This document shows, piece by piece, positions 1 through 56,685 of a DNA stretch of 56,685 nucleotides. Source of the DNA: a bacterium (GTDB lineage: Bacteria; Verrucomicrobiota; Kiritimatiellia; RFP12; UBA1067). The position numbers were made by a program, and so were the translations under genes. Positions within the stretch are counted from its first letter, which is position 1; every line of letters begins with the position of its first letter. The notes below the pieces were generated by a model. The model did no database searches. It saw nothing but the letters and a program-made list of their open reading frames with translations, and had not been told where the DNA came from. The stretch covers positions 1 to 56,685 of the forward strand of contig JBAXCC010000001.1 in the NCBI GenBank assembly GCA_037141675.1, read 5' to 3'.

Positions 1-189
1 CCTTTGACAGCTTCCATCACTGCAAAGAAAAAGCCGGAAGACAAGATCCAGCTCGATTATGCGTTGACGGATGTAGCAGGGAATCGAATTTCGATGTGGG
101 GAGGCTCTGCAGAGAAGGGTAAACCCAAGTTTAAGGCCATTGGGCTTGACGGGAATAGCTTCTGGAGCGGTCAATTGGAGTATGGCTGA
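1..189 (+). CDS. 3' end of an unidentified CDS that starts upstream of the window
   Basis: Frame 1 is open from base 1 to TGA at 187-189. No recognisable motif in the 62 visible residues. Confidence 0.3.
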   Translation, partial: PLTASITAKKKPEDKIQLDYALTDVAGNRISMWGGSAEKGKPKFKAIGLDGNSFWSGQLEYG

Positions 190-334
190 GGAGGCACCTG
201 CACGTATCTGGGTCAGATACCAACAAATGCTCCATCATCATTCATCATTCGTCCAGTTCCTGTTGCTTCATCGTATGAAACGGTTGTGAAGGACACTCCG
301 TGGCCGTTGCAGAAGTAGGGGGCAACTTTTACCG

Positions 335-1285
335 TTACCCCCGCGAGGCGATGATGCGCGCTGCCAGACGTGTGGCAAATTCAGGTAGCTTGTCTCGCGT
401 CCAAGGAGTGATGATCTGTTGACGCGTATCCACCATAAGTTTTTTGTCCGCGAGTTCAGTGGCTTCACACGTCCAGAATACAGGCTTGCCGAGACCGATG
501 GCCAATCCAGCCTGGAAGTAAACCAATTGGCTTTGCCCCGTGAGGTCTGCCACAACGCAGTACGCTTTACGAATGCCGACAATAATTTCATCGGTGATTT
601 TGTTTGCGCATTCTTTGCTGTCTGCGCGGACAGGGGACAGTCCTGCCAACGTGATGCCTGCCGAAATGCCCTGCGTCCAGAAGAGGTCGGGTTCCTTTCC
701 AGGGATCAGGCAGACCATGGCAATAACTTTCTCCTGTGACGAGGCGTAGCTGTCAAGTGTTGCCCATCCTGCAGGCGTGAGACGATAGGGGAAGCCCTGT
801 TGCTGTTTGGTAGCAGCGTCCTCTTCGATGAGTCCTTTTTCGGCCAGATATTTTAAGCAAAAGAGCAACTCATTCTTGTTTGCACAGAAGCCTACGGATA
901 ACTCGTTGGGGGTGAACACGACGGTTTCGGCCAAGGACTTTGATTTGCGACGCATAAAGCGCATCAAGTATTCGCTCTTGGTTCCAAGATCTGTGTCGCG
1001 CGGTACAGCGACTTTCGCGGCAGCATCGAGTTCCGTCCACGATTTGAAGAGATCCACCGTGATCAGCAGCTTGTCATTCAGGATGTCCCACATGTTCCGG
1101 CAGAGGCCGGAGAGCAAATGGGTTGGCGGGAATGCGGGACGATTATTCAGAAGCTGCGTTTCAGCTAACGCCTGAATCTGAAAGCGTCCGCAACGCGGAC
1201 AATGGAGTTCAACGGTATTCGCGCCAGCGCTTTGGCGTGTGGTGTTAGGTGCGCGGCAAACGGGGCATATTTCTGTTGTACTCAT
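335..1285 (-). CDS. Three-domain protein: N-terminal zinc ribbon, winged-helix-like middle, C-terminal Rossmannoid domain resembling nucleoside 2-deoxyribosyltransferase/TIR-like folds
   Basis: 316-aa ORF; its ATG (1283-1285) overlaps the stop of the upstream ORF (ATGA). Contains CPVC...CPRC, the wHTH-like FCLKYLAEKGLIEE...YRLTPAGW, and C-terminal VIAMVCLIPG...VVADLTGQSQLVYFQAGLAIGLGKPVFW. Domain assignment is from memory of family motifs and was not searched. Confidence 0.6.
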   Translation of the reverse strand: MSTTEICPVCRAPNTTRQSAGANTVELHCPRCGRFQIQALAETQLLNNRPAFPPTHLLSGLCRNMWDILNDKLLITVDLFKSWTELDAAAKVAVPRDTDLGTKSEYLMRFMRRKSKSLAETVVFTPNELSVGFCANKNELLFCLKYLAEKGLIEEDAATKQQQGFPYRLTPAGWATLDSYASSQEKVIAMVCLIPGKEPDLFWTQGISAGITLAGLSPVRADSKECANKITDEIIVGIRKAYCVVADLTGQSQLVYFQAGLAIGLGKPVFWTCEATELADKKLMVDTRQQIITPWTRDKLPEFATRLAARIIASRG

Positions 1286-1659
1286 GATCGGTTCTCCTTA
1301 GGCCAATTTTTGATGATCTGCAAAAGAATACGGACAAACACGCATTCGCACGCGTTGCCGCATGATTGGAGGGAGTTCTTATGCAGGCAATAACCCGGGC
1401 AGCCACTTCCCAGCTTTTGTTCTGAAAATATGGGTCCGGTGTATAAGTCGTCAAGCGAATACACATCCAGCGCAAGTGCAGTTCCGCAGCTTGGGATCGT
1501 GTGACAAAAAACAAACAACCCTTCCCCCAGCACTTCAAAGTTGGCTTGATAACCATCTAAAACAACGTTTGGATCCGATAAGAAATGCTCTCGCGTCTTC
1601 CAAGCATATCCACATAGTGTACATACCTTGAAAGAGCCATTACTTTGTTCATTGCCCAT
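1282..1659 (-). CDS. Small cysteine-rich protein of unknown function (125 aa, 9 Cys)
   Basis: ORF translationally coupled (ATGA) to the downstream 316-aa gene. Motifs CTLC near the N-terminus and CPGYC...CGNACEC near the C-terminus. Confidence 0.5.
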   Translation of the reverse strand: MGNEQSNGSFKVCTLCGYAWKTREHFLSDPNVVLDGYQANFEVLGEGLFVFCHTIPSCGTALALDVYSLDDLYTGPIFSEQKLGSGCPGYCLHKNSLQSCGNACECVFVRILLQIIKNWPKENRS

Positions 1660-1864
1660 ACTGCTTAGCTCTCACTTGGGGCTCATTGTAATTTACTTCC
1701 TCTTCAGTAACAAGGCTAAAATGTTGGCTAAGAGGGCGTCGCGTGTAGGAATTATCAGAGTGGATGCCTTGCTGGGGAGCAGGCAAGGATCCCTTTACGC
1801 ATAGGATTAAGACTGCCCATATGAAAAAGCCTCTTCTCAGTTTGTAATCGTCTAAACGCTGGGG

Positions 1865-2398
1865 CTACTTTTTCTGGCTAACTGGTCCGCGGCGGGCCCA
1901 ATCGGGAACCTTGATGTCTTGGGATGGTGCATCCGCCGGGGTGAATGGTTTAAGATCCAGGACTGGGGTACCATCGAATGCGTCAATCGCGTCGAGTTGG
2001 ATGAGGTTGCCGGTCACGCTCTTCATGCGGCATACGCTCAGTGCGATGAGATTTGGGCGGAACGGCGAGCGGCATGCGAAAACGCCGGTGAGCGGATTGT
2101 CCTTGTTCCCGCGCGGATGAACGCGCAGGGTCTTTCGTTTCTCAGGCGTATCGTTTTTGTCAAACCAGTAGATGACCTGGACGTGCGACCACTGTTCGAG
2201 CCCCAGCAACCCATCCACGTAGGTATCGAAGAGGCGCACGCCTGCAACTCCATCCTTTAGCTCAACCTTTCCGATGGGAACCAGTTTGTATGAGGTGTCG
2301 CTTACGGGAGCGGCCTCTTCAGCTATCCCCGAGGCTGCATATCCAGCGACTCCCAGCACCGCACTATTCATCATGAACTTGCGTCTTGATGTCTTCAT
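1865..2398 (-). CDS. TsaA/TrmO (YaeB)-family protein with a twin-arginine signal peptide
   Basis: N-terminus MKTSRRKFMMNSAVLGVAGYAASGIA has a Tat-like SRRxF motif plus h-region. Core LTGVFACRSPFRPNLIALSVCRM...DGTPVLDLKPF matches the TsaA-like family signature. Its ATG overlaps the upstream stop (ATGA at 2395-2398). Confidence 0.7.
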   Translation of the reverse strand: MKTSRRKFMMNSAVLGVAGYAASGIAEEAAPVSDTSYKLVPIGKVELKDGVAGVRLFDTYVDGLLGLEQWSHVQVIYWFDKNDTPEKRKTLRVHPRGNKDNPLTGVFACRSPFRPNLIALSVCRMKSVTGNLIQLDAIDAFDGTPVLDLKPFTPADAPSQDIKVPDWARRGPVSQKK

Positions 2399-3810
2399 TT
2401 CCCTGCCTCCTTTGTAAGTAGAAAATCATGTAACCCTGCCAGGTTGTCGGTGTTGATCAAATCCACACCGGCATCCAGCAAGACAGACCAGCCAGCAGGG
2501 GAGTCCGGAGCGTTCCAGAAGCGTATGCGTCTGCCCTGTGCATGCGCTTGGGCAACGAGTGTCTTCAGTTTCGCCTGCTCTTGCTCGGGGAGCGGGCCTT
2601 TGCCTCGCCACTTAAAATGCTTGCCCCAGTTGTCACTGATCATGGGTATGAGATGGGGAGATGCCGGTTTTTTCAAATCGTCAAGACGTCCATCGTAAGA
2701 CACGTATATGACCTTTTCTGCCTCCATTAATGCACGGGGGCGATTTCCGGAAATGATGATCATCACAGCATTTGTTTCTGTCCGGTCCGTGGTGAAAGAA
2801 GTCAGCATCTTCTCATACGGCTTGAGTATCGCTGTCAACGTGTGATAGGTGTTGGTTGCGTCGGATTTGAAGTCAATGAAGAGGGTTAGCATGGGGCTAT
2901 TGGGATACACGCGTCCGCCATTCGCCTTGACACGTTCCAGCAGCGGGTCTAAATAGAGCTTCTGCAGCGTCCGTTCCTTCTGCACCGCCTTGAGTTCATG
3001 AGCCACTAGCAATTGCCCCTCAACAAGCCACACATCAGCCTCAACGCTGCAGAACCCTTGATCCAACGCATCTAGCAACGGACGGGTATGCTCATAATCA
3101 TTGTGCGCATGGGCACGCAGTAGGGGAGTAATGTTTTCAGCACCTTGGGATAAGACGGCCTCAGGAGCTTCAATCGCAGCATCGATTTTCTTGCGCCATG
3201 TGCGATACGTTTCCGAACATTTTGAACAAACGAACTGCTTAAGTGTTGCCGGCTTCTCTGGCGGCCCACCGACGCATCCACCGCAATAAGGAATATCAGC
3301 ATTTCGGAACGTGGTAAGCAGTGCCTCGTCATATCCTCCCGGACGGATGGGAAATCCGTAGGAGACTGGCACATCAGCCTCTGCCATTTTTATTCTGTGA
3401 ATCTCACACATGCCAGCTTCCAGTCCAAGCCCTGCCAATATTATCGCACGCTGCTTATAGAGCGCAGATAGTCGGGATTTGTGAGCGGCCACGGCCTCAT
3501 CAAGACTCTCTTGGCGCTCACCCAAACGCTCTTGGAAAATTGTAACCTCTTCTGAAAGCGCCCTTAGTATAGCAGCATCCTTGCTCTTCTCAGTTGCTTT
3601 ATCTGCTTCAGCCTCTTTCAGTTGGTTCTTAGTCAACTCGATTTCCAATGCTTTTTCTCTCACGACTATCGCATGAACGAGCTGATTGGCTTGTATGTCG
3701 GTGTCTATGTCATCAAGACGATGAAGCGTATTCGTGTCAACAGTCTGAGCAATACAGGTGAATGAGAGTGCTGTCAGGCAAAGGGCAAGACTGGTATAAA
3801 ACTCTTTCAT
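2395..3810 (-). CDS. Exported coiled-coil protein with C-terminal AIM6/PI-PLC-X-like glycerophosphodiester phosphodiesterase domain
   Basis: Signal peptide MKEFYTSLALCLTALSFTCIAQT, a Glu/Lys/Ala-rich coiled-coil segment, CGGC...CSKC, and C-terminal HAHNDYEH...SVEADVWL...VAHE. Confidence 0.65.
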   Translation of the reverse strand: MKEFYTSLALCLTALSFTCIAQTVDTNTLHRLDDIDTDIQANQLVHAIVVREKALEIELTKNQLKEAEADKATEKSKDAAILRALSEEVTIFQERLGERQESLDEAVAAHKSRLSALYKQRAIILAGLGLEAGMCEIHRIKMAEADVPVSYGFPIRPGGYDEALLTTFRNADIPYCGGCVGGPPEKPATLKQFVCSKCSETYRTWRKKIDAAIEAPEAVLSQGAENITPLLRAHAHNDYEHTRPLLDALDQGFCSVEADVWLVEGQLLVAHELKAVQKERTLQKLYLDPLLERVKANGGRVYPNSPMLTLFIDFKSDATNTYHTLTAILKPYEKMLTSFTTDRTETNAVMIIISGNRPRALMEAEKVIYVSYDGRLDDLKKPASPHLIPMISDNWGKHFKWRGKGPLPEQEQAKLKTLVAQAHAQGRRIRFWNAPDSPAGWSVLLDAGVDLINTDNLAGLHDFLLTKEAGK

Positions 3811-3877
3811 AATCGTTCCTTGTGATAAATGAAATCATCCGGTTCGACCATTTATCGAATGCCTGACGCGAAGCCCT

Positions 3878-3912
3878 AATAACGCAATAAGGCAATAACG
3901 CAATAAGGCAAT
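3878..3912. repeat. Tandem repeat AATAACGCAATAAGGC x2.2 (equivalently AATAASGC x4.4)
   Basis: Read directly: unit at 3878-3893, identical unit at 3894-3909, then AAT. Lies between the ABC ATPase stop and the phosphodiesterase start. Confidence 0.9.
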
Positions 3913-3916
3913 TTCC

Positions 3917-4837
3917 CTAAACCGACTGCTTGAGATATTCTTCTTCCAGCGTACTGCCTTGGGTGATGGTCACGATGCCACATTGGGAGAGGATGAAGGG
4001 GATCATGCGCTGGTTGAGTTCCGCTGCTGGGATGGCCTTTTCAGCATAGTGGCAGGTGAGCGTGTTATTTTCAGGATTGAATTTCAGGGTGCCGTTTTCT
4101 CCGAGTACCTGCTCGAGGGCGTTCAGATCGGAGGGTGCGCCGGTGAGTGTATAGACAAGGATGCTGGCCTTGTTCGTAATGTTATCAACCGGGGCAAAGC
4201 GTACGGTCTTGCCGTGCTCGATGAAGGCGACATGGTCGCAGAGCTGTTCAATGTCGTTCAGGTTGTGCGAGCTGATGACAATCGTCTGCTCAGTCCTGCG
4301 CTTGGCAATGAAGGCGCGCATGCGCGCAGCTTCGCGCGGATCAAGACCGTTGAGCGGTTCGTCTAAGAGGATGATTTCCGGATTGCCGAGGAAGCATTGC
4401 CCTGCCATGATGCGTTTGCGCATGCCATGCGAGAGCGAGCGGATCGGCGAGTTTGCACGGTCGCCGAGGTTGACGGCTTCCAGCATGTCGGAGGCTGATT
4501 TTTTTGCGGTCTGCAGGGAGAGCCCCTGTAAACGGCCGTAATGCGTCAATAACTCCAGCGGACAGCTTGTAAGCGGCAGTTCCGAATCTTGCGGCAGGAT
4601 TGCAAAGCGTCCGCCATGAACATCCGCGTCAAAGGGCCCGTTGCCCAGCAGATTGATTTGGCCTGAGTTGGGGGTGAGGAATCCTGCGATGGTCATCATC
4701 AGTGTTGTCTTGCCAGCGCCGTTTGAACCGACGAGCCCTGTGACGCTATAGCGCGGTATGCGCAACGTCAAGCCGTCTAAAGCGCGGCGCTTGCCATAGC
4801 ATTTGACCAGATTAGTGACTTCGAGTGCAGTGATCAT
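3917..4837 (-). CDS. ABC transporter ATP-binding protein
   Basis: Walker A GSNGAGKTT, signature LSHGMRKR, Walker B ILLDEP. Confidence 0.9.
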   Translation of the reverse strand: MITALEVTNLVKCYGKRRALDGLTLRIPRYSVTGLVGSNGAGKTTLMMTIAGFLTPNSGQINLLGNGPFDADVHGGRFAILPQDSELPLTSCPLELLTHYGRLQGLSLQTAKKSASDMLEAVNLGDRANSPIRSLSHGMRKRIMAGQCFLGNPEIILLDEPLNGLDPREAARMRAFIAKRRTEQTIVISSHNLNDIEQLCDHVAFIEHGKTVRFAPVDNITNKASILVYTLTGAPSDLNALEQVLGENGTLKFNPENNTLTCHYAEKAIPAAELNQRMIPFILSQCGIVTITQGSTLEEEYLKQSV

Positions 4838-4839
4838 GA

Positions 4840-5745
4840 TTAGAGGTCGCGTTTTCTAAAGAAGAAGTAGCCGATGCCCAGATAGGTGAAGCCCAGTACA
4901 ATCAAGAAGATCGAGCCTGTAATAAGCGGCTGCGCGCTGCTTCGCCACAAGAGCATTTCATAGTCAGAGGGGAAGAGTGCAGCGATGTATGGCAAGATGA
5001 CTTGCCAGCCTTTGCCTGACGTGAAGAGGGTGGTGACGCCCGTGATAATGGCGAGGCCGACAAGGCTGAGAATGCCAAAGATGGTTGATTTGCTCGCTGA
5101 CTTTGTGAAGAGGGAGAGCCCCATAATCAGGCCGACGAAGGGGATGGAATAGATCCAGGCTCGCACCGCCCAGAAGCCCATGTTCCAGACGATTTCAATG
5201 GGTGCATAACGTCCGAGACGCCAGCGGGCCACAGCATACGCGCAGACGCCGATGATGATGACAGCCAAGGCGATGAGCGATACTTGCCCGAAAAACTTTC
5301 CAAGCACCCAGGCGCCACGCGATGTCCGGAAGGCAATATAGCGTACGGCCCCTGAGCCCATCTCTTCCGGGATCCGATTGGCGGCAATCAGGACGACCAG
5401 CAGGGGCATGTAGAAGAAGGAGAGCCAAGCATAGATGAGCTCGACAGGGTTCTTGCCCTGAATATCGTCAAAGACCTTATTACTCTTTGATACTTGCCGC
5501 ATGATACCCTGAAAGGGCTTTGACTTCCAGAGCGTCGTGGCAATAGCGCCCGGGTTTTCCGAGGCGGGCAAGAGCAATACAGAAGCGAGTTCCTTTTCGA
5601 CTTTCTGGAGCAGGCTGATGGACCAGTACATGGTGCCGACCGAGGTGGCCATGTAGAGCAACAACGCGACGAGTGCACGCCGGCTACGCAGTGCATCGAA
5701 CCACTCATAGCAGGTCATTCGCCAAACATGTATGAATTGTGTCAT
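4840..5745 (-). CDS. ABC-2-type transporter permease
   Basis: 301-aa polytopic membrane protein with several long hydrophobic segments. Ends 2 nt upstream of the ATPase start. Confidence 0.7.
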   Translation of the reverse strand: MTQFIHVWRMTCYEWFDALRSRRALVALLLYMATSVGTMYWSISLLQKVEKELASVLLLPASENPGAIATTLWKSKPFQGIMRQVSKSNKVFDDIQGKNPVELIYAWLSFFYMPLLVVLIAANRIPEEMGSGAVRYIAFRTSRGAWVLGKFFGQVSLIALAVIIIGVCAYAVARWRLGRYAPIEIVWNMGFWAVRAWIYSIPFVGLIMGLSLFTKSASKSTIFGILSLVGLAIITGVTTLFTSGKGWQVILPYIAALFPSDYEMLLWRSSAQPLITGSIFLIVLGFTYLGIGYFFFRKRDL

Positions 5746-5760
5746 GATGGGTCTCTTGCC

Positions 5761-6483
5761 TTAACGTGCAAAGGGAGGGCGCATGGGCTTCATGGCTTGA
5801 AGTTTGTCCTGAACCTCTGTCAGGGGCTCAATCACGTTCGGGTCGATAAAGTCGGTCATCTGCATTTTTCCGACCTCGGATTGCTTGTCTTGCGGGACAG
5901 CTTTGAAGAGCGAGTCATACGCCGTCGTCATGGATGTTGTCATCTCCGCGACAACGCGGATGCCCTGTTCGGTTGTCATCTCAGGTGCATTTTTGACTTC
6001 GGTTGCGAGCCCTTTCATGGTATCGAACATGGTTTGATTCATCGTGTTGATGGCATTGTCAAAAGCTGTTTGCTGCTCGACGGTCTTCAATCCGAGTTTG
6101 TCCATCATCTGTGCCCGCGCAAGTTCAGCGCGGGTCCGCCAGAGTTCCTTGGCTTCATCGATGCGTGCGCGCAGGTCTTCAGGCGAGATGCGTTCGCGGT
6201 GCGCGTGATGTGCCGGCGCGTTTGTATTCGTCAGGTCGATGGTGATAGCGTTAGTGGCAACGTCAGGCGTCTGGTTAGTTATGGCCGGTGCGCGCTTGCG
6301 AGGTTTGGTGGCTTTATCCGGAATTTGAACCATGCGTGTGATGTTGTTCAGCGCATCTGTATTCTTCTGCGTGGACACTTCCATGCGAACAGCTGATTCA
6401 ATCCGTGTATCTTCGTTCGGCAGCCAGCGTCCGATCAGCAGGCCTGCCAGCAAAGCAAAGGGAAGCAGATGCCAAAGTTTCAT
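5761..6483 (-). CDS. Membrane-anchored or secreted hypothetical protein
   Basis: N-terminal hydrophobic segment MKLWHLLPFALLAGLLIG. Same strand and tight spacing within the operon. No family recognised. Confidence 0.6.
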   Translation of the reverse strand: MKLWHLLPFALLAGLLIGRWLPNEDTRIESAVRMEVSTQKNTDALNNITRMVQIPDKATKPRKRAPAITNQTPDVATNAITIDLTNTNAPAHHAHRERISPEDLRARIDEAKELWRTRAELARAQMMDKLGLKTVEQQTAFDNAINTMNQTMFDTMKGLATEVKNAPEMTTEQGIRVVAEMTTSMTTAYDSLFKAVPQDKQSEVGKMQMTDFIDPNVIEPLTEVQDKLQAMKPMRPPFAR

Positions 6484-6494
6484 AAGAATTGCCT

Positions 6495-7256
6495 CTAGTA
6501 CGTAATATTAAAATCAATAACCGTGGACGGCAATCTGAACTTGCGCGTCAACAGGTTGGCCAGTGCGCGGACGCCTGTCAGCTCTGTTGCATAGTGGCCT
6601 GCAAAGACGGCGTTCATTTTGAGATTTTCAGCCTGGTTGTAGCCTTGCAGGCTGGGTTCGCCCGTCAGAAATGCATCCACGCCAAGGGCCTTGGCCTCAG
6701 CAATCATATCTGCCCCGCCTCCGGAGACGATACCGATTTTCTTGACCTTTTTCGGGCCGAAGTCAAGCGCCTGATACGTAGAGGAGACGTGTTGCCCAAT
6801 GAGGGCACAAAAGTCCGCGAACGCAAGGGCCTTCGGCAACGTCCCGGTCACGCCAATCGTATTTCCATGGTAGGAGAAGGCGGGTTTGATGTGACCCAGC
6901 TTGAGGATCTTTGCAAGTTGCGCATTGTTGCCATAGAGCGGATGCGCATCAAGGGGCAGATGGGAGGCGTATACGGCGATGTTGTGTGTGATCGCGAAGG
7001 AGACGAGCTCGTAATTTAAATCGGTGATGCGCTTTAGAGAGTCAGCCCAGCTTAATCCATGATGGCAGATGACAAAGTCCGCACCTTGCTCGTGAGCTGC
7101 TTGAAGAAAGCGCAGACTCGCATCAACGCCAACCGCAATCGAAGAGACACTGCCCGCATTGGCGATTTGGAGTCCGTTGTTAGAGGAGTCAGTGAAGGCA
7201 TTGTTCTGGAGTGTATGGTCCAAAAACTGCGCAATGCGTTGAAGCGATAGACTCAT
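6495..7256 (-). CDS. Nif3-family dinuclear metal centre protein (GTP cyclohydrolase 1 type 2 homologue)
   Basis: LDHTL...DSSNNGLQI...GADFVICHHGLSW at the N-terminus and ...AGHYATE near the C-terminus, typical of Nif3/YbgI. Confidence 0.8.
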   Translation of the reverse strand: MSLSLQRIAQFLDHTLQNNAFTDSSNNGLQIANAGSVSSIAVGVDASLRFLQAAHEQGADFVICHHGLSWADSLKRITDLNYELVSFAITHNIAVYASHLPLDAHPLYGNNAQLAKILKLGHIKPAFSYHGNTIGVTGTLPKALAFADFCALIGQHVSSTYQALDFGPKKVKKIGIVSGGGADMIAEAKALGVDAFLTGEPSLQGYNQAENLKMNAVFAGHYATELTGVRALANLLTRKFRLPSTVIDFNITY

Positions 7257-7282
7257 AGAGCATGCCTTACTGAAGGTGTTTG

Positions 7283-8278
7283 TTATTGCGGCGGCGGAGG
7301 CGGTGTGCCCGCGTGCTTGGTTCCGGTTGTCTTTCCGTTTTTGGGTGCACTGGTTGCGACGGGTGCGGGTGTCCCAGCGAAGGCCTTGTTCAAGAGTTCC
7401 TTGGCTTTCGCATCGCGCAGCAGGCGCGCCTCGCTGCCCATCAATGCAATAATGACACGCCGGTTATCACGCTTGCACGTGACGACGATCGACCAACCGG
7501 CAATCTCCGTGAACCCTGTCTTAAAGCCGTCACAGCCGTCCACGTGATCTTTGAGGAAGGGGTTATGGGTACGCATAATGAATGGTTTTGGCGTCCCTTC
7601 ACGGAACGTACGTTCAACAACGGAGGTGTAGCTGAAGATATCTGGATACTTACAAAGCTCGCGACCAATCTTAGCCATGTCCCGTGGTGTTGACTTGTCA
7701 TGTTCGGGATCCGCGCTGGTCGTTAAGCCGTTTGGCGTGATGAAATGAGAACTGGTCATGCCCAGTGCCTTTGCCCGCGCATTCATGAGTTCGCAGAAGG
7801 CTTCCGTTGTGCCTGAGACGTGTTCGGCTAAGGCAACCGCCGCGTCATTGGCGGACTGGATCATTAAGGCATAGAGCAACTCCTGAACGGTGAACGTCTC
7901 TTTCGGGTCAAGGTAGACTTGAGAACCGCCAGTCTTGTAGGCTTTTGTGGAGACTTTGACTTGGTCCGAGAGTTTGACACTTCCATCCGCAATCTTTTCT
8001 TCGATGACCAGAAGGGTCATCATTTTGAGTGTGCTGGCAGGGTAACATACGGCATCAGCATTATCTTCAAATAAGACGGCTCCGGAATCCGCATCAATAA
8101 TGATTGCACCGATATATGGATTCTTAGAGATGCACCCCTTCACTTTTTTGGGGGCTTCAGCGGTTGCCTCTTTTGTTGGCGAACTCTTTTTAGAAGGTGC
8201 CTTCTTGGTTGATGTGGCTGAAAAACCTGAACCGGCAGCCAAAACGCAAACGAGAATATAGGGGAGAAGTTGTTTCAT
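7283..8278 (-). CDS. D-alanyl-D-alanine carboxypeptidase (S11 peptidase, PBP5/6-like)
   Basis: SxxK (ASTLK), SxN (SAND) and KTG (KTGFT) motifs in the correct order, plus a signal peptide. Confidence 0.85.
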   Translation of the reverse strand: MKQLLPYILVCVLAAGSGFSATSTKKAPSKKSSPTKEATAEAPKKVKGCISKNPYIGAIIIDADSGAVLFEDNADAVCYPASTLKMMTLLVIEEKIADGSVKLSDQVKVSTKAYKTGGSQVYLDPKETFTVQELLYALMIQSANDAAVALAEHVSGTTEAFCELMNARAKALGMTSSHFITPNGLTTSADPEHDKSTPRDMAKIGRELCKYPDIFSYTSVVERTFREGTPKPFIMRTHNPFLKDHVDGCDGFKTGFTEIAGWSIVVTCKRDNRRVIIALMGSEARLLRDAKAKELLNKAFAGTPAPVATSAPKNGKTTGTKHAGTPPPPPQ

Positions 8279-8455
8279 GCGGTAAATCGGTGTCCTTTCG
8301 AATATTTTTTGAGGTCGTTATTTAATCACTTTTTTTCTCTGTTGGAAAGCCGTTATTTTAAAAAAGGGAATATCCTGTTGTTTGCAGACTTGTATAAACC
8401 CTTTAAATTCGGTATCTTATTTAACCTAATTTCTGAAATGGAAGGCTTAAACGAG

Positions 8456-9757
8456 ATGAAACAAATCGGTGTCGGGTTGTTAGGCTTTGGAACAGTCGGA
8501 GCTGGCGTTGCGGATGGGTTGCTGCGGAACCAGAAAACTATGGCGGAACGCTTGGGCGTTGAAGTTGTCTTGAAGCGTATCGCAGATGTTGATATTACTA
8601 CGGATCGTGGCATTTCTCTGGATCGATCCCTGCTGACGACGGATGCCATGTCGGTCATCCACGACAAGGACATTGATGTGATTGTGGAGCTGATTGGGGG
8701 TACGGGGATTGCAAAAGCCCTTGTATTGGCTGCGTTGAATGCTGGAAAATCCGTTGTGACGGCCAATAAGAAGCTTTTGGCTGAATATGGGGATGAAATT
8801 TTTGGTGTAGCTGCGAAGAATGGCGTGGACATCTATTTTGGGGCAAGTGTGGGAGGGGGAATCCCGATCATACGCGTCCTGCGGGAAGGATTGGCGGGCA
8901 ATGAAATCCAGAGTATCCACGGCATTCTGAACGGGACCTGCAATTACATCCTGACACGTATGGAGAATGAGGGGCTTCCGTTTGAGGAAGTGCTGGCAGA
9001 TGCGCAGCGAGCAGGATATGCGGAGGCGAATCCGGGTCTGGATATTGATGGCTATGACACGGCGCACAAGGCGATCATCCTGGCGTCGCTCGCATACGGC
9101 TTCCATGTGCCCATGGACGAGGTGCTGGTTGAGGGCATCCGAAATCTCTCCAGTATGGATGTGAAATTTGCTGCTGGATTTGGGTACCGTATCAAGTTGC
9201 TGGCGATTATTAAGCGCGATGGAAATCAGATTGAAGTGCGTGTGAGCCCGACGCTTGTTCCGTTGACACACATGTTGGCATCAGTCAGCCAGGTGTTTAA
9301 TGCGGCGATGGTGCGGGGCGATTTAAGTGGCGATACGCTATACTATGGCCGTGGCGCTGGACGCGAACCAACAGCCAGCACGGTTATTGGTGATATTGGC
9401 GATGTGTCGCGTAATATCTTGTCTGGACAACCTCGCTATGGCCGTGGCGTGAATGTCGCCAATGAAGGCAAGTTCGTTATGCGTGCGGCCGCGGATATCA
9501 CGAGCAAATATTACATTCGCTTGATGGTCCTGGATAAGGCGGGTTCGCTGGGGTTGATGACGACGACGCTGGGACGTCACGGCGTCAGCATTCTTGCCGC
9601 GACGCAGCAGGAACACCCGGAGAGCAGCAATGTCGGCCATGTTCCGGTTGTGATGCTGACACATGATGCGAAGGCCTCCGAGATTGACTGTGCGCTCAAG
9701 GAGATTTTTGATGCAGGCGTCGTAAGTGAGATGCCTGTCCGTTTACGTATGATCTAA
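8456..9757 (+). CDS. hom: Homoserine dehydrogenase
   Basis: MKQIGVGLLGFGTVGAGV NAD-binding N-terminus with family-wide similarity and a C-terminal ACT-like region. The track ORF starts at 8270, but that extension overlaps the divergent dac gene; ATG at 8456 (or 8438) is preferred. Confidence 0.9.
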   Translation: MKQIGVGLLGFGTVGAGVADGLLRNQKTMAERLGVEVVLKRIADVDITTDRGISLDRSLLTTDAMSVIHDKDIDVIVELIGGTGIAKALVLAALNAGKSVVTANKKLLAEYGDEIFGVAAKNGVDIYFGASVGGGIPIIRVLREGLAGNEIQSIHGILNGTCNYILTRMENEGLPFEEVLADAQRAGYAEANPGLDIDGYDTAHKAIILASLAYGFHVPMDEVLVEGIRNLSSMDVKFAAGFGYRIKLLAIIKRDGNQIEVRVSPTLVPLTHMLASVSQVFNAAMVRGDLSGDTLYYGRGAGREPTASTVIGDIGDVSRNILSGQPRYGRGVNVANEGKFVMRAAADITSKYYIRLMVLDKAGSLGLMTTTLGRHGVSILAATQQEHPESSNVGHVPVVMLTHDAKASEIDCALKEIFDAGVVSEMPVRLRMI

Positions 9758-9807
9758 TCAAAAGAGCGGGTAGCGCCTACGTGCTGCCCATGAGGAAAGA
9801 GAAGAAG

Positions 9808-11166
9808 ATGAAGGTATGTAAGTTTGGCGGGTCGTCTGTTGCAGATTCAAAGCAGGTTAATAAGATCGTTGATATTATTCTTTCAGATGCAGACCGTAAG
9901 ATTGTTGTCGTTTCTGCCCCTGGTAAGCGAAACAAGGAGGACATGAAGGTCACGGACATGCTGATCCAGTGCGCGGATGAGGTGTTGGCGGGCAAGTGTT
10001 ATGAAACGACCTTGAAGGCGATTGTTGAACGCTATGCGGAAATCCAGCGCGAGTTGAATCTGCCTTCAGGCGTTGTTGCTGAAATCGAGAAAGATTTACG
10101 GTCACGTGTCAAAGGCGACACCTCACATCATGGCATGTTTATGGACTGCATGAAGGCTGCGGGCGAAGACAATGCGGCAAAGATTGTTGCTCAGGCTTTT
10201 CAGGCGCGTGGCGCAAAAGCCATCTATGTCAATCCGCATGAAGCCGGTATGTTTTTAACCGAGGATTTTGGCAATGCGCAGTTGCTGGATGAATCCTATC
10301 CGCTGATGAAGCGCACGCTTTCGAATCGCGATGAGCTGGTGATCTTCCCTGGCTTCTTTGGCTACACGAAGAAGGGTCACGTAGCGACATTCCCTCGTGG
10401 CGGTTCGGATATCACAGGTTCGATTCTGGCTGCTGCTGTGCAGGCGGACGTGTATGAAAACTTTACGGATGTTGACTCTGTTTATCCTGTTGATCCTCGC
10501 TTAGTTCCTGAGGTGAAGGACGGCATCAAGGAGATGACCTACCGTGAAATGCGCGAACTGGCGTATGCAGGCTTTGGAGTGTTCCATGATGAAGCCGTTA
10601 TCCCAGCGGTCAAGGCGGGCATTCCGATCAATGTGCGCAACACGAACCGTCCTTCAGAACCTGGCACGATGATCGTCAAGACGCGTGAAGCTCAGACGGC
10701 GGGAGTCGTAGGGATTGCCAGCGGTGACGGCTTTTGCAATATCTTCATCGACAAGTATATGATGAACCGCGAAGTCGGTTTTGGCCGCAAGCTCCTTCAG
10801 ATCCTTGAAGAAGAGGGCGTTTCTTACGAGCACATGCCGTCGGGCATTGACAATGTGTCCGTCGTTTTCCGTGATCGCAATTTTACGGCAGAGTGCGAGG
10901 CACGTGTACGGACTCGTATTTTCAAGGACCTCTCGCCGGACAATGTCCAGATTGAGCGTGGCTACGCGCTGGTCATGGTTGTGGGCGAAGGCCTTTACTA
11001 CACCGTCGGCATGGCCTCCAAGGCGACAAACGCACTTGCTGCTGCACATGTGAACATTGAGATGATGAACCAAGGGTCTTCGGAGATCAGCATGATGTTC
11101 GGAGTGAAGTCGGCTGACCGTGTCACCGCGGTCAAAGCGTTGTATCAGGCCTTCTTTGGAAAATGA
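9808..11166 (+). CDS. lysC: Aspartate kinase (monofunctional)
   Basis: MKVCKFGGSSV N-terminus, amino-acid kinase core, C-terminal ACT region. ATG 9808 is preceded by GGAAAGAG. The track start 9781 is a GTG. Confidence 0.9.
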   Translation: MKVCKFGGSSVADSKQVNKIVDIILSDADRKIVVVSAPGKRNKEDMKVTDMLIQCADEVLAGKCYETTLKAIVERYAEIQRELNLPSGVVAEIEKDLRSRVKGDTSHHGMFMDCMKAAGEDNAAKIVAQAFQARGAKAIYVNPHEAGMFLTEDFGNAQLLDESYPLMKRTLSNRDELVIFPGFFGYTKKGHVATFPRGGSDITGSILAAAVQADVYENFTDVDSVYPVDPRLVPEVKDGIKEMTYREMRELAYAGFGVFHDEAVIPAVKAGIPINVRNTNRPSEPGTMIVKTREAQTAGVVGIASGDGFCNIFIDKYMMNREVGFGRKLLQILEEEGVSYEHMPSGIDNVSVVFRDRNFTAECEARVRTRIFKDLSPDNVQIERGYALVMVVGEGLYYTVGMASKATNALAAAHVNIEMMNQGSSEISMMFGVKSADRVTAVKALYQAFFGK

Positions 11167-12755
11167 TCATGAAAAATAAAGTCTACATCTATGATACGAC
11201 CTTGCGCGATGGCGCGCAGGGAGAGGGGGTCTCATTTTCAGACTCCGGCAAGGTGCGCTTTGCTAAAATGCTGGATGAATTTGGTGTAGACTTTATTGAA
11301 GGCGGGTTTGCTGGTTCGAATCCGCGTGATCAGAAATTCTTTAAGGATATCAAACGGGAAAAACTGTTGACTGCGCGTATCGCAGCCTTCGGCAGTACGC
11401 GGCGTGCGGATTTAGATGCTAAGCATGATCCGCAGCTTCACGGCTTGCTGACTGCTGATACGGAGTGGGTCACTATCTATGGCAAATCATGGTTGTTACA
11501 TGTGACGGATGTGCTCAAGACGACCGGCAAAAATAACCTCCAGATGATTGCCGATACGGTTGGTTTCTTGAAGAGCTCTGGTCGCAATGTCTTTTTTGAT
11601 GCTGAACATTTCTTTGATGGTTACAAGGCTGATGCTGATTATGCACTGAAGGCCCTCGGTGCTGCGTTGCGTGAAGGCGCAGCTGGTGTGGTGCTCTGCG
11701 ATACGAACGGGGGATGTCTGCCGCATGAAGTTTTTGCGATCACAAAGGCGGTTCGCAAGGCGTTCCCGAAAACTGAAGTGGGCATTCATGGACACAATGA
11801 CGGCGGTTTGGCTGTCGCCAATTCACTTGAAGCTGTTCGAGCGGGAGCGCGACAGGTGCAAGGCACAATCAACGGATATGGTGAACGTACGGGCAACGCC
11901 AATTTGGTGAGTATCATTCCCTCCTTGGAATTGAAGATGGGGTATGTGTGTGTCGGTGAAAAGAATCTGCGTCGCCTGCGTGAAATTTCGTTGATCACTG
12001 ATGACCTTGCCAACCAGCGTGTGGATGCACGTCAACCGTATGTGGGTAAAACAGCATTCACCCATAAGGCAGGCATGCATGTGAATGCTGTCCAAAAGAA
12101 TACAAAGACCTTTGAGCACATTACGCCGGAACAAGTCGGAAACCAACGGCATGTGTTGATTTCAGAATTATCAGGCGCTTCTAACGTCCTGATGAAGGCG
12201 CAGGAACTGGGCATTGATGTGACCGGCATTACCAAGGAAGACTCCCGTGCAGTTCTGGAAGAACTTAAGGTGCGTGAGCACAATGGGTATTCGTATGAGT
12301 CCGCAGATGGGTCATTCAAAATCATGCTGCAAAAAGTGCTGCACAAACATAAGCCATTCTTTGAGCTTGAAGGGTTCCGCGTGATTGTTGAAAAGCGTGG
12401 GCGTGAGGAGCCTTGCATTTCCGAAGCCACGATCAAGGTCAAGGTCGGAAACGAAACAGAGTTGACCGCAGGTGAAGGACATGGACCTGTTGATGCACTC
12501 AACGCTGCCTTACGTGCTGCGCTGACGCGCTTCTATCCTGAAATTGCGGATATCGCATTGACGGATTATCGTGTCCGCATTCTTGATCCCAAACTGGCAA
12601 CACGTGCGATGACGCGTGTTGTGATCGAGTCTGGCGACGGCAAGTCCCAATGGGGAACAGTCGGCGTTTCCGAAAACATCATTGAAGCCTCATGGCAGGC
12701 ACTTCTGGACAGTGTTGAGCACAAGCTGTTTGAAGTTGCGCTGGAAAAGCAATAA
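11163..12755 (+). CDS. cimA: (R)-citramalate synthase (LeuA-family, CimA type)
   Basis: YDTTLRDGAQGEGVSFS and HGHNDGGLAVANSL motifs; ~530-aa length with a LeuA-dimer-like C-terminus typical of CimA. ATGA overlap with the aspartate kinase stop. Confidence 0.8.
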   Translation: MIMKNKVYIYDTTLRDGAQGEGVSFSDSGKVRFAKMLDEFGVDFIEGGFAGSNPRDQKFFKDIKREKLLTARIAAFGSTRRADLDAKHDPQLHGLLTADTEWVTIYGKSWLLHVTDVLKTTGKNNLQMIADTVGFLKSSGRNVFFDAEHFFDGYKADADYALKALGAALREGAAGVVLCDTNGGCLPHEVFAITKAVRKAFPKTEVGIHGHNDGGLAVANSLEAVRAGARQVQGTINGYGERTGNANLVSIIPSLELKMGYVCVGEKNLRRLREISLITDDLANQRVDARQPYVGKTAFTHKAGMHVNAVQKNTKTFEHITPEQVGNQRHVLISELSGASNVLMKAQELGIDVTGITKEDSRAVLEELKVREHNGYSYESADGSFKIMLQKVLHKHKPFFELEGFRVIVEKRGREEPCISEATIKVKVGNETELTAGEGHGPVDALNAALRAALTRFYPEIADIALTDYRVRILDPKLATRAMTRVVIESGDGKSQWGTVGVSENIIEASWQALLDSVEHKLFEVALEKQ

Positions 12756-12972
12756 TATGGAATACGGTAAAACGAGCATCAAGATGTTTGGCGGTGCCGT
12801 TGCAGCGCTGATCCTCTTACAGGTCTCGGGAAAGCTGGGTGGCTGAGGAAACCCCTTTGCGATACCGTGTGTACTCGCAATGATACTCTTAATTCCGGCA
12901 GGATTGATTATCGCATCTGTGGGTCTTGTGAAACAGGAGACCCCGCGTAAATATTGCATCATCGGCTTATGC

Positions 12973-13890
12973 CTAAATCTGCTGTGGCTGCTGCTGGTCG
13001 GGCTTATGATGTTCGCGTAATCCCAGCGCCGGATAAAGGCAGCCACGGACAAGCCAGACGAGGAAGGCGAGCATCACCAGCGGGTAAAAGACGCCGCTAA
13101 GCACCTTGACCGCCACAAGCTGGCAGATGGCCAGGATGACGGTTGAAAGCTCATCCTTGGCGAACCGTGAAATCTCTGTAAACTTATATTTTAAGAAGTT
13201 TGCCTTGTCTGACATTTCGCTTACAGAGGTAAAGCCATCCATATTGAAAACATCATGGATGTGTTTAAAGGTCTTATCAACATCAGCTTGCATGTGCGCC
13301 GTTGTCCGCTCCGCCAGATAGGCTGTGCCGGCAAGCGTCAAGGGCAATAAGGCGACGATCAGTATCCAGCAGAGGAAGAGAATGCCCCCGATGCGCCGCA
13401 ATATATAGCGAAGGAGATGGTTTGTGTTGAGCAGGAATGCGAGCAGGCCCTCGACTAAATAACAGGCCAGAAAGGCAATACAAAAAGGTTGCATCAGTTC
13501 AGGGAACCCACCGACGACACACTTGATGGAAATCAGAAAAACAGCACTGGTCAGAAGAATTTTCCATGCGATGTTGATACAGTCCAGCATGGGTTTCATA
13601 AGGTCTCCTGCCTGGACCGTCATGCCGCCTTTTGTGACAACAATACCCGCCTCAAACTGGATGGTTGAGCCCTCAATCATGTCAGCGGCAGCTTTTGCGA
13701 CGCCCACAGGAATCATGAGTTGCGTGGTGTCACGGATCGAGGCGTCTAGGTATGCACGATTTTTGTCTGTGAGCGGCGCGGTGATGCGATTAAGCACATG
13801 AAGGCCGCCGCAACATGCGATTAACAGTAAGACGGACAGAATGATCACTGGGCGGAAAGCAACGAGACGTGTTTTCCATTTCGTGTTCAT
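12973..13890 (-). CDS. Polytopic membrane protein, unknown function
   Basis: 305 aa with multiple hydrophobic segments. Starts 9 nt downstream of the parA stop on the same strand. Confidence 0.6.
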   Translation of the reverse strand: MNTKWKTRLVAFRPVIILSVLLLIACCGGLHVLNRITAPLTDKNRAYLDASIRDTTQLMIPVGVAKAAADMIEGSTIQFEAGIVVTKGGMTVQAGDLMKPMLDCINIAWKILLTSAVFLISIKCVVGGFPELMQPFCIAFLACYLVEGLLAFLLNTNHLLRYILRRIGGILFLCWILIVALLPLTLAGTAYLAERTTAHMQADVDKTFKHIHDVFNMDGFTSVSEMSDKANFLKYKFTEISRFAKDELSTVILAICQLVAVKVLSGVFYPLVMLAFLVWLVRGCLYPALGLREHHKPDQQQPQQI

Positions 13891-13899
13891 AGCATAAGG

Positions 13900-14679
13900 T
13901 TATAATGCGTGACGTTGTACAAATTCCTTGGCAAATGTACGATAGGCTTCAGCGCCTTTGCTGGTCGGATCAAAAAAGATAACGGGTTTTCCAAAGCTTG
14001 GTGCTTCGCTAATGCGTACGTTGCGAGGGATAATCGTATTGTAAACCGTGTCGCTAAAATGGGTACGGACTTCTTGCACGACATCCCAAGCAAGGCGTGT
14101 GCGCCCGTCGAACATCGTCATGAGGATACCTTCGAGTTTTAGGGTCGGATTCACGCCGTTATCACGCAGTTGATTGATGATGGAGGTAATGACACTGAGC
14201 CCCTCCATGGCATAATATTCGCATTGCATGGTGACGATGATGCTGTCCGCAGCAGCAAGAGACGAGGTCATCAGGATGCCGAGCGACGGCGGGCAGTCCA
14301 TCAGGATATAGTCAAATACGTTCGCGGTGAGTACTCGATCCAAGAGATTGCGTACAACGACCAGATGGTTTTCCTGACGCGCAATTTCAAGCTCAGCACC
14401 GGCCAAATCGAGCTCTGAAGGAATGATGTTGATGCCTTCGAACGGAGTGGCCTGGATAATGTCCGCAATATCCTTTGTGCCCGAGAGCACAGCATATAGG
14501 CTACTGTCAGGCTGGCGTTGCATGCCGAGTCCGCTTGTCGCATTGGCCTGCGGGTCGAGGTCGATGACCAGCACCGTCTTTTTCATTTCTGAAAGCGCGG
14601 CAGCCAAGTTGACCACGGTCGTGGTCTTTCCGACCCCGCCCTTTTGATTCGCGATTGCAATGACTTTTGTAGTTCTCAT
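13900..14679 (-). CDS. parA: ParA/Soj-family partition ATPase (no adjacent parB)
   Basis: Deviant Walker [10 protein letters not shown] with full-length Soj-like sequence ([13 protein letters not shown]...). Its ATG overlaps the leuD stop (ATGA at 14676-14679). Confidence 0.85.
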
Positions 14680-15230
14680 ATTTGTTTTTTGATCATACCA
14701 ATTTTGCGGGCATAGGCGAACATGCCACCTGCGTCGATGACGGGAGCGACTGCGCCAATAGGCTTGAGTGAAAAGACTTTGCCATCCGAGAGTCGTGTGA
14801 TGGAGTTGGTCTCAATATTCACTTCAGCTTCGTCGCCGGTCTTGAACTCTGCGCAGAGGCGCGTTTCGGATTCCAGCGGAAAGACTTCGCCTGTCGCAAC
14901 ACAGTTGCGGAAGAAGATGCGTGCGTAGCTCTGTGCGACTACGGCGCTTGCACCAGCCGCCCCAAGTGCGATTGGTGCATGTTCACGTGATGAGCCGCAC
15001 CCGAAATTGCGTCCGCCAATCACAATTGGATAGGGGGTGCTACCATCGGGGTTGGAGGCATACTTCGGAAAGGAATCCGGCAATCCAGCCAGCGCATACG
15101 AACCCAGCTTCTTGTATTCCTCAGGAATGGTTGGGACCAAGTTGAGGTAACAGGCTGGGATGAGCAGATCTGTGTCGATATTGTCTTCGAGCACATAAAC
15201 CGGACCGCGGATGAGTTTTGATTTTGACAT
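14676..15230 (-). CDS. leuD: 3-isopropylmalate / citramalate isomerase small subunit
   Basis: NIDTDLLIP and [13 protein letters not shown] motifs of the aconitase swivel domain. Confidence 0.9.
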
Positions 15231-15269
15231 GTTAAAATACTCCTTAAGTGGACGATCTTCCTGTCATCT

Positions 15270-16559
15270 TTAGATATCCCGAGGATCGGTGATAAAGCCC
15301 TTGATTGCTGTAGCTGCAGCTGTGTAGGGCGATGCCAGATAAACCTGTGAGTCCTTCGACCCCATACGGCCAATGAAGTTGCGGTTCGTTGTGCTCACCA
15401 CGACTTCGTTTCCATGTGTGCGTCCAAAGGTGTCAATAGGTCCGCCAAGGCAGGCTGCGCAGGAGGGCGGTGCAATAGGCTCAACACCTGCTGCCTCGAA
15501 GATCGAGCGCAAGCTCTGACCGTCGATCTTTGTGTCAACCAAGCCTTGCTCCACGTGACGGGTAGCCGGCACGATCAATGTTTTGATCGCGACTTTGCGT
15601 CCCTTCAATATCTGGGCGGCCATGATGAAGTCTTCAAGTTTGCCACCGGTGCATGAACCGATGTAGACCTGTGTCACCTTGACATCGCGGCAGGCGCGTG
15701 CCAGTGCCTTGTTGTCCGGCAGATGAGGCTTTGCGACCACGGGTTCAAGCTTGGAAATATCGTAACGATATTCAGCTTGCACCTTGGCGCCAGCATCACT
15801 GTAGAGCGGTTCGTAGGGCTTCTTGGTGCGCGCGTTGACGAAATCAAAGGTCTTTTGGTCAGGCGCGATGATGCCGTTCTTTGCTCCGGCCTCGACCGCC
15901 ATATTGCAGATGGTGCAGCGTTCTTCAATGCTCAGCGCCTCGATTGCTGAACCTGTGAATTCCATTGCGCAATAGGTTGCGCCGTCCACACTGATGTCAC
16001 CGATGATGTGGAGAATCAGGTCCTTGGCTGAAAGATACGAGGGCATCTTGCCGTCCAGCACGAAGCGGATGGTCGGAGGAACCTTGATCAACAGCTTTCC
16101 GGCACCCATGATGAAACCAGCATCCGTGTTACCGATACCGCTTGAAAATGCGCCGAGCGCACCATGCGTGCACGTGTGCGAGTCTGTTCCGAAGATCGTC
16201 TCGCCAGGACGGACATGGCCAAGTTCGGGCAAGGCCACATGGCAGACGCCACAGTAGCTCGGGGTACCCGGATCATAGAAATACGGGAGGTTCTGTTCCT
16301 TCACAAACGCGCGGAGCGTGTCGATGTTACGATGCGCCTTCACGTCGGCAGTGAAAATGTAATGGTCCGGAAGGATGACAATTTTCTCACGGTCGAAAAC
16401 CTTGGCATCCTTGCCGAATTCCTGTTGGAAGATACCGATGGTCCCCGGCCCGCAGACGTCATGTGTGAGGAGGATGCCTGCATTAACCCAAATGTTGTCG
16501 CCGGGCTGCACGATGGATGCACCTGATTCCCGGGCTAGAATTTTTTCAGTTATGGTCAT
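15270..16559 (-). CDS. leuC: 3-isopropylmalate / citramalate isomerase large subunit
   Basis: MTITEKILA N-terminus and aconitase-family Cys ligand contexts (GSCTGG, CAACLGG). ATG at 16559 is preceded by GGAGAA. The track start 16574 is a TTG. Confidence 0.9.
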   Translation of the reverse strand: MTITEKILARESGASIVQPGDNIWVNAGILLTHDVCGPGTIGIFQQEFGKDAKVFDREKIVILPDHYIFTADVKAHRNIDTLRAFVKEQNLPYFYDPGTPSYCGVCHVALPELGHVRPGETIFGTDSHTCTHGALGAFSSGIGNTDAGFIMGAGKLLIKVPPTIRFVLDGKMPSYLSAKDLILHIIGDISVDGATYCAMEFTGSAIEALSIEERCTICNMAVEAGAKNGIIAPDQKTFDFVNARTKKPYEPLYSDAGAKVQAEYRYDISKLEPVVAKPHLPDNKALARACRDVKVTQVYIGSCTGGKLEDFIMAAQILKGRKVAIKTLIVPATRHVEQGLVDTKIDGQSLRSIFEAAGVEPIAPPSCAACLGGPIDTFGRTHGNEVVVSTTNRNFIGRMGSKDSQVYLASPYTAAATAIKGFITDPRDI

Positions 16560-16599
16560 TCGTTTGTTCTCCAATGGTCATCCCTTAGGGGTTGACCTG

Positions 16600-17319
16600 C
16601 TATCCCCGTTTCACAAGGCTAAAAAACCGGTCTTGGTATTGCTCAAATACGCCGTGATCCTGTAAGTACTTGCCGAGTGATTTCACAAGGCTCGCGTCGC
16701 GGGCGGCTGCGTGAAAGCCCTTTTCAATTTCATCACGGATGCCCATCGGGATACCGTCTTTCATTTCAAACATACGGCGGTCCTCTAATTCCCGGATATT
16801 CAGTGGGGCCGAGGCGTGCATGACAAGCCAGAAGAGCCTGATTAGGCAGACATCCCAGGGAGAATCGACACCTTTGACAACAGCCGAGAATGGGTCCTTT
16901 TTTGCTGTGACATCAGTTTTGACGCGTTCGAGAACCGCCGTGATACTGTCGGTCACAGTTTGTTCGCTGAACGTGTCCTGCTTCAGGGAATAACCATATT
17001 GCAGGATACGGATGGAGTCCTCATTCTCACGAAGCCAATCAATATACTTGGCAGCCTCTTCCCCGAAACCTTTGAGCTCTGTTTCTGCGTAGGCGGAAGG
17101 TGTAATGATCTGAGGGCGGGATGCCTGCATACGTCCTTCACGGATGCGAACCTTAGTCGGGTCGTCCATCAGTTCTGAAACAAGGGTATAGTTAATCATC
17201 GTATTGCCAAACGTTTCCAGATGACGTTTGGGCGGAACGATAATTTCCGTGTTATGCACGGCATACCAAAAATCAAATTGTGTAGGCTTTTTGCTCATGT
17301 GAATAGAATATATTATCAT
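16600..17319 (-). CDS. Conserved-looking hypothetical protein (first gene of the leuCD-parA operon)
   Basis: 239-aa ORF ending 40 nt upstream of leuC on the same strand. Alternative ATG at 17298. No family recognised. Confidence 0.6.
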   Translation of the reverse strand: MIIYSIHMSKKPTQFDFWYAVHNTEIIVPPKRHLETFGNTMINYTLVSELMDDPTKVRIREGRMQASRPQIITPSAYAETELKGFGEEAAKYIDWLRENEDSIRILQYGYSLKQDTFSEQTVTDSITAVLERVKTDVTAKKDPFSAVVKGVDSPWDVCLIRLFWLVMHASAPLNIRELEDRRMFEMKDGIPMGIRDEIEKGFHAAARDASLVKSLGKYLQDHGVFEQYQDRFFSLVKRG

Positions 17320-17467
17320 AAACGGGGGTGAGTTGTCACGTTGGTGATTTTTAATTTTCTGAAAAAAAATAGGGGTTTGCGTCTTTAGGCAAGGGATGAT
17401 AAACTAGTAACTCAATTTTTGGCAGAACGATGGCCTTTATGGGCTATTACACAGGTAAAGACAAAAC

Positions 17468-19255
17468 ATGACATCTGAGAAGACAGTTGGAGTTGTTGAA
17501 CCGCAAACAGTGACGCTGACGTTGCCCCCTGAAGGCTTTACGCTTGAAAAGGGAGGCGTTTTACGGTCGATTACTGTTGCGTATGAACGTTGCGGGCTGC
17601 TGACCGCTGACAACAGTAATGTGGTTTTTGCCTGTCATGCCCTGACTGGGGATGCGCATGTGGCGGGCATACGCCCTGGCGAAACAGAGCCAGATGGTTG
17701 GTGGGAGGGGATGATCGGTTCGGGTAGGGGTATAGATACAGACCGCTATCAGGTTATTTGCGCAAATATTCTAGGTGGATGCAAGGGAACGACAGGGCCA
17801 TCTTCTGTTTCTCCAGTGACGGGCAAGCCGTATGGCTCTGATTTTCCCAAAATGACGGTGGGCGATATCATTGAAGTGCATCGTCTGTTGCTTAAGGAGT
17901 TAGGCATCTCACGCTTGGCGGGTATCATCGGAGGAAGCTTTGGCGGCATGCAGGTCATGGAATGGGTCGTCCGCTATTCTGAAGAAGTCGAGCGCGCGAT
18001 GATTGTTGCCTCAGCTGCAAGTCTTAATTCCCAGGCTCTTGCTTTTGATATTGTTGGACGGCATGCGATCACCGATGATCCAAACTGGAACAGGGGCGAT
18101 TATTATGAAAACGAGCAACAACCCCACAGCGGATTGTCTAGCGCTCGCAAATTGGCCCATATCACCTATTTGTCCCAGGGATTGATGGATGAGAAGTTTG
18201 GCCGTGAAAAGCGGTCTGACTGGCTTGTGGCGAGTGACGAGTTCAAGCAGAAGAGGGATGACATATTCAGGACGTTTTTCCAGGTGGAGAGTTATCTCCA
18301 GCATCAGGGCGAAAAGTTTATTCGTCGGTTTGATGCGAATTCCTATTTGCATATCACCTTGGCGATGGACGAATATGATTTGGCGGAGAGATACGGTTCG
18401 CTGGAGAGGGCGTTTAAAGGGGTGTCCTCGCGAGTTCTGGTCGTCTCCTTGAGTGGAGACTGGCTCTTTATGCCGTGCCAGTCTGAAGAACTTGTGACGG
18501 CCTTGGTCAAGCAGCATAAGCGCGTCTCATACTGTCACCTGAATACGGATGCGGGCCATGACGCATTCTTGACACACATTTCTGATTTGAAACGCATTAT
18601 TCATGCGTTCCTTGCATCTCCGGAGGAGATGAACCAGCGCGCAATACCTCAACAAAATCAGATGGAACATTATCAGAAGGTGATTGACCTGATTCCCAAA
18701 GAGGGGCGTGTCTTGGATTTGGGATGCGGCGATGGCTCATTGCTGTCGATTCTGAAGGCAAGAAACCAGGTGAGTGGAAACGGTGTCGAGATCAATGTTG
18801 ATGACGTGATCCATGCCATCGGGACAGGTTGCGATGTGATTTTGGAAGATGTTGATGACGGTCTTGCAATGATTCCGGATGACAGCTATGACCGTGTGAT
18901 ATTGAGTGAGACGCTACAGACGATTAAACGTCCAAAGGAATTACTTCAACAAATATTGCGTGTTGCGCGCGAAGCGGTCATCACCTTCCCGAATTTTGCC
19001 TGTATGGACGTTCGACTCCAACTATTGTTTGGTGGACGCATGCCCAAGGGAAAGCAGATCCCTTATGAGTGGTACAACACGCCGAACATTCATTTGTTTA
19101 CGCTGAAAGACTTTATTTCATTATGTGAAGAAGAAGAAATCGTTGTTCAGGACTTGATTTGCCAGGCCAACTCTTGGTTTGGACGGGTCTTGATTGGGCT
19201 GGGATTTAAGAATCTTGGCGCATCCAAGGTCATTGCCCGTGTAAAGCGGAAATAA
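17468..19255 (+). CDS. metX: Homoserine O-acetyltransferase fused to MetW (MetX-MetW fusion)
   Basis: N-terminal alpha/beta hydrolase with nucleophile elbow GGSFGGMQ (MetX). C-terminal ~200 aa [12 protein letters not shown]...[12 protein letters not shown] matches MetW (methyltransferase-like motif I). Confidence 0.85.
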
Positions 19256-19262
19256 TGTGTTT

Positions 19263-20192
19263 ATGGAAGGTCGAGGTACAAAGATGGAAACCTGGTTGAA
19301 TGCGAATTTAGAGAATGTGGCGGTTGCATTGTCGCCCTGCTGTGGGTGTACAGTCGCGAATACAGAACGCGATGTGAATTTGCCGGGGACTGCAGCCGTG
19401 ATTGATGTGCTGGAGAAGCTGATGGCCGTGTTATACCCAGGGTGTCATGGGAATGGCCCTGTTGAACATGACAGTTGCCACCATCACTTGAAGGAGACGC
19501 TTCAGGATATTGCGGAAGAGCTGTATGACCAAACCCACCGGTCGTTTGAATACGCCTGCAACAAAGTGAAGTGTATGCAGTGTGGGGATTGCAAGGAGAA
19601 AGCCCGTCAGTCCGTGACGGCGCTGATGGATGGCCTGCCCGGGATTCGCAACATGTTGCAAGAGGATATCCAGGCGGCTTATGAGGGTGACCCCGCGGCA
19701 CGCTCGACCATGGAAATCGTGATGAGCTATCCAGGTCTCTATGCTATTACGGTACATCGCATCGCTCATGCGTTGTATCAGCAAGGAGTTCATTTGATCC
19801 CGCGTGTCATGAGTGAGCATGCTCACTCAAAGACGGGCATTGATATTCACCCAGGGGCAACCATCGGTTCTGGATTCTTCATTGACCATGGAACGGGCGT
19901 GGTGATTGGTGAGACGTGCAAGATTGGTCGTCGCGTCAAGCTCTATCAGGGTGTGACACTCGGAGCCTTAAGCTTTGCAAAAGATGATACTGGCGCACTG
20001 GTCAAAGGGGTCAAGCGGCATCCTGACGTGGAAGACAATGTTGTGATCTATGCAGGAGCGACTATTCTTGGCGGGGATACTGTGATCGGACGTGATTCCG
20101 TTATTGGCGGTAACGTATGGCTTATTCACTCAGTTCCGCCTGGCTCGAAAGTTTATAATCAGACTCCGAGTCCCGTTATTAAAAGCGTATAG
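19263..20192 (+). CDS. cysE: Serine O-acetyltransferase (long form with Cys/His-rich N-terminal region)
   Basis: AAYEGDPAA...[14 protein letters not shown] and hexapeptide region [27 protein letters not shown]. Start is uncertain: GTG 19257, ATG 19263 or ATG 19284. Confidence 0.85.
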
Positions 20193-20298
20193 AAAAAAAT
20201 ACAGTGAGAATCTTAGAGTGTCTCGAGGGCATGTCCAGAGATTCTGATTTGAGTTATTTACTGTTCAGACAGATGACCCCGCACCTCTTGCGACCTTC

Positions 20299-20808
20299 CT
20301 ATTGTTGCTCAGCCTTTTTTCGAGCCGCCTTTGCGGCTTTTAGTTGAGCTTCCTCTTCGGCCTGCTTCTTTTGCTTTTCAATCCAAGATTTCTCGTCATC
20401 AAGGGCCCTCTGGATGAATTCCTGATAGGCTTCCGGTGTGCCGAAGCCTGTCCGGGTGTCCCCGAAGGTTGCGCCGGAGCCGTTTAAGACACCGACAAAG
20501 GGGAGCACATTGCCCATCACCGAGAAATAGGACGTGAAATAGTTTTGATGGTCGTAGTTGTCAATGTCGAGCTTGAGATAGATGAATTTATTTTCATCCA
20601 GTTTTAGCTCGCCCTTTTTGATATAATTATAAAACTTGATGCAGTTGCTGCAGGCTTCCCGCCCAATGGAAACGAAGAGGAGTTTGTTGGTCTTGGTTGC
20701 TTCCTCCATGTAAACAGGGAAGTCTTTGTCGATGTATTTTTCGGTCTCAAAGGCCTTGAGTGAATACGTTGCCGCGAGTGTAAGTATGAGCCCTAGTAAG
20801 CGTTTCAT
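20299..20808 (-). CDS. Secreted thioredoxin-fold protein with CxxC
   Basis: Signal peptide MKRLLGLILTLAATYSLKA, CSNC motif in the context FVSIGREACSNCIKF, and a Lys/Ala/Glu-rich C-terminal tail. Confidence 0.55.
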   Translation of the reverse strand: MKRLLGLILTLAATYSLKAFETEKYIDKDFPVYMEEATKTNKLLFVSIGREACSNCIKFYNYIKKGELKLDENKFIYLKLDIDNYDHQNYFTSYFSVMGNVLPFVGVLNGSGATFGDTRTGFGTPEAYQEFIQRALDDEKSWIEKQKKQAEEEAQLKAAKAARKKAEQQ

Positions 20809-20865
20809 TCTTGATCCTTCCTTTCATGTTGATAAAGCTGTCTGCTTCCTGACCCCTGACTCCTG

Positions 20866-21882
20866 TCATAAAGGCAGTTCGGCTGGACGCGCAGGGGATA
20901 CGAGTCTGAGGCGTGCATAGCAAGCTTGGGTCGCGACACGCCCTTTCGGCGTACGCTCGAGATAACCTTCCTGGATCAGGAAGGGCTCGTACACTTCTTC
21001 AATGGTGTCTGGCTCTTCACCTACAGAAACAGCGATCGTGTTGAGTCCTACAGGACCGCCATTGAATTTGTGTACAAGGGTTTCTAGGATGCGGACGTCC
21101 ATCTCATCGAGGCCACGCGGGTCGATTTCAAGAAGGGAGAGCGCCTCGGCCGCTACTTCGCGCGTAATATGGTTATTTGCGCGGACTTGTGCAAAATCTC
21201 GCACGCGCCGCAGGAGATTGTTTGCGATGCGCGGGGTACCTCGTGCGCGGGACGCAATCTCGTATGAACCTGCTGGTTCAATGCTGACCTCCAACTTTCC
21301 AGCGGAGCGTTCGACAATCTTACTGAGGTCATCCGCGTGATAATAGTCCAGGCGGTTTGTAATGCCGAAACGTGAGCGCAACGGCGCGGATATCAGGCCG
21401 CTGCGTGTCGTTGCCCCGATCAGTGTAAAACGCGGCAGTTCGAGACGCACCGATCGCGCATTGGGCCCCTGGTCAATCATGATGTCGAGTACGAAATCCT
21501 CCATCGCAGAATAGAGATACTCCTCAACGGAACGTTGCATACGATGGATTTCATCGATGAAGACAATGTCGCCCGGTGAAAGACTGGTCAAGAGACCGGC
21601 AAGGTCGCCGGGTTTGTCAATAACCGGGCCTGACGTTGTCTTGACCTGGACACCCATAGCTTCGCCAATGATAAAGGCAAGCGTTGTCTTTCCTAGCCCT
21701 GGAGGACCGGAGAGCAGGATATGATCGAGGGCTTCCTTCCGTTGCCGGGCAGCCTCAACAGCAAGCAATAACCGATCGCGAATCTTTTGTTGCCCGACGA
21801 AATCATCAAAGCGAGTTGGTCTCAGACGGTTGTCAAAGGATGGGTTGCGCTGATTGAATTCCTCTGTTGAGTGTGTTTGCAT
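20866..21882 (-). CDS. ruvB: Holliday junction branch migration helicase RuvB
   Basis: Walker [12 protein letters not shown], Walker B IFIDEIHR, full-length RuvB-like sequence. Confidence 0.95.
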
Positions 21883-21906
21883 GTTATCGGGAGATTTTCG
21901 ACCGTC

Positions 21907-22407
21907 CTAACGTTGGGTAATCTTGGTAATAATAGGATGAAGCAACCTGACGGTTGTCGAATTATTCAGGTCGCGATGCGATTCCTCTTTAGATAGGTTG
22001 AACATTCCGAGAACGCACAGAAATGCAATTAGAAAAATTGATTTTAGGACGCCAAAAAAGGTGCCCAGAATTTCATTGAAGGGTGTTGGAATGGTCAAAC
22101 CGATGGAATCCGTGAGTAACTTGCGCAATAGGAACCAGATTGCGACTGCGACGAATAAGGTGATGATGAAAGCGATAGAATGGGCTGCATTCGGGTTTTT
22201 ATGCAAGAAGCTGAATGACTGGACTTCGTTCATGACCCAAGAAAAACCATAGAAAAAGAAGGCACCTGTGAGGATCCAGGCCAGCATGGATCCTATTTCG
22301 CCTGAAGCTCCTTGCCTAAAGCCACGTATGAGAAAAAAAATGATAATGACAAGTGCACCGCTGTCGATGACGCCGAAGTCTTTAATTGTGGTAAAGATAC
22401 TGCTCAT
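21907..22407 (-). CDS. cvpA: CvpA-family membrane protein
   Basis: 166 aa with four hydrophobic segments. The N-terminus FGVIDSGALVIIIFFLIRGFRQGASGEI is typical of colicin V production protein family members. Confidence 0.6.
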   Translation of the reverse strand: MSSIFTTIKDFGVIDSGALVIIIFFLIRGFRQGASGEIGSMLAWILTGAFFFYGFSWVMNEVQSFSFLHKNPNAAHSIAFIITLFVAVAIWFLLRKLLTDSIGLTIPTPFNEILGTFFGVLKSIFLIAFLCVLGMFNLSKEESHRDLNNSTTVRLLHPIITKITQR

Positions 22408-22441
22408 ACGTGAATACTTTCATGTGCCGTGAGATGCCGCT

Positions 22442-23599
22442 CTATTTTTTTGGAAGTATTTTGACCCATTTTTCGTAATCTGCTCGTCCCGGATCCTTTG
22501 CTGAAATCATGGACAAGTAAAATTCTCCATAGAGACGCGCTTCTGGATAACGTCCTTCCGCATAACGTAACTTAGCCATCAGTTTTGCGGATGCCGGGTT
22601 GAAGGGACTACGGGCAATGGCCTTATCTAGCGTTTTGATGGCTTCACCGTATTGTCTCAGCTGTATGGACAATTCGGCTGCTTGACAATAACAATCTTGG
22701 TTGTTCGGGTTGATTTCGGATGCGCGCTTGAATGCGTTACGCGCTTCATTCCGAAGACCTTGTTGCAGATAGACATTAGCAAGTCCATACGATGCGCTAA
22801 AAGTGAGAGAGTCTGCGTCCAGTGCTTCCTTGTAATATTTTATAGCCTTGGCGTACTGCTTCATTGAATAGGCGGTCACGCCTTCTTGAAGGAGTTTGGC
22901 TGCCTTAGGAGAGTCCCTCCGGATGACATCTGGCTCATTCGCGCGCGTCCGTTCGATATTCGTTTTTAAACGCTTGATATTGCTGGTAGCCTTTTCGAAG
23001 TAGCGATTCTTTGGTTTGGCGATGTGTACAAAAAGTTCAAAGGTGTCTAGGGCCTCCTCGTACAACTTATAGTCATCTCGATACAGGGTGGCAAGATTGT
23101 AATAGGCTGCTTCATGCTTCCTGTTCTCTTTAATTGCACGTAAATAATATAAACGAGAAATATCAAACCGCTTGCGACGGGCTTCAACAAGGCCGAGCGT
23201 AGTCAAAACTCGCGCCTTTACATCTGCGGAGGGTGCACAGGCAAGAGCCTTTTCAAGCATCTCAGATGCTGGTAAAAGATTATCTTGTTGAAGATCAAGT
23301 TGTCCCATGCATGCGAGAGCATCGCTGTACCCTGGATTTAATTTAATGGCTTCAGAAAATGCGGCTTGCGCTTGTGCGCAATTGCCAAGCTCCATATGAG
23401 CGACGCCAAGGTTGTAATAAAGTTCTGGTGAATTGGTGATACGGCTTGTCGCATACGTTAAGTGCTCGACAGCCTTTTCATATCTCCCTTCCTTGAAGGC
23501 CTCCATACCACTCTTTGCGGAACTCAAGCCTGAACGGGATCCGCATCCGCAAACGCCCAATACCATTAGGCATAAAAGCAAATAAAAACCACGCATCAT
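22442..23599 (-). CDS. TPR-repeat lipoprotein
   Basis: MMRGFYLLLCLMVLGVCGC lipobox-like signal, followed by many TPR-like repeats (for example YYNLGVAHMELGNCAQAQAAFSEAIKLNP). The track N-terminal extension to 23737 was rejected. Confidence 0.75.
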   Translation of the reverse strand: MMRGFYLLLCLMVLGVCGCGSRSGLSSAKSGMEAFKEGRYEKAVEHLTYATSRITNSPELYYNLGVAHMELGNCAQAQAAFSEAIKLNPGYSDALACMGQLDLQQDNLLPASEMLEKALACAPSADVKARVLTTLGLVEARRKRFDISRLYYLRAIKENRKHEAAYYNLATLYRDDYKLYEEALDTFELFVHIAKPKNRYFEKATSNIKRLKTNIERTRANEPDVIRRDSPKAAKLLQEGVTAYSMKQYAKAIKYYKEALDADSLTFSASYGLANVYLQQGLRNEARNAFKRASEINPNNQDCYCQAAELSIQLRQYGEAIKTLDKAIARSPFNPASAKLMAKLRYAEGRYPEARLYGEFYLSMISAKDPGRADYEKWVKILPKK

Positions 23600-23799
23600 A
23601 AAATGTCCTCTTATCGTTTTGATCGTTTTCAATGGTGCAACTGAAAATACGTTAAATTTCGCTAATATATTACCGCAGAAAGGGGGACTGCGCAAGCGTA
23701 ATGGATAGGTTCTGAGGAAATTGCTTTTGAACAGCACAGAACACGTATCGCTATTTCATAGATTACAGCTTTGCTTCATTACAACGTTACCTCGTTACT

Positions 23800-24279
23800 T
23801 CACCCATTCACGCGAGAGATGACGTTGATCATGACCGCCCGAGTGACGTCTTGTATGCCGGGAACCTTGCTTTCGCGGGAACCGGCTACGTTGAGGACGC
23901 CCTCCTGCAATGGGAGCGACAACAACCATCCGACAATCCGGTTGGTTGCCTCTTTTCGATCTGCAGCCAGATTCACGACAAGGTGAGGTTTCTTGTGTTT
24001 TTCTGCAAAAATGCAAGTTCTCAGGGAGGCGCTCTTTACCAATCCGCAGACCATGACGAGTGTCGCATCAGAATCAACGACGTTGGCCTCGGTGCGTTCC
24101 ACGTAAGAGGTTGTTTGCGTTTCGCGCAGGGCATCATGCCGTGAAGGAACGCCTCCGTCCTCAGCTCGTCTGCCTTTGGGCACCCAGCCACCGTAGGGGA
24201 GCTTACTGGCGATGGCTGCATCGAGGCCGCCGCGGTCCGCACCAGTCTGTCCGCCAGAAACTATCTTTGCTATTTTCAT
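23800..24279 (-). CDS. YpsA-like / 'putative molybdenum carrier' SLOG-superfamily protein
   Basis: KIVSGGQTGADRGGLDAA...GGWVPKGRRAEDG...NVVDSDATLV...LNVAGSRES pattern recalled from that family. Confidence 0.6.
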   Translation of the reverse strand: MKIAKIVSGGQTGADRGGLDAAIASKLPYGGWVPKGRRAEDGGVPSRHDALRETQTTSYVERTEANVVDSDATLVMVCGLVKSASLRTCIFAEKHKKPHLVVNLAADRKEATNRIVGWLLSLPLQEGVLNVAGSRESKVPGIQDVTRAVMINVISRVNG

Positions 24280-24337
24280 ATTTCAACGGGCACAGCTTAT
24301 CACATCTGGTCAGTCGGAGCATCGTTTATTTTCAAGC

Positions 24338-24366
24338 TTGCATACATTCGTGAAAGTATGTATATT
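24338..24366 (+). promoter_or_regulatory. Candidate sigma70-type promoter TTGCAT-N17-TATATT, with an embedded inverted repeat ATACAT-N10-ATGTAT as a possible TetR operator
   Basis: Read directly: -35 at 24338-24343 and -10 at 24361-24366, 33 nt upstream of the TetR ATG. Inverted repeat at 24342-24347 / 24358-24363. Confidence 0.35.
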
Positions 24367-24398
24367 AATAGCTTCTTTTGAAGATAGAGGACATTGGT

Positions 24399-25007
24399 AT
24401 GGCGCGAAGAACTAAAGCGGAAGCGGAACAGACGCGGCAGAAAATTTTGAAGACAGCACTCGACCTGTTCGTTGAAAAAGGATACGAGCGTGCGACGTTT
24501 GAAGATGTGGCTGCCCGTATCAAGCTGACCAAAGGCGCGGTCTATTGGCATTTTAAAAGCAAGCCAGATTTATTCACTGAAGTGGTAGCGGATATGACGG
24601 CGAAGCATAACGTGCAGATTGCCCGAGTACTGCCTGATCCGGTCACGTTGGACGGCCTGGTTGCGCATTTTGTCGAACGGGCGCGATTGATCGTGGAACA
24701 GCCCCGCAGCCGGAAATATTTTCAAATGATGCTGAGCCAGGACTGGCCAGCAGCAAAGTTCATCCCCATCAAGCGACGCCTTCGCGAAAGCGGGGCTGGT
24801 CCGTTTGAACTCATCGAAAAAACCTTGCGCATGTTTCAGGAAAAGGGTGAGATACGGAAAGACGCAGACATCCCAATGTGTGCGGCGGCGTTGGGTGCGA
24901 TGTGGTTGGGCGCGATGAAACTGCAAGTCGATCAGTGTCTGGATGCGGATTTAGCTGCATCAATTAACTTGGGATTCACTGCAATTATCAATACGATCAG
25001 GACATAA
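24399..25007 (+). CDS. TetR/AcrR-family transcriptional regulator
   Basis: N-terminal HTH TRQKILKTALDLFVEKGYERATFEDVAARIKLTKGAVYWHFKSK. ATG 24399 is preceded by GAGG. The track start 24378 is a TTG. Confidence 0.9.
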   Translation: MARRTKAEAEQTRQKILKTALDLFVEKGYERATFEDVAARIKLTKGAVYWHFKSKPDLFTEVVADMTAKHNVQIARVLPDPVTLDGLVAHFVERARLIVEQPRSRKYFQMMLSQDWPAAKFIPIKRRLRESGAGPFELIEKTLRMFQEKGEIRKDADIPMCAAALGAMWLGAMKLQVDQCLDADLAASINLGFTAIINTIRT

Positions 25008-25038
25008 CAGGTTTTAAATAAAGGAGGATAAGAACGGA

Positions 25039-26364
25039 ATGAAAAAGAATCGAATAAATTATTTCAAAGCATTCGGTACGGGCTTGGCACCGCTTTGCTG
25101 CGGGTTCTTGTTGTCGGCCTGTGACCGTCAACCTAAGGCTGGGCTCATATTTCCGCCTGCAGAGGTTGCGACAATAACGGTCACGCAGAAACCTGTTTTG
25201 CTGACGACTGAGCTCCCTGGACGCACATCGCCTTATCTTATCGCTGAAGTCCGGCCGCAAGTCAGCGGACTCATTCAAAAGCGACTCTTTACTGAAGGCT
25301 CTGATGTCAAGGCCGGGCAAAAACTCTACGAGATTGATCCTGCTCCGTTTCAGGCGGCCATGAGCCATGCGATGGCGACTCTCGAAGCCTCGAAGAAAGC
25401 TACTGATCAGACGCGTGCAGCGTTGAACGCAGCTCTCGCAGGCGTCGCTCGTCAGCAGGCGACAGTCACTTTTGCAAGGACGAATCGTAAGCGCTTTGAA
25501 GATTTGTTAAAGGAAAAGGCTGTTTCCAGTAGCGACTGTGAACAAGCTGTGACTTCGGCTGATGTGGCTGAGGCGACTCTCAAGGCGACTGAGGCGGAAG
25601 TGCAGAGTGCCCAAGGTGCAGTGGCTGCTTCTGAAGCAGCCATTCAGCAGGCCACATCGGCAGTGGAAATCGCTCGGATCAACTTGTCTTACACCACCAT
25701 TGTTGCTCCTATTTCCGGGCGTATCGGTAAATCCGCTGTGACCGATGGTGCCATTGTAACAGCCTATCAGCCTGTGCCTTTGGCGACTATCCAGCAGATG
25801 GATCCTATTTATGTTGATGTTCCACAATCCACAGCAGAACTGCTGCGTCTTAAGCGCCGTCTGCAGGAGGGTCAACTCCTTGTTAATGGGACGGATCTGA
25901 GTCAGGTACGGATCTTTCAGGAAGATGGAAAGGCCTATCCGTTAGAAGGGACGCTCCAGTTCCGTGATGTCTCGGTTGATCCGAGCACGGGTTCTGTGAT
26001 TCTTCGCATGGTCTTTCCGAACCCGGATGGTGCGCTGTTGCCGGGCATGTTTGTCCGTGCGGTGATCAAAGAGGGCGTCAACGAGAAGGCGATACTGGTA
26101 CCCCAGCAGACGGTTTCGCGTGATCCAAAGGGCAATCCCATAGCCTTTGTCGTGAATGCGGCGCAGCGGGTTGAACCACGGATGCTGAGTCTTGATCGGG
26201 CCTCCGGAAATCAATGGATCGTGGCCTCTGGGCTTATTTCCGGTGATCGTGTGATCGTCGAGGGCATGCAAAAGGCTCGCCCTGGCGCAGAGGTGAAGGC
26301 AGTCCCTTTTGAAGAGGGTGCAAAACAAGAACAAAAGGCCAATCCGGCTTCAACCGCTAAGTAA
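25039..26364 (+). CDS. RND efflux periplasmic adaptor (membrane fusion protein) lipoprotein
   Basis: Lipobox LLSAC, AcrA/MexA-like barrel-sandwich and coiled-coil hairpin sequence, AAGGAGG RBS upstream. Confidence 0.9.
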   Translation: MKKNRINYFKAFGTGLAPLCCGFLLSACDRQPKAGLIFPPAEVATITVTQKPVLLTTELPGRTSPYLIAEVRPQVSGLIQKRLFTEGSDVKAGQKLYEIDPAPFQAAMSHAMATLEASKKATDQTRAALNAALAGVARQQATVTFARTNRKRFEDLLKEKAVSSSDCEQAVTSADVAEATLKATEAEVQSAQGAVAASEAAIQQATSAVEIARINLSYTTIVAPISGRIGKSAVTDGAIVTAYQPVPLATIQQMDPIYVDVPQSTAELLRLKRRLQEGQLLVNGTDLSQVRIFQEDGKAYPLEGTLQFRDVSVDPSTGSVILRMVFPNPDGALLPGMFVRAVIKEGVNEKAILVPQQTVSRDPKGNPIAFVVNAAQRVEPRMLSLDRASGNQWIVASGLISGDRVIVEGMQKARPGAEVKAVPFEEGAKQEQKANPASTAK

Positions 26365-26376
26365 CGAAGGCACACC

Positions 26377-29300
26377 ATGTTATCACGTTTTTTTCTGGAT
26401 CGTCCGGTCTTTGCCTGGGTCATCGCTATCATCCTGATGGTGGCGGGTGGCTTGGCTATTTATAATCTTCCTATCGCGCAGTATCCGCCTATTGCGCCTC
26501 CTTCCATCTCCATTACCGCCTTCTATCCAGGAGCGTCGGCGGAGACAGTGGAGAACAGCGTGACGCAGATCATCGAGCAGAAGATGACCGGCTTCGACAA
26601 GATGCTCTATATTTCTGCCAGCAGCGATTCAGCGGGTGCCGCCCGTATTGACCTGACCTTCTCGCCAGGGACTGATCCGGACCTCGCCTGGGCGCAAGTT
26701 CAGAACAAACTCCAGCTCGCGATGGCGAACTTGCCGGCGGTGGTACAGAATCAAGGCGTGAAGGTGAGCAAGTCCACTCGTAACTACCTGTTGATCGTAG
26801 GGCTGGTCTCGCCGGATGCAACGATGGATGGCAATGACCTGCGGGATTATGCCCAGTCCAATCTCGAGAAGGTGCTTTCGCGTGTGCCGGGCGTAGGCGA
26901 AGTTGAGGTTTTCGGCAGCCAGTATTCCATGCGTATCTGGCTGAATCCTGAGCGCTTGACCCAGTATCAGATGACCATTCAGGATGTGATCCTGGGGTTG
27001 CGGGCTTACAACGTGGAGATTTCAGCAGGACAGTTCGGCGGAGCGCCTGCAGTGGCTGGGCAGAGACTGAACGCCTCCATCATTGTTCAAAGTTTGCTCA
27101 AGACACCGGATGAGTTCGCGGCCATTCCGTTGCGTACCAATCCGGACGGTTCCGTTGTGCGGGTCAAGGATGTGGGACGCGCTGAACTTGGGACCGAGTC
27201 ATACGATGTCGAAGCCTACTTTAATGGTAAACCTGCGGCTGCTTTGGCGATCCGCCAGTCAGCTGGAGCCAATGCGCTCTCCACGGCGAATGCCATCCGC
27301 GCCAAGCTCGAGGAGATGAGCCAGTTCTTTCCTGCGGGCATGAAGGTCGTTTATCCTTACGATACGACCCCGTTTGTGCGAGTCGCGATCCGCGAAGTGG
27401 TGAAGACACTTTTCGAAGCCATCCTGCTGGTCTTTTTAGTGATGTACCTCTTCATGGGCAATATGCGCGCCACGTTGATTCCAACCATTGCTGTGCCCGT
27501 GGTGATCTTGGGGACGTTTGCGGTGCTTGGATTTTTTGGTTTTTCAATCAACATGCTGACTATGTTCGCGATGGTGTTGGCCATTGGACTCCTGGTGGAC
27601 GATGCCATTGTGGTTGTGGAAAACGTGGAACGGCTGATGAGCGAGCAGGGGCTTTCACCCTTTGATGCGACGCGGAAATCAATGGACCAGATCACCAGCG
27701 CCTTGATCGGCATCGGACTGGTGCTCTCGGCGGTCTTTGGTCCCATGGCCTTCTTTGCCGGTTCCACAGGCGTCATTTACCGTCAATTCTCTGTAACTAT
27801 CATTGCATCCATGCTTCTTTCCGTGGTTGTGGCGTTGGTCTTGACGCCGGTGTTGTGTGTCGCGTTTCTGAGACCGGTGCCGAAGGGGCATGAAGCGTCT
27901 GAGTCGGGTGTCTGGTTCATGCGGCCCTTCTTCCGCTGGTTCGATCACCTCTTTTTTCGCTTTAGAGACACGTATGTGGGAGTGGTCGGACACTCCCTCG
28001 TACGCAAGCCCCGCTATGTGATCCTCTTTGTTCTGATCGTTGTCGTCATGGGCTTTCTGTTCAAGCGGATGCCCTCGGCGTACCTTCCTGATGAAGACCA
28101 AGGAATTCTTATGGCTCAGGCTTTGTTGCCTGGAAACTCGACTTTGGAACAGACCAAGAAGGTCATGGAGGTCGTGCGGGATCATTTTCTGGTGAACGAG
28201 AAGGATTCTGTTGAAGGAATTATGACAGTCTCGGGCCGTGCATTCTCAGGGAGCGGTCAAAATGCAGGCTTGGCTTTCATCAAGCTGAGAGACTGGGACC
28301 TCCGTCCGCGCGCAGATCAAAAAGCTTTTGCCGTGGCTGGACGAGCCATGGGCGCGTTTTCCCAAATTCGCAATGCCATGGTCTTTGCCTTTGCCCCGCC
28401 TGCAGTGATCGAACTGGGTATGGCAAAGGGGTTTGACTTCCAATTGCTAGATCGCGGCGGTTTGGGGCATGCTAAACTGATGGAGACTCGCAACCAGCTT
28501 CTCGGCATGGCTGCACAGAATCCGGTGTTGGCCAAGGTGCGTCCCAACGGCTTAGAGGACGTTCCTGAGTACCGGGTTGACGTGGACTGGGAGAAGGCAG
28601 GTGCCATGGGTGCGCCCATTAGTTCGATTCACAACACAATTTCTGCGGCCTTCGGCAGTGCGTATGTCAACGACTTCATTCAAGGCGGACGCGTGAAGCG
28701 CGTCTATGTCCAAGCAGATGCGCCTTATCGTATGTCGCCGAATGATCTTGAGAAGCTCTATGTGCGCAACACCACAGGCAAGATGGTTCCCTTCTCCTCC
28801 TTCGCATCCGGGCATTGGACGTCCGGTTCTCCCAGGTTGGAGCGCTTCAACGGTTTCCCGTCCCTCAACATTCAAGGCGAATCTGCGCCAGGGAGGAGTT
28901 CGGGTGAAGCCATGCAGACCATGGAAGGGTTTGTGAAGAAATTGCCCCAAGGGATTGGTTTTGACTGGACAGGACTTTCGTATCAGGAACGGCAGGCTGG
29001 CTCTCAAGCGGCTCCGCTCTATGCCTTCTCGATCTTGGTTATCTTCCTCTGTTTGGCAGCGCTCTACGAGAGCTGGCCCATCCCCGTTTCGATCTTGCTC
29101 GCCTTGCCCTTAGGCGTGATCGGCGGTGTGATCGGCTCGACGCTTCGAGGACTGCCCAATGACGTCTACTTCCAGATTGGGCTGCTGACCACTCTTGGCT
29201 TGACGACTAAAAACGCCATCCTGATCGTGCAGTTCGCCAAGACGCGCGTGGATGAGGGCATGGGCATGACCGAGGCGACGCTGGAAGCTGCAAAGCTGCG

Positions 29301-29550
29301 GTTGCGTCCGATTATCATGACCTCCTTGGCCTTTGGCTTTGGCGTGATGCCTCTGGCCTTTGCAAATGGCGCCGGTGCTGGTGCGCAGAAGGCTATCGGC
29401 ACTGCTGTCTTGGGCGGCGTTGTGACATCTACATTTTTAGTGACCCTCTTTGCTCCTCTCTTCTTTGTGATGATTGAGAAGACATTTAGCAAGCGCAACA
29501 AGAATAACCAAACCAAAGTTACAGAAGAACATTCATCTGGAAATCACTAA
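26377..29550 (+). CDS. RND multidrug efflux permease (AcrB/MexB-like, HAE1)
   Basis: 1057 aa with N-terminus MLSRFFLDRPVFAWVIAIILM...PIAQYPPIAPP and a 12-TM architecture typical of AcrB. Confidence 0.95.
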   Translation: MLSRFFLDRPVFAWVIAIILMVAGGLAIYNLPIAQYPPIAPPSISITAFYPGASAETVENSVTQIIEQKMTGFDKMLYISASSDSAGAARIDLTFSPGTDPDLAWAQVQNKLQLAMANLPAVVQNQGVKVSKSTRNYLLIVGLVSPDATMDGNDLRDYAQSNLEKVLSRVPGVGEVEVFGSQYSMRIWLNPERLTQYQMTIQDVILGLRAYNVEISAGQFGGAPAVAGQRLNASIIVQSLLKTPDEFAAIPLRTNPDGSVVRVKDVGRAELGTESYDVEAYFNGKPAAALAIRQSAGANALSTANAIRAKLEEMSQFFPAGMKVVYPYDTTPFVRVAIREVVKTLFEAILLVFLVMYLFMGNMRATLIPTIAVPVVILGTFAVLGFFGFSINMLTMFAMVLAIGLLVDDAIVVVENVERLMSEQGLSPFDATRKSMDQITSALIGIGLVLSAVFGPMAFFAGSTGVIYRQFSVTIIASMLLSVVVALVLTPVLCVAFLRPVPKGHEASESGVWFMRPFFRWFDHLFFRFRDTYVGVVGHSLVRKPRYVILFVLIVVVMGFLFKRMPSAYLPDEDQGILMAQALLPGNSTLEQTKKVMEVVRDHFLVNEKDSVEGIMTVSGRAFSGSGQNAGLAFIKLRDWDLRPRADQKAFAVAGRAMGAFSQIRNAMVFAFAPPAVIELGMAKGFDFQLLDRGGLGHAKLMETRNQLLGMAAQNPVLAKVRPNGLEDVPEYRVDVDWEKAGAMGAPISSIHNTISAAFGSAYVNDFIQGGRVKRVYVQADAPYRMSPNDLEKLYVRNTTGKMVPFSSFASGHWTSGSPRLERFNGFPSLNIQGESAPGRSSGEAMQTMEGFVKKLPQGIGFDWTGLSYQERQAGSQAAPLYAFSILVIFLCLAALYESWPIPVSILLALPLGVIGGVIGSTLRGLPNDVYFQIGLLTTLGLTTKNAILIVQFAKTRVDEGMGMTEATLEAAKLRLRPIIMTSLAFGFGVMPLAFANGAGAGAQKAIGTAVLGGVVTSTFLVTLFAPLFFVMIEKTFSKRNKNNQTKVTEEHSSGNH

Positions 29551-29551
29551 C

Positions 29552-30964
29552 ATGAAACACTCCATCATCCTTCCCTTACTCGGAATAGCCCTTCTCCCGA
29601 TGGGCTGCACAATGGCTCCGAACTATACGCGGCCAAACGCTCCGGTCCCTGCTGCGTGGCCGGTTGGTGCGGCCTACGCTGAATCTGCAACCACGACAAA
29701 CACAGGTGTAGTCGCAGATTTGGGCTGGGAGGAATTTTTCACCGACGAGAAACTCCGTCACGTCATCGCTGCGTCACTCACGAACAATCTCGATCTGCGA
29801 GGCGCAGCCTTGAATGTCGAGCTGGCTCGTGCGATATACGGTATCCAGCGCGCTAGCCTGTTGCCGACCTTCGGCTTGGGAGCAAGCGAAAGCAAAGCAG
29901 GCATACCTGCTGATCTCTCCTCCTCTGGCAGCCGGATGACGACCACGCGCTATGATGCCAATCTCGGTATCGCAGCGTGGGAGATCGATTTCTTCGGCCG
30001 TATCCGTAGCTTGAAGGATCGCGCCTTGAATGAGTACCTAGCTACAGAACAGGCTCGTCGCAGTGCGCAGATCCTGTTGATCTCTACGGTTGCAGAGACC
30101 TATCTTGCTCTCGCAGCGGATCGGGAAAATCTGCAACTGGCTGAAACCACGTTGAAGTCGCAAATGGACGCCTACGCCTTGATAAAACATCGCTATGAAC
30201 TCGGCGTGGTGAACGAACTGGACCTCTACCGCGCCCAGACTCAGGTGGATACTGCGCGGGGCGATGTCGCTGCATTCAAGCAACGCGTTGCGCAGGATCA
30301 GAATGCAATGAACCTCCTCGCGGGTGCTCCTGTCCCAGCTGATTTGTTGCCAGCCCAGTTAGCGGAAGTCAAGCAACCGCAAGAGATCCAATCAGGCATC
30401 GCCTCCGAAGTTCTTTTGAGTAGACCCGATGTGTTACAGTCCGAGGATATGCTTAAAGCCGCTAACGCAGATATCGGCGCTGCGCGTGCTGCTTTCTTCC
30501 CGCGCATTTCATTGACGACCGCAATTGGTACAGCCAGCAGTGAACTCTCCGGACTCTTTATGGCGGGATCAGGTGCCTGGATGTATGCCCCGCAGATCAT
30601 CATGCCGATTTTTGATGCGCGTACATGGTCTGCTCTCACGGCCGCCAAAGCCCAACAGAAGATTGCTCTGAACCAATACGAAAAAAACATTCAAGGTGCA
30701 TTCAGGGAAGTGGCCGATACGCTGGCGGTGCGCGGCACTGTGAGCGAGCAAGTCTCAGCGCAGGAATCGTTGGTCCATGCTGTTACTGCAACACACCGGT
30801 TATCCACGTCCCGTTACGACAAGGGAATTGACAGTTACCTAAGCGTTTTGGATGCACAACGGTCGCTGTATGGTGCGCAGCAACGACTGGTCCAGCTTCG
30901 CTATTCGAAGCTCGTCAATCAGGTGCGCCTCTATGCTGTTTTAGGCGGCGGTAGCCCGAAATAA
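29552..30964 (+). CDS. Outer-membrane factor lipoprotein (NodT/OprM family)
   Basis: MKHSIILPLLGIALLPMGC lipobox and full-length OprM-like sequence. ATG lies 1 nt after the permease stop. The track extension to 29474 was rejected. Confidence 0.9.
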   Translation: MKHSIILPLLGIALLPMGCTMAPNYTRPNAPVPAAWPVGAAYAESATTTNTGVVADLGWEEFFTDEKLRHVIAASLTNNLDLRGAALNVELARAIYGIQRASLLPTFGLGASESKAGIPADLSSSGSRMTTTRYDANLGIAAWEIDFFGRIRSLKDRALNEYLATEQARRSAQILLISTVAETYLALAADRENLQLAETTLKSQMDAYALIKHRYELGVVNELDLYRAQTQVDTARGDVAAFKQRVAQDQNAMNLLAGAPVPADLLPAQLAEVKQPQEIQSGIASEVLLSRPDVLQSEDMLKAANADIGAARAAFFPRISLTTAIGTASSELSGLFMAGSGAWMYAPQIIMPIFDARTWSALTAAKAQQKIALNQYEKNIQGAFREVADTLAVRGTVSEQVSAQESLVHAVTATHRLSTSRYDKGIDSYLSVLDAQRSLYGAQQRLVQLRYSKLVNQVRLYAVLGGGSPK

Positions 30965-30972
30965 AAGAGAGT

Positions 30973-31092
30973 GGAATAATGGAATACTGGAAGGTTGGAG
31001 TATTGAAATGGAAACGTGATTGATACGGCAGACTGGTACTACCAAGTGTTCGTCTCCCCATCGTTCCGACATTCCATAAATCCATCATTCCC
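30973..31092. repeat. Inverted pair of degenerate 8-nt-period GGAA-type arrays (imperfect long hairpin)
   Basis: Left arm GGAATAAT GGAATACT GGAAGGTT GGAGTATT GAAAT GGAAACG (30973-31016). Right arm 31062-31092 is the complement type (reverse complement: GGGAATGAT GGATTTAT GGAATGTC GGAACG). 30973-30998 pairs with 31067-31092 at 20 of 26 positions. Confidence 0.7.
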
Positions 31093-31162
31093 TTGAAGTC
31101 CAGGCACGTTGTCCACATTTCCGCTTGCACCTCAATCCAAATATGATCCACTGCATCCGGAA

Positions 31163-31318
31163 ATGTCGGTACTTGAACCAGGATTTCAGCGTCGGTCGCT
31201 ATTTATGCTTGCGGGCGGGCTGATATTTATACTCGGTACGAGCGTCATGGGTGTAATCCTGTGGCGGGTGATTACTAGACTGCAAAAAGACGATGAACAG
31301 CAACCAAGGGCCGGATAG
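31163..31318 (+). CDS. Possible small single-pass membrane protein (51 aa)
   Basis: ATG at 31163 gives MSVLEPGFQRRSLFMLAGGLIFILGTSVMGVILWRVI... No clear RBS. The track ORF starts at a TTG (31109). Confidence 0.25.
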   Translation: MSVLEPGFQRRSLFMLAGGLIFILGTSVMGVILWRVITRLQKDDEQQPRAG

Positions 31319-31415
31319 TTTGGGATATTGACAGTATAGGTGGCGAGCATATACAGGAGGAGCCGAACGCCTCGCGCAATTACCAGAACTTTCCAATGAG
31401 CTACACAGTCGCCTT

Positions 31416-33074
31416 TCACATTTTGGGTCTAGCTTTCGGGCCGATGCAGCGTTGGGCCCAGGCATCATATTCGGCGGTTAGTTCTTTGACTCGTTCGGGA
31501 TATTGCTGCGACAGGTCAACGGTTTCGCAGGGATCCTTGCTTAGATCATAAAGCTCCCATGCGACCGGGGTCGGAAATTTCTTGCCGTACACCAGCTTCC
31601 AGTTTTTCTTAATAATCGCGCGGGCGCCTTCGTGCTGATAACAAAGGCTTCGGTCCGCCAATGTCCCCCCTGATTGGAAGGTGGGTGTCAGACTGACGCC
31701 TTCCATAGGTAAGATGGCCTTTTGCTGTCGTTCTTTCGGATAGGTTGCCTTCGCAAGTTCGGCTAACGTGGGCATGATGTCCATGATGTGCGCTGGATCG
31801 CGCACCCAGCGTCCAGGGTCTTTTACGCCAGACGGCCAGTGGACGATGAAGGGTGTCACCATGCCTCCTTGGTGGGTGAAATGCTTGTAGAGGCGGAATG
31901 GGGTATTGCAGAGATTGGCCCAGGCTGAGCCGTATGCCATATTCGATTTGACGCCGCCCATCGTTTTAAGCCCGTCGCCTTGATAGAGATGAGTGATGCC
32001 TTTGCGTGAACCTTCATCGAACCCGAACGGTCCCCATTCGTAGCAGGCTCCATTGTCCGAAAGGATTAGGATGATTGTGTTTTCAAAACTGCCTGCTTTT
32101 TTGAGCTGTTCAATAATGCGCCCGATGCCGTCGTCTACATGCTTGACCATGGCAGCATATAGAGCCATGCGGTGAGACAGATCTTCCCTTCGATCTTCAG
32201 GCAAGGAGTCCCAAGCCGGATTCTGTTTGCCGGCGTATCCATTCGCGATGGCATCCGTGTCCACCGGGACCAGCGAACGCTCGGTCAGCTTCCATCCGTC
32301 GTGATTGATCAGGCCTATTTCTTTCATGCGCGCAAAACGCTCTTTTCGAAGAATGTCCCAACCCTTGCGATATGTATCAATCATCGGCTTTGCCGATTCC
32401 ATGGGAGCCTGGATCGGGAAGTGCGGAGAGGAATGGGCGAGATAGAGGAACCACGGTTTTTCTTTTTTTGCAGCTTGCTGAAGGAACTCGATCGCGTAAT
32501 CAGTGAAGGCATCAGTCGCATAGAATTTTCCTTCGCTGTATTGGATCTCCTTCGTGCGTCCTGCAGGGAGCCGCAGATAGAGATCAGGGGACCACTGATC
32601 CTTGGCATATCCGTTGATGTAACCATAAAATTCCTGGAACCCCCGGGCTGTTGGAATCGCCTGCTTAGCGCCAACATGCCATTTGCCGACCCCGTAGGTC
32701 AGATAGCCAGCGTCACCCAGCACTTCTGCAAGCGTGACACATTGGTCGTTGAGTTCACCGCCCATGTTCGGAATTCCGGCTTGTCCCGGATGAAGTCCGG
32801 TCAGTAGGGAGGCGCGACTCGGACAGCACCGCGCGGAGTTCGACATTTGTGTGAAGCGAAGTCCGCCCTTGCCCAGGCTGTCGAGGTTCGGCGTCGGGAT
32901 TTCGCCGGCATAACAACCGAGGTCGCTAAATCCAAGATCATCGAAGAGCACGAGCAACACATTCGGCCGCCCCGCTGCTGCGGCGGGGAGTACGGCGAGA
33001 GCAAAGGTGAGAACCAGCGCTAAAAAAAGCAAGCTTCTGCCGGGTGGGATTATAAGAGTCCTATTTTTTTTCAT
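31416..33074 (-). CDS. Arylsulfatase (formylglycine-dependent sulfatase family)
   Basis: Signal peptide plus CxPxR motif in SARCCPSRASLLTG, and N-terminal metal-binding DDLGFSD. Confidence 0.9.
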   Translation of the reverse strand: MKKNRTLIIPPGRSLLFLALVLTFALAVLPAAAAGRPNVLLVLFDDLGFSDLGCYAGEIPTPNLDSLGKGGLRFTQMSNSARCCPSRASLLTGLHPGQAGIPNMGGELNDQCVTLAEVLGDAGYLTYGVGKWHVGAKQAIPTARGFQEFYGYINGYAKDQWSPDLYLRLPAGRTKEIQYSEGKFYATDAFTDYAIEFLQQAAKKEKPWFLYLAHSSPHFPIQAPMESAKPMIDTYRKGWDILRKERFARMKEIGLINHDGWKLTERSLVPVDTDAIANGYAGKQNPAWDSLPEDRREDLSHRMALYAAMVKHVDDGIGRIIEQLKKAGSFENTIILILSDNGACYEWGPFGFDEGSRKGITHLYQGDGLKTMGGVKSNMAYGSAWANLCNTPFRLYKHFTHQGGMVTPFIVHWPSGVKDPGRWVRDPAHIMDIMPTLAELAKATYPKERQQKAILPMEGVSLTPTFQSGGTLADRSLCYQHEGARAIIKKNWKLVYGKKFPTPVAWELYDLSKDPCETVDLSQQYPERVKELTAEYDAWAQRCIGPKARPKM

Positions 33075-33307
33075 ACAAGAGATCTCAGGTGTTTCGAGGT
33101 GTTTATTCTTTTCTTAGCATTGAACGCCGCTGGAGAGAGTTTAACGGTCTGCCAGACGTCTCAATGTACATTTGGGAGCATACATTAAAATACTCAGGAA
33201 TGTAAACATCGTAATAATAACCAACGTCCCCCTATGTTCAATCCAATAAAAAAACTGTAATCCCGTCAAACGGAGTGGAGTGCGACCTAGCCTTCTCCGA
33301 AATGAAA

Positions 33308-33339
33308 GAAAAAAAGCGACGGGAGAATCTCCCGTCGCT
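33308..33339 (-). terminator. Rho-independent terminator of the E1 alpha/beta gene
   Basis: Perfect 11-bp stem AGCGACGGGAG / CTCCCGTCGCT (33315-33325 / 33329-33339) with a 3-nt loop, followed on the minus strand by a T7 run (A-run 33309-33315 on plus). Lies 42 nt downstream of the stop at 33381. Confidence 0.8.
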
Positions 33340-33380
33340 GCAACTCTAAACAGTCCGTAATTTTAGTGTGCTTTTACTGC

Positions 33381-35681
33381 CTAGAGAAGTTGTTTGACTG
33401 CCGCGACGATGTCACGGTCATGGGGCAGGAAGGCGTCTTCCAGGGAATAGGCCTGGGGAGCGATGCCGTCCTTTGCTCCGACGCGCAGCACCGGGGCGTC
33501 GAGGGAATCGAACGCTTCCGCCATGATGCGCGAGGCGATTTCGCCCGTAAAGCTGCCGATGCCGACGCAGTGGCTTGCTACGACGCAGCGCCCGGTCTTG
33601 CGGACCGATGCTAAAATGGTCTCCATGTCCAGCGGAACGAGCGAACGGATGTCCACGACTTCAGCCGAAACATTATCCTTCGCCAGCATATCTGCCGCGC
33701 GCAGGGCATCGAAGAGCATCGGACCCCACGTCACGATCGTGACCTGTGAACCTTCACGCTTGATATCCGCCTTGCCGAGTGGAACCAAGTGTTCGCCCTG
33801 CGGTACGACGCCCTTCATATTGTACATGATTTGGGACTCCACGAACATGATCGGGTTGTTGTCGCGGATCGCGCTCTTGAGCATGCCCTTGGCATCTGCC
33901 GGGGTTGCGGGATAGACCACGTACAAACCAGGGATGTGTGCAAACATGGATTCAAGGGTCTGGGAGTGCTGTCCACCATACCCCTTGCCGCCACCGACTG
34001 AGGCGCGGTAGACGAGAGGGACTTCAATGTTCGCCCCGGACATATAATGCCACTTGGCGGCTTGATTGGAAATCTGGTCTGACGCCATGAGACCGAAGTC
34101 CATATACATCAACTCCACCACTGGACGCAGTCCTGTCATGGATGCGCCGACTGCGGTACCGCAGATGCACGCCTCAGAGATGGGCGAGTTGAAGACGCGG
34201 TCACGGCCGAAGGCTTCTGTGAGTCCCTTGGTCACCTTGAAGGCGCCGCCATACTCGGCGATATCTTCACCCCATTGGACCACGCGATTGTCACGTAGCA
34301 TTTCCTCGATAAGCGCTTCCTTGATGGCATCCTTGTAGGTCATCTGTCCGTCATCCGACCTCTTAATCACCGGCATCTCGCCAGAGACGCGGGGCACGGC
34401 ACATTCAGCAGGAACGACGTCGACAGACGTGTCGGTGTACATGTACTTGATGACATCAGCAGGATCAGGATCTTTTGACCATGCAGCCTTCGCCGCCATG
34501 CGCGCGTTGCGGTCAGCGACCTTGGCCTTCAGGTCAGCCAATTTCTTGACGGTGATGCAGCCGGCATCCAGCAGTTGCTTTTCGAAGGAGGCGATTGGGT
34601 CAACAGCCTTCCACTCGGCCTCTTCGTCCTTGGTGCGGTATTCCTGGCGGGGGTCGCCCAGGGAGTGACCGTAATTACGATAGGTGTCAAATTCGAGCAT
34701 GACAGGGCCTTCACCCTTGCGGCAAAGCTCAACTGCGCGACGCATGGCGCTCATGCACGCCATGATGTCCATGCCATTGACCACTTCGGCATGCATGTTG
34801 TTATCCGAAAAGCCTGCTGCACGGCGTGCTACGCATGCGACACCCGCGACTTCGCCGTCGATGCGGCCTGTGAAGCCATAGTGGTTGTTGATGACGGCAT
34901 AAACGATCGGAAGGCCGAAGGGGGTGTTCGTGTAGGTCTTATCCGTGAACTGGCCCATGGCTGCCCAGTTCAAGGATTCGAGCACAACGCCATTAGCGTA
35001 GGCACCGTCGCCTGCGAAACAGCAGGTCACCTTGCCAGTCTTGAAATAGCGTGAGCTCATGGCCGAACCGGTTGCGATGGGTACGCCACCTCCGACGATT
35101 GCGTTTGCACCGAGATGACCAGCCTTAAAGTCGGCAATATGCATCCCGCCACCACGCCCTTTGCAGTAGCCAGCTTCTTTGCCGAAGAGCTCCGCGATGG
35201 CACGGAAGACATGATCTTCAATCGCTTCATCCATCAGTTCTTTTTTCTTGGCTGCTTTGCACTCAGGAATACGTGACTTCAGTTCTTTCTCGCTCATGCC
35301 ACGGATTGCGACACAGCCCTTTGCAAGGGAGTCGCCATGACCTCGGTGCGTGGAGGTGATAAAATCATCATAGTTCATCGCTGCGCAACACCCGACGGCG
35401 GTTGCTTCCTGGCCGATGGAGACGTGCGTGGGGCCGCGATATTCATAGCCCTTGCAGGATTCATAAGCGCCAGTACGCAACTTGACAATCATCTCTTCGA
35501 ATTCGCGAATGATTAGCATGTCTTCCAGCACATCCACTGCTTTTGCTGCTGTGATCGTGCCAGCTTTCAATTCGTCTTTCAGTGTTCCTTTGTACTGATA
35601 CGCAGGAATCTTGCCGAGATTATAGGTTTTAGCCTTGAAATCCGGCTTCAATGTGCTGAGGTAGTTATTCGTGGTCGACAT
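33381..35681 (-). CDS. Fused thiamine-diphosphate-dependent 2-oxoacid/acetoin dehydrogenase E1 alpha + beta subunits
   Basis: 766 aa. The N-terminal half is E1-alpha-like (…THRGHG…, TPP motif GDGAYANGVVLESLN). The C-terminal half is E1-beta-like (MTYKDAIKEAL...RVFNSPISEA...). Confidence 0.85.
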   Translation of the reverse strand: MSTTNNYLSTLKPDFKAKTYNLGKIPAYQYKGTLKDELKAGTITAAKAVDVLEDMLIIREFEEMIVKLRTGAYESCKGYEYRGPTHVSIGQEATAVGCCAAMNYDDFITSTHRGHGDSLAKGCVAIRGMSEKELKSRIPECKAAKKKELMDEAIEDHVFRAIAELFGKEAGYCKGRGGGMHIADFKAGHLGANAIVGGGVPIATGSAMSSRYFKTGKVTCCFAGDGAYANGVVLESLNWAAMGQFTDKTYTNTPFGLPIVYAVINNHYGFTGRIDGEVAGVACVARRAAGFSDNNMHAEVVNGMDIMACMSAMRRAVELCRKGEGPVMLEFDTYRNYGHSLGDPRQEYRTKDEEAEWKAVDPIASFEKQLLDAGCITVKKLADLKAKVADRNARMAAKAAWSKDPDPADVIKYMYTDTSVDVVPAECAVPRVSGEMPVIKRSDDGQMTYKDAIKEALIEEMLRDNRVVQWGEDIAEYGGAFKVTKGLTEAFGRDRVFNSPISEACICGTAVGASMTGLRPVVELMYMDFGLMASDQISNQAAKWHYMSGANIEVPLVYRASVGGGKGYGGQHSQTLESMFAHIPGLYVVYPATPADAKGMLKSAIRDNNPIMFVESQIMYNMKGVVPQGEHLVPLGKADIKREGSQVTIVTWGPMLFDALRAADMLAKDNVSAEVVDIRSLVPLDMETILASVRKTGRCVVASHCVGIGSFTGEIASRIMAEAFDSLDAPVLRVGAKDGIAPQAYSLEDAFLPHDRDIVAAVKQLL

Positions 35682-35704
35682 CGCATTTCTCCTTTTTCTC
35701 GTGA

Positions 35705-36484
35705 TTAAACCAGTGTTAGTTCAACGCCTGCGCGTTTAAAAGCTTTTCGCTCATTCTGTGATAGATGGTTGTCTGTAATGACAGCAGAGCATTTATCAAG
35801 GGCTCCGAAACGTACAAAACTTGTCTTTCCAAATTTGCTGCTGTCTGTGAGCAAAATGGTGCGTGCTGCGCGCCCCATGGCATATTCTTTTGTAAATGCT
35901 TCAGCCGGATCGGTTGTGGTCAGTCCGCAGTCAACAGAGACGCCAAGCGTCCCGACAAAGGCAATATCAATGCGGACTTGGTCAAGGACGGCGCGTGTCA
36001 ACGGCCCCACCATGGTCTGGCTCAGCAACCGGCATTCGCCGCCGGTCAGAATCATTTTCGGTCCGCCATTGCTCAGGACTTGAGCCACGCGCAGGGAATT
36101 AGTGACAACCGTGACAGTGGATTGGGTTGCCAGCAACCGTGCCAAGGCTAAAACCGTGCTGCCACCATCCAGATAGACGACATCACGCGGGCGGATGAGT
36201 TTGAGTGCGCTTTCTGCGATGCGCTGCTTTTCATCTGCAGCCAACGAGGCCTTATCATCAAAGAGGGGTTCTTCATCTTTCGGGGCTGTTGCCAGCACGC
36301 CACCATGGATGCGACGAACGTCACCCCGCTTCTCCAGTTCAGCCAAATCCCGGCGGACTGTGGCAGGGGATACCTCGAGTGCTGTAACCAATTCTTCAAC
36401 GCGCAAAACATCCTTATCCTTCAGCAGATTGCAAATCTTCTGGAAACGGACTTCCGATAACTCGCGTGTGTTGATGTTGCTCAT
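35705..36484 (-). CDS. DeoR/GlpR-family transcriptional regulator
   Basis: N-terminal HTH ...VEELVTALEVSPATVRRDLAELEKRG and a C-terminal DeoR sugar-binding-like domain. ATG 36484 is preferred over GTG 36514. Confidence 0.85.
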   Translation of the reverse strand: MSNINTRELSEVRFQKICNLLKDKDVLRVEELVTALEVSPATVRRDLAELEKRGDVRRIHGGVLATAPKDEEPLFDDKASLAADEKQRIAESALKLIRPRDVVYLDGGSTVLALARLLATQSTVTVVTNSLRVAQVLSNGGPKMILTGGECRLLSQTMVGPLTRAVLDQVRIDIAFVGTLGVSVDCGLTTTDPAEAFTKEYAMGRAARTILLTDSSKFGKTSFVRFGALDKCSAVITDNHLSQNERKAFKRAGVELTLV

Positions 36485-36673
36485 TCGTGATTGGTTTTGG
36501 TTGAAAACGAGCACATTTAATCAAAAACGATCACAATATGCAAGCGTAAAATGAGGGAGTGAAACAGGAAACTTGGACAAGTGAGGATAAACGAAGAGGT
36601 AACAGATTTCTCACAGCGCACTGAGGGAAGTTGTTTTTCGGATGCTAAAACAATAGCCCCAAAACCCCGAATC

Positions 36674-37777
36674 CTAAGTTATCGCCTTGAACGTCTTGCA
36701 GGCGTCAATATAAGCTTCGATGTTTTCCCAAGGGACTTCGGGCTCAAGCATGTGGGTAGGGCAACAGAAGAGTCCGCCTTTTACGCCTGCGATGGCGAGA
36801 TTCCGTCGAACCTCGTCCCGGATCTGCTCGGGGGTGCCTTGTGGCATGAGTTGCTGCGTGCCGATGGTTCCGTTGAATGAGAGTCGGTCGCCATATTTGG
36901 CATGGATATCTTTAAAATCCATGCACTCCGGCTGGACGGGATTCAGAATATCTACGCCTGCTTCAATGAGATCATTGATAAAGGGTTCGATAAATCCGCA
37001 GGAATGATAGCTGATGAGGATGTCGGGTTTTACGGAGCGCGCTGCCTGAATTACTTTTTGCAAACGGGGTTTAAGCCACTGCTGATACATGGCTGTGGAC
37101 ATCATGATGCTATGTTGCATGCCGATATCATCGCCGAGTCCAAGAATATCCACATTCGCTTCGGCGAACTTACGCGCACGGAAGCAGGCGAGATCACATA
37201 CCTTATCCAGAATATACGTAGCCATGGGGTCTTCGCACCCCATGTCCACAAAGAGATTATCCATGCTACGTAAATACCATGCGGTCTCCCAGATCGTGCA
37301 TTCTGCCCAGACAAAGACGGCATGGCCATCCGCATGGATCGCGTCAACTTTGGGCTTGAGATATGAATAATCAAGATTTTCAAAATCAGGCCATGGGTAA
37401 TTTTCAAGGTCGTCGATACTTGTTGCATGCGTAAGCGGATGATGCATGCGCGTCATGTGATGCGCACCTGGGGCTGCTTCATGCGCAACGCCCCAGCCAT
37501 CAAACTTCACCTCGTGGGTAAACCCGTTGGGGTAAAATCGACTCCAATCCGTCTTGTCTCGATTGGGTATGCGGAACACTTCGTCAAAGTTCCACGCGAA
37601 TCCCGGGTCAAAGATAATACGGTAAGGGGCTCCAAAATGCTTCAGATAATCGCCTTCTGCGGCAGGGTAGCGTCTGTTAAATTCATCGAAAAGTGATGGG
37701 CATAAATGCAGGCCGACAGGAACGGTTTCATAGCCCTGGCGACGATAGAGCCTTACGAGATTCTCTAGAGGTGTCAT
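36674..37777 (-). CDS. Uroporphyrinogen-decarboxylase (URO-D)-family protein, function unknown
   Basis: 367 aa with C-terminal pattern ...ILISYHSCGFIEPFINDLIEAGVDILNPVQPE... typical of URO-D/MtaA-like TIM barrels. Confidence 0.6.
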   Translation of the reverse strand: MTPLENLVRLYRRQGYETVPVGLHLCPSLFDEFNRRYPAAEGDYLKHFGAPYRIIFDPGFAWNFDEVFRIPNRDKTDWSRFYPNGFTHEVKFDGWGVAHEAAPGAHHMTRMHHPLTHATSIDDLENYPWPDFENLDYSYLKPKVDAIHADGHAVFVWAECTIWETAWYLRSMDNLFVDMGCEDPMATYILDKVCDLACFRARKFAEANVDILGLGDDIGMQHSIMMSTAMYQQWLKPRLQKVIQAARSVKPDILISYHSCGFIEPFINDLIEAGVDILNPVQPECMDFKDIHAKYGDRLSFNGTIGTQQLMPQGTPEQIRDEVRRNLAIAGVKGGLFCCPTHMLEPEVPWENIEAYIDACKTFKAIT

Positions 37778-37917
37778 ATTCAGTCCTTAATTGGCTAAAA
37801 TATTATCGGAGTGATCAACAATTAGCAATTCAAATAACAACCGAAGCTTGACTTGAAAGGTGTGGGGAATTGCAGTACACTAGCACCTCCAAATTGAGCG
37901 ACAACGGGAGTTTTTGT

Positions 37918-38496
37918 ATGGAATATTTCATTTTACTAGTCAGCGCGATTCTGGTGAATAATTTTGTGTTGAGCCGGTTTTTGGGTATTTGTCCGTTTTT
38001 AGGTGTCTCTAAATCGATTCCAACGGCGATGGGCATGTCGGGTGCGGTTATCTTTGTGATTACGATTGCATCGGCTGTAACATGGGCGTTTCAGAAGTAC
38101 CTGCTGGAACCGCTGGGGCTTGAAAAGTTTTTGCAGACGCTGGCCTTTATTTTAGTTATAGCGGCTCTGGTTCAACTGATTGATATTGTGATGAAACGAT
38201 TTGCGCCACCGCTCCATGCGGCCTTAGGTATCTATTTGCCACTGATTACAACCAATTGCGCAGTGCTGGGTGTGGCTGTCATCAACATGAAAGACGGGAA
38301 TGGCTTTATCAAGTCTGTACTCTTTGGTTTTGGAGCATCGGTCGGATTCGCGTTTGCCCTGCTGATTTTCACGGGTCTGCGTGAAAAAATAGATCGTGCT
38401 GATCCTCCCCGTTGCTTCAAAGGCGTTGCCATATCGTTGGTTACGGCTGGTTTGTTGAGTCTAGCCTTTATGGGGTTCAGTGGGCTGGTAAAATAA
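37918..38496 (+). CDS. rnfA: Rnf electron-transport complex subunit A
   Basis: Near-collinear similarity to RsxA/RnfA: ILVNNFVLSRFLGICPFLGVS, LPLITTNCAVLGV, SLAFMGFSGLVK. ATG 37918 is preceded by GGGAG. Confidence 0.9.
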   Translation: MEYFILLVSAILVNNFVLSRFLGICPFLGVSKSIPTAMGMSGAVIFVITIASAVTWAFQKYLLEPLGLEKFLQTLAFILVIAALVQLIDIVMKRFAPPLHAALGIYLPLITTNCAVLGVAVINMKDGNGFIKSVLFGFGASVGFAFALLIFTGLREKIDRADPPRCFKGVAISLVTAGLLSLAFMGFSGLVK

Positions 38497-38540
38497 AAGG
38501 CTCGGCCCTCTTGTCTTTCATCACGTCAATTGATTTAATT

Positions 38541-39329
38541 ATGGATCCAATTACAACATCAACATTGTGCATCGGCGGAGTCGGACTTGTGAGTGCCGCC
38601 GCGCTGGCAGTTGCCGATAGATTTCTAACTGCTCCCGAAGACCCGCTCATTGGCAAGGTTACGGGATGTTTGCCAGGTGCAAACTGTGGCGGATGCGGAT
38701 TTGCTGGATGCGCAGACTATGCGCGAGCGATCGTTAAAGATGGTGCGGAACTCAATATGTGCGCTCCGGCGGGGAGTTCTGGAGCGATGGCGATTGGAGC
38801 GGTACTTGGACGAGATCCGGGCACAGGGGTTGAACGCAAGGTGGCGCTGGTGCTTTGCTGTGGCGATTTTACTGAGGCTTTGCGTCGATCCTATTATAAT
38901 GGGATCGCCGAATGTTCTGCAGCGCAAGCAACGGGGGGAGGCGACAAAGGATGCACGTATGGCTGTCTAGGGTATGCCTCATGTGTTCGTGCTTGTCCAG
39001 CTCAAGCGATCCGACTTGAAAAAGGTATTGCCAAGGTGGATAAGCGACTCTGTATTTCATGTGGAAAATGTGTGGCGACCTGTCCTCGGAAATTGATTAA
39101 GTTGGTGCCGTTTAAGGCTGCGATCCATGTGTTGTGCAGTTCGCAGGACAAAGGCCCTGTTGTTAAAAAAGTGTGCGGAACCGGATGCCTAGGGTGCAAG
39201 ATTTGCACCAAGCTTGCGGGAGATGCGATCATGATGGACGGATTCTTGGCTAAGGTGGATTATACGAAAGAATTGAACAACCCGGACTTAATTACAAAGT
39301 GCCCAGGAAAATGCATTCGATCGGCTTAG
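38541..39329 (+). CDS. rnfB: Rnf electron-transport complex subunit B (polyferredoxin type)
   Basis: N-terminal TM segment, LPGANCGGCGFAGCADYA motif, and several CxxCxxCxxxCP ferredoxin motifs. The track start 38412 overlaps rnfA and was rejected. Confidence 0.85.
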   Translation: MDPITTSTLCIGGVGLVSAAALAVADRFLTAPEDPLIGKVTGCLPGANCGGCGFAGCADYARAIVKDGAELNMCAPAGSSGAMAIGAVLGRDPGTGVERKVALVLCCGDFTEALRRSYYNGIAECSAAQATGGGDKGCTYGCLGYASCVRACPAQAIRLEKGIAKVDKRLCISCGKCVATCPRKLIKLVPFKAAIHVLCSSQDKGPVVKKVCGTGCLGCKICTKLAGDAIMMDGFLAKVDYTKELNNPDLITKCPGKCIRSA

Positions 39330-39370
39330 GCACGTGTTGAGCCTTCCCAAGCTCTGGAACAATACTGAAA

Positions 39371-40723
39371 ATGAAGACTGAAAAATCAATGTTCAATTTT
39401 AAGGGTGGGACACATCCTCTGTATTTCAAGGATGTTACGTCAGGTTCAGCCATTCGCATGATCCCGACGCCTGAGCATCTGTTTGTTCCGATGCAACAGC
39501 ATCTAGGTGCTGCTGCAAAAGTACTGGTCACACAAGGGGATGAGGTTAAGCGCAACCAACTCATTGGTGAACAGAACGGACATATCTCTGCTCCTGTTCA
39601 TGCGCCTGTGGCAGGCAAGGTTTCTGCTATAGTCTCTGTGCCGACTGCTGCCGGGCGCATCTCTCAGGCGGTGATTATTGAACCTAATGGAAGCGATGAA
39701 GTATTTTTTTATGAGCCCTTTAAAGAATGGCAAGACGCAAATGAAAAGGCCATGATCGACCGAATCAAGGAAGCGGGCGTCGTGGGCATGGGGGGGGCCG
39801 GATTTCCGACCGGGGTCAAACTCTCTCCTCCACCTGGGAAGAAAATAGATACGCTCATTATTAACGGTGCAGAGTGTGAACCCTACTTGACAGCTGATCA
39901 TAGGATGATGGTGGAGAATTCCATTTCGATTCATATTGGGATTGAAATCATTCGCAACATTCTTGGTGCAAGGACAGTCCGTGTAGCGATCGAGGACAAC
40001 AAACCGGATGCGATCCGGAAAATGGAACTGGCCTTGAAAAAAATGTCGGGCGATGTTGGCATTTCCGTGCTGGAGACGAGTTATCCGCAGGGTGCTGAGA
40101 AGCAACAAATTTACTCGGTGACAGGGCGTGAAGTCCCGCGTGGTGGACTCCCGATGGATGTCGGATGTGTGGTCGAAAATGTCAGTACGGCCTATGCGGT
40201 TTATGAAGCTGTGATGAAGGGACAACCCTTAACCTATCGTGCGATTACAGTCACGGGAGATGCAATTGAGAATCCCTCTAATCTCTGGGTCCCCTGCGGG
40301 ACGCAATATCAAACCCTTATTGGCGCATGTGGTGGTTTCATGGGCCATGCCTCTAAAGTCATTTCAGGTGGCCCGATGATGGGCTTTGCAGTTAGTAGCC
40401 TTGATATTCCGACTACAAAGACTTCATCCGGCTTATTATGTCTGACCTCGACACGTCTCTCCAACTATAGCTCACAGGCCTGTATTTCGTGTGGTCGCTG
40501 TGTGGACGCGTGCCCGATGCGTCTTATTCCGTCTGAAATGAGTCAGTTCATTGAGGCCGAAGATGTAGCGAGTGCGGAGCAGTTAGCATTGATGGATTGC
40601 GTCGAGTGCGGAAATTGTGCATACGTCTGTCCGGCGCATCGTCCACTTGTGCATCATTTCCGCCGTGGCAAGGGTGTTCTTCTTGTCAAGCGCAGTGCGT
40701 CAGGTGCAAAGGTAAAATACTAG
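39371..40723 (+). CDS. rnfC: Rnf electron-transport complex subunit C
   Basis: FNFKGGTHP, GMGGAGFPTGVKL, INGAECEPYLTADHR and two C-terminal 4Fe-4S motifs (CISCGRCVDACP, CVECGNCAYVCP). Alternative ATG at 39389. Confidence 0.9.
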   Translation: MKTEKSMFNFKGGTHPLYFKDVTSGSAIRMIPTPEHLFVPMQQHLGAAAKVLVTQGDEVKRNQLIGEQNGHISAPVHAPVAGKVSAIVSVPTAAGRISQAVIIEPNGSDEVFFYEPFKEWQDANEKAMIDRIKEAGVVGMGGAGFPTGVKLSPPPGKKIDTLIINGAECEPYLTADHRMMVENSISIHIGIEIIRNILGARTVRVAIEDNKPDAIRKMELALKKMSGDVGISVLETSYPQGAEKQQIYSVTGREVPRGGLPMDVGCVVENVSTAYAVYEAVMKGQPLTYRAITVTGDAIENPSNLWVPCGTQYQTLIGACGGFMGHASKVISGGPMMGFAVSSLDIPTTKTSSGLLCLTSTRLSNYSSQACISCGRCVDACPMRLIPSEMSQFIEAEDVASAEQLALMDCVECGNCAYVCPAHRPLVHHFRRGKGVLLVKRSASGAKVKY

Positions 40724-40807
40724 TGTAAAAGGCCAGATGGATTCCACATAGTACTTGTGAAAACAGTGAAATAAGAGTACGATTTTTCGGTTTTAAACTT
40801 ACGGAGA

Positions 40808-43800
40808 ATGTTCAGTATGGACATGCAGATACGGTCGCAGGATCATAAAGGAATTAACCTATTCTTGATGTTGTCTCTTGGGATGCTTGCTTTGCTCGTT
40901 TACAGCTTAACACTTGTGAAAGGTGTTTTCCCAGGTGAGTCGGCTTGGTTGATCGCAACGTATACTGGTCTGGAACCTCTTGAAATTCCTGTACATCCGA
41001 TATGGGGTGTCATTGTTAAAGCGGTTGAATCCCTTCCTGTGTTCTCTTTACCGTTACGTTTGAATTTTATCAGTGTAATTTGCTCAGTCCTTTCGGTGAT
41101 GCTCATCTTCCGTTTAATTTATTTCTTTATCAATGATATTATTACGGAAGAATATTCTTTGGTTTATGCACCGCGTGTTGCGCGATTTGCAGGTGTGCTG
41201 GCGGCGGTGACCTATCTTTTTTCGGCGCCGGTATGGCAGGCCGCGACACGTTTGCAATATCAGAGTTTTGATTTGTTATTGTTGCTATTGGCAGTCCAAC
41301 TGTTGCTCTGGTATAGGAGTTACCAGAACAAACTCATTCTCTTGCTCTTTATTCTTCTTTCAGGCGTTGGTGCAGTTGAGTCTGTTATTTTTATTCCTGC
41401 AATGCCCTTCTTAGTTATATTTGCACTGTATGCCATGGTTCGTCGACAGCACCCTTTTGCGACCATTGTGTGGCTTTCCTTCGGGATATTGGTTGTCATG
41501 GTTGGAACATGGTACTTTGTTGTGCGCCAGTTTGTAGCGACTGCGGATCTAGAGGCATTGGAAATTACCGGCGTGGTGGATGTCATGGTGCGTATGGCCC
41601 GTATGCAGGGCAAGCAACTTCTTTCCGGGCTGCCTCGTGTAGGCTGGATGATTCTGTTACTGACGGGCTTTGTGCCTTGGTTTGCCGCGCTGATGGCTTC
41701 GTTTCGTGCCTTGAACAATGAACGTACGGTAAGCCAGTATTTGTTACATATCACGTTGACGATGATGGTCATCCTTGGGCTGGCTAACGCGGTGTTTTCA
41801 CCCTGGCAAATATTGAAGCCTTATGGTCGCTTGCCGGTCTGTGCGTATGCGATGTTATCCATGACGGCTGGCTATCTATTTGCGTATTGGTGCCTGTTGT
41901 TGAGCGTGAAACGTCAGAACGTGGGCAAAGAATCCGCGGATCAGATTGACAAAATTGGAGAATGGTTGGGCATCTTGATAGCCTATCCATTTGCTCTTAT
42001 CGTGGTGGTTTCATCTCTGTTTAATGCGTTTGAGTGCGCCAATCCGAAGCGCGGAACATTTGCTGACCGTTGCGCAAAGGAAATCCTTGATAGGATGGGG
42101 ACACGTACATGGTTTGTGACGGACGGTACCCTTGACACGCATCTCCAGATTATGGCCAAGCAACGTGGGCAAGAATTCAATTTGGTGTGTCTGCAAAAGG
42201 ATATGAGCCGCTATTATCTGAAGTCGCTTTGGGAGTTGGTTGAGAAGAAGAAACTCTTTTCGGGTCCAGATTCGCAGCGTATGAAGAGCACGTTGGAATT
42301 AGGGGTTTTGCCCTTTATCCAAGACTGGTTTGCGCTTGACCCTCAGATTGAGAAAAAGGTGGCGGTTTTCAGTATTCCTGACTTCTGGTATACGTCCGGA
42401 ATGACGCCTGTTCCCGATTATTTCTTCTTCACGGGGTGTCGTGATATTGCGACCATCGATGATAAAAAATTATTAGAAGATTATATGGCTTTCTGGAAAA
42501 GTATGGAGCCTGAACTGGGCAGCGGAAAGCGTTTTTTCAATAAGGATGTTATGGATCCAGTCGTCGGACTTCGTAAGCATTTGACTCGGCACATGGGGTT
42601 TGTCGCAAACAATGTGGGTGTTTTGCTGGAGGATTTAAAGAATGATAAGGATGCTTTAACGATATATAATTATGTGAGAAAGACCATTGACCCCGAGAAT
42701 ATCTCTGCTCTCTTTAACCGTTTTGAAATGGCGAACCGCGGGTCAGCTGTGACGCTTGCGACGAAGGGACAAATTGAGCGCGAAATGCGGGATTTTACGA
42801 ATGGCTTAAAGACGCAGTATCCACTCTGGTCCCTGTCCCGGTATTACGGCTATGTGCGCAATCCGCAACTTTTTGTCCGACAGGGGTGGGACTGGGCTTT
42901 GTCCGGGCAGACGGGCGCAGCATTGGCTGGCATTGGTCGCGCGATCCGGTTGTTACCGGATTCGGAAAAGAATGCAGCCTTGAGTGCACTGGCCGCTGTT
43001 TATGCCCTCGCAAATGATAAACAGAAGACGGCTTCAGTATATCAAAGTATGATTGCCAACGATCCAGGCAATCGAACGGCCATGTTGGGTCTTGCTCGTT
43101 TGGCTGTGCAGGACGGCGCATTTGATAAAGCAAAAAGTTGGCTTGAAAAAGCGACAAAAAGCGATGACAAGCGTGGTACATTTGGCGTGGAATGGGCAGC
43201 GATATACCTGATGAACAATGACCTTGCGAATGCGCGTCTTTCGTTGCAGGAAGCTACGGATCTTCAACCCAAAAACCTTCAGGCATGGGCTATGTTGGCG
43301 TTGTTACAGATTCAACAAAACCAAATGGAAGAAGTTGAAAAAGTTATTCTTTCCCGCATGGAAAATATTGCAGGCACGGCTGATAACTACTTCATTCAAG
43401 TTACCCGTGCGCAAGTGGCTCTGAAAAAGGGCAAGAAATTCTTGCGTACTGCGCGTGAAGCTTTTATTCGTGCATCGCTATTGCGTCCGGATATAACAGG
43501 TGTAAAAGATATGATTCTTCAGATTGATATTGAACTGAATGATCAATCTGCCGCGGAACTGCATGCGCGTCAAGTATTGCGCACAAACCGCAAGCACGCA
43601 CTTGCAAACTATGTGATGGGGTCGTTGAGATTGCAGGAAGGTGAATATGGTGAGGCTGAAGATTTCCTGCGTCGTAGTGTTGAAACGAATCCAACTTCTG
43701 CTGCGCTGAACGATCTTGCGGAAGTCTTGCGCCGTATTAAGAAGCTGGATGATGCTGAACGTTTTGCTCGTGAGTCCATTAAAAAGAATCCAGAACTGTA

Positions 43801-44071
43801 TGTGGCCTGGGAGACCTTGGGCTGTATTCTCTTGGAAGCAAATAGAAATCTCGATGAGGCTGAAAGCGCGGTGAACAAGGCCTTAGTGTTGTATAACGAT
43901 GATGTTCGTATCAAGATTACATTGGCTCGCATTCAGTATCGCCGTGGCAATCTTGAAAAGGCACGCGAGACCCTTGGCCAGGTTAAGGTTCGCAAAAACG
44001 AGCTGACTAAGTTTGACTCGGAAGTCATGAATCGGCTCTCTACTGAAATTTCTAAACCGCGGGCAAAGTAA
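40808..44071 (+). CDS. Large polytopic membrane protein with C-terminal TPR array (GT-C-like, DUF2723/TMEM260-type architecture suspected)
   Basis: 1087 aa. About 10 hydrophobic segments in the first ~400 aa, with a GES...HP segment near TM1 (FPGESAWLIATYTGLEPLEIPVHP). The C-terminal ~350 aa are TPR-like. Family assignment is inferred from architecture. Confidence 0.6.
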   Translation: MFSMDMQIRSQDHKGINLFLMLSLGMLALLVYSLTLVKGVFPGESAWLIATYTGLEPLEIPVHPIWGVIVKAVESLPVFSLPLRLNFISVICSVLSVMLIFRLIYFFINDIITEEYSLVYAPRVARFAGVLAAVTYLFSAPVWQAATRLQYQSFDLLLLLLAVQLLLWYRSYQNKLILLLFILLSGVGAVESVIFIPAMPFLVIFALYAMVRRQHPFATIVWLSFGILVVMVGTWYFVVRQFVATADLEALEITGVVDVMVRMARMQGKQLLSGLPRVGWMILLLTGFVPWFAALMASFRALNNERTVSQYLLHITLTMMVILGLANAVFSPWQILKPYGRLPVCAYAMLSMTAGYLFAYWCLLLSVKRQNVGKESADQIDKIGEWLGILIAYPFALIVVVSSLFNAFECANPKRGTFADRCAKEILDRMGTRTWFVTDGTLDTHLQIMAKQRGQEFNLVCLQKDMSRYYLKSLWELVEKKKLFSGPDSQRMKSTLELGVLPFIQDWFALDPQIEKKVAVFSIPDFWYTSGMTPVPDYFFFTGCRDIATIDDKKLLEDYMAFWKSMEPELGSGKRFFNKDVMDPVVGLRKHLTRHMGFVANNVGVLLEDLKNDKDALTIYNYVRKTIDPENISALFNRFEMANRGSAVTLATKGQIEREMRDFTNGLKTQYPLWSLSRYYGYVRNPQLFVRQGWDWALSGQTGAALAGIGRAIRLLPDSEKNAALSALAAVYALANDKQKTASVYQSMIANDPGNRTAMLGLARLAVQDGAFDKAKSWLEKATKSDDKRGTFGVEWAAIYLMNNDLANARLSLQEATDLQPKNLQAWAMLALLQIQQNQMEEVEKVILSRMENIAGTADNYFIQVTRAQVALKKGKKFLRTAREAFIRASLLRPDITGVKDMILQIDIELNDQSAAELHARQVLRTNRKHALANYVMGSLRLQEGEYGEAEDFLRRSVETNPTSAALNDLAEVLRRIKKLDDAERFARESIKKNPELYVAWETLGCILLEANRNLDEAESAVNKALVLYNDDVRIKITLARIQYRRGNLEKARETLGQVKVRKNELTKFDSEVMNRLSTEISKPRAK

Positions 44072-44072
44072 T

Positions 44073-45554
44073 ATGCGAATAATCAGTGCAACATGTGCCC
44101 TTCTAACGGTTCTCTGCTCACAGGCAGAGGAAAGATGGGGCAATAATCTTTCTCCAAACAGCGTTTCATCTGCACGGAACCTGCCTTCTGAACTAACGGC
44201 TTCCAATTTGCTCTGGGAGGTTCGCCTTGGCACTCATCAATATTCAATCCCGACGATCGATCGAGGGAAGGTCTATTTAGGCATCAATGATCTTGGTGTC
44301 CAGCGTGATGGCTATCAACCCTCAGGCGGTGGAGCTATTGTCTGCCTTGACTTGAAGACGGGGAATGCGGATTGGACATTGGCGGTGCCGCGTGTGGCGG
44401 ATGGAACTACGGCACCAAGTTACTTTGACCATTGGAAGTGCGGAATTTGTTCAGGACCTGTGGTTGTGGGTGATCGTATCTATCTGGTTGGAAATCGCGG
44501 AGATGTTATATGCTTGGATCGGAAAGGGCAGTCAGATGGAAATGCCGGCCCGTTTACTGATGAACATAGCTATATGGGGTTGCCTGATCGCGTGACGTTG
44601 ACACCTCAGGACGGCGATATCATTTGGCGGTTTGACTTCCGTAAGGAATGTTCGGTGCTGGTGCATGATACGTGTGCTAGCACAATTCAACTGATTGACG
44701 GGATGCTTTTTGTATGCACGTCCAATGGAACAGATCGTCGCCATCAGCAACCCATTGCCCCAGAAGCGCCAGCGCTTATTGTGTTGGATGCCGAGACTGG
44801 GGTGCTCATCGCACGCGATGCGGAAGAAGAGATGGGAAAGAATATTTTGCATGGCAATTGGTCTTCTCCTACTTCTGGAGATGTGAAAGGGCTGAAACTC
44901 GTTTTCTTTACAGGTGGCGATGGGATCATGTATGCGTTTGAACGTCCGAAGCGATCTGGTGATGGGAAGGTGCAGCATTTGAAAAAGGTGTGGCAGGCCG
45001 ATATCAATCCGCCGCATTTCCGCATGAATGAGCAAGGTCAGAAAAGGATTTACTCCACGTGGCAAAATAAGCGTCCGGATGGGCCAAGTGAGGCCATTGG
45101 AACACCTGTTTTTGCGGATGGACGTGTTTATGTCGCGACAGGCCAGAGTCCTGTTTATGGACTGGGTGCAGCATGTCTAACCTGCTTTGATGCTGAGACA
45201 GGCGCTGTTGTCTGGCGCACGGAAAAGGTGAATCGCACACTCGCAACGATTGCGTTGCAGGATGGGATCATCTATTTGCCGGATCAAAATAACTCCCTTC
45301 ACGCATTTGATGCCAAGACTGGTGAGACCCTCTGGACGCACGACCTCACGTCAACGGTCTGTTATGCCAATGCCCTGGTTGCCGATGGCAAGGTCTATAT
45401 CGGAACTGAACGTGGCGACTTCTGGATTTTGAAGACGGGGCGCCAGAAAGAGGTCCTGTTTCACACGCGCCTACCAAGTGCTCCGGTCACGGCTGTTGCC
45501 TCGGATGGACTGCTGCTGATACCCCTCCAAAATCGAATTCAATGTTATCGGTGA
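44073..45554 (+). CDS. Exported PQQ-like (BamB-like) beta-propeller repeat protein
   Basis: Signal peptide MRIISATCALLTVLCSQA. Repeated blades: GKVYLG..., IVCLDLKTGNADW, DRIYLVGNRGDVICLD, GRVYVATG..., CFDAETGAVVW, LHAFDAKTGETLW, DGKVYIGT. ATG lies 1 nt after the upstream stop. Confidence 0.8.
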   Translation: MRIISATCALLTVLCSQAEERWGNNLSPNSVSSARNLPSELTASNLLWEVRLGTHQYSIPTIDRGKVYLGINDLGVQRDGYQPSGGGAIVCLDLKTGNADWTLAVPRVADGTTAPSYFDHWKCGICSGPVVVGDRIYLVGNRGDVICLDRKGQSDGNAGPFTDEHSYMGLPDRVTLTPQDGDIIWRFDFRKECSVLVHDTCASTIQLIDGMLFVCTSNGTDRRHQQPIAPEAPALIVLDAETGVLIARDAEEEMGKNILHGNWSSPTSGDVKGLKLVFFTGGDGIMYAFERPKRSGDGKVQHLKKVWQADINPPHFRMNEQGQKRIYSTWQNKRPDGPSEAIGTPVFADGRVYVATGQSPVYGLGAACLTCFDAETGAVVWRTEKVNRTLATIALQDGIIYLPDQNNSLHAFDAKTGETLWTHDLTSTVCYANALVADGKVYIGTERGDFWILKTGRQKEVLFHTRLPSAPVTAVASDGLLLIPLQNRIQCYR

Positions 45555-45601
45555 GCCCCCCGCCCGCGGAGTTGGAATAAACGAAGGATTAGCTTCTTAA
45601 A

Positions 45602-45683
45602 TTAAGAGTTAAAAGTTAAACGTTGAAAGTTAAAAGTTTGAACGCTTAACGCTCAACGCCCAACTCTTAATGCTTAAGTTATA
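45602..45683. repeat. Degenerate heptamer-periodic array (about 11 units of AMGYTNA) that folds as a long imperfect hairpin
   Basis: Units GAGTTAA AAGTTAA ACGTTGA AAGTTAA AAGTTTGA ACGCTTA ACGCTCA ACGCCCA ACTCTTA ATGCTTA AGTTATA (45606-45683). Outer stem TTAAGAGTT (45602-45610) pairs with AACTCTTAA (45662-45670). Inner stem 45621-45637 pairs with 45642-45658 (13 of 17) around loop TTGA. Confidence 0.75.
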
Positions 45684-45696
45684 GACGAGGTCACTT

Positions 45697-47475
45697 GTGA
45701 ATATTTCGCTTTTCACGATCACGTGTGTAGTGCTTCCCTGTTGGTTGATTGCCCATGCGCAACCGAATGTCATTGTCATGTTGGCGGATGATGCTGGTTG
45801 GGGCGATTATCATTCAAGTGGAAACATGAATGTTGAGACACCACAGATTGATTCCATTGCTAAAAACGGGGTTAGCTTTGAAAACTTTTATGTCTGTTCT
45901 GTCTGCTCCCCAACACGTGCCGAGTTTTTGACAGGGCGATATTATTTGCGGACCGGTGTGCATGGGGTCTCGTTGGGTGCCGAGCGCTTGAATCTTGACG
46001 AGCGTACCATTGCGGATTCCTTTAAGGCTGCTGGATATGCGACAGGCGCCTTTGGTAAATGGCACAATGGCAGCCAATATCCGTACCATCCTCGTGCACG
46101 AGGATTTGATGAATTCTACGGATATACTGCAGGTCATTGGGGTGAATATATTGACCCGCCGCTTGAGCGCAATGGGCGTATGGAACGCGCGAAAGGTTAT
46201 ATCGTCGATGCCTGCACCGATGAGGCGATTCGCTTTATCAAGAAGAATAAAGATGCTCCTTTTTTCTGTTATGTTCCATTTACAACCCCGCATTCCCCAT
46301 GGGCTGTACCAGAGTCTTACTGGACTCGGTTTAAAGATAAAGCGCTTAAGCAGCAACGGCCTGGGGGTGATGAAACCCTTGACTTTACGCGTTGTGCGCT
46401 CGCAATGGTTGAAAATCAGGATTGGAATGTGGGCCGCATCTTGAAAACGCTGGAGGAACTGAATATTTCCGATAAGACGATCGTCGTCTATTTTTCAGAC
46501 AATGGTCCGAATTCGGGGCGTTGGAATGGCGGGATGAAGGGCCGTAAGGGAAGTGTGGACGAGGGAGGTCTGCGTTCAGTCTGCTATTTGCGGTGGCCGT
46601 CTAATGTGAAGAGCGGACAATCGGTTAATACGATTTGTGGAGCGATTGATTTGATGCCGACGTTGCTCTCATTGGCAGAGGTTAAGCGCGTGGGCGATAA
46701 GCCATTAGACGGCTTAGATGTGTCACCGCTTATGCGTGGGGAAACCGTGAAGTGGAATGACCGTATGATTTTTTCGGTGTGGGGAAAACAGTCCAGTGTG
46801 CGTACGCAACAATATCGGGGGAACGCCAAGGAACTTTATGATATTCAAGCTGATAGAGGGCAGACAAAAAATGTTGCTGGCGAGCAATCGGCAGCAGCAA
46901 ATAAATTGGCGATAGCGTTGAATAATTGGAAATTGAGCCTCCCGGATTTAACGGACGATGCGAAAAAAAATGGGACGGTCGATCCTCGAAAGATTGATAT
47001 TGGGTATAACGTTTTCCCAGTTACGATGCTCCCGGCTCGAGATGGTGAACCATCTGGCGGTATCACGCGCAGTTCAAGTGCACCCAACTGCTCCTATTTC
47101 ATAAATTGGACTTCACCACAGGACAAGGTAGTGTGGAATGTTGACGTTCAACAGGAAGGGGATTACGAAGTTACGATTGACTATACGTGTCCTGCTTCAG
47201 ATTTGGGGTCAATCGTTGAGCTTTCTCTTAATGAAGCGAGTCTCAAAGCTAAAATTACGGAAGCATGGAATCCGCCGCTGTATACAAACCAAGATACCGT
47301 GCCACGTCCTAAGGCCGAATCACACATGAAACCCTTTAAAAATATGAAGTTGGCGAATATGCATCTTAAGAAGGGACGCGGCGAGTTGACCATACGCGCG
47401 CTGGAAGTTCCAGGGGAGACGGTCATGGATCTTCGTCGGTTAACCATAACGCTTATAAAAAAGGAAACACGATGA
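45697..47475 (+). CDS. Sulfatase (formylglycine type) with extra C-terminal beta-sandwich-like domain
   Basis: Signal peptide, DDAGWGD, CxPxR motif CSPTR at 45904-45918 (VCSVCSPTRAEFLTGRY), and a ~130-aa non-catalytic tail. GTG start is preceded by GAGG. Confidence 0.9.
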   Translation: MNISLFTITCVVLPCWLIAHAQPNVIVMLADDAGWGDYHSSGNMNVETPQIDSIAKNGVSFENFYVCSVCSPTRAEFLTGRYYLRTGVHGVSLGAERLNLDERTIADSFKAAGYATGAFGKWHNGSQYPYHPRARGFDEFYGYTAGHWGEYIDPPLERNGRMERAKGYIVDACTDEAIRFIKKNKDAPFFCYVPFTTPHSPWAVPESYWTRFKDKALKQQRPGGDETLDFTRCALAMVENQDWNVGRILKTLEELNISDKTIVVYFSDNGPNSGRWNGGMKGRKGSVDEGGLRSVCYLRWPSNVKSGQSVNTICGAIDLMPTLLSLAEVKRVGDKPLDGLDVSPLMRGETVKWNDRMIFSVWGKQSSVRTQQYRGNAKELYDIQADRGQTKNVAGEQSAAANKLAIALNNWKLSLPDLTDDAKKNGTVDPRKIDIGYNVFPVTMLPARDGEPSGGITRSSSAPNCSYFINWTSPQDKVVWNVDVQQEGDYEVTIDYTCPASDLGSIVELSLNEASLKAKITEAWNPPLYTNQDTVPRPKAESHMKPFKNMKLANMHLKKGRGELTIRALEVPGETVMDLRRLTITLIKKETR

Positions 47476-50357
47476 ATCAGGTACTCAATTTAATGGCGTC
47501 GAACAACATCGGAACTGGAAATAGACGCATGAAATGCTATTACATTGCTTGGGGGGTGGCTTTATTCGCTTCATTGATAGTAAATTCTGCGGATTTGAGC
47601 GAGATGGTCTTCAATGGCAGGGACGACGGCACAAAGGAGATGTCGCTACTCAAAAAGGATGTCAATCAGGTGTCGATCCGTTTTCTGATTCGTCCCAAGA
47701 ATGGGCAAGAGGGAATGACCTCTATTCTTTCGTGCGATGGCTGGCAGGAAGGTGCCCTGCATCTGCTGTATGTGGATGAACGTTCGATTCAGTTTAGTCT
47801 GAATGGCTTAAATGTCGATGGCGAAGGTCATGATGTGCGTACTCGCATTTCGGTGCCGGCAGGCTCGCAGACGTATGTGCATGTGGCCATTGTCTTTGAT
47901 GGTGTTGGCAAGACGATGACGTTCTACAAGAATGGCAACAAGACCAAGCAGTGCAAAATTAATGTTGCGCCAAAGATTAATTTACTGAGGCGTAGTTTTT
48001 TAGGATCGTGGGAGGGCAAGTCCCGCTTCTTCAAGGGGCGCCTGGCTGACTTTAAGATCGAGGAACGGCTGATGACTGCGGAGGACGTGCGGCAGGAGGC
48101 TGAGTCCTATAAGCTTGCAGAAGCCCTTCCAAAGCCTGCTGATCACTCGGCGGAATTAAAAGTGGCTAAGAAAATGTTACTGGATAAAGGCATTCAGCAC
48201 GTTGTTTTTGTCAAACGCAATACCTATACGGCGAATCACTACTATACCGAGTTTATCAATAGTGCTTGGTTGCCGGGTGGAAATATATGCGTGTTGGATG
48301 TAGAGACGGGGAAAGTGCGTGATGTCGTGTCAGGGCTCGAGGGTGGGGCATTCGAACGCTTTGATCTTTCTTATGATGCAAAACGTATTGTCTTTGCTTG
48401 GAAGGGCAACCCCGAGCAAGGGCATCGCATTTATGAAGTGAACGTGGATGGGACAGGGCTTCGTCAGTTGACCTTCCCGCAAGCGGATGAAGCGGAACTT
48501 ATCAAGAAATATCGTACGGGCTATCACCATGGCACGGATGATCTGCAACCGTGCTATCTGCCGGATGGCAGCATTGCGTTTGTTTCCACCCGTTGCCAGT
48601 TCGGTATTTTGTGCGATACGCCTGACAATTTTACGACTACCGTTTTGCACCGCATGGATGCCGACGGCAAGAACATCAAGCAGTTAAGCCGCGGTTCGGT
48701 CAGCGAAACCATGCCCTCCATCATGCCAGATGGACGTATTCTGTATACGCGCTGGGAATATGTGGATAAAGGGGCGGTGAGTGTGAAATGCCTCTGGGCT
48801 ATGCGTCCGGACGGGACAGCGTCAAGTGAAGTGTATGGCAATGATATCGCGCTGCCGCCAACCCTCAATATGGGGCGCGTGATTCCAGGAACCCCTAACC
48901 AGTATGTCGTGTGCGGTGTGCCGCATTATCCTCAAAATAATTTCGGCACGATCATTCGTCTCGACATGAACAAGAATATTCGAACCCGCGAACCCATGAC
49001 CTACATGACGCCTCAGGTGGACGTGCGAGGTGAGGGCGGATGGGAGTTTTTTGATACGGAAACAGAAAAATGGAGTAGAAACGGACATGGACTTGGACCG
49101 CTCTTCTCGGAACCCTATCCGCTGTCAATGGATTGCTTCCTGGTTTCCTACAAGCCTACGGATGAAGGAGCGGCCACTCAGGCCAATGGCTACGGGCTCT
49201 ATCTGCTGAATGACAAGGGGGCCACGACGCTCCTCTACCGCGATCCCGAGATTTCATGCTGGCGCGCAATCCCGTTGGTTTCGCGAAAGGTGCCTCCCGT
49301 GCTCTCCTCTCCGAGGAACAAGGAGCTAGCTGCGAAAAACCTTGCGCACTGCATGGTTCAGAATGTCTATCACGGACTTTCTGGCGTTACCCCGGGTACC
49401 ATCAAGTATATTCGTGTGCTGGAACAGATGGGACGGCCATGGGCTGCGCAAATGGCGCGAGCGCCCTTGCCGAATGGCAAGACGGCTATGTTCCCGGAGG
49501 ATTACGATCAGCAGCATATCTGCGTCTCAAAAGACACGGCCCTTGGGTTGAAGGTGCAGCATGGCATTGTTCCTGTTGAGGCGGATGGTTCAGCGAATTT
49601 CCTCGTACCCGCGACTGGCAATGTATTCTTTCAGGTTTTAGATGCCCAGTATATGGCGGTTCAAACAGAACGCACCTTTGTGGATTATATGCCCGGTGAG
49701 TCTCGTGCGTGCATTGGCTGTCATGAAACACCGGAGGATGCGACGCGTTACAGGGAGATAGAATCTTCTAATAAAGGGCAGCCGCTTGCCTTTAAACGTA
49801 GCCCGTCCATGCCTGGACCTCAACCTGGCGAGAAGCAGGGAGGCCGTCCATTGCACTACGAGACAGATGTTCAACCGGTTTTTGACAAGCATTGTGTGAG
49901 TTGCCATTCCGGCAATCAGCCCAAGGGAGGAATGAGTCTGTCAGGCGAACGGACCCGCATGTTTAGTGTGTCCTACGAATCACTCGTGCCGGAGCGAAGG
50001 AAAAGTCCGCGCTTGGATCGCGGCGTTCTGGGCCTTGTCATCGGAGAGAATCATCCGAAGACCGGCAATGTCAGTTATCTGCCGGCTTACTCGCTCGGGT
50101 CAACGACGGCACTGCTGTCCGGAATCATTGGGTGTCCGACCTGCGCGCAGGATCCTAAAGGACTTGTTGCAAAGCATGCCGAGGTCGCAAAGAAGATCAC
50201 ACAGGAGGAACGTCTTCGCGTGACAAACTGGATTGACACGAACTGCCAATACTATGGCAGTTACTGGTATCGTCGTAACAAAGAAGTCTTCGCGACGCAT
50301 CCCGACTTCCGTCGTGTACCGACGTATGAAGATGCCTTGCGCACAATTGCCCAATAA
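47472..50357 (+). CDS. Exported LamG-like lectin + TolB-like beta-propeller + dihaem c-type cytochrome protein (HzsA-like paralogue 1)
   Basis: ATGA overlap with the sulfatase stop. Alternative ATG 47529 gives signal MKCYYIAWGVALFASLIVNSA. LamG-like ...FFKGRLADFKIEERLMTAEDV, propeller motifs PDGSIAFVSTR and PDGRILYTRWEYVDKG. CxxCH at 49710-49724 (CIGCH) and 49893-49907 (CVSCH). Family naming is from memory and was not searched. Confidence 0.7.
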   Translation: MNQVLNLMASNNIGTGNRRMKCYYIAWGVALFASLIVNSADLSEMVFNGRDDGTKEMSLLKKDVNQVSIRFLIRPKNGQEGMTSILSCDGWQEGALHLLYVDERSIQFSLNGLNVDGEGHDVRTRISVPAGSQTYVHVAIVFDGVGKTMTFYKNGNKTKQCKINVAPKINLLRRSFLGSWEGKSRFFKGRLADFKIEERLMTAEDVRQEAESYKLAEALPKPADHSAELKVAKKMLLDKGIQHVVFVKRNTYTANHYYTEFINSAWLPGGNICVLDVETGKVRDVVSGLEGGAFERFDLSYDAKRIVFAWKGNPEQGHRIYEVNVDGTGLRQLTFPQADEAELIKKYRTGYHHGTDDLQPCYLPDGSIAFVSTRCQFGILCDTPDNFTTTVLHRMDADGKNIKQLSRGSVSETMPSIMPDGRILYTRWEYVDKGAVSVKCLWAMRPDGTASSEVYGNDIALPPTLNMGRVIPGTPNQYVVCGVPHYPQNNFGTIIRLDMNKNIRTREPMTYMTPQVDVRGEGGWEFFDTETEKWSRNGHGLGPLFSEPYPLSMDCFLVSYKPTDEGAATQANGYGLYLLNDKGATTLLYRDPEISCWRAIPLVSRKVPPVLSSPRNKELAAKNLAHCMVQNVYHGLSGVTPGTIKYIRVLEQMGRPWAAQMARAPLPNGKTAMFPEDYDQQHICVSKDTALGLKVQHGIVPVEADGSANFLVPATGNVFFQVLDAQYMAVQTERTFVDYMPGESRACIGCHETPEDATRYREIESSNKGQPLAFKRSPSMPGPQPGEKQGGRPLHYETDVQPVFDKHCVSCHSGNQPKGGMSLSGERTRMFSVSYESLVPERRKSPRLDRGVLGLVIGENHPKTGNVSYLPAYSLGSTTALLSGIIGCPTCAQDPKGLVAKHAEVAKKITQEERLRVTNWIDTNCQYYGSYWYRRNKEVFATHPDFRRVPTYEDALRTIAQ

Positions 50358-50404
50358 GGTAATATATTACCCAAAATGTATTTGAGATGTCTAAAGGGGA
50401 AATC

Positions 50405-53400
50405 ATGAAAAATGGGAAATTTGTTTTTTTAATGGGTCTGAGCAGTTTTTTATTTTCAGGCATTGCTCTTGCACAAAAAGAATTGTCACTGGATGACGTG
50501 CGTAAGCTGGGCGATGCCGCTGCTGTTCGTTATGTGAGTCCGATGGTGACGGTGAAGACGCCGGGGTATAAGGTTGAAGTTGAGGCGGACTTACGTGGTG
50601 CAAAGATTGTGACGCTGATTGTGACCGACGGAGGGAATGGCTATGGGTGTGACCATACGGATGTGTTGGAGCCTCGGTTCATTGGCACATTCGGTGAAAA
50701 GAAGCTGACGGACCTGAACTACATTCATGGAGAGACGGGGTGGGGGACGATCAACAAAAACAAAAGCGTGGCTGGAAGTCCTCTGAAGGTTCTTGAACGA
50801 ACCTATTTGAATGGCATCGGCATACATTCGCCTGGCGTATTGATGTATGCGCTACCAGAGGGAATCGAATCATTCAAGGCTGTTGTGGCCTTAGATAATT
50901 CAGGGACATCGCAGGGCAACTCGGCTCCCAGTTCCGTTCAGTTCATTGTCTATGCCGGAACTCCTCCTGAGACCATGCTTAACGCATTTCGCCTGAAGGC
51001 CCTTCCTGATCTGGAAGCGAAGGCTCGGATGGAAGAGATGATTGCCAAGCACGGGGACTCTTTTGCGATGAAAGAATATATGATGGTGCAGCGTGAAATC
51101 ACCACGCCGCCACGTTCGCAGGGAGGTGTTGCCGATAATGAGACTCGTGCTGCGCAGGCCTTGAATAGCCAAGCGACTATCTGGAAGAGCGATCGCGATC
51201 CATTAGATGTGCGTGTCCGTCGCCTACGTGCATTGTATGAAGATTTGAAAGGTTCTGTGAATCTATCCTCCTACGAAGCTGGCCTTGTTGAGGTTGAAAA
51301 GACCTGCAAGGAGTTACCGCTGACCGCAATGGATAAGCGTATAGAGGCCTATCTTCGCGCGGACGAATTGTGCCGCGAAATCGCCCTTAAGAATCCGCTG
51401 CTGGCTAAAATTGAAAAGTTGCTCTTTATTACGCGCGAAGCGCTCAAAGCGGATGAATTCGGCTTTGGTAACCACATGTGCGATCAATATTTCGGATTTC
51501 ATGCAACACGTTTGGGCCAAGTCAAGGGGAATGGACTTTTTGTCCTTGAGAAGCCTTTCAGTAAAGACCAGAAGGTTGTCAATCTGCTGGAAAACAGTGT
51601 CATACAGAATGGTCGTATGAAGGGCGAGAAGCTTGGGGATGGTGGTTTTTTGCGTCCAGATCTCTCGTTTGATGGCAAGCGCATCCTCTTCAGCTATACG
51701 GACGGCATCGGACCTGTCAGGAAATGGGATGAGAAGAATTGCTTCCACGTCTTTTCTGTCAACAGTGACGGAACCGACTTGCGCATGATTACCGACGGGG
51801 AGGTTAATGACTTATTCCCCACGTGGTTGCCTAATGGACGTGTTGTATTTATCACTGAACGGCGTGGCGGATATGGTCGCTGTCATGGACGTCCAGTGCC
51901 GAGCTTTACGTTGCATTCGATGTATGATGATGGTACGGACATTGTTCGTTTCAGCCCGCATGAGACGAACGAGTGGCTTCCCAGTGTCGATCAAGCTGGC
52001 ATGATCGTCTATACGCGCTGGGACTATGTTGACCGCGGGTTCAATCAGGCGCACCATCCCTGGATTACCTATCCCGATGGACGTGACTCCCGTGCGATCA
52101 ATGGCAATACCCACGTTTCGCAGCGCACGGCTCCGCACATGATCATGAATGTGCGGGCCATTCCAGACTCGCCCTGCTATGTGGGCTTGGCTTCAGGACA
52201 TCATACGGAATCGCGCGGGTCATTGGTTTGGATTGACCCACGTATCCCAGATGACGATTCGATGGCTCAGATCAAACGTATTACGCCGGATCAGCTTTTC
52301 CCCGAAGCAGAATTTTATATCACAAAGGCATCAGGTGCTTATGCATCACCTTGGCCACTCTCTGAAAAGTATTTATTGTGCGTGTATGATGGATACGGCA
52401 ATGCTCAGTATGGGGAGATTGTTGATGTGAAACGCAATTACGGAATTACCCTGCTGGATGCCTTTGGCAATCGTGTACTGATCTATCGTAATCCGCTGAT
52501 ATCCTGCCTTGATCCGATGCCGATGATGGCGCGCAAGCGTCCGCCTGTGTTGCAGCACGGTACGTTGGTGGGATTGCCCCCGAATGCAGATGGGACAAAG
52601 CCAACGCCTATTCCTCCGGACAAGCTTCCGAAGATGGCGAAAATGGGACTGATGAATGTTTACAATTCTCGCCGCCCATTCCCGCCCGATACAAAGATAA
52701 CCGCGTTGCGCGTCTGGCAGGTCTTACCCAAGACAACGCCGATCGCCAATAATCCGCGCATGGGCATGGGGGATCAGAAACCGTCGCGCATTTGCCTTGG
52801 CACTGTTCCCGTTGACCCGGATGGAAGCGCCTTTTTTGAAGTCCCGGTCGGGGCTCCAATCTTTTTACACGCCTTGGGTGAAGATGGTTCTGCGGTTCAA
52901 GGTATGCGCAGTATCACCTATACCTTCCCGGGTGAAACACTGATGTGCAATGGATGCCACGATCAGCGTGTCGGTTCTCAACCCCCTCGCATTCAGCCCA
53001 CGGCTATGAAGCGTGCACCATCTGTCATCAAGCCAGAGGGCGACGGGACAAACCCCTTCAATTATCCGAGGCTTGTTCAACCAATTCTTGACAAGAATTG
53101 CGTAGCCTGTCATGACCAGAAGCGCGCTGAAGGCAAAAAGACGCCGGATCTTGCCAAAGGCGATTGGAAGAAGAATGCTCACAAGTTCTACACTTCGTTC
53201 AATCAGTTGAAACCCTACGTCATGTTTTATGATAGCGCCTCGTTTACTCAGTCCTATACGGAGCCAGGAAAATTCGGCGCACGCGGATCAAAGCTTTATC
53301 CGATGCTCCGTAAGGGGCATCATGATGTCAAACTCACGGATGATGAATGGCACCGTCTTATTATATGGCTCGATTCCAATTGCACATTTTTTGGGCATGA

Positions 53401-53455
53401 GGCAGAGATCGACAAGCAAGCAGCAGGCGAGATCGTTCCGATTCCGATGTATTAA
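50405..53455 (+). CDS. Exported NPCBM-like + TolB-like beta-propeller + dihaem c-type cytochrome protein (HzsA-like paralogue 2)
   Basis: Signal MKNGKFVFLMGLSSFLFSGIALA (ATG 50405 after AGGGGA; alternative ATG 50387). NPCBM-like LTDLNYIHGETGWGTINKN...YLNGIGIHSPGVLMYAL...FKAVVALDN...VQFIVYAG, plus YTRWDYVDRG. CxxCH at 52946-52960 (CNGCH) and 53099-53113 (CVACH). Confidence 0.7.
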   Translation: MKNGKFVFLMGLSSFLFSGIALAQKELSLDDVRKLGDAAAVRYVSPMVTVKTPGYKVEVEADLRGAKIVTLIVTDGGNGYGCDHTDVLEPRFIGTFGEKKLTDLNYIHGETGWGTINKNKSVAGSPLKVLERTYLNGIGIHSPGVLMYALPEGIESFKAVVALDNSGTSQGNSAPSSVQFIVYAGTPPETMLNAFRLKALPDLEAKARMEEMIAKHGDSFAMKEYMMVQREITTPPRSQGGVADNETRAAQALNSQATIWKSDRDPLDVRVRRLRALYEDLKGSVNLSSYEAGLVEVEKTCKELPLTAMDKRIEAYLRADELCREIALKNPLLAKIEKLLFITREALKADEFGFGNHMCDQYFGFHATRLGQVKGNGLFVLEKPFSKDQKVVNLLENSVIQNGRMKGEKLGDGGFLRPDLSFDGKRILFSYTDGIGPVRKWDEKNCFHVFSVNSDGTDLRMITDGEVNDLFPTWLPNGRVVFITERRGGYGRCHGRPVPSFTLHSMYDDGTDIVRFSPHETNEWLPSVDQAGMIVYTRWDYVDRGFNQAHHPWITYPDGRDSRAINGNTHVSQRTAPHMIMNVRAIPDSPCYVGLASGHHTESRGSLVWIDPRIPDDDSMAQIKRITPDQLFPEAEFYITKASGAYASPWPLSEKYLLCVYDGYGNAQYGEIVDVKRNYGITLLDAFGNRVLIYRNPLISCLDPMPMMARKRPPVLQHGTLVGLPPNADGTKPTPIPPDKLPKMAKMGLMNVYNSRRPFPPDTKITALRVWQVLPKTTPIANNPRMGMGDQKPSRICLGTVPVDPDGSAFFEVPVGAPIFLHALGEDGSAVQGMRSITYTFPGETLMCNGCHDQRVGSQPPRIQPTAMKRAPSVIKPEGDGTNPFNYPRLVQPILDKNCVACHDQKRAEGKKTPDLAKGDWKKNAHKFYTSFNQLKPYVMFYDSASFTQSYTEPGKFGARGSKLYPMLRKGHHDVKLTDDEWHRLIIWLDSNCTFFGHEAEIDKQAAGEIVPIPMY

Positions 53456-53477
53456 CGGGAAGACTCGGGATGATGGA

Positions 53478-53643
53478 TTTTTGAAACTCGAAACTTGAAA
53501 CTGGGTGTCCGGCGGCTCACCGAGACAATTCGCCCTATCTGCTTCGCACAGGTCAACTTTCTGATCCGAAGTCGGTAGGGCGAACCGTCTCGGTGAGCCG
53601 CAAAGAGAAATGCCGTTTTTGTGAATTTTGAGCTTTCAAACTT
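53478..53643. repeat. Nested imperfect palindromic element (REP/MITE-like)
   Basis: 26-nt arms GCGGCTCACCGAGACAATTCGCCCTA (53512-53537) and TAGGGCGAACCGTCTCGGTGAGCCGC (53576-53601) are complementary at 24 of 26 positions, with a 38-nt spacer containing CTTCG/CGAAG. The left flank has YGAAACT x3 (53482-53502). The right flank has a partly complementary TTTCAAACTT segment. Confidence 0.75.
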
Positions 53644-53799
53644 AAAGCCCTAGGCCGCCAAAAACCAAAACACTTTTTTTGCCAATTTATGAGACTAGGC
53701 AGGTAGGGGAGTACTTGTTATACTTTAGGCTAATGTGTTCTTCTTTTTTGATTCTGGGTCTTTGCTTTCGTAGATAATTGGACACAGCTAGGAGTCGTT

Positions 53800-56667
53800 A
53801 TGCAGCAATCGATTAGGTTTTCAATCAATATTTTTGCCTTGTTGACATTGTCATTTGTCTGCTGGGATGTGAGAGCAGAGACAGTCCTCGAACGCGACTG
53901 GATGCGCCAGTTGGAAAAGCGCTTTGGTGCTGCAGAGAAGCCCGGAGCGGCAGTCACGCCTGCACAGGACGCCTCCCATGCGGTGGATGGCAAGACAGAT
54001 GAGCCCTGGGGGTTTCATACGGAGTTGGAGGAGAATCCCTGGTGGCAAGTTGACTTGGGTGAAACCAGAAAAATTGATCGCGTTGTCATTCACAATCGCG
54101 GCGATGCACACCAGGAACGCGCCAGTCGTCTGAAGATGCTTGTCTCGATAGACGGCAAAACATTCGAAGATCTCTTCCAGAACACGGGGAAATCTTTCGG
54201 TACTGGAGAAACGGCGCTCTCTATTCCCTGTGCAGATAAAGAGGCTCGCACGATCCGTCTCCAATTGCCTGGTAAAACCTATTTCCATTTGAATGAAGTA
54301 CAAGTCTTTGCTGTTGGAAGCACGAACAATCTTGCTCTCAAAAAACCTGCGACGCAGTCGAGCGTGTCGCAATGGTCAAAGGCTTCGCCTGACTCTGAAA
54401 AAGTCAGTCCAGTGCCCTTATTGAAGGCCGCGTCAAAAAAGGAACTTGAACGCGGGCAGGCTTTGGCAAAGGAGTTTGCGCTGTTGGGCAAGGATAAATC
54501 TGGTGCACCTGCGGCGGCAAAAAAATATGAGGATACGATCGCGGCATTCTTGGTGCCGGCAACGGACGAGATGGCTGCTTGGAAAAGCTATTATTTCGGG
54601 GTGCGAACGGCCGTTCGCGAGTTATGCATGGCGAATCCACTTTTGGATTTTGATAAACTGCTTGTCACGAAGCTCATAGAGCCAGGCTGGATATATCATA
54701 TGTCTGACCAATATTATGGATGGTGGTCAAGACCAGGAGGAGGCATATATATCCTCGAAGATTTCAAGAGTGGTTCTCCTAAGGAGACCTGTCTCACATC
54801 GTCGTTTGCGCCTGGGTGTTTTCAACGTCCGACACTCTCCTATGATGCCAAGAAAATACTCTTTGCGTATTGTAAATTTTACGAGAGTCTTGCTCAGAAT
54901 CCAAACAAAATTGATAAACCAAATATGCCGGAGGATTCGTATTATCACCTGTTCGAAATGAACGTGGATGGCTCAGGGCTGAAGCAGTTGACATGGGGCA
55001 AGTATAATGATTTTGACGGGCGCTATTTGCCGGACGGACGCATTGTCTTTCTCTCAACGCGACGCGGCCATGCCATCCAATACACACAGAAGCACGTCGA
55101 TGCTACACAAAAGGACAAGGAGTTGCCAGAGTCTTATGTACGCTGCGGAGGTGTCACTCGTCGTCCTGTAGCGGTCTACACGCTGCATACGATGGCCGCA
55201 GATGGTTCTGCCATGAAGACCATCTCGCCCTTTGAGATGTTTGAGTGGACGCCGGCTGTTGCCAATGATGGACGCATTATCTATGCGCGTTGGGATTATG
55301 TGGATCGCAGCAATCAGCCCTACATGGGATTGTGGAGCACGAATCCAGATGGGACTAATCCATCACACGTCTTTAAAAATTACACGGAGAGTCCGAATAC
55401 CGTCTTTGAGGCGGTTTCTATTCCGAATTCGCGGAAGTTTGTCTTCACAGGAGGCGCCCATCACGCGAACACAGGAGGGAGCCTAGTTTTGTTGGATCTG
55501 TCGGCTGGGGAAGATGGCCCAGCGCCGATGACTCGCCTGACGCCTGAAGTGCCTTTCCCTGAGACAGAGACGAAACCTCGTGACAAGCGTTATCTCACAC
55601 ATTACTACGCATCACCGTGGCCCTTGTCGGAGACGACCTTCCTGACGGCATGGAGCTGGGAGGGGTTGGTTTCTCATTTTCAACAGAGTCCTGGAAACGG
55701 TATGGGCGTATATTATTACGACGTGCATGGTAATCTGGAGCTCCTGTGTGTGGATGAAGCGTATCAGGTTCAGCATCCCATACCCTTGCGTGCTCGTCCT
55801 GTGCCTCCGATTATTCAGAGCCAGTTACCAGCCAATGCTCCGCTGAAAGGAACATTCATGTTGTCGGACGTATATAACAGCCGTCAGAAATTCCCTGACG
55901 GGAGCAAGATCACGCACCTTCGACTTGTTGCTGTTCCGCCGAAGACGCATCCGAGGATGAATTCCCCAGAAATTGGACTCACGCATGATGACCCTGGAAA
56001 ATGTGTACTTGGAACCGTGCCTGTCGAGAAGGATGGGTCGGCCTACTTTGAAGCCCCCTCCAATATGACGCTCTTCTTCCAGGCGCTCAACGAGGAGGGC
56101 CTTGTTATCCAGACCATGCGCAGCGCGTCCTATCTTCAACCTGGAAATGTGCTCTCCTGCAATGGTTGCCACGAGGAACGTCATGCAGCCCAGCAGCCCA
56201 TGCTCAAGACCACGCTTGCTTCACAGCGTGCGCCATCGAAAATCACTCCAGAATGTGAAGGAAGCGCGCCCTTCCGCTTTGACCGTCTGGTTTTCCCTGT
56301 ACTGAAGAACACGTGTGTCGCTTGTCATACCGGTAAGGAAAAAGAAAAGTTTGCGTTTTCGCCAGAGCCTTACAAAGCTTGGCAACAATTGACGAAGGCC
56401 GGCAAACCTTCCATAGCCGAATTGGTCTCGCATCAATATCGCTCAATGCCATACTCCACCCCCGGAGAAAACATCGCTACTAAAGCGTCATTGACGCGTC
56501 ATCTACGTGACTTGAAAAAAGAGAAGAAGATCTCGGAAGAAGATTATCGCCGTCTCCTCCTCTGGATGGACATCTATGGGCACTATTTAGGCTCATTCTC
56601 AGAGGAGCAGGAAAAAGAACAAATCGAATTGCTGAAAAACATGGATGTTATCCAGCATTCGACATAG
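53800..56667 (+). CDS. Exported F5/8-type-C (discoidin) + TolB-like beta-propeller + dihaem c-type cytochrome protein (HzsA-like paralogue 3)
   Basis: AGGAG RBS 6 nt upstream and signal MQQSIRFSINIFALLTLSFVCWDVRA. Discoidin-like AVDGKTDEPWGFHTELEENPWWQVDLGETRKIDRVVIHNR...FHLNEVQVFAV, plus YARWDYVDRS. CxxCH at 56158-56172 (CNGCH) and 56314-56328 (CVACH). Confidence 0.7.
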   Translation: MQQSIRFSINIFALLTLSFVCWDVRAETVLERDWMRQLEKRFGAAEKPGAAVTPAQDASHAVDGKTDEPWGFHTELEENPWWQVDLGETRKIDRVVIHNRGDAHQERASRLKMLVSIDGKTFEDLFQNTGKSFGTGETALSIPCADKEARTIRLQLPGKTYFHLNEVQVFAVGSTNNLALKKPATQSSVSQWSKASPDSEKVSPVPLLKAASKKELERGQALAKEFALLGKDKSGAPAAAKKYEDTIAAFLVPATDEMAAWKSYYFGVRTAVRELCMANPLLDFDKLLVTKLIEPGWIYHMSDQYYGWWSRPGGGIYILEDFKSGSPKETCLTSSFAPGCFQRPTLSYDAKKILFAYCKFYESLAQNPNKIDKPNMPEDSYYHLFEMNVDGSGLKQLTWGKYNDFDGRYLPDGRIVFLSTRRGHAIQYTQKHVDATQKDKELPESYVRCGGVTRRPVAVYTLHTMAADGSAMKTISPFEMFEWTPAVANDGRIIYARWDYVDRSNQPYMGLWSTNPDGTNPSHVFKNYTESPNTVFEAVSIPNSRKFVFTGGAHHANTGGSLVLLDLSAGEDGPAPMTRLTPEVPFPETETKPRDKRYLTHYYASPWPLSETTFLTAWSWEGLVSHFQQSPGNGMGVYYYDVHGNLELLCVDEAYQVQHPIPLRARPVPPIIQSQLPANAPLKGTFMLSDVYNSRQKFPDGSKITHLRLVAVPPKTHPRMNSPEIGLTHDDPGKCVLGTVPVEKDGSAYFEAPSNMTLFFQALNEEGLVIQTMRSASYLQPGNVLSCNGCHEERHAAQQPMLKTTLASQRAPSKITPECEGSAPFRFDRLVFPVLKNTCVACHTGKEKEKFAFSPEPYKAWQQLTKAGKPSIAELVSHQYRSMPYSTPGENIATKASLTRHLRDLKKEKKISEEDYRRLLLWMDIYGHYLGSFSEEQEKEQIELLKNMDVIQHST

Positions 56668-56685
56668 GATCGCCCCAGTTTTATT

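Follow-up and report, generated by a model that had tools for sequence, protein, structure and literature searches.

The sole characterised relative of the proteins described here is HzsA, the alpha subunit of the anammox hydrazine synthase of Kuenenia stuttgartiensis (PDB 5C2V chain A; Pfam PF18582; NCBIfam NF052339), in which a beta-propeller is followed by a middle domain and a C-terminal cytochrome domain. HzsA uses NH2OH and NH3 at its haem alpha-I (PMC12607021), where the proximal ligand is Tyr591 within CSGCHYGSY and His587 is diverted to Zn (PMC12607021; PMC12758564), and its haem alpha-II lacks electronic coupling to the remaining haems (PMC12607021). Published surveys count few HzsA homologues (PMC12758564). 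The homologues studied by Hagglund et al., 2025 (PMC12758564) and Suarez et al., 2023 (PMC10732223) come from the superfamily of our proteins and lack key HzsA residues; the two studies centred on a few dozen of them that lie beside fused HzsBC-like genes (clades I–IV), whereas the proteins analysed here stand alone and are fused to lectin-like modules. Both studies agree with the statement in an earlier note on this DNA that no function has been assigned to homologues outside anammox bacteria, and carbohydrate goes unmentioned in the text of the former. A second set of described proteins, PSCyt1-3/PSD (He et al., 2017; PMC5615132), are likewise exported c-type cytochromes of PVC bacteria. They too are fused to Laminin_G_3, NPCBM, PA14 or F5_F8_type_C modules and often lie near sulfatases, and the pairing of PVC cytochrome c and carbohydrate-binding modules beside sulfatases has already been proposed to serve carbohydrate metabolism (PMC5615132).

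The window that we analysed is an entire NCBI contig of 56,685 nt, and the locus of interest consists of four plus-strand genes at its end. The observation of a sulfatase followed by three HzsA-like genes was confirmed to the base, with the sulfatase (592 aa) at 45697..47475, paralogue 1 (961 aa; NCBI MEI7945079.1) at 47472..50357, paralogue 2 (1022 aa; 1016 aa with a start at the second ATG, nt 50405) at 50387..53455 and paralogue 3 (955 aa; NCBI MEI7945081.1) at 53800..56667, stopping 18 nt short of the contig end. An 87% identical orthologue of paralogue 2 has 1016 aa, the length from the second ATG, and the 87% identical orthologues of paralogue 1 begin at the equivalent of Met19 (nt 47526), a start that would give a protein of 943 aa. 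Read directly from the sequence, the N-termini of all four proteins resemble Sec signal peptides. A scan for promoters and terminators returned the same counts as in shuffled sequence, and the single Rfam match, a sub-threshold miRNA at 45589-45689, was attributed to chance.

Sequence, profile and fold all support the HzsA-like architecture of a propeller with two haem sites. The HZS_alpha profile (PF18582, gathering score 26.6 bits) scored 66.6, 64.4 and 73.0 bits in paralogues 1, 2 and 3, covering aa 642-752 (nt 49395-49727), 800-859 and 734-792, respectively. In Foldseek searches with AlphaFold2 models of paralogue 1 (pLDDT 84, pTM 0.79) and paralogue 3 (pLDDT 85.9, pTM 0.79), HzsA ranked first for both, the best match 5c2v_A being found with E=3e-29 and a target-normalised TM of 0.64 for paralogue 1 and with E=2e-26 and a TM of 0.58 for paralogue 3, over alignments of about 840 columns. 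At the sequence level, phmmer recovered 5c2v_A in five collinear segments (E=1e-12), and a family profile matched HzsA at E=2e-28. The paralogues share with HzsA the domain order, two CxxCH motifs at equivalent positions, a DGS...CxGCH signature in the middle domain and a C-terminal '...W-x-D' helix. They differ from it in being just 14-18% identical, in having gained N-terminal lectin modules and a helical linker, and in occurring in heterotrophic glycan degraders, often as multi-paralogue arrays.

Each paralogue contains exactly two CxxCH motifs, and these fall at precisely the nucleotides at which they had been reported, 61, 51 and 52 residues apart in paralogues 1, 2 and 3. The haem-I motifs, CIGCH in paralogue 1 (nt 49710-49724, aa 747) and CNGCH in paralogues 2 (nt 52946-52960, aa 854) and 3 (nt 56158-56172, aa 787), lie in the HZS_alpha domain, and the haem-II motifs, CVSCH (nt 49893-49907, aa 808), CVACH (nt 53099-53113, aa 905) and CVACH (nt 56314-56328, aa 839), lie in a C-terminal domain that resembles class-I cytochromes, as judged by weak matches to Cytochrome_CBB3, Cytochrom_C and PccH. 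As only 15 CxxCH motifs occur in the 113,366 aa of the six-frame translation of the whole window, six at equivalent positions are not a product of chance. When aligned end to end, the three paralogues are about 28% identical; both haem motifs are invariant, as are about 100 further columns. Both motifs are also invariant in 40 paralogue-3-type and 40 paralogue-1-type sequences, and in 40 family representatives that are a mere 24-48% identical. These data predict haem ligation in all three paralogues. Scanning of the ORFs on the contig found no Ccm/Ccs cytochrome c maturation genes; related Kiritimatiellales carry the c-type cytochrome enzymes nrfAH and ccoNOP (PMC7356697). The suggestion that the second haem site resembles the PSCyt1 domain (PF07635) did not hold, as paralogue 1 alone gave a match, below threshold (14.5 vs 22 bits, E=0.056), and the isolated C-terminal domains of paralogues 2 and 3 gave none even at E<=10; PSCyt1 membership was rejected on these scores. 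PSCyt proteins belong to another family with another fold, and their PSD domains are absent from the paralogues.

A shared fold and two shared haem sites might suggest that the paralogues are real hydrazine synthase alpha subunits, or signs of cryptic anammox, a reading to which we give next to no probability. On the NCBIfam equivalog hydrazine_alpha (NF052339), whose cut-off is 800 bits, the three proteins scored 63.2, 20.7 and 31.9 bits. Their haem-I contexts are CIGCHETPE, CNGCHDQRV and CNGCHEERH, placing E, V and H at the position, four after the His, that Tyr591 occupies in HzsA, and Tyr is not among the four commonest residues at this position in 40 paralogue-3-type orthologues. Without a Tyr591 equivalent, haem I is probably canonically His-ligated. 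At haem II, the equivalent of the distal His772 of HzsA is Lys in paralogue 3 and His in only 24 of 40 orthologues, a point against the oxidoreductase reading preferred below. A phmmer search with the mid-propeller (aa 327-593) for HzsA Cys303 and the residues lining haem alpha-I gave no match. The HzsB and HzsC partners are missing as well: the scanned ORFs of the 56.7-kb contig include no hzsB/hzsC-like or CCP_MauG-type gene, and no hdh lies near the three paralogues. The host, moreover, is a PVC heterotroph with sulfatases and Rnf. The equivalog scores, the loss of Tyr591 and the missing hzsBC and hdh rule out a genuine hydrazine synthase, the judgement that Hagglund et al. likewise reached for other non-anammox homologues (PMC12758564).

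What sets the three paralogues apart from HzsA and from each other is the N-terminus, where Pfam and PDB matches supported three different lectin-like modules; Laminin_G_3, NPCBM and F5_F8_type_C, like HZS_alpha and the Sulfatase domain of the upstream gene, all scored above their curated cut-offs. Paralogue 1 carries a LamG/ConA-like module (aa 64-206, nt 47661-48089; Laminin_G_3, PF13385, 52 bits against a gathering score of 27.6 bits) that was modelled as an all-beta domain with pLDDT of about 85-90 and is a putative sugar-binding module. Paralogue 2 has an NPCBM/CBM51-like module (aa 105-190, nt 50699-50956; PF08305, 75.5 bits against 23.9 bits), followed by a helical linker and the propeller. 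In the PDB this module aligned with part of 7js4 (E=2e-10), a chain whose deposited name is 'F5/8 type C domain protein', and weakly with the CBM51 entries 2vmg/2vmh (E=0.12). The module of paralogue 3 (aa 56-175, nt 53965-54324; F5_F8_type_C 60.2 bits, F5_F8_type_C_2 61.1 bits), separated from the propeller by a helical linker (aa ~197-277), is closest in the PDB to the fucolectins 4gwi, 3le0, 3cqo and 1k12 (E=1e-12) and contains the F-type motif H-X(24-26)-R-X-D-X4-R/K as H73-X26-R100-X-D-X4-R107 (aa 73-107, nt 54016-54120). The spacing of H73, R100 and R107 equals that of His52, Arg79 and Arg86, the fucose triad of AAA (PMC5712786), and the triad is kept in 40 of 40 paralogue-3 orthologues (the acidic D102 in 19 of 40). 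With the triad intact, paralogue 3 is predicted to bind L-fucose. In PVC proteins, LamG and F5/8-C modules can have other roles, in adhesion or protein-protein contacts, and F5_F8_type_C has been classed there as a module for such contacts (PMC5615132).

The earlier note had read this arrangement as the swapping of modules on one conserved core. Comparison across the family showed that this was not a local or recent event. Along their whole length, including the N-terminal module, the paralogues each share 46-62% identity with orthologues from other phyla, and the NPCBM plus HZS architecture of paralogue 2 is kept across phyla at the same 46-62% identity. Since the paralogues are only about 28% identical to one another, they represent three old, co-located subfamilies. 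The superfamily itself is large, comprising 2,285 clusters at 50% identity (E<=1e-30), with at least 593 matches in GTDB species genomes. It ranges over PVC bacteria (Verrucomicrobiota, Kiritimatiellota, Lentisphaerota and Planctomycetota) and Armatimonadota. All of the 40 diverse representatives match HZS_alpha, and a core of about 700 residues is about 60% identical between phyla. LamG, F5/8C, NPCBM or PA14 modules are present on 12 of 40 long representatives and many relatives consist of the core only, a pattern of optional modules that is typical of carbohydrate-active enzymes. Arrays recur too: of 88 loci, 19 contain between 2 and 6 divergent paralogues, several with 4-bp overlaps. In a 6.1-Mb relative (L001) the LamG/NPCBM/F5-8C trio is conserved in synteny beside an AraC regulator, and the gene after paralogue 3 there encodes an unrelated 842-aa surface-type protein. 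Some orthologues are named 'HzsA-related protein' or 'hydrazine synthase alpha subunit-like' by NCBI/JGI, and JGI labels some family members 'cytochrome c553'. We read the three paralogues as c-type dihaem proteins with the HzsA fold that are exported by Sec and represent three ancient subfamilies.

We then considered the sulfatase. As had been claimed, the gene beside paralogue 1 encodes a CxPxR sulfatase, with a Sulfatase domain (Pfam, 190.6 bits; SGSH_C, 30 bits) and a C/S-x-P-x-R motif, CSPTR (aa 70-74, nt 45904-45918), identifying an exported type I (S1) formylglycine sulfatase; no specific NCBIfam equivalog was reached. Its extra tail is a beta-sandwich-like stretch of ~160 aa (nt 46990-47475), for which the matches to CBM_35, DUF5077 and Golvesin_C stayed below threshold (E=1.7e-4, 22 vs 28 bits). 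The same-strand adjacency and the possible ATGA overlap with paralogue 1 (47472-47475) could mean that the sulfatase belongs with the three HzsA-like proteins in a single sulfated-glycan operon in which desulfation is coupled to a haem-dependent step, possibly with redox support for sulfatase maturation as well. The overlap exists and an AGGA lies 7-10 nt upstream of the ATG at 47472; as a conserved coupling it fails, because the Met19 start of the orthologues does away with the overlap, and because in L001, where a sulfatase is also found upstream, an AraC gene and an opposite-strand gene intervene before paralogue 1. Nor does the position beside a sulfatase generalise. Across 88 related loci co-occurrence was weak, 14 having a sulfatase and 74 having none within 10 kb; sulfatases make up about 2% of the ORFs around the HZS genes. 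Their bias towards proximity is weak; 10 of 16 locus sulfatases lie within three genes of the HZS gene, in a count that incomplete flanks bias. Fusions of HZS_alpha to an FGE-sulfatase domain in two loci and in 1 of 40 representatives speak for a link. A second, unrelated sulfatase 14 kb away in the window suggests that sulfatases are simply dense here, and we consider a dedicated operon quite improbable. The genomes that carry these loci are sulfatase-rich.

No obligatory partner gene was found in the 88 loci, whose neighbourhoods are heterogeneous. They are often CAZyme-rich, against a background of CAZyme- and sulfatase-rich PVC genomes, and glycan-type neighbours elsewhere include GH106, esterases, GH99/GH5-like proteins, a GH-like TIM barrel, sulfatases and TAT-exported GFO_IDH_MocA proteins. 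In the window, two genes before paralogue 1, a 493-aa protein with a signal peptide (44073..45554, plus strand) contains a PQQ_2/BamB-like beta-propeller (Pfam PQQ_2, 86.5 bits) and is syntenic in L001. PQQ_2 propellers occur in about 10 loci, counting the window and L001, recur near HZS genes in loci L010, L092, L089, L045 and L028 and are fused in 1 of 40 representatives, making this protein a possible associate of the paralogues. Three candidates for a fixed partner were discarded: this propeller as an HzsB-like protein, because its best PDB matches are PQQ-like/BamB propellers rather than HzsB and it has no haem domain; GFO_IDH_MocA, frequent (16 loci) but free of proximity bias; and a 538-aa upstream protein in two loci, a TAT-signal, GH-like TIM barrel restricted to a few close Verrucomicrobia.

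The paralogues might be non-catalytic, glycan-anchored cytochromes, acting as electron carriers or docking platforms for periplasmic sugar dehydrogenases (GFO_IDH_MocA, PQQ-like propellers, ThuA-type systems) or other partners, with a propeller that, like that of TolB, is a scaffold for binding proteins or ligands. The class-I-cytochrome-like haem-II domain and the 'cytochrome c553' label fit such a role, as does TolB, a binding protein, being the next-best propeller fold after HzsA in Foldseek; GFO_IDH_MocA in 16 loci, PQQ_2 in about 10 and ThuA in 2 would supply partners. Against it, GFO_IDH_MocA shows no bias towards proximity, no partner gene is fixed, and a core of this length and identity with invariant polar propeller residues exceeds the constraint usual for a carrier. 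We regard anchored carriers as unlikely. Those invariant residues, Arg, Cys, Tyr, Asp, His, Arg, Asp and Ser in the 40 diverse representatives, are a putative active site.

If the paralogues are enzymes, their substrate could be a small molecule such as hydroxylamine, NO, peroxide or a sulfur compound, in a redox or detoxification reaction for which the lectin modules just localise the enzyme in a glycan matrix (mucus, capsule or algal surface). The chemistry of HzsA at haem alpha-I is the precedent (PMC12607021), Suarez et al. raised 'alternative substrates' for HZS-like enzymes (PMC10732223), and the invariant propeller Cys would fit His/Cys-type or thiol chemistry. CCP_MauG-type or HzsBC-like propeller-cytochromes are moreover fused or adjacent in 2 of 40 representatives and 4 loci, yet the window holds no CCP/HzsBC partner and the residues specific to the alpha-I site of HzsA are absent. 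Stable, subfamily-specific modules and an invariant fucose triad also exceed what a localisation tag needs, and we doubt that a small molecule is the substrate.

Other exported dihaem c-type proteins offer a comparison. In the CCP/MauG/RoxA family one haem is reactive and the other transfers electrons, and RoxA acts by cleaving a polymer outside the cell. A small number of HZS-family proteins carry CCP_MauG or RoxA-like cytochrome domains as fusions. The fold of that family differs from that of the paralogues, none of which matched CCP_MauG (PF03150) at E<=0.1. The Rnf genes of the host and the gut habitat of relatives argue against O2-dependent chemistry.

Analogy can also be drawn with the CAZy auxiliary activities, which include redox enzymes that work outside the cell under the guidance of a carbohydrate-binding module. 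AA5_2 galactose oxidase combines CBM32 with a kelch propeller (e.g. 1GOF), and galactose oxidases were second-tier Foldseek matches of paralogue 3 because of the shared layout of F5/8-C module and propeller, as were the lectin plus six-bladed-propeller sialidases NanB/NanC, along with BoNT Hc jelly rolls, for paralogue 1. CcPDH (AA12/AA8) joins a cytochrome, a PQQ dehydrogenase and CBM1, oxidises L-fucose and L-galactose and passes the electrons to its own cytochrome domain (PMC4332668). The likeness is in domain composition only, as the catalytic parts are not homologous (rmsd 15-25 A). The analogues use PQQ together with haem b, or Cu and a Tyr-Cys radical, in place of two c-type haems. They come from fungi and are linked to O2 or LPMOs, whereas the paralogues are bacterial and partly from anaerobes.

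The fucose triad, the optional lectin modules and the often CAZyme-rich surroundings point to a redox step on glycans, and the reading that we tentatively prefer, at somewhat less than an even chance, is that the paralogues are exported haem oxidoreductases that a lectin module guides to their substrates, glycans containing fucose or galactose. As to the catalytic haem, the glycan substrate and the redox chemistry, we infer the following arrangement. At the cell surface or in the periplasm, the N-terminal module would dock the protein on these glycans, which are possibly sulfated. Haem I, in the HZS_alpha domain, His-ligated and at the interface of the TolB/PD40-like propeller and the middle domain, would be the reactive centre, with a predicted lining of family-invariant propeller Arg, Cys, His, Tyr/Trp and Asp. 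Haem II, in the class-I-cytochrome-like domain, may exchange electrons with a soluble partner, and the divergent paralogues probably work together, one after another or as a hetero-oligomer. Such a design would resemble the CAZy layout of carbohydrate-binding module, dehydrogenase or oxidase, and cytochrome. Of the interpretation in the earlier note, the architecture and the lectin modules have stood, and module swapping as a local or recent event, the general association with sulfatases and the PSCyt1 resemblance have fallen away.

If the paralogues do carry out glycan redox chemistry, thousands of proteins now called 'hypothetical', 'LamG-like' or 'discoidin domain-containing' would form a new enzyme class with a role in the turnover of mucin, algal and plant polysaccharides, covering anoxic niches closed to copper- or O2-dependent auxiliary activities. 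A bolder proposal, which we hold to be rather unlikely, is that they are a new class of bacterial c-type-haem, CAZy-like auxiliary enzymes and that HzsA was recruited from a far older and much larger glycan-processing family; in that case, lectins specific for fucose, galactose or other sugars would steer an HzsA-fold haem centre to glycans, in multi-paralogue sets and free of O2, in anaerobes of guts and sediments. For experiments, the subfamily of paralogue 3 offers a good starting point, since the invariant fucose triad of its F-type lectin predicts a testable ligand. Whatever the function, the HzsA fold is the core of a very large family, which alters the picture of where HzsA came from and makes the question of the origin of hydrazine synthase more tractable.

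The sulfatase gene at 45697-47475 (+), whose product has a CSPTR motif and matches Pfam Sulfatase at 190 bits, is followed on the same strand by three HzsA-like genes: paralogue 1 at 47472-50357 (+; 961 aa; MEI7945079.1), paralogue 2 at 50387-53455 (+; 1022 aa, shortened to 1016 aa if translation begins at the second ATG) and paralogue 3 at 53800-56667 (+; 955 aa; MEI7945081.1), which leaves 18 nt to the contig end. The earlier note's coordinates agree exactly with the ORFs called in the window, and the CxxCH motifs were all found at the nucleotide positions it listed, exactly two in each paralogue; six-frame translation of the window contains 15 CxxCH in 113,366 residues. The paralogues align across their full cores at ~28% identity, with both haem motifs, ~100 further columns and the segments already picked out as shared, LS(Y/F)D(A/G)K, Y(T/A)RW(E/D)YVD and DGSA.F, invariant in all three. 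At NCBI, paralogue 1 is labeled “LamG-like jellyroll fold domain-containing protein” and paralogue 3 “discoidin domain-containing protein”, so public annotation names only their N-terminal modules. Paralogues 1 and 2 are 29 nt apart, whereas 344 nt (53456-53799) precede paralogue 3, and since this gap holds a promoter-like site with an extended -10 element (53696-53724), in a region where promoter-like counts do not exceed those of shuffled sequence, paralogue 3 may be transcribed separately.

The proposal that these proteins combine an HzsA-like propeller and dihaem core with three differing N-terminal modules held up in both profile and structure comparisons. In Pfam, HZS_alpha (PF18582) matches all three paralogues at 64-73 bits against a cut-off of 26.6, with Laminin_G_3 in paralogue 1 (52 bits), NPCBM in paralogue 2 (75.5 bits) and F5_F8_type_C in paralogue 3 (60 bits). 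Five collinear segments of paralogue 1 align to the solved HzsA structure, 5C2V_A (E=1e-12), and a six-sequence core profile matches HzsA at E=2e-28. Confident AlphaFold2 models built from 40-sequence alignments for paralogue 1 (pLDDT 84.0, pTM 0.79) and paralogue 3 (pLDDT 85.9, pTM 0.79) each return 5C2V_A as the first Foldseek match in the PDB over ~840 columns (E=3e-29 and TM 0.64 for paralogue 1; E=2e-26 and TM 0.58 for paralogue 3). A second tier consists of TolB propellers for both models, sialidases NanB/NanC (lectin plus six-bladed propeller) for paralogue 1 and galactose oxidases (F5/8-C plus propeller) for paralogue 3, at an rmsd of 15-25 A that makes these an analogy of domain composition and not of spatial architecture. 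Paralogues 1-3 carry two invariant c-haem attachment motifs, the HzsA fold and lectin modules, with predicted Sec-type export.

Sharing the HzsA fold does not make these proteins hydrazine synthase subunits. Against the NCBIfam HzsA equivalog, paralogues 1-3 score 63, 21 and 32 bits, with a cut-off of 800. In HzsA, haem alpha-I is ligated by Tyr591, four residues past the CxxCH His, and that His is diverted to a zinc ion (PMC12607021; PMC12758564); the ligand is absent from paralogues 1-3, which read CIGCHETPE, CNGCHDQRV and CNGCHEERH. The ORFs scanned on the contig include neither a CCP/MauG-like nor an HzsBC-like gene. The earlier note stated that homologues outside anammox bacteria have no assigned function, and the literature agrees, adding that key HzsA residues are missing from them (PMC12758564); some orthologues already bear the NCBI/JGI label “HzsA-related protein”. 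We consider it rather unlikely that the paralogues are small-molecule N/O/S redox enzymes that their lectin modules localize. By homology to HzsA (PMC12607021), haem I would be flanked by the propeller and the middle domain, with haem II placed in a class-I-cytochrome-like domain; with Tyr591 missing, haem I would most simply be His-ligated through its own CxxCH. Among representatives at only 24-48% identity, an Arg-x6-Cys pair (R374/C381), YxRWxYxD, a His (H485), an Arg and D705/S707 of DGSA, all in paralogue 1 numbering, are invariant, and these residues could line the haem-I distal pocket, an arrangement known from other propeller redox enzymes. The invariant Arg, Cys and His correspond to R421, C449 and H554/H555 in paralogue 3.

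When the core profile was run exhaustively with HMMER against 1.84 billion 50%-identity representatives, it matched 2,285 clusters at E<=1e-30, rising to 6,322 when the limit was E<=1e-10. At least 593 matches were confirmed in GTDB species genomes, spread over Kiritimatiellia, Lentisphaeria/Victivallales, Verrucomicrobiota, all Planctomycetota classes, Armatimonadota and Hydrogenedentota, and rare elsewhere; the cultured Victivallis vadensis is among the genomes matched. The start of the core varies between residues ~20 and ~1080, so many members are core-only; others bear long N-terminal, sometimes C-terminal, extensions. Among 40 long representatives, these extensions comprise Laminin_G_3 (8), F5_F8_type_C (2), NPCBM (1), PA14 (1), other propellers (Mala_s_1-like in 3, PQQ_2 in 1), extra cytochrome or CCP_MauG/RoxA-like domains (2-4) and FGE-sulfatase (1), and many have no Pfam match. 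For each window paralogue, other phyla contain orthologues that match over the full length and retain its N-terminal module. F5/8-C occurs in nearly all of the best 120 matches to paralogue 3 (47-60% identity, 93-100% coverage) and NPCBM in ~70 of the best 120 to paralogue 2 (46-62% identity), while relatives of paralogue 1 are core-only or have one or two LamG modules at ~60% core identity. Retention of modules across phyla, together with the ~28% mutual identity, indicates three ancient, co-located subfamilies, and the idea that modules had been swapped on one core does not hold as a recent event. One family representative, P0241 (1774 aa), contains two complete HzsA-like cores in one polypeptide (two HZS_alpha stretches), an arrangement that would be consistent with the paralogues working together.

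The lectin modules offer clues to a ligand. The best PDB matches of the paralogue 3 module are F-type fucolectins (Streptococcus mitis Sm-hPAF, striped-bass FBP32 and eel agglutinin; E down to 1e-12), and its motif H73-X26-R100-X-D102-X4-R107 places H73, R100 and R107 at the spacing of the eel agglutinin triad His52/Arg79/Arg86, which hydrogen-bonds to the axial 4-OH of fucose (PMC5712786). All three residues are invariant in 40 paralogue-3 orthologues at 47-90% identity, so that this putative fucose triad points to a real sugar ligand more strongly than any other one feature. The paralogue 2 module matches the NPCBM-type region of PDB 7js4 (E=2e-10) and, weakly, the CBM51 structures 2VMG and 2VMH, which we take to come from mucin-active enzymes of Clostridium perfringens that bind galactose or blood-group antigens; the paralogue 1 module is a generic ConA/LamG fold.

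By analogy, optional, subfamily-specific carbohydrate-binding modules are the pattern of carbohydrate-active enzymes, and fungal CcPDH, in which a cytochrome, a PQQ dehydrogenase and CBM1 are joined and which oxidizes L-fucose and L-galactose (PMC4332668), is a design precedent for placing cytochrome, redox enzyme and carbohydrate-binding module in one protein. Pattern and precedent lead us to a tentative best estimate, that the paralogues are lectin-guided haem oxidoreductases that might act as a set on fucose-/galactose-containing glycans or the sugars released from them. Two points call for caution: HzsA haem alpha-II lies outside electron-transfer range of the other haems (PMC12607021), and the equivalent of the HzsA haem-II distal His is Lys in window paralogue 3 and His in only 24 of 40 orthologues. 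A non-catalytic, glycan-anchored cytochrome that would serve periplasmic dehydrogenases is a rival to which we give a small share of probability, similar to that of the small-molecule redox enzyme. For the oxidoreductase that we favor, chemistry dependent on O2 or H2O2 is doubtful, since the host carries Rnf genes and relatives come from guts. A related concept, put forward in 2017 for PSCyt families, has PVC cytochromes that carry CBMs lying next to sulfatases and “mirroring” glycoside hydrolases (PMC5615132); those families are unrelated to the HzsA-like paralogues but have the CBM-fused cytochrome in common with them.

The gene order is partly conserved in a 6.1-Mb relative, OW818680.1, which reads TMEM260-like/TPR, PQQ_2 propeller, sulfatase, LamG-HZS, NPCBM-HZS and F5/8C-HZS, with an additional 675-aa LamG protein after paralogue 1. 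The ATGA overlap reported between the sulfatase and paralogue 1 is present in the window, where AGGA precedes the ATG at 47472, but in OW818680.1 an AraC regulator and an opposite-strand gene separate the two and the counterpart of Met19 is the first residue of the paralogue-1 orthologue, so the overlap does not represent conserved translational coupling. Within +/-10 kb of 88 fetched loci, sulfatases occur in 14 (18-19 of ~830 neighboring ORFs, with a weak bias to the nearest three genes), TAT-exported GFO_IDH_MocA oxidoreductases in 16 (no proximity bias), PQQ_2 propellers in ~10, HzsBC-like propeller-CCP proteins in 4 and a GH-like TIM barrel in a handful of related Verrucomicrobia loci. 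These are raw counts from PVC genomes, which are rich in genes of all these kinds, and any enrichment is only putative. Two to six family members, usually of different subfamilies and with several 4-bp overlaps, share a locus in 19 of the 88. One locus, L091, is glycan-oriented (GH106, two GFO_IDH_MocA, esterase, NPCBM-metallopeptidase, sulfatase); the surroundings of some others are not. The sulfatase association of the earlier note thus stands for the window, where the genes adjoin, and for OW818680.1, where the sulfatase lies upstream, but reaches only those 14 loci, and a dedicated sulfatase-coupled unit, a reading that overlaps with the lectin-guided oxidoreductase, seems improbable.

Several other neighbors recur. 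On two unrelated contigs, a Phycisphaerae MAG (L009:18941-22886, +) and an ENA/NCBI contig (L010:15307-18507, -), a second HZS_alpha protein fused to an FGE-sulfatase domain (PF03781, formylglycine-generating-enzyme-like) lies 3-6 kb from a paralogue-3-type gene, and the same fusion occurs in 1 of 40 family representatives; it may tie the HzsA-like core to sulfatase maturation or another FGE-fold activity. Secreted PQQ_2/BamB-like propellers lie near HZS-family genes in several lineages (window 44073-45554, +; the syntenic L001:4761-6239; L010:8211-9392; L092:804-2291) and in one representative are fused to the core; in the PDB they match PQQ-like propellers and BamB best, rather than HzsB. 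A GT-C-type glycosyltransferase with a TMEM260-like protein O-mannosyltransferase domain and a long TPR region is encoded next to the cluster, at window 40808-44071 (+), and a PMT_2 glycosyltransferase (L009:12977-14722) lies directly 3′ of the paralogue-3-type gene, an adjacency that, at n=2, could be chance. Directly 3′ of the NPCBM-HZS gene in L091 (12904-13920) and L092 (13203-14180) is a BD-FAE/Abhydrolase_3/COesterase-type esterase, a gene pair absent from the window. In the related Verrucomicrobia loci L005 (8317-9933) and L006 (8314-9930), core-only paralogue-1-type genes are directly preceded by a gene for a 538-aa protein, which has a twin-arginine signal and weakly resembles GHL10/GH18; it is a GH-like TIM barrel for which no Pfam family passes threshold, and ThuA or GFO_IDH_MocA genes are near.

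The window is a complete MAG contig of 56,685 bp at NCBI, and away from the cluster it has ordinary chromosomal genes (RuvB, ParA, LeuA/LeuC-type genes, homoserine dehydrogenase, aspartate kinase, RND efflux, Rnf subunits, a second sulfatase). An Rnf-Nqr membrane subunit, an RnfB-like Fe-S protein and an RnfC-like subunit at 37870-40723 (+) indicate that the host has an anaerobic, ferredoxin-based energy metabolism. At 31416-33074 (-) and 33381-37777 (-) are another exported sulfatase, unrelated to the first and 12.6 kb upstream of it, and beside it a fused E1 dehydrogenase/transketolase-like gene, a DeoR regulator and a URO-D-family protein; the contig is simply rich in sulfatases. At 24378-30964 (+), a TetR regulator is followed by a full RND efflux system made up of a membrane-fusion protein, an AcrB-family pump and an outer-membrane factor.

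We found nothing in the searchable literature that describes HzsA-like subfamilies fused to lectins, the constancy of their architectures between phyla, the invariant fucose triad, the tendency to form tandem arrays or the family's true size. These proteins constitute a well-defined, experimentally tractable “known unknown”, and the lectin-fused HzsA-like family bears on the origin of hydrazine synthase.
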